A model generated the notes under the pieces. That model saw only the letters and a program-made list of their open reading frames with translations. It did no database searches and had not been told where the DNA came from. A DNA stretch of 55,134 bases. Origin: Candidatus Woesearchaeota archaeon CG1_02_57_44. Lineage in GTDB: Archaea > Nanobdellota > Nanobdellia > Woesearchaeales > CG1-02-57-44. Shown piece after piece: positions 1-55,134 of this stretch (its first letter is position 1; the number at the start of each line of letters is the position of its first letter). The position numbers and the translations under genes are program-made. The stretch is from contig MNWW01000006.1 in NCBI GenBank assembly GCA_001871415.1, forward strand, positions 1 through 55,134, read 5' to 3'.

Positions 1-21
1 CTACCATTAGACTACCGTCGC
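1..21 (-). tRNA. 5' fragment of a tRNA gene running off the left edge (isotype undetermined)
   Basis: Reverse complement of 1-21 reads GCGACGG-TA-GTCT-AATGGTAG, i.e. a 7-nt acceptor strand, U8-A9, a D-stem strand and a GG-containing D-loop. A TTATAAA box at 49-55 lies about 30 nt upstream on the minus strand. Confidence 0.4.
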
Positions 22-70
22 GTGTGGGCCTGAAAAACAGCCAGTAGGTTATAAAGGTTTTGATGGATGT

Positions 71-233
71 GGCTCTGTCCTGAATCTCGTTTGACTATGC
101 CAGCAGCGGGCTTCGGCGGCGTTTTCACCAGTGACGGATTGACATCCCCGAAGGGGGCATCCCCCTGTCAATGCGCACAATGCAACACATCAGCCTTCGC
201 AATTGCTGCTGGCGAAACTCTTAGGACAGAGCC
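71..233. mobile_element. MITE-like non-autonomous transposable element, copy 1 (163 bp)
   Basis: Perfect 11-bp terminal inverted repeats (GGCTCTGTCCT ... AGGACAGAGCC). Flanked by an identical 9-bp direct repeat GATGGATGT at 62-70 and 234-242. A second, roughly 94 percent identical copy lies inverted at 49459-49621 with a different 9-bp duplication. Confidence 0.85.
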
Positions 234-353
234 GATGGATGTATCGCCGATGTCCAGAACATATCCAGAACAAAAACCAAAAAAATCCTCCCTTCGTGCT
301 GGCGAGACACGACATACGGATTACCCCCCCACTAATGTGAGCCTACATCCCAT

Positions 354-1385
354 CTACTGACGTCGGCCGTAACCTTCTGGATTTCGTGACTGCCAGCGCC
401 ACGCGTCGGCGCACATATCGGCCAATGTGCAGGTCGCTTTCCATCCGAGCAGTTCCTGCGCCTTGCTGGCATCCGCGTAACAGACAGCGATATCGCCGGG
501 CCTTGGAGTCCCTTCCACTATCGGAATCGTCTTGCCAGACGCCCGCTCAAATGCCGCGATGACCTCCAGCACAGAATGCCCCTGACCTGTGCCAAGGTTC
601 ATGGCGAAACAACCCTCGAATCCTGCAGTCAGGTAGTCGAGCGCGGCCAGATGCCCTTCGGCCAAGTCCATGATATGCACATAGTCCCTGATGCCCGTGC
701 CATCAGGTGTGTCAAAGCCGTGACCAAGCAATGTCAAGTGCGGCAGCTTTCCGACCGCCACCTGCGCGATGTAGGGCAAAAGATTGTTGGGAATACCTTT
801 GGGGTCCTCGCCAATGAGACCGGAAGGATGCGCGCCGATAGGATTGAAATAGCGCAGCATGGCTATGGACGCATAGGGGTTTGCTGCCGCGTAGTCAGCC
901 AGCACGTGCTCGACCGCAAGCTTTGATCGTCCATAGGGACTTACTGGGCCTAATGCCGATGATTCTGTGAGCGGCAGGTCGTCAGGTGTCGTCGGTGGCG
1001 CGTAGACCGTGGCTGACGAGCTGAACACCAGATGATTAACATTGAATGCCTGCATCGCCTTGAGCATATTGACAGTACCGCTGACATTAGTCTCATAGTA
1101 ATCCAAGGGTTTGATTACTGACTCTCCCACTGCCTTGAGACCGGCGAAGTGCATGACAGCATCGGGCTTATGCGTGAGGATGGCGCAGCCTATATTCTGA
1201 GCCTTGCGCAGATCGCCTTCATAGAGTGATGGTCGCTTGCCTGCAACTTGAGAGATGCGCTCCAACACATTTCGAGAGCTATTACTGAAATTGTCAAAAA
1301 CCGTCACATTATGACCTTGCTCAAGCAGCTCGACGCATACATGGCTGCCGATGTAGCCGGCGCCGCCGGTCACCAGGACATTCAT
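354..1385 (-). CDS. galE: UDP-glucose 4-epimerase (extended SDR)
   Basis: 343-aa ORF. N-terminal Rossmann motif VLVTGGAGYIGSH and catalytic YxxxK (SPYGRSKLAVE). A/T box 1404-1415 is centred about 25 nt upstream of the ATG. Confidence 0.85.
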   Translation of the reverse strand: MNVLVTGGAGYIGSHVCVELLEQGHNVTVFDNFSNSSRNVLERISQVAGKRPSLYEGDLRKAQNIGCAILTHKPDAVMHFAGLKAVGESVIKPLDYYETNVSGTVNMLKAMQAFNVNHLVFSSSATVYAPPTTPDDLPLTESSALGPVSPYGRSKLAVEHVLADYAAANPYASIAMLRYFNPIGAHPSGLIGEDPKGIPNNLLPYIAQVAVGKLPHLTLLGHGFDTPDGTGIRDYVHIMDLAEGHLAALDYLTAGFEGCFAMNLGTGQGHSVLEVIAAFERASGKTIPIVEGTPRPGDIAVCYADASKAQELLGWKATCTLADMCADAWRWQSRNPEGYGRRQ

Positions 1386-1461
1386 GCTATATGGGTTGTG
1401 CGTACTTTATAAAAGCGTTGGCCTGCAAAACCCTTCACCCATCCCAAATCCACGGTGCAAG

Positions 1462-1498
1462 ACTTGTTTTCTGCGAGCGCAACTTGTTTTCTACGAGC
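1462..1498 (+). repeat. Two 17-nt T-rich direct repeats (ACTTGTTTTCT[G/A]CGAGC) in the putative 5' leader of the Kef-type gene
   Basis: Copies at 1462-1478 and 1482-1498, period 20 nt. They lie between the A/T box at 1404-1415 and the first plausible ATG at 1571. Confidence 0.6.
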
Positions 1499-1570
1499 TC
1501 GGACTGTGACGACCGCAAGAAACCTGAACGCTCGTCAAGCTTAAGAACAGGAACATCCAGACCCCGTGAT

Positions 1571-3442
1571 ATGGAGACACAACTGCTGGCGATGCTCGCT
1601 CTTGCCGTGACTGCCGTCTATGCCAGCTATCGCCTAAGACTCCACCCCCTGGTCGGATATGTCATCGCAGGACTGCTTGCCACCCCCTTCGTCCCTGCTG
1701 GTGCGGTGACGAAACTCGCTGAGCTCGGCGTCATCCTGCTCATGTTCACCATCGGCCTGGAATTCAGCACCGAACGCATCATCGAGTTGCGCCGCCTGCT
1801 GGTGATCGGTGGCAGCATCCAGGTCGGAGTGACCACAGCGCTCATAGCAGCGGTATTGCTGGCGCTCGGACAGAACCTCAGCACCGCCTTCCTGCTCGGC
1901 GTCATGGTGGCGCTCAGCAGCACCGCCATCGTCGCCAGCATGCTGCAGGAACGCGATGAGCTCATCACCCCCCACGGACGCATGACCATGGGCATCCTGC
2001 TGTTCCAGGACATCATCGCCATCCCCATCCTGCTCGCAGTCCCCCTGCTCGCGGGGCACGCCACTACCGGATGGTTGAGCATCATCGAGGGCGTCGCCGC
2101 CCTTGGATTGGCCTATGTCCTCGCCCGCCGCCTGGCGGACAGCACCTTGCATGAAGCGGCACGCACCAGAAGCGGCCAGTTGTTCCTGATGCTTGTGCTT
2201 CTCACCTGCTTCTCTTTTGCTTTTCTCGCGCAACATTTCGGCATCAGCCCCGCCTTTGGCGCGTTCCTCGCAGGCCTCGCGGTCGCTGGCAGCAGCTACC
2301 ACAGCACAGCGCTCAGCACGGTGCTGCCATTCAAAGACCTGCTCACGGGCCTGTTCTTCATCTCCATAGGCATGCTGCTGCAGCCCGCATACCTTGCCGC
2401 GCACATCGTGGAGGTGCTGGTGCTCACCCTCACCTTGATATTGCTCAAGTTCCTCGGCGGCGCGCTGGCATCGCGCGCGCTCGGCGCGCCATTCCGCACT
2501 ATGCTGCTCACGGGCGGCGCGCTCGCGCAGGTAGGCGAGTTCTCGCTCATCATCGGGCAGAGCGCGCTCGCAGCAGGGATCCTGGGAACAGACACCTACA
2601 CACTTTTTCTATCAGCAGCTGTGCTCAGCATGCTTTCCGCATCAGTAATACTACCATCGCTTTCCAGCTGGTTTCCCACCACAAAAAAACCAGGCGAGCA
2701 CTCGCCACTGTCCGGACACCTGCTCATCATCGGCTATGGTATGACCGGCACCATCCTCCACGAGGCAGCGAAGAAATCCGGTATCGCACATGCCATCATA
2801 GACATGAACCCTGACACCATCCGCAAGGTGAGCGGCACGAGCACTGCGGTGTATGGCGACGCAAGCCAGCCATCAGTGCTGTCGCGCGCAGGCGCGGCAA
2901 CAGCCAAGGTCATCACCATCGGCGTGAGCGACAGCAAAGCAGCTGAGCGCATCGTGGCGAACGCCCGAGCCATGAACGCATCGGCCACCATCATCGTCAG
3001 GGGCAGGACCGTAGAGCACGCAAAGACGCTGCTGAGCAAAGGCGCGGATGAGGCTATCCCCGAGGAATTTGAGACCTCATTGGAGATCTTCAGCAGGGTC
3101 ATGCGCGCATATCTGGTCTCTGAAGACGACATTGACACATTCACAGCGAGCATCAGAGGCAATAACTACCAGATGCTGCGCAGCAAACACCACGGATTCA
3201 CCCTGCAGCAGGACATGATCCGCACTGAATGCGTACGCGAAGGCGCGAGAGCCGCCGGCAAGAGCCTTGACGCGCTAGGGATGCGAAAGCAGCATGGTGT
3301 CAGCGTGCTTGCTGTCCGTCGGGGCAAAGAGATGTTCACGAATCCAGAGTCAGGGTTCACCCTCAGCTCAGGTGATACGGTCATCCTTTTTGGCACACCA
3401 GAACATATGGGCAGAGCGTGCAGGTTGTTCACACATGACTAA
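1571..3442 (+). CDS. CPA2-family monovalent cation:proton antiporter / K+ efflux protein with C-terminal RCK (TrkA-N plus TrkA-C) domains
   Basis: Multi-TM N-terminal half, then Rossmann motif LLIIGYGMTGT and a TrkA-C-like tail (GKSLDALGMRKQHGVSVLAVRRG...GDTVILFG). Start moved to METQLL (1571) because the upstream 60 codons of the ORF are non-membrane. Confidence 0.8.
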   Translation: METQLLAMLALAVTAVYASYRLRLHPLVGYVIAGLLATPFVPAGAVTKLAELGVILLMFTIGLEFSTERIIELRRLLVIGGSIQVGVTTALIAAVLLALGQNLSTAFLLGVMVALSSTAIVASMLQERDELITPHGRMTMGILLFQDIIAIPILLAVPLLAGHATTGWLSIIEGVAALGLAYVLARRLADSTLHEAARTRSGQLFLMLVLLTCFSFAFLAQHFGISPAFGAFLAGLAVAGSSYHSTALSTVLPFKDLLTGLFFISIGMLLQPAYLAAHIVEVLVLTLTLILLKFLGGALASRALGAPFRTMLLTGGALAQVGEFSLIIGQSALAAGILGTDTYTLFLSAAVLSMLSASVILPSLSSWFPTTKKPGEHSPLSGHLLIIGYGMTGTILHEAAKKSGIAHAIIDMNPDTIRKVSGTSTAVYGDASQPSVLSRAGAATAKVITIGVSDSKAAERIVANARAMNASATIIVRGRTVEHAKTLLSKGADEAIPEEFETSLEIFSRVMRAYLVSEDDIDTFTASIRGNNYQMLRSKHHGFTLQQDMIRTECVREGARAAGKSLDALGMRKQHGVSVLAVRRGKEMFTNPESGFTLSSGDTVILFGTPEHMGRACRLFTHD

Positions 3443-3660
3443 CCCTGAAAATGTACCGGGCATACCAGAAATGCGCCCTCGAGGGATCTCGATATCCTTT
3501 GCTTGAGGCACCAGCATCGCGCGCAATTCTTCTGCTCTGCGGCGATTCTTGAGCATTCCATGCGTCGTGCCATCCTGCAAGGCACACATCTTGTAGGTGT
3601 CATCGCACTTCTGCACGATCAACGATGTGAGAGCGCGCACATAAAAAATCTGCGACAACC

Positions 3661-3668
3661 TTTAAATA
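3661..3668 (+). promoter_or_regulatory. TATA box for tRNA-Ile
   Basis: TTTAAATA centred about 29 nt upstream of tRNA position 1 (3693). Confidence 0.5.
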
Positions 3669-3692
3669 CCCATGGGCATTTTTCGCGCCTGC

Positions 3693-3824
3693 GGGCCCGT
3701 AGCTCAGCCTGGTAGCGTGGGCCAAAGACCCAGGCCAGGAATAGAGTGACGGTCTTATATGGCCGCCAATGGACAATTGGTCTAAGAGAGCCGTTGGTCG
3801 GGGGTTCAAATCCCTCCGGGCCCA
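3693..3824 (+). tRNA. tRNA-Ile, anticodon UAU, with two introns (exons 3693-3713, 3742-3759, 3789-3824)
   Basis: Exons assemble into a 75-nt cloverleaf: acceptor GGGCCCG/CGGGCCC, D-stem GCTC/GAGT, anticodon stem ACGGT/GCCGT, loop CU-UAU-AA, T-arm GGGGG-TTCAAAT-CCCTC, discriminator A. The canonical 37/38 intron (3760-3788) forms a perfect helix-bulge-helix-bulge-helix: CTTA/TAAG central helix, bulges TAT and AGA, GGCC/GGTC inner helix. The second insertion (about 3714-3741) is in the D-loop with a relaxed BHB (CCTG/CAGG helix). No encoded CCA. Confidence 0.8.
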
Positions 3825-3932
3825 TTCATAATGATTGTGGGACTGAGGCCCAAAAAGCCGATACGTCCCACTCGGGGCTGATAAGGGCGGAAGGCCCTTA
3901 TGTTCCGGAATCTCTCCGGGCCCACTTCCGCT

Positions 3933-3940
3933 CTTTAAGG
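3933..3940 (+). promoter_or_regulatory. TATA box for tRNA-Ser
   Basis: CTTTAAGG centred about 25 nt upstream of 3961. Confidence 0.45.
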
Positions 3941-3960
3941 GGAAGTCAGGACAATACAGA

Positions 3961-4044
3961 GCCGCGGTGGCACAATCTGGTACTGCGCAAGCCTGGAAAG
4001 CTTGTTTCCGCAAGGATTTCCCGGTTCAAATCCGGGCCGCGGCG
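3961..4044 (+). tRNA. tRNA-Ser, anticodon GGA (3995-3997), class II with long variable arm
   Basis: Acceptor GCCGCGG/CCGCGGC, anticodon stem CAAGC/GCTTG, loop CT-GGA-AA, 15-nt variable arm TTTCCGCAAGGATTT, T-arm CCCGG-TTCAAAT-CCGGG, discriminator G. Confidence 0.85.
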
Positions 4045-4085
4045 TGCTTCTATTCTACCATATCCCATCACCACCAATCACAACA

Positions 4086-4330
4086 GCCGCGGGACGGGCC
4101 CAGGAATGCACAAACATTCCTCGTGTCCGGGCCGCGGCGATTTCTATTCCACTTACTCCGACCAAAATCTATTCAAACCCAGCCGCGGGACGGGCCCAGG
4201 AATGCACAGACATTCCTCGTGTCCGGGCCGCGGCGTACACTTCCTCCTCGCAATGCATCAGAAAGGAGGCACACCCCTGCCGGCCCGGGCCCAGGAATGC
4301 ACAAACATTCCTCGTGTCCGGGCCGCGGCG
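4086..4330 (+). repeat. Three 54-nt palindromic tRNA-Ser-derived minihelix repeats at a 96-bp period
   Basis: Copies at 4086-4139, 4182-4235 and about 4279-4330. Consensus GCCGCGGGACGGGCCCAGGAATGCACAAACATTCCTCGTGTCCGGGCCGCGGCG. The first 7 nt equal the tRNA-Ser 5' acceptor strand and the last 14 nt equal tRNA-Ser 4031-4044. Internal 7-bp hairpin AGGAATG/CATTCCT. Copy 2 has one loop substitution; copy 3 has a divergent 5' arm. Confidence 0.85.
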
Positions 4331-4392
4331 ATTTTCTTTTCTGTCTGCGCGCCATCAACATTTAACAATACGCACGGAATTCCCGAATCTAT

Positions 4393-5481
4393 ATGACCGT
4401 CTCCCACCGACCGTTCTTTGCTGGATTATCAAAACCAGTAGAAGGCCAGCCGTACCAGAATCCTGTGGCGCATGCCCTGGTCATCGGAGGCCTGTCGCGT
4501 CTCGCGCACATGGCGTATCGCGTCTCATATCGAAACCTTGAGCATCTGGCACAGGAGAGCGCATTCATCCTCGCACCTACCCACCAGCGCATGCTCGACA
4601 TACCGCTGACAGGACGCGCCCTGCTGCAGGGCACCGGTAGGCGCGCGCTCTACATCATGAAAGAGGAACTGCTGCACACTCGCTTTGGCTCGTTGCTGCA
4701 CGCGGCCGGTGGATTACCTATAGCCCGGGGAGGCAGCACGCTGGTGGATGCGACTGATGGTGATCAGATGACAGTCGCGTATGACAACTCGCAGAGCTTC
4801 GAGCATGCTGGCGCAGCGCTGCGGGCAGGATCACCGCTTGTGGTGTATTTGCAGGGCACACGCTACAAGGACATCATGGGCCCCATCAATCCCGTAGCTG
4901 TCAAGCACTGGCTCAGGCAATCCATTGATGTTGCGCAGCAGCGCGACCAGGATGTGCCCATCATCCCCCTGGGCATATCATACCAGAATTCTTCCAGTCC
5001 CGGCTCGACCATCACAATTGCCGCAGGCCCCGCTCTGAAGCCAGGCGACATGCGAGCCACGACCTACGCGCTGCACCTCGCGCTCGCGACATTGAGCGGC
5101 TGCTATCCTCTGGAGGAGCAGCGTCGGCCCGCAGTGGATATCGCGGAGCGCGGCGAGCATTTCGTCAACCCGCATGTCGAGCAGGAACTAATGGAATGGG
5201 CGAGCATGGAGCCGTATGGGTCTGCGAGCAATCGGGGACCCGCGCCTGAATGCATCGCCCTGCTCACGGACCACTGCGACTACACCGAAAGCCGCGCGCT
5301 CGTGCGACGCGTGGTGGCGCCGTCGACACACGATGCTGCTCTCGAGCAGCTGGTGCTCAGCGCGTCGCTCTCATCCTTCGCCGATGGGCTTGCGCCTGAA
5401 GGCAAGGACAATGACCTGCGCAGGGCGTACTCGCGGACATCAGCGCGACTGGCGGCTGTCATGCATAGGGAAACGAACTGA
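4393..5481 (+). CDS. PlsC/LPLAT-family acyltransferase-like protein with an uncharacterised C-terminal half
   Basis: HX4D motif (APTHQRMLD), GGLPIARGG, a YLQGTR block resembling the FPEGTR motif, and an IIPLGISY block. No clear TM segment. TATA TTTAACAATA centred about 27 nt upstream of the ATG. Confidence 0.6.
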   Translation: MTVSHRPFFAGLSKPVEGQPYQNPVAHALVIGGLSRLAHMAYRVSYRNLEHLAQESAFILAPTHQRMLDIPLTGRALLQGTGRRALYIMKEELLHTRFGSLLHAAGGLPIARGGSTLVDATDGDQMTVAYDNSQSFEHAGAALRAGSPLVVYLQGTRYKDIMGPINPVAVKHWLRQSIDVAQQRDQDVPIIPLGISYQNSSSPGSTITIAAGPALKPGDMRATTYALHLALATLSGCYPLEEQRRPAVDIAERGEHFVNPHVEQELMEWASMEPYGSASNRGPAPECIALLTDHCDYTESRALVRRVVAPSTHDAALEQLVLSASLSSFADGLAPEGKDNDLRRAYSRTSARLAAVMHRETN

Positions 5482-5582
5482 CGCAGGAATAGAAAGGGCA
5501 ATGGCTCAAGACGGTCAGCGTCCCTGCATCACACGCGAGCCCTCCGTCACACGCAAATTCTGTATCACACACAAGCCCTGCA

Positions 5583-7073
5583 TCAAGATCCAGTGTACAA
5601 CGGCAAGCGCAGGGTCTGCACGGTCCCCATCTTCGGATCGCTGTCTATGGTGAGGCTGCCGCCATTGGCGCGGGCACATAAGGTTGCGCTGGCGTATCCC
5701 AGGCCTGTGCCCCCCTGGTTCTTCTTTGTCGTGCAGAAGGGTATCTCGGCCTGCAACTTGGCGAGTATGTCAGGAGGAATCACCTGAGGATTGAGCAGTC
5801 GCAGGCGGGCCATGGTTTCCGTCGTGTCCAAATCTAGGGACAGGACATTCTCTCGTCCATCAATCACGCCTCGGGTCGTGTCCGGATACGCCATGGCCTC
5901 AAACGCGTTGGTGATGATGGGCCGCAGCAGATGCATGTCAGCCATATCCCTGTCCGCATAGACCTGCACCGGCCTGGCGCAGTGCACATCATAGCGCGGC
6001 TCTTTCCCTGACTGCTCAGCCACATACGCGGCGCATTCAGCGGCCAATGATTCCAGCGTATCCACCAAATCAAATGCTGATGGGTTCGCCCCATAGGCCT
6101 CAAGCGGAGTCCTCGCGTACTCAAGCGTGTCACGGACCATGGTCTCACAGGCCTCGGCCTCTTTCAGGACTATGGCCAGACGGTCCAGCGCGTAAGCAAC
6201 ATCCGGAGCCTGTTGCGGGCCATCAGGAGAGGCGGAGAGCTTTCCTATGATACGCCGTATGAATCCTCCGATGCTCACCATGGGATTCCTGAGGTTGTGC
6301 GCCAGCGCGCCAGCGCCCATGCCCATATTCACGAGCCGCTCATTGTCCGCAATCTGCCGCATCGCCGCGATATGGCTCAGGCGCGAAGCGGTCGGATAGC
6401 GGATGCGATCATAAGGCCTGAGCTCATCCATGGTCATGACCACAGGCTCTCCAGACGCGACCTTGTTGCCGTAGATGATGCCGATGACCTCCTCTTCCAT
6501 GCCCTTGATGGCTATGGCGACAAATGGACTGCCCAGCACATCGACCAGCTGCTGGTCAGCCGCATCATACTCGACGGGTTGGCCGAGATAGGACAACCGG
6601 TCGTGGTAGACCCTGCTGAAGATGCCAGCCCCGTTCAGGGGTATCTTCAGGTCAAGGGGCTGTATATGCTCGACAGCGGCATCCTGCAGCACCGGTCCAT
6701 TGGCACTGCTGATGCGCTCAAGCGCCGCGGCCCATTCATCAGGCTCAGTCGAGCCAAGAGAATACCGTCCTACAAACGCCTGATTCTTCGTATCCAGGAT
6801 GAACATGGCAGAGTAGTTGAATCCAAATGTATAGTTAAGATGAGCCAACGCCCTTGCCATGACATCTTTCTCGACCGCAGCGAGATTGTCTTGTGAGATT
6901 GAACGGGTCGTCTCGCGAAGGAAGCCCAGGTCATTTGCCTGCTGGGCCCGCAGCTCCTCAAGGTACGACAGCGCACCATCGCGTTCCTGCGCCAACCGTA
7001 CCACCGCCTGCTCAGTGCTCTCGCCTTCACGAAGGATTCCTTCAAGACTTGATGCCGGAAAATCCATACCCAT
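5583..7073 (-). CDS. Cytoplasmic sensor histidine kinase (coiled-coil plus GAF-like domain plus HisKA plus HATPase_c)
   Basis: H-box region LAHNLRNPMVSIGGFIRR and G-box GGTGLGYA near the C-terminus. No TM segments. TATA (revcomp CTTAAATAG, about 7094-7102) about 25 nt upstream of ATG 7073. Confidence 0.75.
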   Translation of the reverse strand: MGMDFPASSLEGILREGESTEQAVVRLAQERDGALSYLEELRAQQANDLGFLRETTRSISQDNLAAVEKDVMARALAHLNYTFGFNYSAMFILDTKNQAFVGRYSLGSTEPDEWAAALERISSANGPVLQDAAVEHIQPLDLKIPLNGAGIFSRVYHDRLSYLGQPVEYDAADQQLVDVLGSPFVAIAIKGMEEEVIGIIYGNKVASGEPVVMTMDELRPYDRIRYPTASRLSHIAAMRQIADNERLVNMGMGAGALAHNLRNPMVSIGGFIRRIIGKLSASPDGPQQAPDVAYALDRLAIVLKEAEACETMVRDTLEYARTPLEAYGANPSAFDLVDTLESLAAECAAYVAEQSGKEPRYDVHCARPVQVYADRDMADMHLLRPIITNAFEAMAYPDTTRGVIDGRENVLSLDLDTTETMARLRLLNPQVIPPDILAKLQAEIPFCTTKKNQGGTGLGYASATLCARANGGSLTIDSDPKMGTVQTLRLPLYTGS

Positions 7074-7247
7074 AGCATCGGCAAGCAGATATCTATTTAA
7101 GAATCTTATGGTATTTACTACCTAATAATGAGAAACAGCAAGGGCAATGCTCTGTGCCGCTGAGTGCGAAGACAATATGTACGAGAACCGTTCATCACAT
7201 GATGAATATGCTCAAAACTCGCTATTTTGTGACTTCATTGCTACCCC

Positions 7248-7847
7248 CTACCCCACCCAACTCACCAGTTCCTCGAAGACCTCCAGTTTGAGGATGGAAT
7301 CAACATACAGCCCCGGCAGGTTGATAAGTTTTCTCTTTACTCGGTCATCATATAGCAGGATGAAACGCGCGCCATACCTGCGATGACAGCGCTTGAGCTG
7401 CCTCACAAACTGCTCAAGCTGCGAGCGGTCGTACTGCTGGACAGAAAAATCAATCAGCTGGGAAATCGAGTCCACGACAACGATGTGCGGCAACACTTCC
7501 TGCACCAATCCCGCCATCAATTCATACAGATGGTCGAAGTCCTGGGGCATCCTCGCATACCTACAATCCATCGGCGCCTGCTTGGCGAAGATGCTCGGTG
7601 AGACACAGTCGATGAACAATGGCTGCGCCTTGGATTTCTTCAACCCCGCCACCACGGACGCGGCGGTCTTGGTCATGGAGACATAGAGCATTCGCTTTGC
7701 CTCGATGAGATTCAGCACATCCAGCAAGTCCACAAATTCCGCGTTATTGATGAGCAACAATACCTCGCCCTGCGACAGCTCATGCTGCAGCGATGCCCTC
7801 ACTTCCTTCCACACATTCATCGATGTCACGGCGAAGTCCATGTTCAT
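7248..7847 (-). CDS. KaiC/RecA-fold protein lacking a Walker A P-loop (pseudo-ATPase); paralogue of 36721-37584
   Basis: Walker-B-like HIVVVDSISQL and the blocks LYVSMTKTAASV and LFIDCVS align by eye with CYVSLNKPAKTL, FFIDTVS and FFDSLSTL of the 36721 ORF. No GxxxxGK[ST]. ATG 7847 overlaps the upstream TGA by 1 nt. Confidence 0.55.
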   Translation of the reverse strand: MNMDFAVTSMNVWKEVRASLQHELSQGEVLLLINNAEFVDLLDVLNLIEAKRMLYVSMTKTAASVVAGLKKSKAQPLFIDCVSPSIFAKQAPMDCRYARMPQDFDHLYELMAGLVQEVLPHIVVVDSISQLIDFSVQQYDRSQLEQFVRQLKRCHRRYGARFILLYDDRVKRKLINLPGLYVDSILKLEVFEELVSWVG

Positions 7848-8209
7848 CACCGCGTGTGCTTCTTGACACTTGCCAGCAGGTCCTTGACCTGAAAGGGCTT
7901 CTTGATATAGTCCACGACACGATAGCGCTTGCGCAGCACCACTCCCTCGTCGGACGAGAAGCGCACCACCGTCACCAGGATAATTGCCGCGGACAGCTGC
8001 AATTGCAAAAACTGCTCGAGCAGATCCTTGAAGTCCATGCCCGGCATCATCACATCCATGACAATAAGGTCGGGATGAAACTTCTGCACCTTCACAAGAA
8101 AGTCTTTGCCCCCATAAGTCGCGGCAGTCGTGTGCCCTGCGTCACGCAGCAGGTCCTGCATGGTCTGCACAATGTCTTTATTGTCATCCACTATCATGAT
8201 ACGTGCCAC
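7847..8209 (-). CDS. Stand-alone response-regulator receiver domain (CheY-like)
   Basis: 120 aa: RIMIVDDN, phospho-acceptor context LIVMDVMMPGMD, conserved K region YIKKPF. No output domain. GTG start overlaps the upstream TAG by 1 nt. Confidence 0.85.
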   Translation of the reverse strand: MARIMIVDDNKDIVQTMQDLLRDAGHTTAATYGGKDFLVKVQKFHPDLIVMDVMMPGMDFKDLLEQFLQLQLSAAIILVTVVRFSSDEGVVLRKRYRVVDYIKKPFQVKDLLASVKKHTR

Positions 8210-9027
8210 TAGCCTCGCCTCCGTGTTGACTGCAAAGGAATCGTAAACAAAAAGGTGGTGCCGGTTGCCTGCAACGTCGAGGCGGCTGGAGCCATGTCGA
8301 CCGACGATATGATCCTCACGCCATTGTCCGCTGCGACAGGACCTGTAGACTCCACCCAGATCCTGCCACCATGGGCCTGCACAATGCCTTTGGCAATTGC
8401 CAGGCCAAGTCCCGAACCCTCATGCACCCTATGGGCACCAGCGTCAAGCTGTTTGAAAGGCTCGAAAATCAAGGCATGATGCTCTGGCGCAATCCCTATC
8501 CCTGTGTCGCTCACACGCACCAGGATGTCATCCCCCATACCAGGAATACTTTTTCCCTGCGGCACGTTGCTTGCTCGCTCCAGAGCGATCTCTATCCCAC
8601 CCCTGTCTGTATACTTGAGCGCGTTGCCCAGCAGGTTGAGAAAGACCTGATGCATGCGCTCATGGTCGAAGGCACATTCGGGCAGTGCGCCCGCGCGCAC
8701 CCGCAGATACAACCCTTTTTGCCTTGCCTGCGGTCGGAGCAACGAAGCGGCCTGCCTGGCGACCTTCGCGACATCCCCAGACACACAAGTATAGGACATA
8801 TTTCCCGCATCCATACGCGCAAGGTCAATGATCTCCTTAATCAGATGGTTCAGGCGTACGGTGTTGCGCAGTATCATGCGAAGGCTCCGTTTCTGCTTGG
8901 CATTCAGAGAACCATAGAAGCCACCCATCACCATCTCCAGCTGCGCCTGCATCGGCGTGAGAGGCGTGCGCAGCTCATGCGACATCAAGGTCACAAAATC
9001 CGCCTGCACCTTGGTGAGTTTTTTCAT
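8209..9027 (-). CDS. Minimal histidine kinase (DHp plus CA only; no sensor or TM domain)
   Basis: H-box FVTLMSHELRTPLTPM within 25 residues of the start MKKL; N-, G1- and G2-box regions (NLLGNALKYT, DTGIGI, GSGLGLAIA). ATG 9027 forms an ATGA overlap with the upstream stop. Confidence 0.85.
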   Translation of the reverse strand: MKKLTKVQADFVTLMSHELRTPLTPMQAQLEMVMGGFYGSLNAKQKRSLRMILRNTVRLNHLIKEIIDLARMDAGNMSYTCVSGDVAKVARQAASLLRPQARQKGLYLRVRAGALPECAFDHERMHQVFLNLLGNALKYTDRGGIEIALERASNVPQGKSIPGMGDDILVRVSDTGIGIAPEHHALIFEPFKQLDAGAHRVHEGSGLGLAIAKGIVQAHGGRIWVESTGPVAADNGVRIISSVDMAPAASTLQATGTTFLFTIPLQSTRRRG

Positions 9028-9959
9028 GGGAATGCCCGATATCTCGTGTTGATAAGCCCCCATTCCACGAAGAGGAGCAGCAATCCTGCGATGAGCAAGT
9101 GCAATTGCAGCGGGGTCGCCACGACTTCGCGGCGCGCGCCAGCGAGACTCGCGTAGGCAATGCCCAGGTCAGTTTCGTTCTTAGCCATGATGAAGGTGCC
9201 GCCCGTCGCGTCAGCGATGCTGCGCAGCACGTCCTCGTCGATGCGCGAGACAACCTCGAGGTTCGCGTACTTGCCCCCTGTCTCGCTCGCCACGCCGATG
9301 GTATCCACGATGACGCCATTGCGAACCGCGTGCGCGACGCCATCCTGCACTGGTGTACCCACGGTGCTGCGGCCATCGGTCAAGAGTATAATACGCTTGC
9401 TACGCGGATCGCTGATGAGAAGGTTGACGCTGGTGATGAGCGCTTCTCCAAGGTCGGTTCCACCCGCGGTCATGACCCGCAGATTCTCAATCACCGAATG
9501 GGCTATGGTGTCGTCTTGTGTCGGCTGCACCAGCACTTCTGCAGTCCCGGAAAAGCTGACCACACCGACGCGCGAGCCAGGACTCGCGTTCTGCAGGAAC
9601 ATCAATGCCGCCTGCTTTGCTGCTTCCAGACGATTCGGGCTGAAGTCATCGGCCAGCATGGATGCGCTCGCGTCGATCGCAAGCACTGTTGTCGTAGATT
9701 CTGTCACGCCATAGCGCCACAGCACGGGGCCTGCTGCGCTAAGGATAAGCATACAGAACACCACACTGCGCACGACCAGCACCCCGGTATTGCGCGAGAC
9801 CACGCGCTTTCCGGTCACGCGCTCTATGGCCTCGAAGTTCGCGAAGGCCAACGCCTTCTTGCGCACGATACGCAGCGCGATGATATGCGAGAGCACCAGC
9901 AGCGGAATGCTCAGGAGCAGCCAGAGGAACCGCGGATTCTGCAGGGTCATCCAGGCCAT
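9024..9959 (-). CDS. BatA-like membrane-anchored von Willebrand factor A (VWA) domain protein
   Basis: N-terminal TMs (FLWLLLSIPLLVL; VVRSVVFCMLILSAAG), MIDAS-like DASASM, a VWA core (ILLTDG), and a C-terminal TM. The start overlaps the DUF58 stop by 1 nt (TGATG). Confidence 0.8.
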   Translation of the reverse strand: MAWMTLQNPRFLWLLLSIPLLVLSHIIALRIVRKKALAFANFEAIERVTGKRVVSRNTGVLVVRSVVFCMLILSAAGPVLWRYGVTESTTTVLAIDASASMLADDFSPNRLEAAKQAALMFLQNASPGSRVGVVSFSGTAEVLVQPTQDDTIAHSVIENLRVMTAGGTDLGEALITSVNLLISDPRSKRIILLTDGRSTVGTPVQDGVAHAVRNGVIVDTIGVASETGGKYANLEVVSRIDEDVLRSIADATGGTFIMAKNETDLGIAYASLAGARREVVATPLQLHLLIAGLLLLFVEWGLINTRYRAFP

Positions 9960-10843
9960 CAGTGCGACCTCCCCAAGAAGAACTTTCTCATCGGACGCTC
10001 AAAGGGCTTGTCCGTGGTCAGGCGCAGCACATCAATACCCTTGCGCTTGAGACGCTCAGCAGTGTGATCGATAATAGCCCCTGCCTCCTGGCTGTACTGC
10101 TGCCTGATAGCCGCTGTGTCCACGAGCAGCTGCTCGCCCGATACCGGATGACTGAGCACTACTTGCATGGCCTCCTGCGGCAATGCCAAATCCCTCGGGT
10201 CCAACACCATGACAGCGGCGACATCATACTTTTGCGCCAACACGCTGAGCGGCCGGTCCCAGTTGTCAGGCATGCCCAGAAAATCGGAGATCAGAATCAC
10301 CGTCGCACGTGGCGGCAGGAAGGACTGCAGCAGGTTCGCGGCGTTGCCCAGGTTGAAAACGCCACCATAGTTGTCAGGATTCAGTATTGCTTTAGCGAAG
10401 ACATACATCTGCGTCGGCCCCTTGCCAAGACGCTGCGTGAAGACGGGACCATTGGCGAACAGACCAAAGCCCATGGTATCATCAGACTCCAGAATCGCAT
10501 AGGCGAGCGCGCCTGCGAGCTCAGCAGCGTATTCGCACTTGAGCTGCTCAGTACTGCCAAAGACCATGCTCTGGCTCACATCCACCAGGACGTAGGAGAT
10601 GACATTGCGTTCCTCCACATACTGCTTGACCAACGTCTCCTGCGTCCTCACCGACGCCTTCCAGTCAATCAAATTCGCGTCATCATCAGAATTGTACGTC
10701 CTGTAGCCATCAAACTCCATACCCTTGCCCTTAAAGAGACTACGATATATGCCCGCCTGCCAGGAGCGCTTTGGCTTGTGCGCTGCGGCGTATTCAAGCT
10801 TGCTGAGCAACGGCAGAATTCTTGCGTTGAGCTTTCGTGTCAT
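9959..10843 (-). CDS. DUF58-family protein (MoxR-associated, VWA-like)
   Basis: Typical DUF58 N-terminal block GIYRSLFKGKGMEFDGYRTYNSDDDANLIDWKASVR and a VWA-like VLVDVSQSM. ATGA overlap with the moxR stop at 10840-10843. Confidence 0.8.
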   Translation of the reverse strand: MTRKLNARILPLLSKLEYAAAHKPKRSWQAGIYRSLFKGKGMEFDGYRTYNSDDDANLIDWKASVRTQETLVKQYVEERNVISYVLVDVSQSMVFGSTEQLKCEYAAELAGALAYAILESDDTMGFGLFANGPVFTQRLGKGPTQMYVFAKAILNPDNYGGVFNLGNAANLLQSFLPPRATVILISDFLGMPDNWDRPLSVLAQKYDVAAVMVLDPRDLALPQEAMQVVLSHPVSGEQLLVDTAAIRQQYSQEAGAIIDHTAERLKRKGIDVLRLTTDKPFERPMRKFFLGRSH

Positions 10844-11901
10844 GGCACCCTGACCCGCTTGAGAATCTCAGCCACCACATCGTCGGTGCTGATGCGGTCG
10901 GACTGACCCTCATAGTTGAGCAGGATGCGATGGCGAAGCACGCTGGGCGCCACTTCCTTGACCTCATGCGGCGTCACATACGAGCGCCCACGCATCAACG
11001 CCATGGCCTTCGCCGCGATATAGAGACCGATGCTGCCGCGTGGCGACGCGCCCCATTGCACATATCGCGCGAGGCCGACCTTATAGTCGCGTGGATTGCG
11101 GGTAGCGTCGATGATGGAGACCAGATAGCGCTCTATCTTGGGGTCGACGTAGATGGCCAGAGCCTCTCGCTGCCAGCGCAGGATATCTGTCGGCTTGACC
11201 ACAGGCCTGATGCCATAGGCGGAGAAGTCACGGATAGTCATGTTGCGGTTGAGGATTATCTGCTCCTCGTCTCTTGATGGATACGTGACAGACAGCTTGA
11301 GCAGGAAGCGGTCAACCTGGGCTTCTGGCAATGGATAGGTTCCCAGGTTCTCTATAGGATTCTGCGTCGCTAGCACGAAGAACGGCGTCGGCAAGGGAAA
11401 CGTCTGCTTGCCGATGGTGGCCTGACGCTCCTGCATGGACTCGAGGAGCGCGGACTGCGTCTTGGGCGGCGCGCGGTTTATCTCATCAGCCAGCAGGAAA
11501 TTGGCGAAGACAGGTCCCTTCAGGACATAGAAGCCCTTCTGCTTGTCGTACGCGGTGATGCCCACGATATCGGCCGGGAGCATGTCAGCAGTGAACTGGA
11601 TGCGTGAGAACGTGCAGTTGGTCGCGCCGGCGAGCGCGCGCACCATGAGGGTCTTTGCGATGCCCGGCACGCCTTCGAGCAGCACATTGCCGCTGCCTAC
11701 CAGCGCCAGTATGAGATGGTCAAGGACCTTCTCCTGACCCACCACGATCTTCGCCAGCTCCTTGCGGATGGCCTCAAATGATTTCGGGCTCGCGGTGCGC
11801 ATGCCTGCTGAGCGCCCAGCTGTGGAAGTCGCAGCCTTGCCGGCAGATGCCCTTGAAGTCTTGCCAGTGGCGCTAGCACCCCTTTTTTTGGCCATAGGCA
11901 T
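10840..11901 (-). CDS. MoxR-family AAA+ ATPase
   Basis: Walker A LLEGVPGIAKT, Walker B FLLADEINRAPPKTQSALLE, and the conserved C-terminal block GASPRGS. Start set to ATG 11901 (alternatively 11895), about 23-29 nt downstream of a TTTAATAA box on the minus strand. Confidence 0.9.
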   Translation of the reverse strand: MPMAKKRGASATGKTSRASAGKAATSTAGRSAGMRTASPKSFEAIRKELAKIVVGQEKVLDHLILALVGSGNVLLEGVPGIAKTLMVRALAGATNCTFSRIQFTADMLPADIVGITAYDKQKGFYVLKGPVFANFLLADEINRAPPKTQSALLESMQERQATIGKQTFPLPTPFFVLATQNPIENLGTYPLPEAQVDRFLLKLSVTYPSRDEEQIILNRNMTIRDFSAYGIRPVVKPTDILRWQREALAIYVDPKIERYLVSIIDATRNPRDYKVGLARYVQWGASPRGSIGLYIAAKAMALMRGRSYVTPHEVKEVAPSVLRHRILLNYEGQSDRISTDDVVAEILKRVRVP

Positions 11902-12029
11902 GATTCTGGCAGGGGGCGTTATTAAATGTTGCGATAGACCGACAGGCGAGGCAACAGGCAAATTGAGCAGACGCCCTATTGCCAGAGAATGGGCAAGATA
12001 TTAATATCAGTCCAGCCGCAGCAGACCAT

Positions 12030-12401
12030 ATGGCGACCCCACTGGAACGCTTCACTCCCCGCTACCGTGCCTTATTGCAGGAGCGCTACCATATCCCGCC
12101 ATCCTTGGATCTGCAGGAAGCTGAAGCGAGGTTGCAGAAGCGACGCATGCCCTCAGAAGAGAAGGAGCTCATCTTGAGCATCATGCAGGAGCTCCGCGCC
12201 TGCGTATATGATCCAGAAAAAAAGAGCTGCTCTACCTCAGGCCTGGAACGCAAATTCAAGCAGCTTGCCGCGATGAAGGATACGACAGGCAAGAAGCGAG
12301 CAGCCAGCAAATCGGGCGGCAAGAAAAACTCGGCAAAGCCTGCCAAGAGCGCAGCAAAGAAGAGAGGCCCGCTATCGTTTCTTTCGCTTCGCATGCGCTG
12401 A
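12030..12401 (+). CDS. Small hypothetical protein with a lysine-rich C-terminal tail
   Basis: 123 codons from ATG 12030. An A/T box (ATATTAATAT, about 11997-12006) is centred about 28 nt upstream. The 3' end overlaps the convergent giant gene by 30 nt. No recognisable domain. Confidence 0.35.
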   Translation: MATPLERFTPRYRALLQERYHIPPSLDLQEAEARLQKRRMPSEEKELILSIMQELRACVYDPEKKSCSTSGLERKFKQLAAMKDTTGKKRAASKSGGKKNSAKPAKSAAKKRGPLSFLSLRMR

Positions 12402-15400
12402 TCGCTTTCTGACCGTCGCTGATGAAGTCTTACGTCTCGTCTTGTCAATTCTTTTGGCTGCTGATGAACGCGCATCTTCGCTGGATCGCGGAGGATGATG
12501 CCTCGCGTGGCGGTGGCGCAGCAGCCAGACCAGCAACGCGATGACGGCCACAGGCACGAGCAGTAGCCACCATGGCACCCTGCGTGGCTCCTGCGGACTA
12601 GCGCTCGCCTGCTCCTTCCTCGGCTGCGCCAGATTCTCTTTCACCGCATCGCTGAGGAAATTGCAGGCACTGATGGATGCCTCGATGAGCGCGTTCGCCT
12701 TGTCTATCTCCCCCGCCGCGATCGCCTTCTGCGCGTCCTGCAGCGACTCAGTCAATTCGAGGCACTCTGACTTGGATGCCAGCAGGTCGCGAGCGAACGC
12801 GATCCTCGTGTTCACTTGGCTGCCGTTATGCTCGCCCATGTGATAGGTGTTCAGGAACATCTTGCTGCTCGCCTGGTATGGGGGATTGGAGACATTGGCA
12901 GTCAGTACAATCTCGTAGGATCCCTGTGCCTTGAACGAGGTCACGATAAGTGTCGACATTACGGCACTGTATGGTTCCATCTCATCCAGCGCATCATAGG
13001 CCCAGTCGAGGGCCACTCCAGACTTTTCGGTCGACGCGCGCAACGTCACGTTCTGCAAGGTCATATTGACCGTATTGACAATACGAACAGGAACAATAAT
13101 GGTGTCGTTGTCATAGACCGTCATTTCCTCCGGGACGATCATGTCCAGATACACCGGAGTCGACACATTCCGCTTGACCTCCTTGGGGAACGGCACCATC
13201 ATGCTGCCGCCGCCACCGCCACCGCCCGATGAGACCACCGTCACCTCGCTCGTCCCTCCAGAGCCCTGGCTATCAGTCACTTCAACAAGGACATAGTTAC
13301 TGTACACTTCATTCCCTGAGTCATTTGCCACAAAGCGGATACGCTCAGCGCCCGACCAGCCGCTCGCTGGGATGAATGTCACCTTGTGTGTGGTATTGCT
13401 TATCAGCACCTGCAATTGCGTTGTGTTGACCGCACTGAAGACCACCTGAGCATCCGCATCCTCGTCTATGAAGAAATCGTCCAGGTCAATCCAGTTGACC
13501 GTCACCGTATCCTTGCCGATGCTCGCGTTCGCGATGTGATAATTATACGTAACCCCTGTGACACGAGGTGTGCTATTGTCAGCAGTCGTGTTGATTTGCA
13601 CCGCCAGCTGCAGATAACGCTGGTGCGAGATATTTATCCTGCCCGACGCGACAGGACTCCAACCGTCCCAAGTGATATTGTTGTCTGAGACGCGCACCTT
13701 TGGCGCGATGGTATGCCTGGAGTCATTGCCCTGCACCTGCACATCGAGCGCGCCATACGTCACATAGGTATCTTCATGGAAATCAATGACCGTCGCTGTC
13801 GCGTTTCCCTGCAGAACATACGCCGAGTCATTGACACGCAGCTCAAGCCCCCTACCGGTCGCGTTCAGATTGTTGACTTCCCATCCTAATAGGGCAGCGG
13901 TATTCTGCGACTTCACGCCGAACACCGGCAACCGGTCCACATTATCCACGGTGATGCTCCAATTGCGATAAATAGTCGTAGACTGATCGCTCACATTGAG
14001 CTCCACCAGGTGCGAGCCGTTGGACAGCCAGTCAGCCCAGTACGCATAGGATATATTCATCACATACCCCCGGGTCACGTTGGACACATTGACGACCTGC
14101 ACCTCATGGTCGAGCAGCCACTGGAAGGTGAGCGCATCATCAGCAACAGTCAGGTCAAGATCCTCCACGCTAGCATTGAAGGTGACGGTATGATTCTCCT
14201 GTATGCTGACGCTGCCATTCGGCTGCAGCAAGGTCAGGTTGGGCGCGTTGTTCACATTGCCGATAGTCAGATTCACTATTTCCCAATCGTGTTGGCTGGG
14301 GATGCTCACCTGATGAATGGATACGTTCATGGCAAAAACACCGACGTCCAACGGACCTGGTGTGAAATTGATGAGCGCGTCACTGATGGCAAAGAAGGGA
14401 GGCGAGCTGTTCAGGAACGTGACATTGTAGGCCAGCGCGTCACCTTCCTCGTCTGTGGCGTTGATGAGATACTCGAGCAGCGTTCCTTCTGTGCCATTGA
14501 CAGAGCCGATAAGCGTGAGCACCGGCGCGTTGTCAATGCCCGCCACACCAAAGAAGACACTGATGGTGGTCGCTATCAACGCGTCAGATACGGTCAGATT
14601 CACGGTGTGATTATTCACATCCTGCTTTTGTGGCGTGAAGGAGAGCAGCCCTGTCGACGAGACGCTGAAGTTCGGGAAGCTGGTGTTACTGACCACCTGC
14701 CCGCTCACGTTGAAGGAATCTCCGTCAGTATCCGTAATGGAGAGCTGCAATGAATAGGAAATCTTTTCCGTAAGATTCTGTGGACCAGGGTCACCGATGA
14801 CAGGAGCATGATTGTCAGTGAAGTTGACCAGGACCAGTTCACTGTCGCTATTACCATGAGCGTCGGTAGCGGACACATTGATGAAATAGACCGCCCCCTC
14901 TGCGGACGAGCGGTTGATGCGAGCGCCCAGATCCCCGCTTTGTGATAATGTAAAACTGGAGTCATTGACCTCGAAGGTCAGATTGTCCCCTGGCACTGGC
15001 AGGTCCGGATCTGTCGCGTTCACCGTGAAGGTCAACATCCTGCCCACCCTCGTCTGCTGAGAGCCAATGGACGCAAGCACCGGCGCCTCCCAGACATTGC
15101 GCAACTCAAGATGGAAGCTCGTGCGGTTCACGGCACCATAGATATCCGTCGCGCTCAGATTGATACTGTAATTTCCGATGTCCGCTTTGCCGCAGTCACC
15201 CCCCACAAAACCGGTCGCGTTGACACTCACACAGGAAGGCTCACCAGTCAATGTGAAGTTGATAGCATCCGCGTCAGGGTCGGTCACATTCACCTGGATG
15301 CTCACATTCTCATAGATGGTGAGGGATGTGTTGAGCGGACGATCGGTGAAGTAGGGCGCCCTGTTTGTCTTCACCCAGATGCCAAGGGTCCCTGCCACCC

Positions 15401-16814
15401 TCAGGCCAAAGCTGTCCGACACATTGAGCAGCACATCATAGTGACCCAGATCCGCCAGCACCGGACTCGCGCTTAAGGTGAAATGCGTGCTGTTAAGACT
15501 GCTGATAGTTATATTGGTCACGTTCAGTCTGCTGCTGTTGAGGCTGAGATTGAGAACATCTCCAAAACCGATGTCATTGTCCGTCACCCCGACCGTATAT
15601 GACCAGTCTGTGAATGCCGAGACATTCTGCGGCACCAGCACCGGCAGGAACGGCGCATCGCCTGTGCACGTGACCACTAGAGAGGTGTTGGCGCTGCTGG
15701 CCGCGGAACTGTCATTCATGGAGAATCGCACGAGCTGGCTGCCGCACCAATTGGAGGCCAGCGTGACATTGACCGTCGCGCCATCAAGACTCACATTCAC
15801 GTCTGATGCCGAACCGTTGAGCATGGTCACGCTGTAGGTCACACTGTTGTTGCACTCCCGCGCGTCCAGGTCATAGAAATAGTCCGTGAGATTGAGTATG
15901 GCTGTCACATTGATATCCTCGGTCAGATTCAGGACCGGTAGGGTCGTGTTCTGCTGAGGCAGACGGTTGGTGTTCGTGACGGTCAGCGCCCAGGACGTAT
16001 TCTTCTGCGTCCCCGCAGAATCATTCACCCGGAAAAGCACGGCATAGCTACCAGCATCGCAGAAGCCCGGAGCGTAGGTCCAGGTCTGCGTCGTGTAGGT
16101 CTGTCCATTCTCCGACGCCGCCTGCTGCGCGATATTGCTTGACTGCACACTTCCATTGAGACGCCAGACCAATGTCAGGTTATCGCCGTACACCTGGTCA
16201 AAATCATGCACCGTCACGTTGAACAGCCGGGAAGCGTTCTCAGCCACCGTGGTGGGGCTTGCCGGCGCTGCCCGCGTGATATTAGGAACGTCATTCTCAT
16301 TGAGGACCGATACATTAACGTTGTTGAAACAAAGCGTCTCACCCGCGGTATTGACGACCAATAGTGTGATGACCGTACTGTCAGCCTCATGGATCTCCGT
16401 TATCGCGGGAGTAAAATTGGCGAGGCCGACCGTGTCATTGATACGCGTCATGCTGATGCTGGAAAACTTTCCCTGGCTGCTCACATCTATGCTGAAATTG
16501 ACCGTCCTGTTATCGGAGTTGTTCAATATCAGGTATATTTCAGTCACATTGCCCTGCGCGGTCACTACCTGGCCTGTTGGCGCAGGTAGAAAGGAGAGTC
16601 CTGTTCCCGCTGTGCAACTGTAGGACTGCCCCGGATTAGTGTAGGCAACCAGACCTGTCAGTTCCGGCTTCACCAGCAGGACCAATAGTAAGGTCGCCAT
16701 CCCCATAAGCAGGAATGCCTGCACGCGACTCATCCTTGCTCTCGCCATCCCCTCCGGCAGATTACGATACGCGCCCCTTCCTCCAACGGCCCCACGGCGC
16801 TCCTTGGCGCTCAT
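12372..16814 (-). CDS. Giant (about 1480 aa) cell-surface protein with tandem cadherin-like modules, C-terminal TM anchor and basic tail
   Basis: N-terminal TM/signal FLLMGMATLLLVLLV. At least 8 modules are separated by cadherin-linker-like motifs (NENDVPNI, TNRAPYF, DNHAPVI, IDNAPVL, VNNAPNL, VDRLPVF). Dozens of N-x-S/T sequons, a poly-Gly linker GGGGGGGS, a C-terminal TM WWLLLVPVAVIALLVWLL, then an R/K-rich tail. ATG 16814 forms an ATGA overlap with the upstream stop. Confidence 0.8.
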   Translation of the reverse strand: MSAKERRGAVGGRGAYRNLPEGMARARMSRVQAFLLMGMATLLLVLLVKPELTGLVAYTNPGQSYSCTAGTGLSFLPAPTGQVVTAQGNVTEIYLILNNSDNRTVNFSIDVSSQGKFSSISMTRINDTVGLANFTPAITEIHEADSTVITLLVVNTAGETLCFNNVNVSVLNENDVPNITRAAPASPTTVAENASRLFNVTVHDFDQVYGDNLTLVWRLNGSVQSSNIAQQAASENGQTYTTQTWTYAPGFCDAGSYAVLFRVNDSAGTQKNTSWALTVTNTNRLPQQNTTLPVLNLTEDINVTAILNLTDYFYDLDARECNNSVTYSVTMLNGSASDVNVSLDGATVNVTLASNWCGSQLVRFSMNDSSAASSANTSLVVTCTGDAPFLPVLVPQNVSAFTDWSYTVGVTDNDIGFGDVLNLSLNSSRLNVTNITISSLNSTHFTLSASPVLADLGHYDVLLNVSDSFGLRVAGTLGIWVKTNRAPYFTDRPLNTSLTIYENVSIQVNVTDPDADAINFTLTGEPSCVSVNATGFVGGDCGKADIGNYSINLSATDIYGAVNRTSFHLELRNVWEAPVLASIGSQQTRVGRMLTFTVNATDPDLPVPGDNLTFEVNDSSFTLSQSGDLGARINRSSAEGAVYFINVSATDAHGNSDSELVLVNFTDNHAPVIGDPGPQNLTEKISYSLQLSITDTDGDSFNVSGQVVSNTSFPNFSVSSTGLLSFTPQKQDVNNHTVNLTVSDALIATTISVFFGVAGIDNAPVLTLIGSVNGTEGTLLEYLINATDEEGDALAYNVTFLNSSPPFFAISDALINFTPGPLDVGVFAMNVSIHQVSIPSQHDWEIVNLTIGNVNNAPNLTLLQPNGSVSIQENHTVTFNASVEDLDLTVADDALTFQWLLDHEVQVVNVSNVTRGYVMNISYAYWADWLSNGSHLVELNVSDQSTTIYRNWSITVDNVDRLPVFGVKSQNTAALLGWEVNNLNATGRGLELRVNDSAYVLQGNATATVIDFHEDTYVTYGALDVQVQGNDSRHTIAPKVRVSDNNITWDGWSPVASGRINISHQRYLQLAVQINTTADNSTPRVTGVTYNYHIANASIGKDTVTVNWIDLDDFFIDEDADAQVVFSAVNTTQLQVLISNTTHKVTFIPASGWSGAERIRFVANDSGNEVYSNYVLVEVTDSQGSGGTSEVTVVSSGGGGGGGSMMVPFPKEVKRNVSTPVYLDMIVPEEMTVYDNDTIIVPVRIVNTVNMTLQNVTLRASTEKSGVALDWAYDALDEMEPYSAVMSTLIVTSFKAQGSYEIVLTANVSNPPYQASSKMFLNTYHMGEHNGSQVNTRIAFARDLLASKSECLELTESLQDAQKAIAAGEIDKANALIEASISACNFLSDAVKENLAQPRKEQASASPQEPRRVPWWLLLVPVAVIALLVWLLRHRHARHHPPRSSEDARSSAAKRIDKTRRKTSSATVRKRSAHAKRKKR

Positions 16815-19528
16815 GATCGGCCACCCCGCAACATATCCCGCATGCACGTCACCCGCAGCAGCTCAATGTCCGTCGCAAAGTGCATAGCCGCAGGCAGATG
16901 CGCGTACATCTCCTGCACTTGAGCCAGCAAACGCAAGGCCTCTGTTGTATCTCCCTGTTCAACCATATCCCGCGCCTGCCGCATCACCTTGAGCCCCGCC
17001 ATCATCTGACGACCAAGCAGCCATTGCTGGAATGATGAGTACGATGCGCTCTGCGCGCGGGCCTCCCGGCGCAATAGGGGAATTGCCCTGGCAGTGTGCA
17101 GAGCAAGTACAATAGCGATAGCATCATCCGCCATGGCCTTGGCTGCGGCGCTGCCGATACCCTTGCGCGTGTATTGTGCCTCTGCCTGGCGCACCAATCG
17201 CTCAAATTTCGCTTTGGTCCCTTTAGGCAGGGTCGCTTTGACCCGATGGAACAATTCATCGATCGCCAGCTCCTCCTCTATCCCGTACACCCTCCCGCAA
17301 TACGCATGCAAGAACTGTATGCACTCCTGAATCCAGGTCGCCGGCGCGGTGTTCTTGCTTCTAAAAAGTTTCCATGCACGCGCAAGCGCGATGGTGATGA
17401 TGTCAGGAGGCGTGTCTTGTGCTCGCATAGGATCCAATGACTTGCGAAATGGCTTGAGCACGCGATATCCCGCCGTCAACAGCAAGACGAGAAGCAGTGC
17501 GCCATACGCCCAAAAACCAGGCCTATGTGGACCGGGCAGCACCTCACACGCGTCGCAAGGGCCACCACAGTCAATGCCAGACTCGCCCTGGTTTTGCATA
17601 CCGTCACCGCACGTCGCGCATGGTCCGCATGAACCTCCGCAATCAACCCCTGTCTCATCACCATCCATGAGTTTGTCAAAGCAAGTCGGGCACGTGCTGG
17701 CACAGGGTCCTCCGCAGTCAAGTCCGAACTCTCCCTGATTCTGCACTCCATCATCACATGTCGGACAAGGAGCGCACGAACCACCACAATCAACCCCTGT
17801 CTCATCGCCATTCTTCAGATGATCATCGCATGCGGCAACATACTCGCATTGCTGCACCTCTACAGGCTTGTTATCATCCACCCCACAGTCATGTAGATCA
17901 CGACACAACCGCGCCTGCAGGCCTGCCGGCGCGCATGATCCCCAATCGCCGCATGTCCAGTCAGGAACGCACCAGAGCAAGGTGATACTGGATGACCGGG
18001 TGGTCACAGCGGTAGTCACAACCGACGACGCCGTAGGAGGGTCCTCTTCAGGCACCCCGTACAGACGCACCACGGTCAGTTTGATGATGTTGCTTTGCGC
18101 TGACGCGTTGCTGGGATCAAATGCCCAGAACACCAGAAAATTGTCACCAATGAAATTACGTTTCGGGGTGATAGTTACCACACCACCTTCAATATCCACG
18201 GTCATGTTCGTCGCGCTACTGCCGAAAAACTCGAGCACCTCTCCGTCAGGATCTGTAAAATAATCATTTAAGTCAAGCCCGGTCAATGGCGTATTCCAGT
18301 TCCACATGAGGTCTGGAAGCAACTCAACGAGCACGGGGGCCCTATTGGCCACGTTCAGGCGGCCACTCTGGTTCACCATGTCATAGCCCGCGTCGGTCGC
18401 ATTGCAGAATACGGTGTAATTATACGTTCCTGGACTGGTGAAACTGGAATTGACCAGGTATACGCGTGACGTGGTATTGTAGTTCATTCCCCGACGGTCG
18501 ATTCCTGTCGGCAAGCGTATATCTGTCCAGCAGGTCACGCCTGTCGTGTTGACGGGCAGACCATCGTCCGCATACGTCAGATTTCCATACATCCAGATGG
18601 GCTGCAGGATGTAGCGGCTCTGGTTGCCCGTAGTCCCATCGGTATCATCGAACACCACTAGCGTAGGATAATGACCTTCCTGCACAGTGTAGGTACTAAA
18701 CGAACTCACATTAACGCTGAATGTGCCGTTCGTGTATGGGTTTCGCACGCACTGTGGCGCGTCACACAACTGGCCATCGCGATAGACCACCGGATAGATG
18801 AAGGACACATTATAGAACACAAGAGTCGCCTTCCTGTCGAGGCAGGAAAGCCAGCTGCTATTGATCTGGACGTATTTATCGTGCATGATGAGATATCTGC
18901 TGATGTTGAGTCCGTCGGTCGTTATGTTCTCCAAAAAATGCATAAGCCCATACGTCGTGTCTATCGTGAGATTGGTTATGTCCCGATAGTGTCCACGCGC
19001 AGTCCAATTGCTCGTCGCAGAGACATTGGTGAACAACGATGTATCCGGCGGCTCCACTTCCTCGTCAACGGTCAGGGAACGGACATCCTGATGGAACTGA
19101 ATGCAAGGAGAATGCCCCACAGCCTTCAGTGCATAGTAGCAGGAACCATCAGGTTTGCCAGACATGTTGTAGGACAGGGTTACTTGATCAGAACCATCAT
19201 TGGTGAAGTTACCGATGAGCGAGTAATTGTCGCCCACCCAAGGCGGCGAATAGGTGAGATAGATTTCCGTGTAGCGCAATGACTCCCTGTCCATGGCAGC
19301 TGTGGCATTGATGTCAATGACGCCATGCAACCGATCAAAATTCTGCTGCGATGTTATTGCTATCGTGGATCTCCCCCCCAGACAAAACCTCACTTCGCCC
19401 TGCGTGACCAACCCCTGCAGCCGCTGCTGGGTCATACGCACCACCAGCATGTTGAGCCCCACGCTCACCAGCACCAGGGCCAAGATGAGCATAAGGACAA
19501 CATTGTTGGACACTGCTCGCAGGTTCAT
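16811..19528 (-). CDS. 905-aa bitopic surface protein: sequon-rich ectodomain with one cadherin-like module, a TSP1-like Cys motif, four Cys-rich repeats, a TM and a 215-aa helical cytoplasmic domain
   Basis: TM1 VVLMLILALVLVSVGLNMLVV. Motifs NRAPVL and WCVPDWTCGDWGSCAPAGLQARLCRD. Four copies of C-x-D/G-G-x3-G-D/E-x-G-x-DCGG-x-C-x2-C. TM2 FWAYGALLLVLLLTAGY. ATGA overlap with the RHH gene stop at 19525-19528. Confidence 0.8.
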   Translation of the reverse strand: MNLRAVSNNVVLMLILALVLVSVGLNMLVVRMTQQRLQGLVTQGEVRFCLGGRSTIAITSQQNFDRLHGVIDINATAAMDRESLRYTEIYLTYSPPWVGDNYSLIGNFTNDGSDQVTLSYNMSGKPDGSCYYALKAVGHSPCIQFHQDVRSLTVDEEVEPPDTSLFTNVSATSNWTARGHYRDITNLTIDTTYGLMHFLENITTDGLNISRYLIMHDKYVQINSSWLSCLDRKATLVFYNVSFIYPVVYRDGQLCDAPQCVRNPYTNGTFSVNVSSFSTYTVQEGHYPTLVVFDDTDGTTGNQSRYILQPIWMYGNLTYADDGLPVNTTGVTCWTDIRLPTGIDRRGMNYNTTSRVYLVNSSFTSPGTYNYTVFCNATDAGYDMVNQSGRLNVANRAPVLVELLPDLMWNWNTPLTGLDLNDYFTDPDGEVLEFFGSSATNMTVDIEGGVVTITPKRNFIGDNFLVFWAFDPSNASAQSNIIKLTVVRLYGVPEEDPPTASSVVTTAVTTRSSSITLLWCVPDWTCGDWGSCAPAGLQARLCRDLHDCGVDDNKPVEVQQCEYVAACDDHLKNGDETGVDCGGSCAPCPTCDDGVQNQGEFGLDCGGPCASTCPTCFDKLMDGDETGVDCGGSCGPCATCGDGMQNQGESGIDCGGPCDACEVLPGPHRPGFWAYGALLLVLLLTAGYRVLKPFRKSLDPMRAQDTPPDIITIALARAWKLFRSKNTAPATWIQECIQFLHAYCGRVYGIEEELAIDELFHRVKATLPKGTKAKFERLVRQAEAQYTRKGIGSAAAKAMADDAIAIVLALHTARAIPLLRREARAQSASYSSFQQWLLGRQMMAGLKVMRQARDMVEQGDTTEALRLLAQVQEMYAHLPAAMHFATDIELLRVTCMRDMLRGGRS

Positions 19529-19728
19529 TTTTTCTTGCCATCATATAGCTCGTCAGCGTATTTGAGCAACAAATCACGCACTGCCTCGCGCGCGATCTCG
19601 GACTGATTAGAAAATAGCCCCTGATCGATGAGGTCCTGCATCTTCTCTTTCAGGCGCTTTCCGACCCTGATATGCAAAAGTGTTGACATGAGCAATACCA
19701 TAGAGCAATATGATACATTCTGATACAA
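19525..19728 (-). CDS. Ribbon-helix-helix (CopG/Arc/MetJ-like) DNA-binding protein, first gene of the surface-protein operon
   Basis: Core LLHIRVGKRLKEKMQDLIDQGLFSNQSEIAREAVRDLL fits a beta-strand/helix/helix pattern. The true start is probably internal (ATG 19701 or 19689). Confidence 0.6.
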   Translation of the reverse strand: MYQNVSYCSMVLLMSTLLHIRVGKRLKEKMQDLIDQGLFSNQSEIAREAVRDLLLKYADELYDGKKK

Positions 19729-19843
19729 CCCCTTAATATAGCTTGCTGCCAGAAAATCACCTTGATCCCCAGGAACAATAGACGATAATTATACTTCACA
19801 AGGAAACAAAGTCGTCCAAAATTAGTATTTCAGACACAATGTG

Positions 19844-19864
19844 GATATATCACATCGATATATC
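19844..19864. promoter_or_regulatory. Two copies of the palindromic octamer GATATATC separated by 5 nt (candidate operator)
   Basis: GATATATC at 19844-19851 and 19857-19864, in the A/T-rich divergent intergenic region between the RHH-led operon and the PAC2 gene. Confidence 0.3.
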
Positions 19865-20000
19865 TTGGCAGGACTGGCCGACGACAAACCCATACCATAT
19901 CAAATAAGTATATAAAATATATCATTTTGATACAGATGGTGTATCCGAATCTTTTGCAGGTCCGAAAAGCATAAAAGCAGCCTACCGCAAGAATCAGTGC

Positions 20001-20741
20001 ATGACTCCTGCAAAAAAGAATACACCATCTAAACGCATAAGCCCATCCCACTCAAAACCCACCATCATACTGGGGTTCCCCGGATTCGGACTGGTCGGCA
20101 GCATTGTGACCGAATTCATGACAGAGCACCTGAAGACATCCAAGCACTCCTCCATCATCCTCGAGGAGCTACAACCCGTCATCGCCATCCACGACCATAA
20201 GGCAGTGGAACCTATCTCAGTCTATTACAATAAAACACACAACCTCTATTTCATCCACGCCATAACACCCATCAACGGCCTTGAATGGAAGATAGCGGAC
20301 AAGGTGCTGGCCCTCGCCAAGGCTGTTTCCGCGTCGCGCATCATCTGCATCGAAGGCGCAGGCCTTGGCCCGGACAAAGAGCTCACCAAAGAACAATCGC
20401 TATTCTGCTATTGCACCGACGAAAAGGATGCCAAAGCGATGGAAACGCAGGGCGTGAAGAAGCTAAAGGAAGGCTACATCATCGGCATCATACCCGCACT
20501 GCTGCTCAGGGCCACCATGCCCATCACCTGCATCTTCGCGCCGACGCACTCAGAATATCCAGATAGCAAAGCAGCCGCTAGCGTCGTCGAGCTCCTGGAT
20601 AAGCAGCTTGACCTTCAGGTGAATTCAGCCCCCCTGCTGGATATGGCCAAGCGCTTCGAAGACAAGATCAGAACCCTGATGAGCAAAAGCCGGGTCGTGA
20701 ACGAGCCCTTCGATAAGAAGAAACTCAGCTATGTAGGCTGA
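20001..20741 (+). CDS. PAC2-family proteasome assembly chaperone (PbaA/PbaB-like, COG1938)
   Basis: N-terminal ILGFPGFGLVGSIV motif typical of the PAC2 family; length about 245 aa. A/T box about 29 nt upstream of the ATG. Confidence 0.7.
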   Translation: MTPAKKNTPSKRISPSHSKPTIILGFPGFGLVGSIVTEFMTEHLKTSKHSSIILEELQPVIAIHDHKAVEPISVYYNKTHNLYFIHAITPINGLEWKIADKVLALAKAVSASRIICIEGAGLGPDKELTKEQSLFCYCTDEKDAKAMETQGVKKLKEGYIIGIIPALLLRATMPITCIFAPTHSEYPDSKAAASVVELLDKQLDLQVNSAPLLDMAKRFEDKIRTLMSKSRVVNEPFDKKKLSYVG

Positions 20742-21208
20742 TAACAGATAATACCCACCCCAAGGGCACCGCCCTCACTTTTTCTTGCATTTTGCTAGTG
20801 CCTAACTCAATTTCTTATTTTCCAACCCCTTAAGTCATTATAGCCACCATCCAGCGCCTATGACAGAGTGGGCTCATAGATGCTGAAGGGTCAACCATCC
20901 ACGAAGGTCAACCTGTCCGTAACGTACGTATCCACACCAGTTGCTTGCATATCCGATGCTGTCCAGACACCGAATATCGATGTCACCTCAAAATACACGA
21001 CTCACGCCACACCCGCCATAACCGTCCCCCCACGTCAGCGCAATAGCGGCAGACACTAAGATCGATTCCACCATCATTTTTATCCGTACCCTCACTTTGC
21101 ATTATTTTTTAGGAATTTATCACTGTTTATTGCTATGAAATGGGCAGAAATGAGCCACCAATGCAGAGCAAAGGGCCAAAAACCGATAAGCACTTGATTG
21201 TTGCCGGA

Positions 21209-21226
21209 ACACACACACACACACAC
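21209..21226. repeat. (AC)9 dinucleotide microsatellite
   Basis: acacacacacacacacac read directly. Confidence 0.95.
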
Positions 21227-21390
21227 TGGCAATTATCTGTGCGTCAGATTTAGACCACCATGGCCAGACCGTAATACCCCCATTAATTCATAAGTCATTG
21301 CCATTATATAGTGACCACGACCATCAAATGCGCAGCAACCCCCATATTTCCGAGGGACGGACCTCGACACCCACAAAATTGGATATAATA

Positions 21391-21435
21391 GGATTTAATA
21401 GGATAGGATTTAATAGGATAGGATTTAATAGGAAG
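21391..21435. repeat. Three tandem 15-nt repeats GGATTTAATAGGATA (iteron-like)
   Basis: Copies at 21391-21405, 21406-21420 and 21421-21435 (last copy ends AAG). Preceded by a partial GGATATAATA. Confidence 0.9.
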
Positions 21436-22250
21436 AAATCCAGCAGCAGAAGATATCCAATCGTATTTCTTGACCCTTAGCGCAATAAAGAGCTCATCCA
21501 GAAAGAAGCTTTGCGCCCAGATACAATTTCACACACCCCACGCCAACCAATAACATTTTAAGCAAATATTATGACTATTACTTAATGATAATACTCAGTT
21601 CAATTCGAGGACCTGAACCCCAATAGCAACCAAAGCACAAAAAATCTCAAGCCAGAAAAAGCCACAATATCACATCAAAATGGCAAAAAAAGCAGCTTGC
21701 AGAACACAAGGTCGATGATAGAACCGCCCAGTACAGGTAGCCCGAGCACATCAATCACGAACACCAAGAATCAGGCAAAATGCAAGAATCAGAGCGTCAA
21801 ATCCCCAATTTCAACGACTTTTACCTAGTTTGAGTCCAGGAAGCCCCCTTCCCCAGCAATAGTAGGACAAACCAATGTGTCGGCACAATGTTTGAATTGT
21901 AAAATACTATACCGACAGGTAAGGAATGATGCCTTAATCCACCAGTTAGCGCAGATTTGGCCAGTAAGGCATGATACCGATCGACCCATCAAGGACAAAT
22001 ATTGCCCCATGCGACGCAGGGAAAGATCAGTGATGCATCACCCATCGTCGACTCCAGAACAATTCATAAAAAAGTTTCACGACTCCCCCATGAACAAGGC
22101 ACATCTGTACCACCACACGCAGATTCTAAACCGAGAAGAACAGCACAAGGATAACAAGAAATATATTTAATCAATAATCACATATTATAATCACTAACTG
22201 TGCTTTGGTTCGAGACAATTCCAAAAAATAGATAAACCCGAAGGTTCTAA

Positions 22251-22793
22251 ATGAGTCACATGAAATACGTCCTTACTGACGCCGAAACTGGGTTGAATCC
22301 GACTGTGGATGAACTGGCCAGAACCATCATGGACCGCATTGGCCTTGAGCCCAGAAAACGAGGCTCGACCACCCTTATGTTCCAGACCCTGCTGGAACTG
22401 TATGAGCGCAGCAAGTCTGCCAACCGCGACAAGCACCCTGAAAACGCCATCGTCACGGTGGAGGAGATGGCAGCTCACGCAGGCATCAGCAGACAGACCA
22501 TGTATGAATATCTCCGACGCTGGCTCGCCCTGAGCCTCATCAGCAAGTCCAGCTATATTCTCGACGGCAAGGTCATCATCGGCTATCGACTCAACGGCGC
22601 GACGTTGGAGAGCGCGTTCGACAAAGCAGCGCAGCGCATCAACAACAACCTGGACACGACCATGCGCTATGTGCGCGAGCTGCAGCGCATCATCAAGAAC
22701 GAAAAAATAAGAAAAGCACAGAGCCCGATCCATGATTTTCGCGAAAGCAACACTGAAAACAACAATCCAGATAGTAGAACAACTGAGCAATAA
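22251..22793 (+). CDS. Winged-helix/HTH DNA-binding protein, family unknown
   Basis: HTH-like VTVEEMAAHAGISRQTMYEYLRRW followed by a beta-hairpin-like KVIIGYRLNG. A/T box AAAAATAGATAAA about 26 nt upstream of the ATG. Sits in a lower-GC, ORF-poor islet. Confidence 0.5.
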   Translation: MSHMKYVLTDAETGLNPTVDELARTIMDRIGLEPRKRGSTTLMFQTLLELYERSKSANRDKHPENAIVTVEEMAAHAGISRQTMYEYLRRWLALSLISKSSYILDGKVIIGYRLNGATLESAFDKAAQRINNNLDTTMRYVRELQRIIKNEKIRKAQSPIHDFRESNTENNNPDSRTTEQ

Positions 22794-23120
22794 GTCTAAT
22801 AAATAATCATTATTTTTAATTGTTTAGTGCATTATGTGTCGGAACCATATCATAATTCGCTAAAACCTCAGAATAGTGTCGGTATAATATCTCACCACCC
22901 CTTTTTGTCGCTGCCCAATAAGTTACACGAATCCAGAAGCTGCTGCAAGCATCAAAACTCAGGGAGTTAGTTGGTTGCACGAGTCTGCCAACAACATGCC
23001 AGGAAAGCATTGGACATTCTTAGCAAAAAACGCCACAAATTTTGTAAAAAGTGAGCCGCACCCGTTAATTGACCAATGCAGACAGCGCCATGCCAGCCCA
23101 GAGCCCACGAAGATACCAAA

Positions 23121-23179
23121 ATCAGGCAGCATTAGCGAGATAAGGATCAGGTAGAATCAGCGAGACAAGGGAGGGGGGG
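23121..23179. repeat. Two 25-nt imperfect tandem repeats followed by a G-run
   Basis: ATCAGGCAGCATTAGCGAGATAAGG (23121-23145) and ATCAGGTAGAATCAGCGAGACAAGG (23146-23170), then GAGGGGGGG ending at 23179. Confidence 0.85.
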
Positions 23180-23221
23180 TTAGGCACTATAAAAACCACC
23201 ATAAACAGGCCACAAGAGCCC

Positions 23222-23725
23222 TCAATCACCCGTGACATGCGCCTTTAAGGCCTTATCGAGACCGAGCAGGTTCTGCTTTGCCTGCAGAGAACGGAATCGT
23301 TCAGAAAGCCCATACACCGCAGGATCAGATCCTTGCGCCAACACCGGGGGGTCGTCCCTACACATGAGCGCACCCAGATAATTGGCCACAATACTCCTTG
23401 ATAAGGTCGCGCGCTGAGAAATCTCCCGTAAAGTGAGGGGCCTATCTGCCGCATACAGGACAGAAAGAATCTCCCGCTCCTTCTCCGCCAGCTCAGGAAC
23501 CTCCGTATGTCGCTGCTCCATGCGCTCTATGCGCTCGAGCAGCTTGTCAAGCTTAGCCTCAAGAATACACTGGTACTCGTAGATGGACTGCAGCTCATCG
23601 GCGTTGGCATTGATCGATTCCAAATGGTCGTCGAGCTCCTCTTTCATCTTGCCAAAAGAACCCTTCACACCTGCGCGCATCGCCTCGAGTTCACGTCGCG
23701 TGGAAAACGGGAGCATATTGGCCAT
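23222..23725 (-). CDS. Coiled-coil plus C-terminal winged-helix protein (putative transcription regulator)
   Basis: Start trimmed to ATG 23725 (MANMLPF), because the longer ORF would run through the divergent methylase gene and its promoter. C-terminal wHTH REILSVLYAADRPLTLREISQRATLSRSIVANYL. Confidence 0.5.
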   Translation of the reverse strand: MANMLPFSTRRELEAMRAGVKGSFGKMKEELDDHLESINANADELQSIYEYQCILEAKLDKLLERIERMEQRHTEVPELAEKEREILSVLYAADRPLTLREISQRATLSRSIVANYLGALMCRDDPPVLAQGSDPAVYGLSERFRSLQAKQNLLGLDKALKAHVTGD

Positions 23726-23778
23726 AACCCACATGAAAGGCAGCGGTATTATATTTTTTTCCAACATTCCCATAGCAT

Positions 23779-24429
23779 ATGGGCACACCAAGCAAGGGCG
23801 AGCTCGCCAAGATGCTGTCAGGATTGAGAGGATTTGCCACCCCAAAAGAGCGCTTGGAACAATATCCCACGGACGGAGACACCGCAGCACTGCTACTTCA
23901 TCACGCGCAAAGCCATGGCGACTTGCCGGGCAGCGTCGCTGACCTTGGCTGTGGTACCGGCATCCTTGGCATCGGCGCCCTGCTTTTGGGAGCATCCCAC
24001 ATATTGTTCGTGGATATCGATGATGCAGCGCTCGCCATTGCGCGAGACAATCTTGCCAGGGCAGGCCTGCGAGAGGAAAAAGCCACCTTCCTGAAGACTG
24101 ATTTGCTCGCAATCAAACAGCAACCAGCAGTACACGAATCACCCATGACCTCTTTGAAAGCTGACTGCGCCATCATGAACCCCCCCTTTGGCAGCCGCCA
24201 CAAGGGAGCGGACATCGCATTTGCGCAGCTGGGCCTTCGCGTCGCACCTGTCATCTGGAGCATCCATCCGGGACAGACACGAGCAATGCTTGAGGCGAAA
24301 TCTGCCAGGTGGGGCGCACGGCTGACGCATTGCATCAGCCACAGCATGCATATCCCCAGCATGTATGATCATCACCGACGAGCAAGCAAACCTGTCGCAG
24401 TCATCATAGCACGGATGCAACGCAACTGA
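23779..24429 (+). CDS. METTL5-like (COG2263) SAM-dependent N6-adenine RNA methyltransferase
   Basis: LEQYPT, motif I DLGCGTGILGIG, motif IV MNPPFG. Colinear by eye with METTL5. Confidence 0.8.
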   Translation: MGTPSKGELAKMLSGLRGFATPKERLEQYPTDGDTAALLLHHAQSHGDLPGSVADLGCGTGILGIGALLLGASHILFVDIDDAALAIARDNLARAGLREEKATFLKTDLLAIKQQPAVHESPMTSLKADCAIMNPPFGSRHKGADIAFAQLGLRVAPVIWSIHPGQTRAMLEAKSARWGARLTHCISHSMHIPSMYDHHRRASKPVAVIIARMQRN

Positions 24430-24501
24430 AGCAATGATAGCGAGTGAATGCCCTTGGACCTCGACAAAAGCTTTTTAAAGGCACCCCCATTCCTGCCAAG
24501 C

Positions 24502-24777
24502 ATGGAAATCAAGATTCTCGAGTCAACGGACAAGCGTATGATAGTCGAAGTTCCCGGTGAGACCACGACCATCTGCAATGTTCTGGTCGCTGAAATGTGG
24601 AACAATAAGCACACGGTCAGCGCGGCATTCCGCGTTGAGCACCCGCTTGTGTCAAACCCGCAGATTATTCTGGACACTGATGGGGAAAAACCTGACAAGA
24701 CCCTGAAGGTCGCTGCTGCCAATATCATCAAGAAGAACGAAGCGCTCAAGAAAGTAGTCAAATCCATGCGCGTCTGA
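24502..24777 (+). CDS. rpoL: DNA-directed RNA polymerase subunit Rpo11 (L)
   Basis: MEIKILESTDKRMIVEVPGETTTICNVLVAEMW...AAFRVEHPLVSNPQIIL matches the Rpb11/RpoL pattern. Confidence 0.8.
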   Translation: MEIKILESTDKRMIVEVPGETTTICNVLVAEMWNNKHTVSAAFRVEHPLVSNPQIILDTDGEKPDKTLKVAAANIIKKNEALKKVVKSMRV

Positions 24778-24910
24778 ACAAGCAGTATTTTCTTTTGAAG
24801 TTTTTTCTCGATTGCACCCCTATTGACAGTCTTATGCTGTATGCTTCAGCACACTATGTTGCACATCCCCCAGGCAAACCTATTTATACCTCTGGGACGG
24901 CAAAAGCTTG

Positions 24911-25357
24911 ATGCACTGCCCTATCTGCGGCCATACAGGCTCCAAGGTCCTTGACAAACGCGAGACACCAGATGGCGTATCAAACAGACGGCGACGCCAA
25001 TGCCTCAAGTGCAAGCGCAGGTTCACCACCTACGAGCGCCACGAGAAAGAGGACATCATCGTGGTCAAGCGTGACGGCAGTCGAGAGCTCTTTGAGCCAG
25101 GCAAGATACGCGGCGGCATCATGAAAGCGTTCTGGAAACGCAAGATAAGCGCCAAGACCATAGACGCGCTCGTCGAACAGATAGACAATGACATCCGGGC
25201 TTCTGGGGGCACCATCAAGAGCCGCAAGATAGGCGAGCTGGTCATGGAACACCTCAAGAAAGTCGACGAGGTCGCCTATATCAGATTCGCTTCTGTCTAC
25301 AGGAGGTTCAGCGACATCAAGAGCTTTGAGAAAGAGCTTGCGGAGCTGAAGAAATAA
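24911..25357 (+). CDS. nrdR: NrdR-type transcriptional repressor (zinc ribbon plus ATP-cone)
   Basis: MHCPICG...CLKCKRRFTTYER zinc ribbon, then an ATP-cone (VVKRDGSRELFEPGKI...VAYIRFASVYR). TATA CCTATTTATACC about 27 nt upstream of ATG 24911. Confidence 0.85.
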   Translation: MHCPICGHTGSKVLDKRETPDGVSNRRRRQCLKCKRRFTTYERHEKEDIIVVKRDGSRELFEPGKIRGGIMKAFWKRKISAKTIDALVEQIDNDIRASGGTIKSRKIGELVMEHLKKVDEVAYIRFASVYRRFSDIKSFEKELAELKK

Positions 25358-25424
25358 GATAGCCGTGACACAAGGAACCGCTGTGCAGAACAGGATAGAA
25401 ATGAGCATAGGAGAACGAAGCATC

Positions 25425-25994
25425 ATGACACAGAACCATTGCATCGCGCTGGTGGGCATGCCTGGCTCGGGCAAGAGCACAATCGCGGGATTGCTCAAAA
25501 AACATGGCTACGCCACCTTGCGCTTCGGCGACATCACGGAAAAATCCTTGATCGCCCAAGGCAAGCAGGTCAATGAGCAGAATGAACGGGCGTTTCGGGA
25601 GAACATCAGAAAAGAGCACGGCATGGCAGCCTACGCCATACGCAACCTGCCGGAGATACAGGCATTGCTCAGCAAAGGAAATGTCGTCGCTGATGGCCTG
25701 TATAGCTGGGAGGAATACATGCATCTTCGCGAGAAGCTGGGCAGCAGGCTCATTGTCGTGCACGTGTACAGCAGCCCATCGCTTCGCTATCATCGCCTCG
25801 GCAGCAGGGCGCATCGCCCGCTGACCGCAGAGGAAGCGAGGAGCCGCGACCACGCGGAGATAGAGCAGCTCAACAAGGGCGGCCCGATAGCCATGGCAGA
25901 CTTCGTTGTCCCAGAGTGCGATCTAGACACATTGCCACGAGAAGTCGATAAACTAGTCGCGACGTGCCAGCAACAGCAAGCGGGGAAGGAGTGA
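25425..25994 (+). CDS. UPF0200-like P-loop nucleotide kinase-family protein
   Basis: Walker A GMPGSGKST, DGLYSWEE, SSPSLRYHRLGSR and IAMADFVV blocks, as in the archaeal dephospho-CoA-kinase-like/UPF0200 family. Confidence 0.6.
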   Translation: MTQNHCIALVGMPGSGKSTIAGLLKKHGYATLRFGDITEKSLIAQGKQVNEQNERAFRENIRKEHGMAAYAIRNLPEIQALLSKGNVVADGLYSWEEYMHLREKLGSRLIVVHVYSSPSLRYHRLGSRAHRPLTAEEARSRDHAEIEQLNKGGPIAMADFVVPECDLDTLPREVDKLVATCQQQQAGKE

Positions 25995-25998
25995 TACC

Positions 25999-26988
25999 AT
26001 GCCAACCATAGGAATCTACGACGTCAAGGAATTCGAGCAGTCCTACTATCACCGGGCGCTCAAGAACTACACTATCCACCTATATGAGGAAAGCTTTCCA
26101 GAAAATCCCAAGCAGCACGATATCATCTCTGTGTTCACGGGCCATGATATCACTGCAGAATTACTCAAGAAGCATCCACGCATCAAGATGATCGCCACGC
26201 GCAGCACGGGCTATGACCATATCGACCTTGCGGCCTGTAAGAAGCGCAGAGTCATTGTCTCCAATGTCCCTCGTTATGGAGAAAACACCGTCGCCGAGCA
26301 CGCGTTCGCGCTGCTGCTCGCAATCAGCCGCAAGGTGCTGCCAGCAGTGCAGCGCACCAGGATGGGCAGCTTCTCGCGCGAAGGCCTCACCGGCTTTGAC
26401 CTGAAAGGCAAGACCGCTGGCGTCGTCGGAACGGGTAGGATAGGGCAGCATTTCATACGCATGGCCAAAGGATTCGGCATGGAGGTGCTCGCTCAGGACC
26501 CATATCCGAACCACGACGCCGCGACACAACTGGGCTTCACCTACACCAGCATGCCAACGCTCCTCGCCAAAGCGGATATCATCAGTCTACACGCGCCGCT
26601 CACCAAGAAGACCAGGCACCTTATCGGAGGCAAGGAAATATCTCGGATGAAAAAGGGCAGCATCATCATCAATACCAGCCGCGGTGGGCTCATCAACACC
26701 AAAGCGCTCCTGAAAGGGCTCATGAGCGGACGCATCGCAGGAGCCGGATTAGATGTCCTCGAGGAAGAGGACTTCATCCAGGAAGAAGCGGAGCTGCTCT
26801 GGGCGCATGACACCAAGCGCATCAAGCTCGCGCTGCAGAACCACGTGCTGCTGCACATGGACAATGTGCTCATCACTCCGCACAACGCGTTCAACAGCCA
26901 AGAAGCGGTCATGCGCATCATGAAGACCACGGTGGAGAACATCAAGGCGTTCAGCGTGGGGAAACCGCAGAACACGGTGCATGCGTAA
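25999..26988 (+). CDS. D-isomer-specific 2-hydroxyacid dehydrogenase (D-lactate dehydrogenase-like)
   Basis: NAD motif GVVGTGRIGQ, a catalytic R (INTSRGG), E (LDVLEEE) and H (ITPHNAF) pattern. Confidence 0.8.
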   Translation: MPTIGIYDVKEFEQSYYHRALKNYTIHLYEESFPENPKQHDIISVFTGHDITAELLKKHPRIKMIATRSTGYDHIDLAACKKRRVIVSNVPRYGENTVAEHAFALLLAISRKVLPAVQRTRMGSFSREGLTGFDLKGKTAGVVGTGRIGQHFIRMAKGFGMEVLAQDPYPNHDAATQLGFTYTSMPTLLAKADIISLHAPLTKKTRHLIGGKEISRMKKGSIIINTSRGGLINTKALLKGLMSGRIAGAGLDVLEEEDFIQEEAELLWAHDTKRIKLALQNHVLLHMDNVLITPHNAFNSQEAVMRIMKTTVENIKAFSVGKPQNTVHA

Positions 26989-27115
26989 GGCCCAGAGCAA
27001 GGCTGGTGCACCAAGCACCTGGTCGGACATATACCTGCCAGCACTCATAAAAAATCGTCCCCTCTGCGCACCCATCAACCATACCCATAAATAGCGCCGC
27101 ATTTCACCAGCTGGT

Positions 27116-29398
27116 ATGGGCAGCCAGCACGCATCCCTGCAGGCGTTCTACGCCAGCCTCGCTGAGCGTCAGGCAGCGACGCGAAAACTTCTTGGCAGAC
27201 CACTCACGCTGACAGAAAAAATCGTCTATGCTCATCTCGCTGGCGCTTCTCATGAAGCCCAAGAATACAAGCGCGGCAGTAATTATGTGGAACTCAACCC
27301 CGACCGCGTCGCCATGCAGGACGCGACAGCCCAGATGGCCGTGCTGCAATTCATGACCGCGGGAAAAAGCAAGAGCGCTGTTCCCGCCAGCATCCATTGT
27401 GATCATCTCATCCAGGCGCGACAAGGGGCGGACAATGATCTGGCTGCAGCAGAACTGGAAAACAACGAGGTCTACGCGTTCCTTCGCAGCGCTGCCCGCA
27501 GATATGGCATGGACTTCTGGAAGCCTGGCGCGGGAATCATCCATCAAGTGGTACTGGAGAACTTCGCGTTCCCTGGCGGCCTGCTCATCGGCACGGACAG
27601 CCATACGCCAAACGCCGGCGGCCTTGGCATGCTGGCTATCGGTGTCGGCGGCGCTGACGCTGTGGACGCCATGGCAGGATTGCCCTGGGAAGTGCAGATG
27701 CCAACAGTCTACGGCATTGTGCTCAAAGGCAGCCTGCGTGGATGGGCCAGCCCGAAGGACATCATATTGAAGCTCGCGGGCATGATCAGCGTCAAAGGCG
27801 GCACGGGCGCGGTGCTCGAGTATATTGGTGGTGATTTGTCCTGCACGGGCAAAGCAACGGTCTGCAACATGGGCGCTGAAGTAGGCGCGACCTGCTCGGT
27901 GTTTGGCTATGACACAGCCATGGCCGATTACCTTCACGCGACGGGCAGAGGCGAGCTCGCCGCGCTCTGCGACGCGAACAAGGAATCGCTGCAGGCAGAC
28001 CCTGAGGTGCTGGCAGATCCTTCTCGCTATTATGATAAGGTCATCACCATCAACCTGGACACGCTGCAGCCGTACCTGAACGGACCGTTCACGCCGGACC
28101 GGGCAACGCCTGCCGCTGATATGCACCGGGTCGCGCAACAGGAAGGATGGCCAACACGCATCAGCGCGTGCCTCATCGGCTCATGTACCAACAGCAGCTA
28201 TGAGGACATCGAGCGCTGCGCCAGCATCGCGAAAGCAGCCATCGCCCAAGGCCTGCGCGCGAGCGTACCCTTCTATGTCACACCTGGCAGCGAGACCATA
28301 CGCCAGACCATAGAGCGCGACGGGCAGCTCGCGATTCTTAAGGATTTTGGCGCAACGGTCCTCGCCAATGCCTGCGGACCGTGCATAGGCATGTGGAAAA
28401 GAGAGGTCAAAGAGAAGAACACCATCGTCACAAGCTTCAATCGCAACTTCGCCAAGCGCAATGATGGCAGTGCCCTCACGCATGCGTTCGTCGCGAGCCC
28501 TGAACTGGTAACGGCCCTCGCTATCACGGGCGAGCTTGGATTCAACCCCTTGACGGACAGGATCAATGGCGCGTTGCTCTCGGCCCCGATCGGCGATGCG
28601 CTTCCTGCCAAAGGATTCTCCGGAGCGCAGATGGTCGAGCAGACGCATGAGCCAGACACGCCCGTCATCGTCTCGGCCAACAGCAAACGCCTCGCGCTGC
28701 TCGAGCCGTTTCCGACAGGGGATGACAAGGACCTACACCTGCGCCTGCTCATGAAGACAGCAGGCAAGTGCACCACGGACCATATCAGCATGGCAGGCCC
28801 CTGGCTGGCGCTTCGAGGTCATCTTGACAAGATATCCGAGAATATGTTCCTTGGCGCGACCAATGCCATCACGGGAGAGACGGGAAAGGTGAGCATCGGC
28901 AACAGCGCATCGCTTCCGGTCACGCCTGCGCGGGCGGCACGCGAGCTGCAGAAAGCAGGCATATCGTGGTTCATTGCTGCTGAAGAGAACTACGGCGAAG
29001 GCAGCAGCCGGGAACATGCGGCCATGGAGCCACGACACCTTGGCTGCAGGGCCATTGTCTGCAAGAGCTTCGCGCGCATCCATGAGACCAATCTCAAGAA
29101 GCAGGGAGTCTTGCCCTTGACGTTTGTCGAGCCAAAGGATTACGACCTGCTCGCGCATGGCGATGAGCTGCTCATCCCTGCAACAGCGATTGCTGTGGGC
29201 AAGGACGTCCGGGCGACACTCACGCATACCGATGGAAGCACTGATCCGCTTACGCTGCGCCACACACTCAATGAGCAGCAACTACGCTGGTTCATCGCGG
29301 GCTCAGCGCTCAATGTCATCAGGCAAAGAACAGAAGAGAACAACAAGCCTGCGGAGAACAAAGACCTGATTATAGATGACCCCTCCCTTGAGACCTAG
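27116..29398 (+). CDS. acn: Aconitate hydratase (about 760 aa, mitochondrial-type)
   Basis: RPLTLTEKIVYAHL, IHCDHLI, GTDSHTPNAGGLG, LIGSCTNSSYED, ANACGPCIG and the swivel-domain NYGEGSSREHAA. TATA about 26 nt upstream of the ATG. Confidence 0.9.
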   Translation: MGSQHASLQAFYASLAERQAATRKLLGRPLTLTEKIVYAHLAGASHEAQEYKRGSNYVELNPDRVAMQDATAQMAVLQFMTAGKSKSAVPASIHCDHLIQARQGADNDLAAAELENNEVYAFLRSAARRYGMDFWKPGAGIIHQVVLENFAFPGGLLIGTDSHTPNAGGLGMLAIGVGGADAVDAMAGLPWEVQMPTVYGIVLKGSLRGWASPKDIILKLAGMISVKGGTGAVLEYIGGDLSCTGKATVCNMGAEVGATCSVFGYDTAMADYLHATGRGELAALCDANKESLQADPEVLADPSRYYDKVITINLDTLQPYLNGPFTPDRATPAADMHRVAQQEGWPTRISACLIGSCTNSSYEDIERCASIAKAAIAQGLRASVPFYVTPGSETIRQTIERDGQLAILKDFGATVLANACGPCIGMWKREVKEKNTIVTSFNRNFAKRNDGSALTHAFVASPELVTALAITGELGFNPLTDRINGALLSAPIGDALPAKGFSGAQMVEQTHEPDTPVIVSANSKRLALLEPFPTGDDKDLHLRLLMKTAGKCTTDHISMAGPWLALRGHLDKISENMFLGATNAITGETGKVSIGNSASLPVTPARAARELQKAGISWFIAAEENYGEGSSREHAAMEPRHLGCRAIVCKSFARIHETNLKKQGVLPLTFVEPKDYDLLAHGDELLIPATAIAVGKDVRATLTHTDGSTDPLTLRHTLNEQQLRWFIAGSALNVIRQRTEENNKPAENKDLIIDDPSLET

Positions 29399-29443
29399 GC
29401 CATAACAAGAATACAACGAGGGAGAAAACAACGAGGGAACAAC

Positions 29444-30685
29444 ATGCGCATCACCTTTGACGAACAGGGACTACACGTGCCAGAGCATCCGGACATCGCG
29501 CTCATCGCCGGCGATGGCATCGGCCCGGATGTCAGTTCCACGGGTTGCGCAGTGATAGACGCGGCAGTCAAGCAGGCCTATGGCGGAACACGTGCCATTG
29601 CCTGGGTGCCTGTGCTTGCGGGTGAAGCAGCATTCGCGAAGACGGGCGAATGGTTACCCAAGAAAAGCCTGGATTTGCTGCGCGCGTGCCGCGTCGGCAT
29701 CAAAGGGCCGTTGACCACCCCTATCGGCGGTGGCATCCGGAGCCTGAACGTGACCATCCGGCAGGAACTTGATTTATACGCCTGCGTGCGGCCGGTCAAG
29801 TGGTATTCTGGCATTCCTGCGCCGGTCAAGGAGCCAGAGAAGCTGGACGTCGTCATCTTCCGCGAGAATACCGAGGATGTCTATGCAGGCATCGAATGGA
29901 AAGCAGGAAGCAAGGAGGCGGACAAGGTCATCACCCTGCTCAACAGTATTAGCACAGGCACGAGCCATCCGCTGCTCTCCGGACAGACCGGCATCGGCAT
30001 CAAACCCATCAGCGAGGAGGCGACGAAGAGAATCGTGCGCGCGGCGATCAGCTATGCGCTGCAGCAGGGGCGGCGCAAAGTCACCATCGTCCACAAAGGC
30101 AACATCATGAAATTCACCGAAGGTGCGTTCCGGGATTGGGCATATGAGGTCGCGGCGGAATTCCCGCAGGTCGTAATCGAAGGAAAGCAGGGAGCAGCTG
30201 AAGGGTCGTCTACAGACAGGAGAGGAAAACCTGCTCAACCGCTGCTCGTCAATGACCGCATCGCGGACGCCATGTTCCAGCAGCTGCTCCTGCGCCCTGA
30301 TGAGTATGATGTCATCGTGACCAGCAACCTGAACGGCGACTATCTCTCGGACGCGTGCGCCGCGCAGGTCGGAGGGCTGGGAGTAGCGCCAGGCGCGAAC
30401 ATCAATTACGAGCGAGGACTTGCTGTGTTTGAGGCGACGCATGGGACAGCGCCAAAGTACGCTGATCTGGACAAGGTCAATCCTGGCTCCTTCATCTTAT
30501 CCGGCGTCATGATGCTCGAGCATCTGGGTTGGCAGGAGGCCGCGGAATTGATTGTGCACGGATTGACACGCGCCATCGCGAACAAGAATGTCACCTATGA
30601 CCTCGCGCGGCAGATGGACGGCGCGACAGAAGTCTCCTGCTCAGGATTTGGCAGGGAGATAATCCGGCTGATGGGAAGCAGGTAG
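29444..30685 (+). CDS. icd: NADP-dependent isocitrate dehydrogenase (prokaryotic homodimeric type)
   Basis: [62 protein letters not shown]. The 45-nt spacer after acn carries GAGGG SD-like repeats. Confidence 0.9.
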
Positions 30686-30947
30686 GAAAAAGAGCCATTC
30701 CGCCTTCGTTCTGTACGCTGCCGCTCTGAAAGAGGAGTAAGCCATGGAACTTCTGTGACCCCTATCTTTGTGCTGGGTTCTGGACACCGAGCAGCACTAT
30801 CTTTCGCGCCAGACCTTGCGCTCAGGGCATGGGGAACGGCAACATGCACAACTGCCCTCACCTCATCCCTCTGACAGATTTCAGCGCAAAGGACCCCTGT
30901 TGGAGGATCCATCAAATATCAGCGCACCCGGTCAACCAGCAGGCCCG

Positions 30948-31568
30948 TCAGTCGTTGCGCTTCGAGAGCACCAGCAGCTGCAGGATCCTGATGAAGATGT
31001 TCAGAAAATCCAGGTAGAGCGCGAGCACCGCGTCAGTCACCTGGCTATCCTGGTAGTTGCGCAGTATCATGGACATATCGTACATGACGAAGCCCAGGAA
31101 TATCAGCAGGACGGCCGCGTCGATGATGATGCCGAACAGTCCATTGCCCACAAAGATATTGATGAGCGAGGCGATGATGAGCCCAAACAGCATGAACATG
31201 AGGAACACCCCTATGGAACGGAAATCCTTGCCGGTCTTGTAGACATAGGCCGCAAGCCCTCCGAACACCAGGGTAGTGAGACCGAGCGCCTGCAACACGA
31301 TGGATGGGCCGCCGACCAGTCCGGCCCAATACACGATAGGCGCGGTGGTGATGCCTGTCAAGAGCACGAAGGTATACAGCAAAGACTTCGGAAATCCACC
31401 TTTGCGGCGCAGGAAAAGCGTCGCAATGAGGATGACAAACTCCGCTATCACGATAGGGATAAAAAGTATGGGAGGGATGAAGAACCCGATGAAGACTCCC
31501 AGGGTAGCGATCAGCAATGAGCCCGCGAACATCGGGATGACTTTCCTGTTGAAGATTGACTTGTCCAT
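30948..31568 (-). CDS. Bax inhibitor-1/YccA (TMBIM) family membrane protein
   Basis: Seven hydrophobic segments and the C-terminal family block AVLALYLDFLNIFIRILQLL. Start trimmed to MDKSIF (31568), 26 nt downstream of a TATA (revcomp GAATATAAAG). The upstream ORF extension only translates tandem repeats. Confidence 0.75.
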   Translation of the reverse strand: MDKSIFNRKVIPMFAGSLLIATLGVFIGFFIPPILFIPIVIAEFVILIATLFLRRKGGFPKSLLYTFVLLTGITTAPIVYWAGLVGGPSIVLQALGLTTLVFGGLAAYVYKTGKDFRSIGVFLMFMLFGLIIASLINIFVGNGLFGIIIDAAVLLIFLGFVMYDMSMILRNYQDSQVTDAVLALYLDFLNIFIRILQLLVLSKRND

Positions 31569-31598
31569 AGGAGGAGGTGAAATGTTCCTCTTTATATT

Positions 31599-31676
31599 CC
31601 TGATGGATGTGGATGTGTTCCTGTCCTGATGGATGCGGATGTGTTCCTGTCCTGATGGATGCGGATGTGTTCCTGA
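31599..31676. repeat. Three tandem 26-nt repeats (CCTGATGGATG[T/C]GGATGTGTTCCTGT) abutting the BI-1 promoter
   Basis: Units at 31599-31624, 31625-31650 and 31651-31676. Confidence 0.9.
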
Positions 31677-31708
31677 GGGATGGCGAGAAACCGCGCAGCC
31701 GAAAAGGA

Positions 31709-31746
31709 CGAAGAGCAAGGCACGAAGAACGAAGAGCAAGGCACGA
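31709..31746. repeat. Two direct repeats CGAAGAGCAAGGCACGA, period 21 nt
   Basis: 31709-31725 and 31730-31746. Confidence 0.85.
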
Positions 31747-32002
31747 CCAATGATAGGCTCATACAACCACTTCATATAACCACTTCAATCCACTTCACTG
31801 CGCCTTTGCCATTGACCGGGCAGACGTTCTTTGCCTCAGGAAGCAGCATGTCATGAGGCAGCACGGCTTTTGGTTTTACCACTTGTTCGATAACCGGTTC
31901 TGTAACTGGCCCCCTAACCATACGAGCCCGCGCGCTGCGGCGCGTACGGCTGTCCAGAAGCAGGTAGCGGGCAGACCCGCCCGGCAGGACACAACCGTTA
32001 AT

Positions 32003-32010
32003 TTTATAAA
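32003..32010 (+). promoter_or_regulatory. TATA box of the uL1-uL10-P1 operon (predicts a 5' UTR of about 70 nt)
   Basis: TTTTATAAA. No ATG occurs between the predicted start site (about 32032) and the rpl1 ATG at 32103. SD AGGAGG at 32087-32092. Confidence 0.45.
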
Positions 32011-32068
32011 CCAATCCCTGTTTTCCCTCGCAACACAGTCACAGACTATCAAAATACCATCCCAGCGA

Positions 32069-32088
32069 CTACTGCAAACGTGCAGTAG
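32069..32088 (+). promoter_or_regulatory. Perfect 8-bp hairpin in the rpl1 leader, overlapping the SD by 2 nt
   Basis: CTACTGCA-AACG-TGCAGTAG. The 3' arm ends in the AG that begins AGGAGG. Confidence 0.5.
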
Positions 32089-32102
32089 GAGGGTGCACAA
32101 CC

Positions 32103-32747
32103 ATGGATAAAAAAACATTCATCAAAGTCGTATCAGACGCGCGCAAAGAGAGCAAGAAGCGCAACTTCTCCCAGAAGTTTGATTTAATCATCAACCTGGA
32201 GAATATTGATCTTAAGAAACAGCAGGTGGATTTTTACGCCACGCTTCCACACCTGCGCGGCAAGCAGCTTCGCACTTGCGCGCTCGTCGGCCTTGAACTG
32301 GCAGATGAAGCCAAGGCCAACTGCACCAAGACCCTCACGCAGGAAGAGTTTGTGCAGTTCCAGAAGAAGCGCGATATCGTAAAGCTCGCTGATGAGTTTG
32401 ATTTCTTCATCGCTCAGGCCAATATCATGGCAAAAGTCGCGACGGTCTTTGGCCGTGTTCTTGGTCCCAGGAACAAGATGCCCAATCCCAAGGCAGGATG
32501 CGTCGTTCCTCCGAAGACCAATCTCCGGCCTCTTATCGAGCGCCTGGAAAAGACCGTCAGAGTCCAGGCCAAAAAGCAACTACTCATCCAGGTCATGGTG
32601 GGAAGTGAGGAGATGCCTGATGACGCTGTGGCGGAAAACGCCGCAAGCGTCGCGGACCAGCTCATCCATCACCTTCCTGGCGGAAAGAATAACGTGAAGA
32701 GCATGTACCTGAAAACAACCATGGGCAAGGCGGTGAAGGTCGCATGA
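32103..32747 (+). CDS. rpl1: 50S ribosomal protein uL1
   Basis: 214 aa; KRNFSQKFDLIINL, MPNPKAGCVVPP. Confidence 0.9.
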   Translation: MDKKTFIKVVSDARKESKKRNFSQKFDLIINLENIDLKKQQVDFYATLPHLRGKQLRTCALVGLELADEAKANCTKTLTQEEFVQFQKKRDIVKLADEFDFFIAQANIMAKVATVFGRVLGPRNKMPNPKAGCVVPPKTNLRPLIERLEKTVRVQAKKQLLIQVMVGSEEMPDDAVAENAASVADQLIHHLPGGKNNVKSMYLKTTMGKAVKVA

Positions 32748-33616
32748 GCAGCACAGAAACCTATACTGCCAGTTCCTACACGGCGAAAGCCGCCCAGGCA
32801 AAGAAGGATGTCGTCGCTGAACTCGTCGACCTCATGAAGAGCCATAAAGTCATAGCCGCGGTTGACATGATGAATCTGCCCGCAGCGCAGCTGCAGAGCA
32901 TCAAAGCCAGCATCAGGAGCACTGTTATTTCGCGGATGGCCAAGCAGCGCCTCATCAGGATCGCCATCGACCAGGCAGGCATCGAGGGCCTTGACAAGCT
33001 AAAGGAGAAGCTCACGGGCATGCCCGCGCTGCTGTTCACCAATGACGATCCGTTCCTGCTCTACAAGAAGCTATCCAAATCAAAGACTAAGGCACCTATG
33101 AAGGCAGGCCAGCAGGCACCTGAGGACATTGTGGTTCCAGCAGGACCGACGTCCTTCACGCCCGGCCCGATGATCTCAGAGCTCGCCAGCGTAGGCATAA
33201 AGACCAAGGTAGACGGTGGAAAAATATCAGTCATCAAGGATACCGTGGTGGCCAAGGAAGGCGAAGTCATCGACGCCAAGAAAGCTTCAGTGCTCTCGCG
33301 CCTGGATATCAAACCCATGCCTATCGGCCTTAACATGACCGCAGCGTGGGAAGGAGGCGTCATCTACGCCAAGAGCATCCTCGCGGTCGATGAGCAAGAA
33401 TACCTGAACAACATCAAGATAGGCCATCTGAACGCATTCGCGCTCGCCATGCATGTCGGCCATCCAGCCCCTGAAGTCGTGCGGGCCAACATCACCAAAG
33501 CGCAGCGCATCAGTGTCGGCATCGCGCTCCACTGCGCCATACCGACGAAAGATACCATCGGGATACTCATGGCACGGGCAGTCGCCCATGCCAATGCGGT
33601 TAACGCACACGTGTAG
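32744..33616 (+). CDS. rplP0: 50S ribosomal protein uL10 (acidic ribosomal protein P0 homologue)
   Basis: 290 aa, ATGA overlap with the rpl1 stop. Archaeal P0 architecture and position between uL1 and P1. Confidence 0.85.
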   Translation: MSSTETYTASSYTAKAAQAKKDVVAELVDLMKSHKVIAAVDMMNLPAAQLQSIKASIRSTVISRMAKQRLIRIAIDQAGIEGLDKLKEKLTGMPALLFTNDDPFLLYKKLSKSKTKAPMKAGQQAPEDIVVPAGPTSFTPGPMISELASVGIKTKVDGGKISVIKDTVVAKEGEVIDAKKASVLSRLDIKPMPIGLNMTAAWEGGVIYAKSILAVDEQEYLNNIKIGHLNAFALAMHVGHPAPEVVRANITKAQRISVGIALHCAIPTKDTIGILMARAVAHANAVNAHV

Positions 33617-33628
33617 GAGGAGAAAACA

Positions 33629-33937
33629 ATGGAATACGTCTACGCAGCAATGTTGATTCACAAGGCCGGTAAGGACATTACCGAGGATACTGTTTCGTCC
33701 GTGCTCAAAGCGGCTGGCGTCGCGGTTGACGAGGCAAAGGTCAAGGCCCTGTGCGCGGCCCTGAAGGATGTGGATATCGAAGCAGCCATCAAGGAAGCCG
33801 CCGTCACTCCTGTCGCCGCTGTAGCAGCAGCCCCCGCATCCGCGGGCGCAGCTGAACAGAAGGAAGACAAGAAGGAAGAAGACGAGAAGAAGAACGAAGA
33901 GGCGGCAGCAGCCGGCCTTGGCGCTCTTTTCGGATAA
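33629..33937 (+). CDS. rpl12: 50S ribosomal stalk protein P1 (aL12)
   Basis: [11 protein letters not shown]..., an Ala/Glu/Lys-rich hinge and the C-terminal GLGALFG. SD TAGGAGGAG upstream. Confidence 0.9.
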
Positions 33938-33968
33938 ATAATCACACAACGCACCTGGTTGAGCACTC

Positions 33969-34889
33969 ATGCTGAGCAAAGAAGAACGGACAAAGCATAT
34001 CGCAGAATTGCGAAAGCTCAAGAAGGACATCCAGTCCCTTCGGGATGAGCTCAACCAGGCAGATTCATCCCTGCAACAGCACAGCAGCGACCAGTATGCG
34101 GTGAGGGATCAGATACGCGAACTTATCAATCAGGCGCGCGAGCATAAGAAAGAGCGCAACATTTTGACGACCGCAGTCCAAGAGCAGAAAAAGGCGCGCC
34201 AGGAATTCAACACCAAGGTGCGCGACAAGGCGTCTGAAGTCAAGGTTGTGCAGGACGAGATCAAGGAGAAGGCAAAAAATCTCAAGATTAAGGAAGACCC
34301 CTCGCAGCTGATGCGCAAGATAGAGCAGTTGGAGACGCGCGTGGAGACCGAAGCTATCTCCATGGACAGCGAGAAGAAGATCATGAAGGAGATACACGTC
34401 CTGCGCTCACGCCTCGCTGACGCTTCACAGTTCCAGGGCGCCTACGCCAAGCTCAACACACTCACAGACGAGCTTCGCGAAGTCAAGCGCCAGGCCGACG
34501 CGCTGCACCGCAAAATACAGGAAGATGCGGCCCGCAGCCAGGAGCTGCACAACCAGGTCATCAAGATTTCGCATAAGATCGATCAGCTCAAGGAAGGAGC
34601 GCCTCCGAAGGAGATGAAAGAAGAGGAGCGCAAGCACTTCCACGAAGCAAATGAGCAGCTTAAGCAGAAGCTGTATGCACTCAATGAGCTCAACAAACTC
34701 CTTGACGATGACCGCGAGCAGAACCGCGAAGCCAGCAAGAAACGCGACGAGGACAGCTTGCGAGAGAAGCAGCAGGAAGTCGAGGACAAGGTCAAGAAGC
34801 GCAAGAAGCTGACAACGGAAGACCTGCTGGTCTATCAGAGCACTATCTCCGGCGGCAAACAGAAGCCAGGCAAGGAGCAGAAAGAGTAG
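33969..34889 (+). CDS. Coiled-coil protein (COG1340-like archaeal coiled-coil family)
   Basis: 306 aa, heptad-rich and K/E/Q-rich throughout. No enzymatic motifs. Confidence 0.5.
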   Translation: MLSKEERTKHIAELRKLKKDIQSLRDELNQADSSLQQHSSDQYAVRDQIRELINQAREHKKERNILTTAVQEQKKARQEFNTKVRDKASEVKVVQDEIKEKAKNLKIKEDPSQLMRKIEQLETRVETEAISMDSEKKIMKEIHVLRSRLADASQFQGAYAKLNTLTDELREVKRQADALHRKIQEDAARSQELHNQVIKISHKIDQLKEGAPPKEMKEEERKHFHEANEQLKQKLYALNELNKLLDDDREQNREASKKRDEDSLREKQQEVEDKVKKRKKLTTEDLLVYQSTISGGKQKPGKEQKE

Positions 34890-34915
34890 TCTCGCGCCTG
34901 CTTCGTACCCAATTC

Positions 34916-35461
34916 TCAGTAATCTAGCTTGGTCATGACTGCGTTCATCACTTCATTCAAACCTGCCAGGGGCACATCTCTGCAGATGGCGATACTGGCA
35001 TGCACCACCTGCTGATGGGTCACTATCAGGAGGGTCTGGTCAGGATCTCGAGTCTTCTGTTCATCCAGAAAATCTTTCACCCTTGCGAGCATATGCTCTG
35101 GCAGCTCGCCTCCTTCCGGCGCCTGCGCCGGCAGATAGTAATGGTGCCGTAGCCTCTGCTCCCACTGCACCTCTTCCTTACGCCTCCCTTCCAAGACACC
35201 GAGATTACGCGCCCGGATGCGCTCGTCGACCTGTACGGGAAGATGCAGGACATCTGCGATGATGTCCGCTGTCTCGCGTGCTCGCCGCAGGGGGCTGGAG
35301 AAGATGCACACCACATCCTGCGATTGCTCTGTTCTGAGCTGCTCTCCTGTAAGTCTGGCCTGCTCTGTCCCCTTCTCTGACAATGGCCCATCAGTCGCTC
35401 CCTGCAAGATGCCCTGCTTATTGAGCATCGATTCACCATGACGGACAAGCAAAACGCGCAT
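34916..35461 (-). CDS. Histidine phosphatase superfamily protein (phosphoglycerate mutase-like, branch 1)
   Basis: MRVLLVRHGES...N, SSPLRRARETA, and the second His in LIVTHQQV. Start set at ATG 35461; the longer ORF is an antisense artefact. Confidence 0.8.
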   Translation of the reverse strand: MRVLLVRHGESMLNKQGILQGATDGPLSEKGTEQARLTGEQLRTEQSQDVVCIFSSPLRRARETADIIADVLHLPVQVDERIRARNLGVLEGRRKEEVQWEQRLRHHYYLPAQAPEGGELPEHMLARVKDFLDEQKTRDPDQTLLIVTHQQVVHASIAICRDVPLAGLNEVMNAVMTKLDY

Positions 35462-35534
35462 GACCTCTCGAATACACGTTCCTTGATTAAGTTTGTGCGA
35501 AATGTTTAAGAATAGCGCAAGCAAAAAAGGTGTC

Positions 35535-36710
35535 ATGGGTCTTCTTTCACGCGCACAGGAGATACGCAGCTCCCAGGAGCAGACGAGCGCGCCTGCACCC
35601 GCAGTGACAAAGGCCAAAATACCGCATGCGCGCGCAAAGGCACGCTCCGGGGTGACAAGCGAAAAGAGACCTGCTTTAGCCAAGGACAAGAAAAGACAGG
35701 CAAACAGACCCGAACGTGCCCAGAAAAAATCGAAAGCAAAGAACGTGCAGCCAACCCCGACCAGGAGTTCCAAGAAACAGCAACCTGCCGCGATCGCCAA
35801 CACGCACCAGGTCATCAGAGAGCATTTTGAGCAACGCATCAGCCGGCAGGAGCACCCCCGTGTGGAGGAACCACACATCAGCATCATTGGTACAAGAATA
35901 CGTGCGCACCGACCACATGGCACACTCAAGCACGCGCAAGCTGGAAACACCAATTTCTCCCTGCTCAAGCAGGAGATAGAGTCAGCCATGAAGGAGCATC
36001 ACAGCCAGGAAGTGCCGAAAGACACGGACAGGGCCGCGAGCGGCATACCCGGACTTGACGGTGTCATGGGCAAAGGATTCTTGCGTGATTCCGTCAATCT
36101 CATCGCTGGCGGGCCTGGCAGCGGCAAGACCATCTTCGCCATGCAATTTTTGCAGCAAGGAGCCTGCAATGGAGAGCCTGGCGTCTACATATCCTTTGAA
36201 CAGACAGAAGAAGAGATACTTGCCGATATGGATGCCTTTGGTTGGGATCTGCCAGGGCTTATCCGCAAGAAAAAACTAAGCATCCTCTCCTACACACCTG
36301 AGCAGGTCGAGCAGGTCATGAAATCCGGCGGTGGCATTGTCCGGGATGTCATCGCAAGCATTGGCGCAAGGTTGGTGGTCATTGACAGCATCACGGCGTT
36401 CAACCTCCTGCATGACCATGAACTCGCCCAGCGCAAGGCATGCATCGGCCTGTTCAGACTGCTCAAGAAGTGGGATTGCACATCCCTGGTCATCGCTGAA
36501 GCAGAAGAGGACCCTGATAGACCCAACAACAAGGTAGAGACGTTCGAGGTCGATGCTGTCATATTCCTCTATAACATCCGCAAGGCTGACATCCGCGAGC
36601 GCGCGCTGGAGATATTCAAGATGCGCGGCAGCAAGCACTCGGCCAAGATATTTCCCATGACCATAAGTGAACACGGCGTCCTTATCTACCCAGACCAGAC
36701 GGTCTTTTGA
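35535..36710 (+). CDS. Single-domain KaiC/RadA-like ATPase with a basic, low-complexity N-terminal extension of about 175 aa
   Basis: GIPGLDGVMGKGF, Walker A GGPGSGKT, Walker B LVVIDSI, FKMRGSKH. ATG 35535 is 26 nt downstream of the TATA GTTTAAGAATAG. Confidence 0.8.
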   Translation: MGLLSRAQEIRSSQEQTSAPAPAVTKAKIPHARAKARSGVTSEKRPALAKDKKRQANRPERAQKKSKAKNVQPTPTRSSKKQQPAAIANTHQVIREHFEQRISRQEHPRVEEPHISIIGTRIRAHRPHGTLKHAQAGNTNFSLLKQEIESAMKEHHSQEVPKDTDRAASGIPGLDGVMGKGFLRDSVNLIAGGPGSGKTIFAMQFLQQGACNGEPGVYISFEQTEEEILADMDAFGWDLPGLIRKKKLSILSYTPEQVEQVMKSGGGIVRDVIASIGARLVVIDSITAFNLLHDHELAQRKACIGLFRLLKKWDCTSLVIAEAEEDPDRPNNKVETFEVDAVIFLYNIRKADIRERALEIFKMRGSKHSAKIFPMTISEHGVLIYPDQTVF

Positions 36711-36720
36711 GGTGACCATC

Positions 36721-37584
36721 ATGCAACTCGGAAAAACACTGGACAAGAATCCCATCGTGCTTGGCATGGTCCAGAAAGAATACTACAATGAGACCATCTT
36801 TGAGGCGCTACGCCAGATGAAAGACCGACGCATCTGCTATGTGTCGCTGAACAAGCCAGCAAAGACCCTGCATCACGCGTTCGCGCTGCACAATGTTCCC
36901 ATGGAAAAGATGTTTTTCATCGACACGGTCTCGCAGGGCCTTGGCCAGGACAATGGCGAGGACAATGTGCTCTTCTGCTCGAGTCCCGCGGCGCTGACCG
37001 AGCTAAGCATCGCCATAGGCGAAGCGCTCAAGAGCGGCGCGTTTGACGCGTTGTTCTTTGACTCACTCTCGACACTCAACATCTATGATCTGGGCAGCAG
37101 CGCCGAGCGCTTCACCGGCACGGTCATCACGAAGTTGCAGAGTGGGGATGATCAAGGGCTCTTCACCTGCCTGGAAGATGACCAGGACACCCCACTCATC
37201 AGGACGAGCAGCATGCAGGTGGACAAGGTCGTGCGGTTTCCTGAGCTTTATGGCAGGATCGATAAGAAGCGCAAGAACACGGCACTAGCCCTGCTAGGAG
37301 GCATCGGCATATCCGGAACCCTCATGTTCCTGCATCCTGGCGGCGCTGTAACCGGGTATGTTGTTGGAGGAGGCGTTTCGGGAACCCCTGCCGCGCTCCT
37401 GCTCGGATTTTTCACCTTGCTCGCTGTTACCTTCATGGCCTATCGGGGGACGCTCCTACGACCAGTGGAAAAAGAGCAACTGCTGGCCATGAAGCCAGCC
37501 AAGCATGACAAGAAGAAACTGCGTAGCCAGTATCATGGAAAAATATCTCATTGGCTTGAGAGCCTGGAGTGCGCCATATTCTGA
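36721..37584 (+). CDS. Membrane-anchored KaiC-like protein lacking Walker A (pseudo-ATPase); paralogue of 7248-7847
   Basis: Starts 11 nt after the kaiC-like stop. Blocks CYVSLNKPAKTL, FFIDTVS and FFDSLSTL. C-terminal hydrophobic segments LALLGGIGISGTLMFL and ALLLGFFTLLAVTFMAY. Confidence 0.55.
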   Translation: MQLGKTLDKNPIVLGMVQKEYYNETIFEALRQMKDRRICYVSLNKPAKTLHHAFALHNVPMEKMFFIDTVSQGLGQDNGEDNVLFCSSPAALTELSIAIGEALKSGAFDALFFDSLSTLNIYDLGSSAERFTGTVITKLQSGDDQGLFTCLEDDQDTPLIRTSSMQVDKVVRFPELYGRIDKKRKNTALALLGGIGISGTLMFLHPGGAVTGYVVGGGVSGTPAALLLGFFTLLAVTFMAYRGTLLRPVEKEQLLAMKPAKHDKKKLRSQYHGKISHWLESLECAIF

Positions 37585-37629
37585 CCTTCCACTGAAACAT
37601 TTTAATACTCAGGAGGATTGCTCGCTGCT

Positions 37630-38100
37630 ATGGCAGATACAACACAAATCCAAGGCGTCATCATCAAGAAGCTGGTCAAACATTGCGACGACAGAGGATT
37701 TCTCATGGAGCTGCTACGCGAGCAGGACACGTTCTTCGCTGAAATCAAGCAGACAACCTATACGGAATCGTACCCTGATGTCATCAAGGCGTTCCACTAC
37801 CACAAACAGCAGGATGACCTCTGGTTCGTGGCCAAAGGCATGGCGCAAGTGGTCATGCATGATCTGCGCAAGGGCTCCGCCACCAATGGCGTCACGCAGG
37901 TCGTGTACGCAGGAGAAGACAATCCGGTCCTGCTGTTCATCCCACGAGGCGTCGCCCATGGCTATCGCGTCCTTGGCAATGAACGCGTCGGCATCCTGTA
38001 TCATACCACGGCAGCTTATGACCCTGGCAGTCCTGATGAGCACCGCATCGCGCACGACGACCCTGCCATAGGGTTTGACTGGCATACCAAGAACCGGTGA
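37630..38100 (+). CDS. rmlC: dTDP-4-dehydrorhamnose 3,5-epimerase-related cupin (short form)
   Basis: DDRGFLMEL, FHYHKQQDDLWFV, IPRGVAHGY. Confidence 0.75.
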   Translation: MADTTQIQGVIIKKLVKHCDDRGFLMELLREQDTFFAEIKQTTYTESYPDVIKAFHYHKQQDDLWFVAKGMAQVVMHDLRKGSATNGVTQVVYAGEDNPVLLFIPRGVAHGYRVLGNERVGILYHTTAAYDPGSPDEHRIAHDDPAIGFDWHTKNR

Positions 38101-38104
38101 GCGC

Positions 38105-39094
38105 ATGAGACTGCTTGTCACGGGCGGCTGCGGGTTCATCGGCAGCAACTTCATTTTGCGCATGCTCTCACTGCATGATGATTGGACAATAGTCAATCTG
38201 GACATTCTAACATACGCTGGCAATGAAGAAAATCTCGCCGCGGTTTCTGGCGATCCACGATATACGTTTATCCGTGGCGACATCTGCGACGCTGCGGTCG
38301 TGGACGCGTTGATGACGGATTGCGACGCTGTCGTACACTTCGCTGCGGAATCCCATGTCGACCGCAGCATCCTCGCGCCAGCGGCGTTTGTCCGCGCGAA
38401 TGTCCTTGGGACGCAGGTGCTTCTGGACGCCGCGGTCAGGTATAATGTCCGGTTCCATCACATCAGCACCGACGAGGTCTTCGGCGCGCTTGGAAAAGAA
38501 GGAACATTCTCCGAGCAGACACCCTATGCGCCAAGGTCCCCTTACGCAGCATCGAAAGCCGCGGCGGACCATCTTGTCAGAGCCTACATCCATACCTACG
38601 GCCTGAAGGCCACCATCAGCAACTGCTCGAACAATTATGGCCCTTACCAGTTCCCTGAGAAGCTCATACCATTGGCTGTGACCAATCTGATAGACGGCAA
38701 GAAGATCCCTGTCTATGGCAAGGGCGAGAACATCAGGGACTGGGTGCATGTGGATGACCATAATGACGCAGTCGCGCTGGTATTGACGCGCGGCCGGATC
38801 GGAGAGACGTACTGCATCGGCGGTGACACTGAGCTACGTAACATCGATGTGGCGCGGGCGATATGCACCGCGTTCGATAAGGGCGATGAATCGTTCACGT
38901 TCGTCACCGACCGCAAAGGCCATGATTTCCGGTACGCCATCGACTTCTCCAAGATACAGAAGGAATTAGGGTGGACGCCTGCGCACGACTTTGCCGCGGG
39001 ACTGGCTGAAACGATATCATGGTATCGCTCCCATGAGAAATGGTGGCGCAAGCTGCAGGGACGTGTGATTGCCGACGTGACCGAGAAGGAATAG
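38105..39094 (+). CDS. rmlB: dTDP-glucose 4,6-dehydratase
   Basis: MRLLVTGGCGFIGSNF, HFAAESHVDRS, SPYAASKAAADHL, YGPYQFPEKLIP, DWVHVDDH. Confidence 0.9.
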   Translation: MRLLVTGGCGFIGSNFILRMLSLHDDWTIVNLDILTYAGNEENLAAVSGDPRYTFIRGDICDAAVVDALMTDCDAVVHFAAESHVDRSILAPAAFVRANVLGTQVLLDAAVRYNVRFHHISTDEVFGALGKEGTFSEQTPYAPRSPYAASKAAADHLVRAYIHTYGLKATISNCSNNYGPYQFPEKLIPLAVTNLIDGKKIPVYGKGENIRDWVHVDDHNDAVALVLTRGRIGETYCIGGDTELRNIDVARAICTAFDKGDESFTFVTDRKGHDFRYAIDFSKIQKELGWTPAHDFAAGLAETISWYRSHEKWWRKLQGRVIADVTEKE

Positions 39095-39217
39095 TATATC
39101 TCCATCTTAGCCCTGCATGGTATGTGATAGGCAACCTGATATGTTATGCGATAGCACGGTCTGTAACTTTTTCGTAATCTTTAACAATGATTGCGCATTC
39201 TACCAGCAGGAAACCAC

Positions 39218-39688
39218 ATGGCAGATGAACAACCAGCAACCGACGCGGCCGTGAAGGTCGCGAAGAACAGCACTGTATCCGTCGAATACACCGGCACGCT
39301 CGCTGATGGCAGTATCTTTGACGCGTCCTCGGAGCATGGCAAGCCGCTCACCTTCGTCGCCGGGGCCGGACAGGTCGTCCCTGGCTTTGATGACGCGGTC
39401 ATGGGCATGAAGCAAGGTGAAGAGAAGACGTTCACGATATCAGCCGGTGACGCGTATGGCGAGCGCACGGAAGAGCTGGTGCAGAAGATCCCCCGGCAGC
39501 AGTTGCCCCAGGGCATGGAACCCGCCGCGGGGATGATGCTCACGCTGCAGACACCGGAAGGCCAGCAGATACCGGCCACTGTGTCTGCAGTCGATACCGA
39601 AGCCATCACGCTGGACCTGAACCATCCGCTCGCCGGCAAGGAGCTCACGTTCGCGATAAAGGTGGTGAAGATAGAACCTGGGGGCTGA
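39218..39688 (+). CDS. FKBP-type peptidyl-prolyl cis-trans isomerase (SlyD-like, with IF insert)
   Basis: VSVEYTGTLADGSIFDAS, VVPGFDDAVMGMKQGEEK, LNHPLAGKELTFAIKVV. Confidence 0.85.
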   Translation: MADEQPATDAAVKVAKNSTVSVEYTGTLADGSIFDASSEHGKPLTFVAGAGQVVPGFDDAVMGMKQGEEKTFTISAGDAYGERTEELVQKIPRQQLPQGMEPAAGMMLTLQTPEGQQIPATVSAVDTEAITLDLNHPLAGKELTFAIKVVKIEPGG

Positions 39689-39818
39689 ATAGGACGCGCT
39701 CGAACGCAATCAGGACTGTGTCGGACGTACGGACGGGTCTGACAATTTTTCTCTCTCTTCCTGCGCTTATATCATGTGTGCCTCATGCAGCACATATCAA
39801 GCATGCGTCATGCAGCAA

Positions 39819-40664
39819 TCACTTCTTTTGCGGCCACATGGCGAAGACGAACAGGTGTTCCCAAGTGGAAAGGACAATCTCGAAGACCGCGAGCAGGATA
39901 CAGGCGATCGTGATGATGACCGGATTCGCGGAGACCATAGCGCCTGCCAACGCAGGACGCTGCACCTGACGCGCGATGAGCGCGATGCCTATCACAAAGA
40001 GCCACGTCAGCAAGGTGTGCTTGAAGTGCAGCTTGCCGAAATTCGCGCCGATACGGACACTCTTCTCCGCGCGCTGCCAGGCGCCAATGCCCATGACTTT
40101 GCCGAGCTCATCACCACGGAACAGAAGAGCAGCGTAGGCGAACAGCATGCGCCAGACGACCAGCAGTATCCAGTAGGAGAAGAGCAGGACCAGGAACAGG
40201 ATGGCGACACTTTGGGCCACCATATCGATCAGGAGAGGATTGGCAATCGTGTAGAAGAGCGCGAACAATGGCAGGCCTATCAAGAAATAATAGAGGATGC
40301 TGATGTCCAGGACCTCCATGAAATACTGACGGCCATACGTCCAGCCGTTCCTCAGGGAGACCTTGCGGCCTTTGAGCGCGTCCTTGTACATGCCAAAGGC
40401 CATGGCAGAGAAGTAGGAGAGGACGGAGACTTCCGCCACCAGGTAGAACCAGAACAAGGGGCTTCCCAACAGGATCTGCCATACTCCGCGCAGACCCACG
40501 GACCAGGAGAAGAGCATTAGCATTTCCAGGATGCGCAATCGCGCGATGAGCACGAGCAGCAGCAAGACTGACGCTGCCAGGGACAATGCTTTTGGAACCA
40601 GGAGCAATGGCTCTTTTTCCAGCAGATGCCAGGTCTTCGCGATGCCTTTGATATAGCGTGCCAT
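39819..40664 (-). CDS. Polytopic membrane protein of unknown function
   Basis: About 8 hydrophobic segments. Start set at MARYIKG (40664), 27 nt downstream of a TATA (revcomp of GGTTATAAAGG). Divergent from the DUF2156 gene. Confidence 0.5.
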   Translation of the reverse strand: MARYIKGIAKTWHLLEKEPLLLVPKALSLAASVLLLLVLIARLRILEMLMLFSWSVGLRGVWQILLGSPLFWFYLVAEVSVLSYFSAMAFGMYKDALKGRKVSLRNGWTYGRQYFMEVLDISILYYFLIGLPLFALFYTIANPLLIDMVAQSVAILFLVLLFSYWILLVVWRMLFAYAALLFRGDELGKVMGIGAWQRAEKSVRIGANFGKLHFKHTLLTWLFVIGIALIARQVQRPALAGAMVSANPVIITIACILLAVFEIVLSTWEHLFVFAMWPQKK

Positions 40665-40779
40665 GCCACTATCTGCAACACCGGGGGTTATAAAGGTTTC
40701 GTGATGGAAAAGGGACGAACTATGCAGAGCACCAACCATTGCCGAAACCATTAATAACCATGCTGCCGGATATGCGACC

Positions 40780-41844
40780 ATGGAACCCAGGCAGGTCCTC
40801 GCGCTGCTGCGCCAGCATGGCCGCAACACCATCAGCTTCCAGACCCTCATGCCGGGCCTCCGCTATTTTCAGTCACATGAATCAGGCTACATCGCCTACG
40901 TCCATGACAAGCACGTCTGGCTCGCGGTGGGCGATCCTGTCTGCGCACCGCAAGACCGCATGCTCCTCGCGCATCATTTCAGGAAGGCGGCGCACGTGGC
41001 CAAGGCAGATTGCTGCTTCCTGCACACGTCCCAAGAGATGCGCGACATCTTCGACCTCATGGCCTTTGGCACCATCAAGATAGGTGAAGAAGGCATCATC
41101 AATGTTCCGGAGTTCTCCACGTCAGGCAACCGCATGGATGATGTACGTTATGGATGCAATCATGCGGCCAAATCAGGCGTGTCTGTCAAACAAGTAGGTG
41201 ATGAAGCAGACCTGCTCGCGGGCATCACTGCATTGACCAGGCAATGGAGCAAGATGCATAAGGTCAATCACTTCAGCTTCCTTTTAAGCATGAATCCGCT
41301 CCTGTACGCAGAGGAGAAACGCATCTTCGTCGCGCTCCATGATAGCAAGGTCGTCGGATATCTCACCGGCGTTCCTATCTACCAGCGCAATGGCCTGTAT
41401 TTCGAGGACATCATCGTGAGCAAGGACGCGCCCAATGGCACAGGCAAACTACTGGTCGTCAATGCCATCGAGGCATTGCAGCAGCAAGGAGTAGCCATCG
41501 CAACGCTCGGCGCGAGCCCTCTGGCCAACATCACACCCGACGACAACCAGGATTATCCTCTGGCCAACAAGGCCCTCGCATTGCTGCGCGAGCATGGCAA
41601 CACGTTCTACAACTACAAGAGCCTCACGTACTTCAAGCAATCCTTCCAGCCCCACTCCTATGAGCCCCACTACTTCTGCTTCTATCCGCCACGGCTCAAG
41701 CGACGCATGATACAGGCGGTCATCAAGGCTTACAGCCCTGGCGGCATACCTCGGCTGGTGCTCAGCAGAATCAGCAAGGAGCTGAGGGCGCTGCGGCTGC
41801 GGACTCAGCGCGCCAAAGGACCACGTATCGCGCGCAGCAAATAA
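40780..41844 (+). CDS. Stand-alone DUF2156 / LPG_synthase_C domain protein (MprF C-terminal-like, aminoacyl-tRNA-dependent transferase fold)
   Basis: 354 aa with no TM segments. Blocks FSFLLSMNPL, YFEDIIVSKDAPNGTG and NTFYNYKSLTYFKQSFQPHSYEPHYFCF resemble the catalytic domain of aminoacyl-phosphatidylglycerol synthases. Confidence 0.65.
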   Translation: MEPRQVLALLRQHGRNTISFQTLMPGLRYFQSHESGYIAYVHDKHVWLAVGDPVCAPQDRMLLAHHFRKAAHVAKADCCFLHTSQEMRDIFDLMAFGTIKIGEEGIINVPEFSTSGNRMDDVRYGCNHAAKSGVSVKQVGDEADLLAGITALTRQWSKMHKVNHFSFLLSMNPLLYAEEKRIFVALHDSKVVGYLTGVPIYQRNGLYFEDIIVSKDAPNGTGKLLVVNAIEALQQQGVAIATLGASPLANITPDDNQDYPLANKALALLREHGNTFYNYKSLTYFKQSFQPHSYEPHYFCFYPPRLKRRMIQAVIKAYSPGGIPRLVLSRISKELRALRLRTQRAKGPRIARSK

Positions 41845-42569
41845 GGCAACCCTATCACCATCATCAGTATGCTCGCCCACTGACCCATCTGCAGCCCCAA
41901 CAGCCATGTGGGGTCGTCTCGCCAATAATCCGTTATGAGGCGAAACAGACCGTAGAGGAAGAAGAACAGCCAGAAGGTGACGCCCGGCTTGTCAAAACGA
42001 TAGCGCTTCCAGACCGGAAGGATGATGAGGTAGAGCAGGAAGAGGATGGCCGCCTGATACAACTGGTAGGGATGCCTGCACCCCGCATAGCCAGGAAAGA
42101 TGACGCACCAGGGCACGTTCGCCACTTTTCCCACGAGCTCGGCATTGATGAAGTTCGCGACGCGACCAAGGCTCAATGACAGGGCGGTAGCGATCAGCAC
42201 GACTTCACTGGCATGATAGATATTGATGCGGTATTTTCTACTGTAGATGATGGCAACCAACATGGCACCTATGAACGCGCCATGAAACGACATGCCCCCG
42301 TGCCAGATGTAGAAAAGCTCCCATGGATGCAGGAACTGCGCCGGCTGGTTGAACAGGAAATAACCGATCCTTCCACCCGCGATGATGCCGACGACGAGCC
42401 AGGAATACCCCCACTCGATGGACTCGCGCGTCATGTTGGGCATCTTCGCGCGTATCGCGAGCCAGTACGCGTACAGGAACCCGAACAGGTAGACAAGCCC
42501 GTACCAGCGGATGGCGAGCGGGCCTATCTGGAGCGCGATGGGATTGAACGTGTGAATGTAGGGCATCAT
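41805..42569 (-). CDS. lgt: Prolipoprotein (phosphatidylglycerol) diacylglyceryl transferase homologue
   Basis: GPLAIRWYGL, GGRIGYFLFN, WHGGMSFHGAFIG, GRVANFINAELVG, HPYQLYQA. The 3' end overlaps the convergent DUF2156 gene by 40 nt. Start MMPYIH is 26 nt downstream of a T/A box. Confidence 0.8.
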   Translation of the reverse strand: MMPYIHTFNPIALQIGPLAIRWYGLVYLFGFLYAYWLAIRAKMPNMTRESIEWGYSWLVVGIIAGGRIGYFLFNQPAQFLHPWELFYIWHGGMSFHGAFIGAMLVAIIYSRKYRINIYHASEVVLIATALSLSLGRVANFINAELVGKVANVPWCVIFPGYAGCRHPYQLYQAAILFLLYLIILPVWKRYRFDKPGVTFWLFFFLYGLFRLITDYWRDDPTWLLGLQMGQWASILMMVIGLPYLLRAIRGPLAR

Positions 42570-42818
42570 AGAAGGGGGAGCCCGGGGGAATAAAAAGGTT
42601 TGGTTATAATCCATAGCTCGGACCGGACATCCACAAGTCTTATTTAGCGAACTTCAATCGGTTTGCTGATGGAAGCGCTCCCGTTCAGCGGCCAGTCAGC
42701 CCACATATTACCAGAAGGACGCGGGCGTCGTAGGAATGGCCGAGCAACCGGTTCGTCCAGGAATCCTGGGCGCAATGGACGCGAAAGCGTATTAAAGTTC
42801 GGGTGATTATCGTTGACC

Positions 42819-43286
42819 ATGGATGTCAAGGACTATCTGCAGGCGCACGGCATCGCGTTTAGCAGCTTCACGCACCCGCCTGTTTATACCTGTGAGGAAG
42901 CGAATACATACAACCAGGACATCAGGGGCGTGCATTGCAAGAACCTGCTGCTCAAGGACAGGAAATCGCGTGCATTCTTTCTTGTCATCCTTCCTGCTGA
43001 TCAACAGGCGAGTATGGACTCGCTCGGTGATACCCTCAAGACCAAGCTGAAGTTCGCCAATGAGCAGGATCTGCAGGACAAGCTGGGGGTCGATGCGGGA
43101 TCCGTGACCCCGTTCGCCCTGCTCAATGATACGGAACATAAGGTGATACTGGTCATAGACCCACAAGTATGGAACGCTGATTATGTGAGCTTCCATCCAA
43201 ATGTGAACACGGAGACGCTCGAGCTGCAGGGGAGGGCGTTCCAGCAGTATGTGAAGTCATTGGAGAACACGCTTATCACCCTATGA
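42819..43286 (+). CDS. YbaK/ProX-type aminoacyl-tRNA deacylase (trans-editing) domain protein
   Basis: HCKNLLLKDRKSRAFFLVILPADQQ, LGVDAGSVTPFALLND and VSFHPNVNTETL are typical of the YbaK/EbsC/ProX fold. Confidence 0.7.
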   Translation: MDVKDYLQAHGIAFSSFTHPPVYTCEEANTYNQDIRGVHCKNLLLKDRKSRAFFLVILPADQQASMDSLGDTLKTKLKFANEQDLQDKLGVDAGSVTPFALLNDTEHKVILVIDPQVWNADYVSFHPNVNTETLELQGRAFQQYVKSLENTLITL

Positions 43287-43368
43287 GATAACCTGTCTGC
43301 ATCCTCGGAAAGCCACAGGTCAGCGCTGCCGCTGCCCAACAGGGAAAAAGAAACAAGGTATCAGGTAT

Positions 43369-43557
43369 CTACTTCATCTCAGTATAGCCACACTTACCGC
43401 AGGACATGCGGTTGCTGTGCGTGGCCATGAAGATTGCAGGCCCGCACTTCGGGCAGGAGCGCGGCTTGGTCACCTTGCCGCCTTCCACTTTGTAGACCTT
43501 ATACGCAGAGTAGGATGATTTCTTCTTCTTTGGAGCAGCTTTCTTGTCTTGTGCCAT
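43369..43557 (-). CDS. rps27ae: 30S ribosomal protein eS31 (S27ae)
   Basis: C4 zinc ribbon CPKCG...CGKCGY. Conserved position after eS24. Confidence 0.85.
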   Translation of the reverse strand: MAQDKKAAPKKKKSSYSAYKVYKVEGGKVTKPRSCPKCGPAIFMATHSNRMSCGKCGYTEMK

Positions 43558-43562
43558 GGCAA

Positions 43563-44009
43563 TCACTCGTTCTTGGACTCAGTTTCTGGTTTGGCCTCGT
43601 CGGCCTTCTTTGCTTCAGGAGCAGGCTTCGCTTCAGGAGCGGGTTTGCTGTCAGCTTTCTTTTCTTCAGCAGGTTTCTGGTCAGCTGCTTTCTCTTCCTT
43701 GGATTCAGCAGGCTTTTTCTCGGACTTCGCGTCCTCGAGCGCTATACCATTGCGCTTGAGCATATGCATAGGCTCCGCGATTCGCATTGCCTTCAGGTCA
43801 GGATATGCGCGACCCTGTACCGCAAGGTACGGCTGACCGTATTGCTTCTCGATGCTGATCACGAGCACATGCTTTTCCTTGGACTCTTTTATCAGATGCT
43901 CGCGCACGTCCTTTCGCTTTGGAAAAACACCAGTAAACGAGAGTATCGCCTTTATGTCCTTTCGGCCATACAGAGCATTATCCTTAACATCAATAGATTG
44001 CGTATTCAT
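43563..44009 (-). CDS. rps24e: 30S ribosomal protein eS24 with a K/E/A/P-rich C-terminal extension of about 48 aa
   Basis: N-terminal 100 aa fit S24e (NALYGRKDIKAILSF...PKRKDVREHL...AYPDLKAM). Tail KKPAESKEEKAADQKPAEEKKADSKPAPEAKPAPEAKKADEAKPETESKNE. Confidence 0.8.
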   Translation of the reverse strand: MNTQSIDVKDNALYGRKDIKAILSFTGVFPKRKDVREHLIKESKEKHVLVISIEKQYGQPYLAVQGRAYPDLKAMRIAEPMHMLKRNGIALEDAKSEKKPAESKEEKAADQKPAEEKKADSKPAPEAKPAPEAKKADEAKPETESKNE

Positions 44010-44011
44010 GT

Positions 44012-44194
44012 CTAGCGCACCTTTATCGCATATTCGCCCCTCTTCTCAAATCCCATCTCCTTGGCGATGCGGGACTTGTCAGGATCGACGACAAACACGC
44101 GACCCTGCCAATTGGAGCTGTACTCAGAAGTATTAGTATCGACCTTCTCCTTGTCGACAAACATCTTGGTTTTCTTGTTGACGAATCGTGCCAT
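44012..44194 (-). CDS. spt4: Transcription elongation factor Spt4 (RpoE'') homologue lacking all four zinc-ligand cysteines
   Basis: 60 aa. The C-terminal NGN-binding half WQGRVFVVDPDKSRIAKEMGFEKRGEYAIKV is typical of Spt4. Conserved position between rpo7 and rps24e. No Cys in the whole protein. Confidence 0.7.
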   Translation of the reverse strand: MARFVNKKTKMFVDKEKVDTNTSEYSSNWQGRVFVVDPDKSRIAKEMGFEKRGEYAIKVR

Positions 44195-44203
44195 GGTGAG
44201 ACC

Positions 44204-44755
44204 TTACTTTTCTTTTTCCTTCTGCCCTTCTTCCTCAACCCAGTCCAGGCGGCCCAGGCCAGGCTGACGCATGGTAAGACCAAACTTCGGGTTGGTGATA
44301 TCCTTGTAGGAGATCGCGATAATCCTTGCCATGCACTGATCGCCCACTTTCAGGGACTTCTTGGATTCCTTGCCGCTGAGAACCTTTTCCTTGGCAAAAC
44401 TGACATAGTCATCCATGGTCTGACTGATGTGGATCATACCATCAATAGGACCAATGGTCATGAACGCGCCAAAGTCAGCGATATCACGGATGGTGCCAAA
44501 GACCAACTCTTTCATCTCTGGCTTGAAGGAAACAACATCAAAGGTAGTCTCATAGTAAGCCGCCCCATCGCCTGGGATGATGATACCCTGACCGATGTCG
44601 CCGACAGCTAAAACGTCAATAACAATACCCAGTTCCTCGGAAATCAGCCCCTCAAACTTCCTCTTGAGCTCCTTGAGGATGGCCTCAGATAAATCGTACT
44701 TGAACATATCTGGAGGCACCCGAACATGCTCTTTCAGCTGGATTTTGTAGAACAT
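44204..44755 (-). CDS. rpoE: DNA-directed RNA polymerase subunit Rpo7 (E')
   Basis: MFYKIQLKEHVRVPPDMF N-terminal domain plus a C-terminal S1 fold (VFGTIRDIADFGAFMTIGPIDGMIHISQ). Confidence 0.9.
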   Translation of the reverse strand: MFYKIQLKEHVRVPPDMFKYDLSEAILKELKRKFEGLISEELGIVIDVLAVGDIGQGIIIPGDGAAYYETTFDVVSFKPEMKELVFGTIRDIADFGAFMTIGPIDGMIHISQTMDDYVSFAKEKVLSGKESKKSLKVGDQCMARIIAISYKDITNPKFGLTMRQPGLGRLDWVEEEGQKEKEK

Positions 44756-44851
44756 TGATAGTCTGGAAATGGCAGTCCCTTTAAAAGGTTTGCGGAGATG
44801 TGGTTCACGAGTGAGAATCGTCCCTGACCCCTTATATGGACCATTCAGTCG

Positions 44852-45247
44852 CTACAGGACTTCCAGAACCTGTTTCTTGCGCATGCAGACAGTCTTAATG
44901 CCCCTTGCCCGCGCGCGCCTGCGGAGCTCAGCGTCAGCGCTAGCGAGCAGCATGCTCCCGGAGCTGTCCGCTCCTTGCTCAGCTGCGACCTCGATAAGCG
45001 CGTCATCGACTCGTAGATTGGAACCTGCTTTGAGCAGCACCAGGCCTTTCGCTTTTGCCAGCTGCAGACCGAGCTTCGCGTTCTTGGCCTCACGGCTGTT
45101 GCCGGTCGCAAGGCCTTCCAGCTCCCGGATGCACGCGTCAAGCGTCACCTTCTCGCAAGGACCCAGCAGCTTGTCAAGCTGAGTGAAGATATCAAGGTTC
45201 ATACGACCAGGCAACATGAGGAAACTGGTGTCGATGAGCACGCGCAT
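44852..45247 (-). CDS. PIN-domain protein of the Fcf1/Utp24-like (COG1412) type
   Basis: MRVLIDTSFLM...DDALIEVA...LLASADAELRRRA acidic-residue pattern. Conserved archaeal linkage upstream of rpo7-spt4-rps24e-rps27ae. Confidence 0.7.
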   Translation of the reverse strand: MRVLIDTSFLMLPGRMNLDIFTQLDKLLGPCEKVTLDACIRELEGLATGNSREAKNAKLGLQLAKAKGLVLLKAGSNLRVDDALIEVAAEQGADSSGSMLLASADAELRRRARARGIKTVCMRKKQVLEVL

Positions 45248-45302
45248 AAGGGAATAGAAAGCGCGACGGGTTTAATTAGTTTGCCCGGACAAGCAAAAGG
45301 GC

Positions 45303-45908
45303 TCAGAAAATATCAGCAACCGAACCTTCCAGATATTGGGCAAGCCGTCCTAAAGCGCGATTCCTTGCACGTATCACGCTTCTATCGTTCATGCCATGAT
45401 TATGCACCATATCCACAAGCCTCGCGACTTCCTGGTTTGAATATCCATCAAGAACACTCGCCAGCACAATGGTCTGCTCTATCTCCGGCAGGTAGCCAAG
45501 CGCCTTCTGTATTGGCTCATGCACCTGCCCATCCAACCACTCGGTTTCAGCGCTACAGGAACCACACAGCAAATCCTGCAAACCTGCGGCCCCACCCTCT
45601 GATGAATCAAGCGAAACAACCTGAGCAGCATTCGCTCGTCTCCGGGCGCTCCTCTGCTCAGCCCATGCTATCTGATTGACACGCAGGGTGAGATATGTCT
45701 TGAACGTGGCATCCTTCCCAGGATCGTATTTCTCCAGAGCATCCATAAGCGCCCTATGCGCGATGTCCTCAGCGTCTGCGCATGGGTCAGCTATGTCCCA
45801 CCTGGCGGCACACGTCAAGGCGTATGGCATATACCGCATCATCAATGCATCAGCATACGGAGATTGCCAGTCTTCCCTGGCGCGTCTCACCAGTTCCGTT
45901 TCCGGCAT
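45303..45908 (-). CDS. Sigma-70 family, ECF-like sigma factor homologue (regions 2 and 4)
   Basis: Region 2: ADAEDIAHRALMDALEKYDPGKDATFKTYLTLRVNQIAWAEQRSARRR. Region 4 HTH: LPEIEQTIVLASVLDGYSNQEVARLV...NDRSVIRARNRALGRLAQYL. Alternative leaderless GTG start at 45938, 27 nt from an A/T box at 45961-45972. Confidence 0.7.
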   Translation of the reverse strand: MPETELVRRAREDWQSPYADALMMRYMPYALTCAARWDIADPCADAEDIAHRALMDALEKYDPGKDATFKTYLTLRVNQIAWAEQRSARRRANAAQVVSLDSSEGGAAGLQDLLCGSCSAETEWLDGQVHEPIQKALGYLPEIEQTIVLASVLDGYSNQEVARLVDMVHNHGMNDRSVIRARNRALGRLAQYLEGSVADIF

Positions 45909-46051
45909 CCCTGACCGTTCATCAATGGCAAAGACCACGAACACCGGATTTTGCCGTTGATATTTATATTTGCCTGCCCGCCATCGGCCCCGTGCGCAGG
46001 GTACAATCATCTTGCCATAATTATTTATACGCTGCCACACTGGCACCGTGC

Positions 46052-47383
46052 ATGGCGCAAGACCCCGCACTCTTGAAAATCCTCACTCGTGTCAAGCCCG
46101 ATGCGCAGGAGCAGACCCAGGTAAAGCAGGCAGTAATCCAAGCCAAGACCACACTCAAGTCGCTCCTGTCCAGACTAGATGCCAAACTCGTCCCCGGAGG
46201 CAGCATCGCCAAAGGCACGTGGCTCTCCGGCAACACTGACATCGACCTGTTTGTGCAGTTCCCTGCATCGTGGCGCGGCAGGGATATCGCGCAGGCGCTC
46301 GCAGGGGCTCTGGAGCAGGAACGTCAACACGGCGGCACACATAGCGCGGACAAGACGCTCCTGCGCGTGGAGCGCGTGCATGGCAGCCGCGATTATTTCC
46401 ATGTGCAGAAAGGCCGCAGGGTCATCGAGATCGTCCCGGTCCTGGCCATCGCTTCTGCCGCGCATGCGGAGAATGTCACGGACATCTCACCTCTGCACGT
46501 CGCATGGGTCAGATCCATGCTGACGCCGCGCATGCAGGACGAGGTGCGTCTCGCGAAGCAATTGTGCAAAGCGTCACGCACCTATGGCGCAGAATCCTAC
46601 ATACAAGGATTCTCCGGTTATGTGCTGGAGATACTCATCGCGCATCATAAGAGCCTTGCCGCCCTCGCAAAAGCGGCATCCGGCTGGAGCGAACGCACCT
46701 ATATCGATGTCGATGGACACTATGCTGACGAGCGCGCCGCGCGCAGAGCGCTGAACCGTGCTCGCATGGTATCGCCGCTGCTGCTCATCGACCCTGTGCA
46801 TCCTGAGCGAAACGCTGCCGCAGCGCTCAGCAAGCGTAACTACGCGCGCTTCAAGGAGCAGTGCCAGACGTTGACCCATGCGCTGGACAGGAGCGCCACG
46901 TCATCCCGCGCGCAGACCGATATCTCGCGATTGTTCCGGGAGCAGAAGAACAGCGTCGCCACACTCCGGAAGCGGGGCGGCTATCTCATCGCCTACGAGG
47001 CGACGCCACTTGAAGGAAAAGAAGATGTCATCGGCTGCAAGCTGCTCAAGGCGCAGGAGATCATCGGCGCAGAGATGAAGAATCATGGCTTTACGGTGCA
47101 GGATGCTGGCTGGGAATGGGACGGCAAAAGCAAAGCGCTGCTCTGGCATGTGCTCGAGAAACGCAAGATTCCTCTGACTTTTGTCAGGGTCGGACCTCCG
47201 GCTGCCAAGGAACCATACGCGTCTGCGTTCAGACACAAACATCCTGATGCCCGTATCGTCGACGGGAAACTGGAAGCGGATGTCAGGCGCGAATACACAG
47301 ACGCCAGCAAGCTGGCCAAGGCGCTCCTGACAGAAGAGCGCATAAGCGCACTGGTGAAGAAGATAGCGCTCATCGCGTCCTGA
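46052..47383 (+). CDS. cca: Archaeal class I CCA-adding enzyme (tRNA nucleotidyltransferase)
   Basis: GGSIAKGTWLSGNTDIDLFVQFP (GS...G-T-x-L-x4-DxD), then RLAKQLCKA. Start trimmed to MAQDPALL (46052), 26 nt downstream of TTATTTATAC. Confidence 0.85.
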   Translation: MAQDPALLKILTRVKPDAQEQTQVKQAVIQAKTTLKSLLSRLDAKLVPGGSIAKGTWLSGNTDIDLFVQFPASWRGRDIAQALAGALEQERQHGGTHSADKTLLRVERVHGSRDYFHVQKGRRVIEIVPVLAIASAAHAENVTDISPLHVAWVRSMLTPRMQDEVRLAKQLCKASRTYGAESYIQGFSGYVLEILIAHHKSLAALAKAASGWSERTYIDVDGHYADERAARRALNRARMVSPLLLIDPVHPERNAAAALSKRNYARFKEQCQTLTHALDRSATSSRAQTDISRLFREQKNSVATLRKRGGYLIAYEATPLEGKEDVIGCKLLKAQEIIGAEMKNHGFTVQDAGWEWDGKSKALLWHVLEKRKIPLTFVRVGPPAAKEPYASAFRHKHPDARIVDGKLEADVRREYTDASKLAKALLTEERISALVKKIALIAS

Positions 47384-47437
47384 TGGACGCGCGAGACCGT
47401 CAGGACGAGCAGGAGACATAGGAGATGATCCATCACC

Positions 47438-48250
47438 ATGCAGACCAACAACAAGACCAGCGATGATGCTCAGCGCCTGAGCCCTTCTGCGTATCTCGCC
47501 AAGGCGCTGCCCATCGTGCAGAAAGCGAACGCCATCTCTTTGCGGTACTTTCGCAAGGGATTCACGCAGGAAGAGAAAGGACCGGGCGACGTGGTCACGC
47601 AGGCAGACAAGGAGATAGAACGATTCCTGATAGAACAGCTGGGAGTACTGTTTCCTGGGACAGGATTCCTGGGAGAGGAATACGGCGCACAAGGCAGCCA
47701 GGACCTGGTCTGGGTCATGGACCCCATCGATGGCACAGCGAATTTCTCGCGCGGGCTGGAGTTCTACTGCACGTCGGTAGCGCTCGTAGAGAAGGGCGTC
47801 CCTATCGTTGGCATGGTCATCAATCCTGTCACGGGCGAATGCTTCAGCGCCGCAAAGGGGTGCGGTGCGAATCTCAATGATATGCCCATCAGGGTCAGCG
47901 ACGCGACCTTGCGAAAGTCGATGGTCGTGGATGGCCTTGGACTTTCGCTCCCACAACAGCGCGAGCGGCTCGCTCGCATAGGCAGGATAGCAGCCGAGAC
48001 CTGGCAGGTGCGCATCCTCGGGGCAATCGCATTGGAGATGGCCTATATCGCGGCAGGAAGACTGGATATCAGGGCGTGCTCGAACCAGAAGCCCTGGGAT
48101 GTCGCGGCCGGCGCCGTGCTGGTGCAGGAAGCTGGCGGCAAGGCGACCGACTTCGCGGGGAGCGACTGGCGCATGGGCGCAGAGGGCATCGTGGCGAGCA
48201 ATGGGACCGCGCATGACACGCTGCTCGGGCTCATACATAGAAAGGAATGA
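47438..48250 (+). CDS. Inositol monophosphatase / FBPase-family phosphatase (SuhB-like)
   Basis: FLGEE, WVMDPIDGTANF, and a WDVAAG block near the C-terminus. Confidence 0.85.
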   Translation: MQTNNKTSDDAQRLSPSAYLAKALPIVQKANAISLRYFRKGFTQEEKGPGDVVTQADKEIERFLIEQLGVLFPGTGFLGEEYGAQGSQDLVWVMDPIDGTANFSRGLEFYCTSVALVEKGVPIVGMVINPVTGECFSAAKGCGANLNDMPIRVSDATLRKSMVVDGLGLSLPQQRERLARIGRIAAETWQVRILGAIALEMAYIAAGRLDIRACSNQKPWDVAAGAVLVQEAGGKATDFAGSDWRMGAEGIVASNGTAHDTLLGLIHRKE

Positions 48251-48371
48251 ACCGCAGAGCGATCCAGGAAAGGTTGCTGAAAAGCTATAAGTAAACCTGA
48301 CAGACAGTCAACACCACACAGTAGTCATAAAATAGGAAAATTTAAATATAGTCTTTTTTTTTCGGGGCTCT

Positions 48372-49388
48372 ATGCCCGATTTGTTCCAATCTGTACCCCT
48401 TGTGGATTACAGTCGCATAGCATATACCGCCGACTTGCAGGACATCAGTTGGGTACCCACGGAAGGCGGCGATCTGGGAGCAGTGAGCGATTACTACAGG
48501 ACGTGCGCCACGGAACACAGAGAACCTGTCCTGTCCACAGCGAAAGCGCTTGCAGGCAATGACCTGACCCATCTGAGACAGACCACCCTGGCCAATGGCC
48601 TGGTTTTCCATACTGCCCATCGCGGCGATGGCCAACCCTGCTATAATGTCTGGGAATATCGAGGGATCCAGAGATCAAGTGGAAATCGCTGGCACAATGC
48701 TGATACCCCGGTCACTTATATCGATACACCGGATGAAAAACCAATAGTCATAACACCAACATGCATAACCGGAGTTGCGCTCCCGAACGGATTCATGTTG
48801 ACTGATGTAAGTGTAAGTAATGGATGCAACTTCGCCACGTGGGCCATAAGAAAATTTTCCGACGACGACTCTTCAACCATTGTCGGCTATCGTCTGAGCG
48901 CAAGCCCAAATGGAGAAAATGGTCTCACCTTCAGCTATCGCGTCAATACGACACACCCCGACGGCCCCTGCAAGTACACCCAGGTCGAGCTGACCGATAT
49001 GGACCCTACGTTGGTCTGCCGTGTGACCGAGGGCTATGATTCAAGCCTTCCCGCTTCACGCGCGTTCCTGCCCGACTCCAAAGAAGAAGCAGTCTTGACG
49101 TTCCTCGCCAACGGTGTCTTCGGAAGTGTGCATGGCGTAAGCCAAACAAACGCACGTAATCCTGACTGGACTGACGATACGCTCCAACGCCTGCTGAGGA
49201 GAGGCAGCAATGAGCAGTTCTCTTACACAGCAGATACCGCCGACGGAGCATTCCTGGCGAACGAAGTGTTCGGCATAGACGCGAGCAAGCATCCCCGGCT
49301 TAATGCCCAGGCCACCCTGACCACCCTCATGGACCTTGCCATCAGAGGAGAGCGCATGGACCTGAACAGGGACCTACAATTCCTGTAG
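48372..49388 (+). CDS. Hypothetical protein, no recognisable domain
   Basis: 338-aa ORF. TATA TTTAAATATA about 27 nt upstream. No signal peptide or TM. Somewhat lower GC by eye. Adjacent to MITE copy 2. Confidence 0.5.
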   Translation: MPDLFQSVPLVDYSRIAYTADLQDISWVPTEGGDLGAVSDYYRTCATEHREPVLSTAKALAGNDLTHLRQTTLANGLVFHTAHRGDGQPCYNVWEYRGIQRSSGNRWHNADTPVTYIDTPDEKPIVITPTCITGVALPNGFMLTDVSVSNGCNFATWAIRKFSDDDSSTIVGYRLSASPNGENGLTFSYRVNTTHPDGPCKYTQVELTDMDPTLVCRVTEGYDSSLPASRAFLPDSKEEAVLTFLANGVFGSVHGVSQTNARNPDWTDDTLQRLLRRGSNEQFSYTADTADGAFLANEVFGIDASKHPRLNAQATLTTLMDLAIRGERMDLNRDLQFL

Positions 49389-49458
49389 GATAAACAGCCT
49401 TGTTCGTTCTTGTTGACCACAACGCGATAAATATACCTAATGCTACTTAGTGCACCCA

Positions 49459-49621
49459 GGCTCTGTCCTAAGAGTCCAGCCAGCAGCAATTGCGAAGGCT
49501 GATGTGTTGGATTTTGCGCATTGACAGGGGGATGCCCCCTCCGGGGATGTCAATCCGTCACTGGTGAGAACACCGCCGAAGCCCGCTGCTGGCATAGTCA
49601 AACGAGATTCAGGACAGAGCC
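49459..49621. mobile_element. MITE-like element, copy 2 (inverted relative to copy 1)
   Basis: Same 11-bp termini. Flanked by the 9-bp direct repeat GTGCACCCA at 49450-49458 and 49622-49630. About 9 substitutions relative to copy 1. Confidence 0.85.
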
Positions 49622-49680
49622 GTGCACCCAGGAGACACCCAGTGGTTAGTTTTATATAGCCCTGCAGGTTGATGTCCTCT

Positions 49681-51099
49681 ATGCGCAACAAGCAGACCAA
49701 GGTCGTGGCGACTGTCTCAGACCAGCGCTGCGGCCCGGATTTCATCAAGCAGCTCCACGACAATGGCATGGATGTCGTGCGCCTGAACACCGCGCACCAG
49801 ACTCCTGAGACGTGTCTGCAAGTCATCAAGAACATCCGGGAAGCGTCTGACAAGATAGCCATCCTCATCGACACCAAAGGACCTGAAGTCAGGACGACCG
49901 CGGTCAATGCGCCCATTGAACTGAAACGGGGCCAGGACATCATCATCAGGGCATCAGAGAGCACGACCACGGCAGATGCCATCCATGTGAATTATTCCGG
50001 ATTCGTCAAGGACGTGCCTGACAGCAGCAGCATCCTCATGGACGATGGTGACCTGGAGCTAAAGGTCATCAGGAAGGCCAATGATGCCCTGCACTGCCGC
50101 GTCATGAACAAGGGCACACTCAAATCCCATAAGAGCGTCAATGTCCCTGGCATCCATCTTGATCTGCCATCGCTAACCAGACGCGACAAGGAGTTTTTGC
50201 AGCTTGCCATGGAGCAGGACATCGACTTCATCGCGCACAGCTTCGTGCGCAACGCCGACGACGTCAAGGCTATACAACAGTTCTGCAAGAAGAAACCCAT
50301 CAGGATCATCGCCAAGATAGAGAACACGCAAGGTGTGGAGAACCTTGATGAGATACTGGATTATTCCTATGGCGTCATGGTCGCACGAGGCGATCTTGGC
50401 GTCGAGATCCCCGCGGAGGAAGTGCCGCTCATCCAGAAGACCATCATCCGGCGCTGCATCCAGCGCGCGAAGCCGGTCATCACGGCGACGCAGATGCTGC
50501 AGAGCATGATAGAGAACCCACGGCCTACGCGCGCCGAGGTATCGGATGTCGCCAATGCCATCCTCGACGGAACAGACGCGCTCATGCTCAGCGCGGAGAC
50601 CGCGGCAGGCAAGTACCCTGTGGCAGCGGTGAGAATCATGGCGAAGGTCGCCAAACGCATCGAGTGCAGCAGGAACCTGGAGCACTTTGACCCCATCCAT
50701 GCGGAGTACAACCCGGTCAGCGAGTATATCGCCATGGCCGCGGTCGAGGCAGCGCAGGACCTGCTCGCGCAGGCAATCATCATCCCCACGCAGTCAGGCC
50801 TGTCAGCCAGAATGGTCTCTGCGTACCGAGGCAGGATACCTGTCTATGCGCAGTGCATGGACGAAGCTGTCATGCGCTCGCTCGCGCTCAGCCATGGCAT
50901 ACGTCCCAGCAAAATCCCGCCCGCCAGCACGACCGAAGAGATGGTGCGCAGCGCGCTCGCGCGGCTGGTCGAGGAAGGAAACCTGAAAGCGCATGACCGC
51001 GTCGTGGTCATGGCTGGGACGCCCGGCAAACCAGAAGGCAGCAACTTCATCGAGATAGATACGGTTAAGCATATCCTGGAAGACTATCGTAAGAAATAG
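49681..51099 (+). CDS. pyk: Pyruvate kinase
   Basis: TKVVATVSD, VVRLNTAH, IDTKGPEVRT, IAKIENTQGVENLDEI, MVARGDLGVEIP, MLSAETAAGKYP. ATG 49681 is 26-27 nt downstream of TTTTATATAG. Confidence 0.9.
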   Translation: MRNKQTKVVATVSDQRCGPDFIKQLHDNGMDVVRLNTAHQTPETCLQVIKNIREASDKIAILIDTKGPEVRTTAVNAPIELKRGQDIIIRASESTTTADAIHVNYSGFVKDVPDSSSILMDDGDLELKVIRKANDALHCRVMNKGTLKSHKSVNVPGIHLDLPSLTRRDKEFLQLAMEQDIDFIAHSFVRNADDVKAIQQFCKKKPIRIIAKIENTQGVENLDEILDYSYGVMVARGDLGVEIPAEEVPLIQKTIIRRCIQRAKPVITATQMLQSMIENPRPTRAEVSDVANAILDGTDALMLSAETAAGKYPVAAVRIMAKVAKRIECSRNLEHFDPIHAEYNPVSEYIAMAAVEAAQDLLAQAIIIPTQSGLSARMVSAYRGRIPVYAQCMDEAVMRSLALSHGIRPSKIPPASTTEEMVRSALARLVEEGNLKAHDRVVVMAGTPGKPEGSNFIEIDTVKHILEDYRKK

Positions 51100-51127
51100 G
51101 GATGCATTTGCCTGCATAGAGAAAAGC

Positions 51128-51135
51128 ATTTATAG
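51128..51135 (+). promoter_or_regulatory. TATA box upstream of the serA leader
   Basis: ATTTATAG matches the box type seen before acn, nrdR, trmB and cca. It is centred 27 nt upstream of ATG 51158. Confidence 0.45.
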
Positions 51136-51157
51136 TCCTGCCGCGCCCTTTGCTGCC

Positions 51158-51223
51158 ATGAGCGGAACATCGCATCCTATCGAGGTTTGTTTCTCCAGTC
51201 TCCGCCCTCTGTCGTCTTGTTAG
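51158..51223 (+). CDS. Candidate leaderless 21-codon Ser-rich upstream ORF (MSGTSHPIEVCFSSLRPLSSC)
   Basis: The ATG is at the position expected for a leaderless start. 6 of 21 codons are Ser, including two Ser-Ser pairs. The G of stop codon TAG is the first base of a 7-bp hairpin GGGGAGC/GCTCCCC (51223-51251). Confidence 0.3.
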   Translation: MSGTSHPIEVCFSSLRPLSSC

Positions 51224-51270
51224 GGGAGCAGTCGTCTCCGCAACGCTCCCCCAGCGCATAGGTGATGCCC

Positions 51271-52806
51271 ATGAAAGCACTAGTAGCAGAACCCATACAC
51301 AACGCCGCCATCCAGGCCCTCAAAGGACTTGGACTCTCAGTAGAAGTATCGCTGGGCCTGAGCCGCGACGCCCTTTGTTCTGCCCTGGGATCTGGTGCTA
51401 TCGACGTGCTCATCATCCGCACCAAGGTACAGGCGGACAGGGAATTGCTCAACTGCTGGAAGGGCACGCAACGGCTGCTCTGCCGCGCGGGCATCGGCGT
51501 CGATAACATCAACCTTGATGCGGCGACCGCGCTTGGCATCGCGGTCATCAACACGGCTGAGGCGAGCACCCAGAGCGTCGCGGAGCTGGCAATCGGGCTC
51601 ATGATCGCTGCTGCGCGCAATGTGGCCTCGCAGGACAGAGCCATCAGGATCGGGGCCTGGAAGCGTCAGGAAGGTATGGAGCTCTCGGGCAAGACGCTGG
51701 GCATCATCGGGCTTGGCAGGATAGGCTCGCGGGTGGCGATGCTCGGCAAGGCGCTGGGGATGCATGTTGTCGCGCACGACCCGTACATCAGGGATGATCG
51801 CTTCGCGGAATTCGGTGCAGAGAAATCGACGCTCGAGGACACATTGGGACGGGCCGATGTCGTATCGTTGCACACGCCGCTCACGCCAGAGACCGAACGC
51901 ATGATGAACAAGGCACGGCTGGGCATAATGAAGCAAGGCAGCATCCTGATCAACACGGCGCGCGGGCCCATGGTGGATGACGAAGCGCTCTGCGACGCGC
52001 TGGACTCGGGGCATCTCGCGGGAGCCGCGCTCGATGTGTTCCCCGAAGAGCCGTACAAAGGTCGGCTGCTCAGTAATGAGAGCGTCATCATGACGCCTCA
52101 TATCGGCGGCAGCACATCAGAGTCGCTCGAGCGCATCGGGATGCGCCTTGTCGAGCAGATAGCAGAATTCCTGCGCGCCGGACACACCAGCGCGCTGAAC
52201 GCACCCCTTGTGCCCACAGGTGCCGAAGACCTGGTGGTGCTCGCGCGCGCGCTTGGTAGACTGTGTGCGCAGCTTGATGGGCCTTTGCATCGCATCACCG
52301 TGCAGGCATCGGCGCATGGCAGGGTGCTGACGCACGCCGCAGTGCAGGGCGCACTTTCCGTGCATCAGGAAGGAATCAACCTGGTCAACGCATTGGCCCA
52401 GGCGCAGCAGCGCGGTATCAGCGTGCTGACCGGGCAGACAGAACCTGCTGACAAGCAACAACCGGGCGAGCTGCAGGTGATGGTCAATGAGACCCTAGCG
52501 GCCGGCAGCGTACAAGGAGGCATGCGGATAACCCGCATCGGCGAGCATACGCGCCTGGACTTCGCGCCGCAGGGCAGCATCCTGCTCCTCTGGTATGACG
52601 ATGTCCCTGGCGTCATCGGCGCGGTCGGAACGCACCTTGGCAAGGCGGACATCAACATCAAGCGCATGGTGGTCTCGGATGTCGCTGACGGCAACGCGCT
52701 GATGGCGCTCGCGGTCGGAGACGCGCTGGACGCTGAGGTGATGGAGGGCTTGCGGGAGCGGCTCAAGGAATTCGGACTCTCGCGACTGGCACAGGTGCGG
52801 CTGTGA
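51271..52806 (+). CDS. serA: D-3-phosphoglycerate dehydrogenase with a C-terminal ACT domain
   Basis: GIIGLGRIGSRVA, INTARG, LDVFPEEP, TPHIGGST, and an ACT-like tail. SD AGGTGAT at 51259-51265 precedes ATG 51271. Confidence 0.9.
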   Translation: MKALVAEPIHNAAIQALKGLGLSVEVSLGLSRDALCSALGSGAIDVLIIRTKVQADRELLNCWKGTQRLLCRAGIGVDNINLDAATALGIAVINTAEASTQSVAELAIGLMIAAARNVASQDRAIRIGAWKRQEGMELSGKTLGIIGLGRIGSRVAMLGKALGMHVVAHDPYIRDDRFAEFGAEKSTLEDTLGRADVVSLHTPLTPETERMMNKARLGIMKQGSILINTARGPMVDDEALCDALDSGHLAGAALDVFPEEPYKGRLLSNESVIMTPHIGGSTSESLERIGMRLVEQIAEFLRAGHTSALNAPLVPTGAEDLVVLARALGRLCAQLDGPLHRITVQASAHGRVLTHAAVQGALSVHQEGINLVNALAQAQQRGISVLTGQTEPADKQQPGELQVMVNETLAAGSVQGGMRITRIGEHTRLDFAPQGSILLLWYDDVPGVIGAVGTHLGKADINIKRMVVSDVADGNALMALAVGDALDAEVMEGLRERLKEFGLSRLAQVRL

Positions 52807-52862
52807 CCCGAAAGCCTCCTGCTGCATAAACCATTTATACTGCAGGCAACAGACCCGCGGGC

Positions 52863-53546
52863 ATGAACCCCAAACACACCGCCCCTGCCAAGGCTCCTGC
52901 GCCCCCGCTTCCCGCGTTCCACCCAACAGAGCACTCCTATGTCGAGGCGCTCCTGGAACGCTATCAGGCACTGTACCACTATGCTGACGGCCGGATAGAT
53001 TATTCGCTCTCCGAGAGCGCCCCTGTCGTCACGGTATATGTCAAGTACCATCATCGGCTGCTGACGCTGCTTCGCTCTGACAAAGTAAGCACTTACCAGG
53101 GCAAGTGGAATACGGTCGCGGGCTACATCGACGAAGTCAAGTCAGTGCGCGACTTCGCGCTGCAGGAGCTCTGGGAAGAGACAGGAATCACGGAGCAGCA
53201 GATCCTCGGCATGGGATTCGGTGAGCCCTTCAGTTTCACGGACGATGAAATCAGCAAGACCTGGATTACGCATCCGGTGCTCGTGGAGCTCAAGAGCATG
53301 CCGGTGGTATTGCTGGATTTCGAGCATACGCAACAGCGCTGGGCAAAACCGGAGGAGCTTGCTGCACTTGACGCGGTCCCGAATTTTTCTGTCGGCTTCG
53401 AGAAGCTGATGGTGAGCATCGCGGCCCAGCACGCGAAGGTGATGAACAAGAAACATACTGTCACGGTCCGCGGCGACGCATCACGCGCCCCTGAGCAGAA
53501 AGCAAAGAAACAGAAAAGAAAGAAACAGGCCAACGCCGCTCAGTAG
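52863..53546 (+). CDS. NUDIX hydrolase with a lysine-rich C-terminal tail
   Basis: Nudix box GYIDEVKSVRDFALQELWEETGI. Confidence 0.75.
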   Translation: MNPKHTAPAKAPAPPLPAFHPTEHSYVEALLERYQALYHYADGRIDYSLSESAPVVTVYVKYHHRLLTLLRSDKVSTYQGKWNTVAGYIDEVKSVRDFALQELWEETGITEQQILGMGFGEPFSFTDDEISKTWITHPVLVELKSMPVVLLDFEHTQQRWAKPEELAALDAVPNFSVGFEKLMVSIAAQHAKVMNKKHTVTVRGDASRAPEQKAKKQKRKKQANAAQ

Positions 53547-54191
53547 TTCATCCTCGCGAAGACCCCGGGCTGATAGGAGGCCTTTCCTCTCGCGTCGAAC
53601 CTCACGTCGCAGCTGGGCCCTATCATGCAGTCTTTGCTCAGTTGCAGACCGATTCGAGGACGCAGCTCGGCGAAGTGGAACGTACCGTCGACGCTCACGT
53701 TGGCCAGTACCTCCAGTTCAGCGTGCACATCGCCAAAAACGCCGCGACGCATTGCCCAAGAATTCAAGGTCAGGCCCCCTGCCTTCACGCATGTCGTAGC
53801 TGATCGAGAGGAAGCCACCACCGCCTTCCCAACGGCCTGTCGGCTGGATGCCCAGGCGCGGCACGGTCTCGCCTGTCCCGAGGAACTTGAGGCCCACATA
53901 AGGACGCAGCGGGCTATCGGTAAAATAGCCATGCAGCAGCGTCAGGCCCGCGTCGGTCTGTCCATCGTAGCCGACGCTGCGACGATGCCTCACGAAGAAC
54001 GCGCTCTGATCGTCAAGGGGCTGGTAGTGCTTGATGTCAATCACCGCGCTGGCCTCGCGCGCGTCGACTTCGACGGAACTCGCCTCTGCAGGCACTACAG
54101 CGAGCAGCGCTGCGAGCCCCGAGATGAGCAGCTTGCCCTTCACGCTTCCTGTGGCGGTCCGTATCGGCCTTGCTTGCCCATCATCATTCAT
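53540..54191 (-). pseudogene. Secreted beta-rich protein split by an apparent -1/+1 frameshift at a G5 run
   Basis: ORF 53718-54191 (signal peptide KGKLLISGLAALLAVVPAEA) and ORF 53540-53932 (ends ...VFARMNY) overlap in different frames. They can be joined near the CCCCC run at about 53781-53785. Confidence 0.45.
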
Positions 54192-54214
54192 TGTGTCATC
54201 ACCTGCAAAGAGTA

Positions 54215-54227
54215 ACTACTAAGTAGT
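54215..54227. promoter_or_regulatory. Perfect palindrome ACTACT-A-AGTAGT in the trmB divergent intergenic region (candidate operator)
   Basis: Read directly. It contains TACT and AGTA half-sites. Confidence 0.3.
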
Positions 54228-54301
54228 ATATATTTATCATCACCCCCCTAAGGGGTTGAAAAATCAGAAGGCATAAATAGCTGGACAGCCATCGCATGCC
54301 C

Positions 54302-55045
54302 ATGGACGCATCGTCGCTCGAAGGAATCGGCCTCTCGCGCAACGAGGCCAAGGCATACCTGGGCCTGCTAGGTCTTGGCGAAACCACGGTCACGCCGCTC
54401 GTGCGAGAGGCGGGCGTTCCCAACAGCAAGGTCTATGTCATCCTGGAAAAGCTCATCGCCAAGGGGCTCGCCTCATCGGTGCAGAAGCGCGGCGTGCGCC
54501 ACTATCAGGCCGCGGCACCCGAAGCGATCCTCGAGTTCCTGCAGAAGCGAAAGCAGGAGGTCGCTGAACAGGAGAGCGCCATGCAATCGCTGCTGCCGCA
54601 GCTGCAGGCGCAACAGCACGTCGGCAGGCAATACGCGCGCGTCTATGAGGGCACGCGCGGCGTGAAGGCGGCGTTCAGGCATATGCTGTTCACCATCGGC
54701 CAAGGCGGCAGCTACAAGGTACTCACGCTCGAGCGCGAGCTGGAGAGCGAGCAGGCAATCCAGCTCTTCAAGTGGCTGCATACCGAGCGCAACAAGCAGA
54801 AGACCTGGGCAAACCTCATCGTGCCAGAGAGCATCAGGACACTCTTCAAGCAACACTATAACTACCCGCGCATGCGTGTGCGCCATTCAACAGTGCGGCT
54901 TCCCACAGGCATCTTCATCTTTGGCGAGTCCGTACTGAGCGTGAGCTTCGAGCCGCAGTCCATCGCGTTCCTCATCAACTCAAAAAACCACACCAAGAAC
55001 TACCATCGCTTCTTCGACGACATGTGGAAGCAGGGGAAGACGTAG
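54302..55045 (+). CDS. trmB: TrmB-family transcriptional regulator
   Basis: N-terminal wHTH LEGIGLSRNEAKAYLGLLGLGETTVTPLVREAGVPNSKVYVILEKLIAKGL, a coiled linker and a C-terminal effector-like domain. ATG 54302 is 27 nt downstream of CATAAATAGC. Confidence 0.8.
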   Translation: MDASSLEGIGLSRNEAKAYLGLLGLGETTVTPLVREAGVPNSKVYVILEKLIAKGLASSVQKRGVRHYQAAAPEAILEFLQKRKQEVAEQESAMQSLLPQLQAQQHVGRQYARVYEGTRGVKAAFRHMLFTIGQGGSYKVLTLERELESEQAIQLFKWLHTERNKQKTWANLIVPESIRTLFKQHYNYPRMRVRHSTVRLPTGIFIFGESVLSVSFEPQSIAFLINSKNHTKNYHRFFDDMWKQGKT

Positions 55046-55134
55046 GTCAGTAGCAGTCCCACCATGGACTGATACCTGGCAACATACGCATCGTGGATGA
55101 GCGTACCACGACCCTGCACCTTCGCAATAAGCTT

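Follow-up and report, generated by a model that had tools for sequence, protein, structure and literature searches.

The window (i.e. the whole stretch of DNA that was analyzed, 55,134 nt) contains a gene of the sigma-70 family, hereafter the sigma gene, whose product is termed the sigma protein. The gene is positioned between one for an archaeal class-I CCA-adding enzyme, which is divergently oriented, and a downstream cluster of archaeal genes (Table 1). This placement, between a PIN-rpo7-spt4 cluster and the CCA enzyme, had been proposed in an earlier note on this DNA, and it was borne out by profile matches. The gaps that flank the sigma gene are only 55 nt and 113–143 nt, so there is no room for an adjacent anti-sigma gene; none was found beside the sigma gene, which is adjoined by PIN_9 and the CCA enzyme, as the earlier note had also stated. 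Elsewhere in the window, genes for L1, L10/P0, PAC2, and KaiC were located. No bacterial RNA polymerase (RNAP) subunit gene was seen in the 55-kb window, which shows archaeal Rpo7 and Spt4. Eighty relatives of Rpo7 (61–70% identity) were retained, and nearly all were titled Woesearchaeota, Nanoarchaeota/Nanoarchaeia, or generic archaeal MAGs. The host of the sigma gene is a Woesearchaeales-like DPANN archaeon. In an Rfam scan of the window, a tRNA was the only match, and PADLOC, used to look for defense systems, returned no match for the sigma protein, its PIN neighbor, or two uncharacterized ORFs at 48372–49982. An ORF at 23222–24112 was considered as a second sigma gene and rejected: its Sigma70_r4 match was sub-threshold, an IclR-type helix-turn-helix (HTH) profile matched equally well, and it was regarded as a generic HTH protein.

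Table 1. Features in and around the sigma gene (positions are those of the window; residues are those of the 201-aa form).
Feature	Position	Strand	Details
Conserved downstream archaeal cluster	43369..45247	-	Profile matches; conserved in 80 Woesearchaeal loci
S27ae	43369-43566	-	
S24e	43563-44009	-	
Spt4	44012-44194	-	
Rpo7/RpoE	44204-44755	-	
PIN_9	44852-45247	-	
ACTAATTAAA box	45271..45280	-	~30 nt upstream of PIN gene ATG 45247 (from sequence)
T-rich tract TTTTGCTT	45291..45298	-	4 nt past sigma stop codon; candidate archaeal oligo-T terminator (from sequence)
Sigma-70-family ORF	45303..45908	-	201 aa from ATG 45908; profiles, model, Foldseek
Sigma4 domain	45351..45518	-	Sigma70_r4_2, residues 131-186; modeled helices 142-153, 158-169, 175-200
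6-aa insertion DMVHNH in turn of sigma4 HTH	45396..45413	-	Residues 166-171; in 0/21 aligned relatives
Sigma2-sigma4 linker, low confidence	45549..45608	-	Residues ~101-120; pLDDT 54-55, residues 115-117 <50
Sigma2 domain	45639..45842	-	Sigma70_r2, residues 23-90; modeled helices 17-38, 46-60, 69-99
Region 2.2 helix	45729..45773	-	Residues 46-60; alignment with 21 relatives
Alternative start	GTG 45938	-	211 aa (form in NCBI)
A/T box ATATTTATATTT	45960..45971	.	Center ~28 nt from GTG 45938 and ~58 nt from ATG 45908, upstream of both
Start of 235-aa gene call	ATG 46010		In other assemblies; would cross A/T box
A/T box of CCA gene	46017..46029	+	~27 nt upstream of CCA-enzyme ATG 46052; divergent promoter
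Archaeal class-I CCA-adding enzyme	46052..47383	+	Divergent from sigma gene; 443-aa calls in independent contigs

The stop codon of the sigma ORF occupies 45303–45305 on the minus strand, and the region 2 and HTH peptides quoted in the earlier note were both found in this ORF. ATG 46010 is an unlikely start, since translation from there would read through the A/T box.

Membership of the sigma-70 family, which the earlier note had put forward, was upheld by profiles and by a modeled fold. Both Pfam domains scored above their gathering scores: PF04542 (Sigma70_r2) with 25.2 bits vs. 24.0 (E 1.4e-5, profile positions 2–70 of 71) and PF08281 (Sigma70_r4_2) with 28.5 bits vs. 25.7 (E 1.2e-6, profile positions 2–51 of 54). 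They occur in the correct order, sigma2 followed by a C-terminal sigma4. TIGR02937 matched nearly the full length, with a score just under the cutoff (40.9 vs. 42.9 bits). PHROG 1740, a sigma-factor family, matched with an E of 1.3e-10. The AlphaFold2 model had a mean pLDDT of 86.4. When it was compared using Foldseek, all top matches in the PDB and BFVD were bacterial or phage sigma factors (probability 1.0); sigma factors made up 50 of the 50 PDB matches listed and nearly all named BFVD matches, at a probability of 1.0 or 0.99, the BFVD matches having E values of 3e-6 and upwards. The protein therefore consists of sigma2, a low-pLDDT linker of ~20–30 residues, and sigma4, with neither sigma1.1 nor sigma3. 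A CGSC (CxxC) motif is read directly at linker residues 115–118; its C115 and C118, together with C33 and C43, are the four cysteines of the protein.

Alignment with 21 relatives located two departures from the family. In the helix of region 2.2, His51 replaces a Gln that is present in 16 of the 21, and three residues that 20 of the 21 possess are deleted after residue 53; where the core-binding motif is D-[LIV]-x-Q-[ED] on a full-length helix, the sigma protein reads D-I-A-H-R. In bacteria this helix docks on the beta-prime clamp, and its shortening by one helical turn together with the missing Gln is consistent with lost polymerase docking. The other departure is the DMVHNH insertion, which could impair DNA binding; the earlier note had taken it for 8 aa, and the alignment corrected this to 6 aa. 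In the recognition helix of sigma4, R184, A185, R188, and L189 are conserved.

The label “ECF-type” given by the earlier note suits the sigma protein in architecture only. Like ECF (group 4) factors, it is a sigma2-linker-sigma4 protein of ~200 aa in which a DAED motif is present and the recognition helix of sigma4 is conserved, and ECF factors are among its top structural matches (e.g. E. coli sigmaE, PDB 1OR7; M. tuberculosis sigmaH; B. subtilis SigW). The two-domain architecture without sigma3 thus stands, but the profiles do not follow: besides the sub-cutoff TIGR02937 match, all ECF subgroup models failed by more than 100 bits (13–29 bits against cutoffs of 126–350), and no subgroup could be assigned. 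Unlike ECF factors, the sigma protein has Tyr72 for the ECF-typical Trp and His51 for Gln, as well as the 3-aa deletion and the 6-aa insertion, and its gene has neither an anti-sigma neighbor nor an ECF-type promoter and lies among archaeal genes in a window in which no gene for a bacterial core RNAP was observed. By sequence, the PDB entries that matched best were WhiG and FliA, which belong to group 3 (sigma28-type). The stretch LMDALEKYDPGKDATFKTY fits their region 2.2–2.3 motif, GLIDAIEKFDxxxxxxFxTYA, and in this stretch the likeness to group 3 is at least equal to that to ECF factors. Unlike group 3 factors, the sigma protein has no sigma3, and TIGR02479 covers residues 54–87 only (28.7 bits vs. 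a cutoff of 189.6). Phage sigma factors (PHROG 1740 and 351; BFVD models) are sigma2+sigma4 proteins of similarly small size and high divergence; unlike them, the sigma gene is found outside any viral context, with housekeeping flanks and no other phage genes.

Of the 28 A/T runs of at least 9 nt in the 55-kb window, two fall within the 113-bp divergent intergenic region, and both are ~27–28 nt from a start codon. The earlier note had credited the sigma gene with its own archaeal-type A/T box, and ATATTTATATTT is indeed present, spaced as expected of an archaeal TATA element, for which it is a candidate. Its orientation is ambiguous, because it and the box of the CCA gene make up an imperfect direct repeat of 21 nt. 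Judging by the ACTAATTAAA box on the other side, the PIN-rpo7 operon seems to have a promoter of its own, and the sigma gene would therefore be monocistronic; with the T-rich tract TTTTGCTT past its stop codon, it appears to form its own transcription unit. Promoters of the ECF type (GAAC, 15–18 nt, CGTC) numbered 7 in the window vs. 5.4 expected, none of them near the sigma gene, and no sigma-70-type promoter was found within 44700–46300.

Relatives of the sigma protein were few and distant. A word-indexed search of 5.8 billion proteins returned only the protein itself. Exhaustive phmmer comparison with 1.84 billion representatives gave just 40 matches at E <= 1e-3, of which the best true sigma match had an E of 2.5e-6 and 29% identity; no relative beyond ~30–35% identity was present among these representatives. 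The two top matches (P0002 and P0003) were giant repeat proteins and were discarded as artefacts. The contigs of five distant matches were inspected: one carried a zf-HC2 anti-sigma gene along with a bacterial ECF gene, one was phage-like, one held a bacterial-looking operon, and two were short. No archaeal relative was found among these five nearest matches. A donor lineage cannot be named, and a phylogeny at 25–35% identity would not resolve one. All ORFs of the 80 syntenic Woesearchaeal rpo7 loci were searched by phmmer and with an HMM built from the alignment of relatives, and in none of them (0/80) was a sigma-like ORF detected; there, the slot between CCA and PIN is either empty or taken by a Na+/H+-antiporter-like gene, which in some cases is accompanied by an endonuclease-IV-like gene. 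The sigma gene is thus an orphan specific to one lineage and resides in a variable slot. Neither terminal inverted repeats nor a target-site duplication was found around it.

The earlier note had described the gene as equal to its neighbors in GC. This held for total GC, which at 0.538 equals that of the neighbors, but the GC3 is low: 0.521, the minimum of the window and about 2.6 sd lower than its mean (0.68, sd 0.06). By a CAI-like index derived from the remaining 19 window genes, the sigma gene scored lowest among the 20 genes tabulated. That its GC3 is the lowest in the window suggests horizontal acquisition.

A bacterial gene family and a GC3 untypical of the window are what an assembly chimera, or a fragment of a bacterial contaminant within an archaeal contig, would also present. 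The look-up of the identical sigma protein, flanked by the same two junctions, covered 11 contigs, and six contigs, from six sample or assembly records, were compared; all six had the same CCA-sigma-PIN junctions at 99.94–100% nucleotide identity, which excludes mis-assembly. The gene is, moreover, merely 0.6 kb long, with archaeal genes within 55 nt and ~140 nt. The chimera or contaminant reading is accordingly refuted by the recurring junctions, and the view of the earlier note that this is not obviously a contaminating bacterial contig was vindicated. Groundwater samples in which this population is present include SRR1534154, SRR5036883, SRR6240790, and JGI 3300025833. Within the sigma gene, a single SNP, which is synonymous, was found across the six contigs, a number without statistical power on selection. 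Sigma-70 identity and native archaeal context, taken jointly, are considered close to certain.

As to function, the earlier note had offered three ideas: a domesticated regulator, a factor acting on the archaeal clamp, or one aimed at the polymerase of a bacterial host or partner. The explanation favored here, given a probability of about 0.5 as a whole, is that of a horizontally acquired sigma gene whose product was co-opted as a putative regulator. A Woesearchaeales-like DPANN archaeon would have taken up an intact sigma-70-family gene into its chromosome, in the variable slot that separates the class-I CCA-enzyme gene from the conserved PIN-rpo7-spt4-S24e-S27ae operon. There the gene would form a transcription unit of its own, preceded by an archaeal-style A/T box and followed by a T-tract. 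Its product would bind DNA sequence-specifically, as ordinary regulators do, and modulate TBP/TFB-dependent promoters, and DNA would be bound by the sigma4 HTH, whose recognition helix retains conserved basic residues. Because the transcription genes of the window are archaeal and because, to our knowledge, archaea have no bacterial-type core polymerase, the sigma protein is most likely not a polymerase specificity subunit. Most archaeal regulators are bacterial-type HTH proteins acting on TBP/TFB-dependent promoters. The PhyR-type sigma-like domains of Alphaproteobacteria provide a precedent for a sigma2-sigma4 fold that serves non-sigma regulation, its polymerase and promoter functions having been lost; PhyR acts by sequestering an anti-sigma factor and contains a receiver domain, whereas the sigma protein has no receiver domain and no feature of anti-sigma sequestration. 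The regulator role itself is advanced tentatively, at somewhat under even odds. Free full-length sigma factors are usually poor DNA binders, which counts against it, as does the A/T box, whose orientation toward the sigma gene is not certain given that it repeats the promoter box of the CCA gene in direct orientation. The low GC3 and low CAI-like score fit a recent, unselected passenger just as well.

Such a passenger, derived from an unsampled bacterium or phage, would be functionless, near-neutral, and heading for decay. In favor of this reading, the gene is an orphan sequence in one population only, missing from 80 related loci, in a slot whose content differs between relatives, with the lowest GC3 in the window and the lowest CAI-like score of the 20 tabulated genes, and both functional cores of its product deviate, at the helix of region 2.2 and at the turn of the HTH. 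Phage sigma families match the protein about as well as cellular ones do, and one distant relative with the same region 2.2 gap sits on a phage-like contig of small ORFs. Yet the ORF is intact over 201 codons, both domains are full-length with a confidently modeled fold, and the A/T box and T-tract stand at the right distances, which is unexpected in a bacterial gene that has only just been transferred. From the streamlined genomes of DPANN archaea, useless genes are soon lost, which also speaks against a passenger. Sigma-70 genes are reported to recur in Woesearchaeota (PMC8204110), and this points to a degree of selective value for the class. On balance, a mere passenger is thought unlikely, although it is the most probable of the alternatives to a co-opted regulator.

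It is improbable that the sigma protein binds the archaeal RNAP itself, with sigma2 on the Rpo1 clamp coiled-coil (the TFE/Spt5 site) aiding promoter recognition or DNA opening, and with sigma4 or the Cys-containing linker supplying promoter selectivity or signal sensing, as this reading would have it. Bacterial beta-prime and archaeal Rpo1 have a conserved clamp coiled-coil in common, and the remodeled region 2.2 helix could be an adaptation to another clamp surface, but the lost Gln and helical turn are more simply explained as lost core binding. DPANN archaea are without TFE-beta (review PMC7289017), leaving room for a substitute; for an essential or important factor, however, orthologues would be expected in related genomes. 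Proximity of the sigma gene to rpo7 and spt4 might also be cited in favor, but this adjacency is unconserved (0 relatives with the gene there) and so has no functional weight. Far less probable again is an effector that is sent to a bacterial partner or host and redirects its RNA polymerase in the manner of phage sigma factors. DPANN archaea are thought to be symbionts (PMC8204110), and the sigma protein shares its fold with bacterial or phage sigma factors; against this, neither a signal peptide nor a hydrophobic N-terminus is apparent on direct reading of the sequence, no secretion genes are adjacent, and the core-binding helix is degenerate. In addition, the hosts of known DPANN episymbionts are other archaea, according to PMC8204110.

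The novelty of the gene was overstated in the earlier note: sigma-70 genes without anti-sigma partners were already published for DPANN, and particularly for Woesearchaeota, as family fam00359 (Castelle et al. 2021, Front Microbiol, PMC8204110), and the role of these homologues beside TBP, TFB, and TFE was described there as unknown. The sigma gene resembles them in being a bacterial-type sigma-70 gene that is co-encoded with archaeal genes in a Woesearchaeota-like genome and has no anti-sigma partner. Its closest relatives, however, are at or below ~35% identity, and 0 of the 80 Woesearchaeal rpo7 loci have a sigma-like ORF. At best, then, the sigma protein would be a member that is very divergent and confined to one lineage.

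As a single-lineage orphan, the sigma gene adds an example to a published class rather than a new principle. Sigma factors on the one hand and TBP/TFB on the other are the textbook markers of bacterial and archaeal transcription initiation, respectively. Were the sigma protein to bind the archaeal RNAP, a hybrid system would result, with a sigma homologue assisting a polymerase that depends on TBP/TFB. More generally, the retention in a streamlined archaeal genome of a sigma gene that is intact and has a candidate promoter raises the question of whether the sigma fold can be useful without a bacterial polymerase. For that question, this locus is a clean test case, with recurring junctions, unambiguous archaeal flanks, and specific changes in the docking helix and the DNA-binding turn that can be probed biochemically.

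Apart from those of the profile matches, residue numbers refer to the 201-aa form of the sigma protein. In Pfam, Sigma70_r2 was matched by residues 33–100 (211-aa form; 25.2 bits vs. a gathering score of 24.0) and Sigma70_r4_2 by residues 141–196 (211-aa form; 28.5 bits vs. 25.7); both margins are narrow. Residues 30–201 were aligned to positions 4–163 of 165 of the NCBIfam model TIGR02937 (sigma70-ECF) at 40.9 bits. Of the profiles named for checking in the earlier note, PF04542 and PF08281 exceeded their gathering scores; TIGR02937 fell 2 bits short of its cutoff. All subgroup models scored far under their own cutoffs. The phage sigma family PHROG 1740 was also matched (E = 1.3e-10).

An AlphaFold2 model (mean pLDDT 86.4) was calculated using an alignment of the protein with 21 distant relatives as input. 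It featured four helices in sigma2 (residues 3–12, 17–38, 46–60, and 69–99) and four in sigma4 (120–138, 142–153, 158–169, and 175–200), joined by a linker of low confidence (residues about 100–119). When this model was compared to the PDB using Foldseek, the best matches were exclusively bacterial sigma factors (B. subtilis SigD, SigB, and SigH, as well as sigmaE, sigmaS, WhiG, FliA, M. tuberculosis sigmaH, and SigW); in BFVD, nearly all named matches were phage sigma factors. The sigma-fold gene is real and intact, and the match is far beyond chance. The domain scores and fold matches bear out the identification as a sigma-70 homologue, and the two peptide stretches quoted in its favor were both found in the ORF.

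Features at the sigma locus and its immediate surroundings
Feature	Position in the window	Strand	Remark
sigma-70-family ORF	stop 45303-45305; start ATG 45908 or GTG 45938	-	201 aa (ATG) or 211 aa (GTG, NCBI form)
A/T box	45960-45971		centred ~28 nt upstream of GTG 45938
A/T box	46017-46029		centred ~27 nt upstream of CCA ATG
A/T box of PIN gene	45271-45280		PIN gene's own box
PIN_9, Rpo7 (SHS2 + S1), Spt4, S24e, S27ae	downstream of sigma gene	-	same strand as sigma gene
class-I CCA-adding enzyme, then inositol monophosphatase	upstream of sigma gene		divergent

The polymerase-docking helix of the protein is degenerate. His51 occupies a position at which 16 of the 21 relatives have Gln; this is the Gln of the D-L-x-Q-E motif in region 2.2, whose helix makes the contact with the beta-prime clamp helices. 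A gap of three residues, roughly a single turn of helix, follows directly at a place filled in 20 of the 21 relatives. Tyr72, the state of groups 1–3, replaces the ECF-typical Trp (found in 13/21). The sigma4 helix-turn-helix (HTH) carries within its turn an insertion, DMVHNH (166–171), that none of the 21 relatives shares; in this alignment it comprised six residues, not the eight claimed previously. It was modeled with high pLDDT as a lengthened second helix and a longer loop. The recognition helix retains the conserved pattern S-V-x-x-R...R-A...R-L. Cysteines are located in the disordered linker (residues 101–120, window 45549–45608; C115 and C118 of a CGSC, or CxxC, motif) and in sigma2 (C33 and C43), and an HNH triplet lies inside the HTH insertion. 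That these residues might form a metal or redox site standing in for an anti-sigma factor is pure speculation.

The genomic context is native archaeal. All neighbors of the sigma gene are archaeal, and the window also encodes L1, L10/P0, PAC2, KaiC, aconitase, isocitrate dehydrogenase, and pyruvate kinase; bacterial-type genes (Lgt, LPG_synthase_C, MoxR-DUF58-VWA, histidine kinases) are present too. The best 80 genomic Rpo7 matches (61–70% identity) were nearly all from MAGs titled Woesearchaeota, Nanoarchaeota/Nanoarchaeia, or “archaeon”. Given these matches and the archaeal neighbors, the window was assigned to a Woesearchaeales-like DPANN archaeon, which is without a close sequenced relative among species representatives. 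As had been noted, no anti-sigma gene adjoins the sigma gene, the neighbors being PIN_9 and the CCA enzyme.

Two of the bacterial-type genes adjoin the archaeal ribosomal/RNAP cluster: a prolipoprotein diacylglyceryl transferase (Lgt, 41805–42614, minus strand) and a membrane-lipid gene with an LPG_synthase_C domain (40780–41844, plus strand). Others form a bacterial-style block (5583–11961) with histidine kinases at 5583–7073 and 8209–9063 and a MoxR AAA+/DUF58/VWA-BatA cluster at 9024–11961. Aconitase, isocitrate dehydrogenase, pyruvate kinase, and phosphoglycerate dehydrogenase (27116–30685 and 49669–52806) make the central metabolism richer than in usual descriptions of Woesearchaeota-like DPANN genomes.

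The 90%-identity cluster of the sigma protein includes a 235-aa gene call, and 11 contigs bearing this call were read. Six places were compared, from six sample/assembly records (ENA ERZ909571 (SRR1534154, groundwater), Logan SRR5036883 and SRR6240790, ENA ERZ27293412 and ERZ27293413, and JGI 3300025833). The arrangement CCA–sigma–PIN–Rpo7 was identical in all six, with 99.94–100% nucleotide identity to the window over 3–20 kb. Mis-assembly or chimerism was rejected because both junctions were reproduced by independent assemblies; the locus is not a contaminating bacterial contig; the earlier note had held only that it was not obviously one. The contigs represent a single population and thus afford no evolutionary depth; the sole SNP within the gene (45750 G>T, in one of the places) is at a third codon position and synonymous.

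An indexed search of 5.8 billion proteins returned only the sigma protein itself. An exhaustive search of 1.84 billion representatives yielded 40 matches at E ≤ 1e-3, the two top-scoring of which were discarded as repeat-protein artefacts. The best genuine relative was a 188-aa sigma factor (E = 2.5e-6, 29% identity). Five contigs of distant relatives were examined: one had a classical ECF gene of bacterial type, followed downstream by a gene for a zf-HC2 anti-sigma factor, one was phage-like with small ORFs, one held a bacterial-looking operon, and two were short and uninformative. None of the five was archaeal, and no donor could be named from them.

The PIN-Rpo7-Spt4-(S24e)-S27ae cluster is conserved across 80 Woesearchaeal rpo7 loci, in 30 of which the CCA gene is divergent upstream and less than 10 kb from Rpo7, as in the window. 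In the loci examined, the CCA-PIN gap held a Na+/H+-antiporter-like membrane protein (~390 aa), in some cases together with an endonuclease-IV-like gene; it was empty in two loci (L067 and L069). No sigma-like ORF was detected in any of the 80 using phmmer or an HMM built from the sigma-protein alignment. The adjacency to rpo7/spt4 is kept in no relative and was therefore given no functional weight. The claim that the gene has the GC level of its neighbors held for total GC (0.538) but not for GC3, which at 0.521 is below that of all other window ORFs (mean 0.68, s.d. 0.06). By a CAI-like index trained on the remaining tabulated window genes, the gene ranked last of 20. Together, the orphan status, the absence from related loci, and the low GC3 and codon index indicate a horizontally acquired, lineage-specific, incompletely ameliorated gene.

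A/T runs of at least 9 nt occur 28 times in the 55 kb, and two fall within the 113-bp divergent CCA/sigma intergenic region. The ~27–28-nt spacing of these putative promoter boxes from the start codons matches that of archaeal TATA boxes serving leaderless mRNAs. Translation from ATG 45908, where homology to sigma N-termini begins (“ELVRRA...”), would imply a leader of ~30 nt. The sigma-side box, a T-tract after the stop codon, and the separate PIN-gene box make the proposed monocistronic reading plausible. The two boxes constitute an imperfect direct repeat of 21 nt (76%; ATTTTGCCGTTGATATTTATA at 45948–45968 and ATCTTGCCATAATTATTTATA at 46009–46029), so the orientation of the sigma-side box is uncertain; a promoter segment may have been duplicated on insertion of the sigma gene. 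No bacterial sigma-70-type or ECF-type promoter was found at the gene.

Because no bacterial core enzyme would be expected in an archaeal cell, the leading reading (roughly 0.35–0.4) is that the protein would serve as an ordinary DNA-binding regulator of HTH type, acting on TBP/TFB promoters. The main rival, that this is a passenger gene without function, was considered somewhat less probable. Binding to the archaeal clamp coiled-coil is improbable, and export to a bacterial partner still more so; nothing in the analysis speaks for either.

Elsewhere in the window, a 163-nt element occurs in two inverted copies (71–233 and 49459–49621; 95% identical); it looks like a MITE because it bears its own terminal inverted repeats (GGCTCTGTCCT...AGGACAGAGCC). 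The copy at 49459–49621 overlaps a 179-aa ORF (49443–49982, minus strand) that is unannotated and has no Pfam match. Directly downstream of tRNA-Ser(GGA) (3961–4044), a GC-rich, internally palindromic 56-nt repeat is present in three copies (4084–4330; 88–100% identical, 95–96 nt apart) with no Rfam match; a typical CRISPR array was rejected on account of the excessive unit length and the low number of copies. Two predicted surface proteins of very large size (1491 and 905 aa; 12372–19528) carry Big_9/PKD-like Ig domains, and the latter has tandem Cys-rich repeats (GDETGVDCGGSC...), seen also as a 128-nt direct repeat (17556–17830). A low-GC island (21000–23000; 0.43–0.47 vs. ~0.56 elsewhere) contains many A/T runs and small HTH genes; ORF 22251–22793 had weak HTH matches. 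ORF 23222–24112 was rejected as a second sigma factor and regarded as a generic HTH protein, its Sigma70_r4 and IclR-type HTH matches being sub-threshold.

The protein shares its overall architecture with ECF sigma factors, and to that extent the earlier ECF-type label stands; it fails, however, the TIGR02937 cutoff, subgroup assignment, and the anti-sigma and promoter tests. Its region 2.2–2.3 resembles that of FliA/WhiG as much as that of ECF factors, and phage sigma factors match it equally well. Sigma-70 genes (fam00359) in DPANN genomes have been described as “particularly prevalent in Woesearchaeota”; mis-binning was ruled out, anti-sigma factors were not found, and the mechanism was called unclear (Castelle et al. 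2021, PMC8204110). The present gene is an instance of this phenomenon, likened by kind rather than by fam00359 sequence. Overall, the observation in the earlier note is confirmed and its interpretation borne out in part. The gene is an unusually divergent example of an already published class and a single-lineage orphan. As a well-validated locus with specific structural deviations, it could serve as a direct test of the use of the sigma fold in an archaeon.
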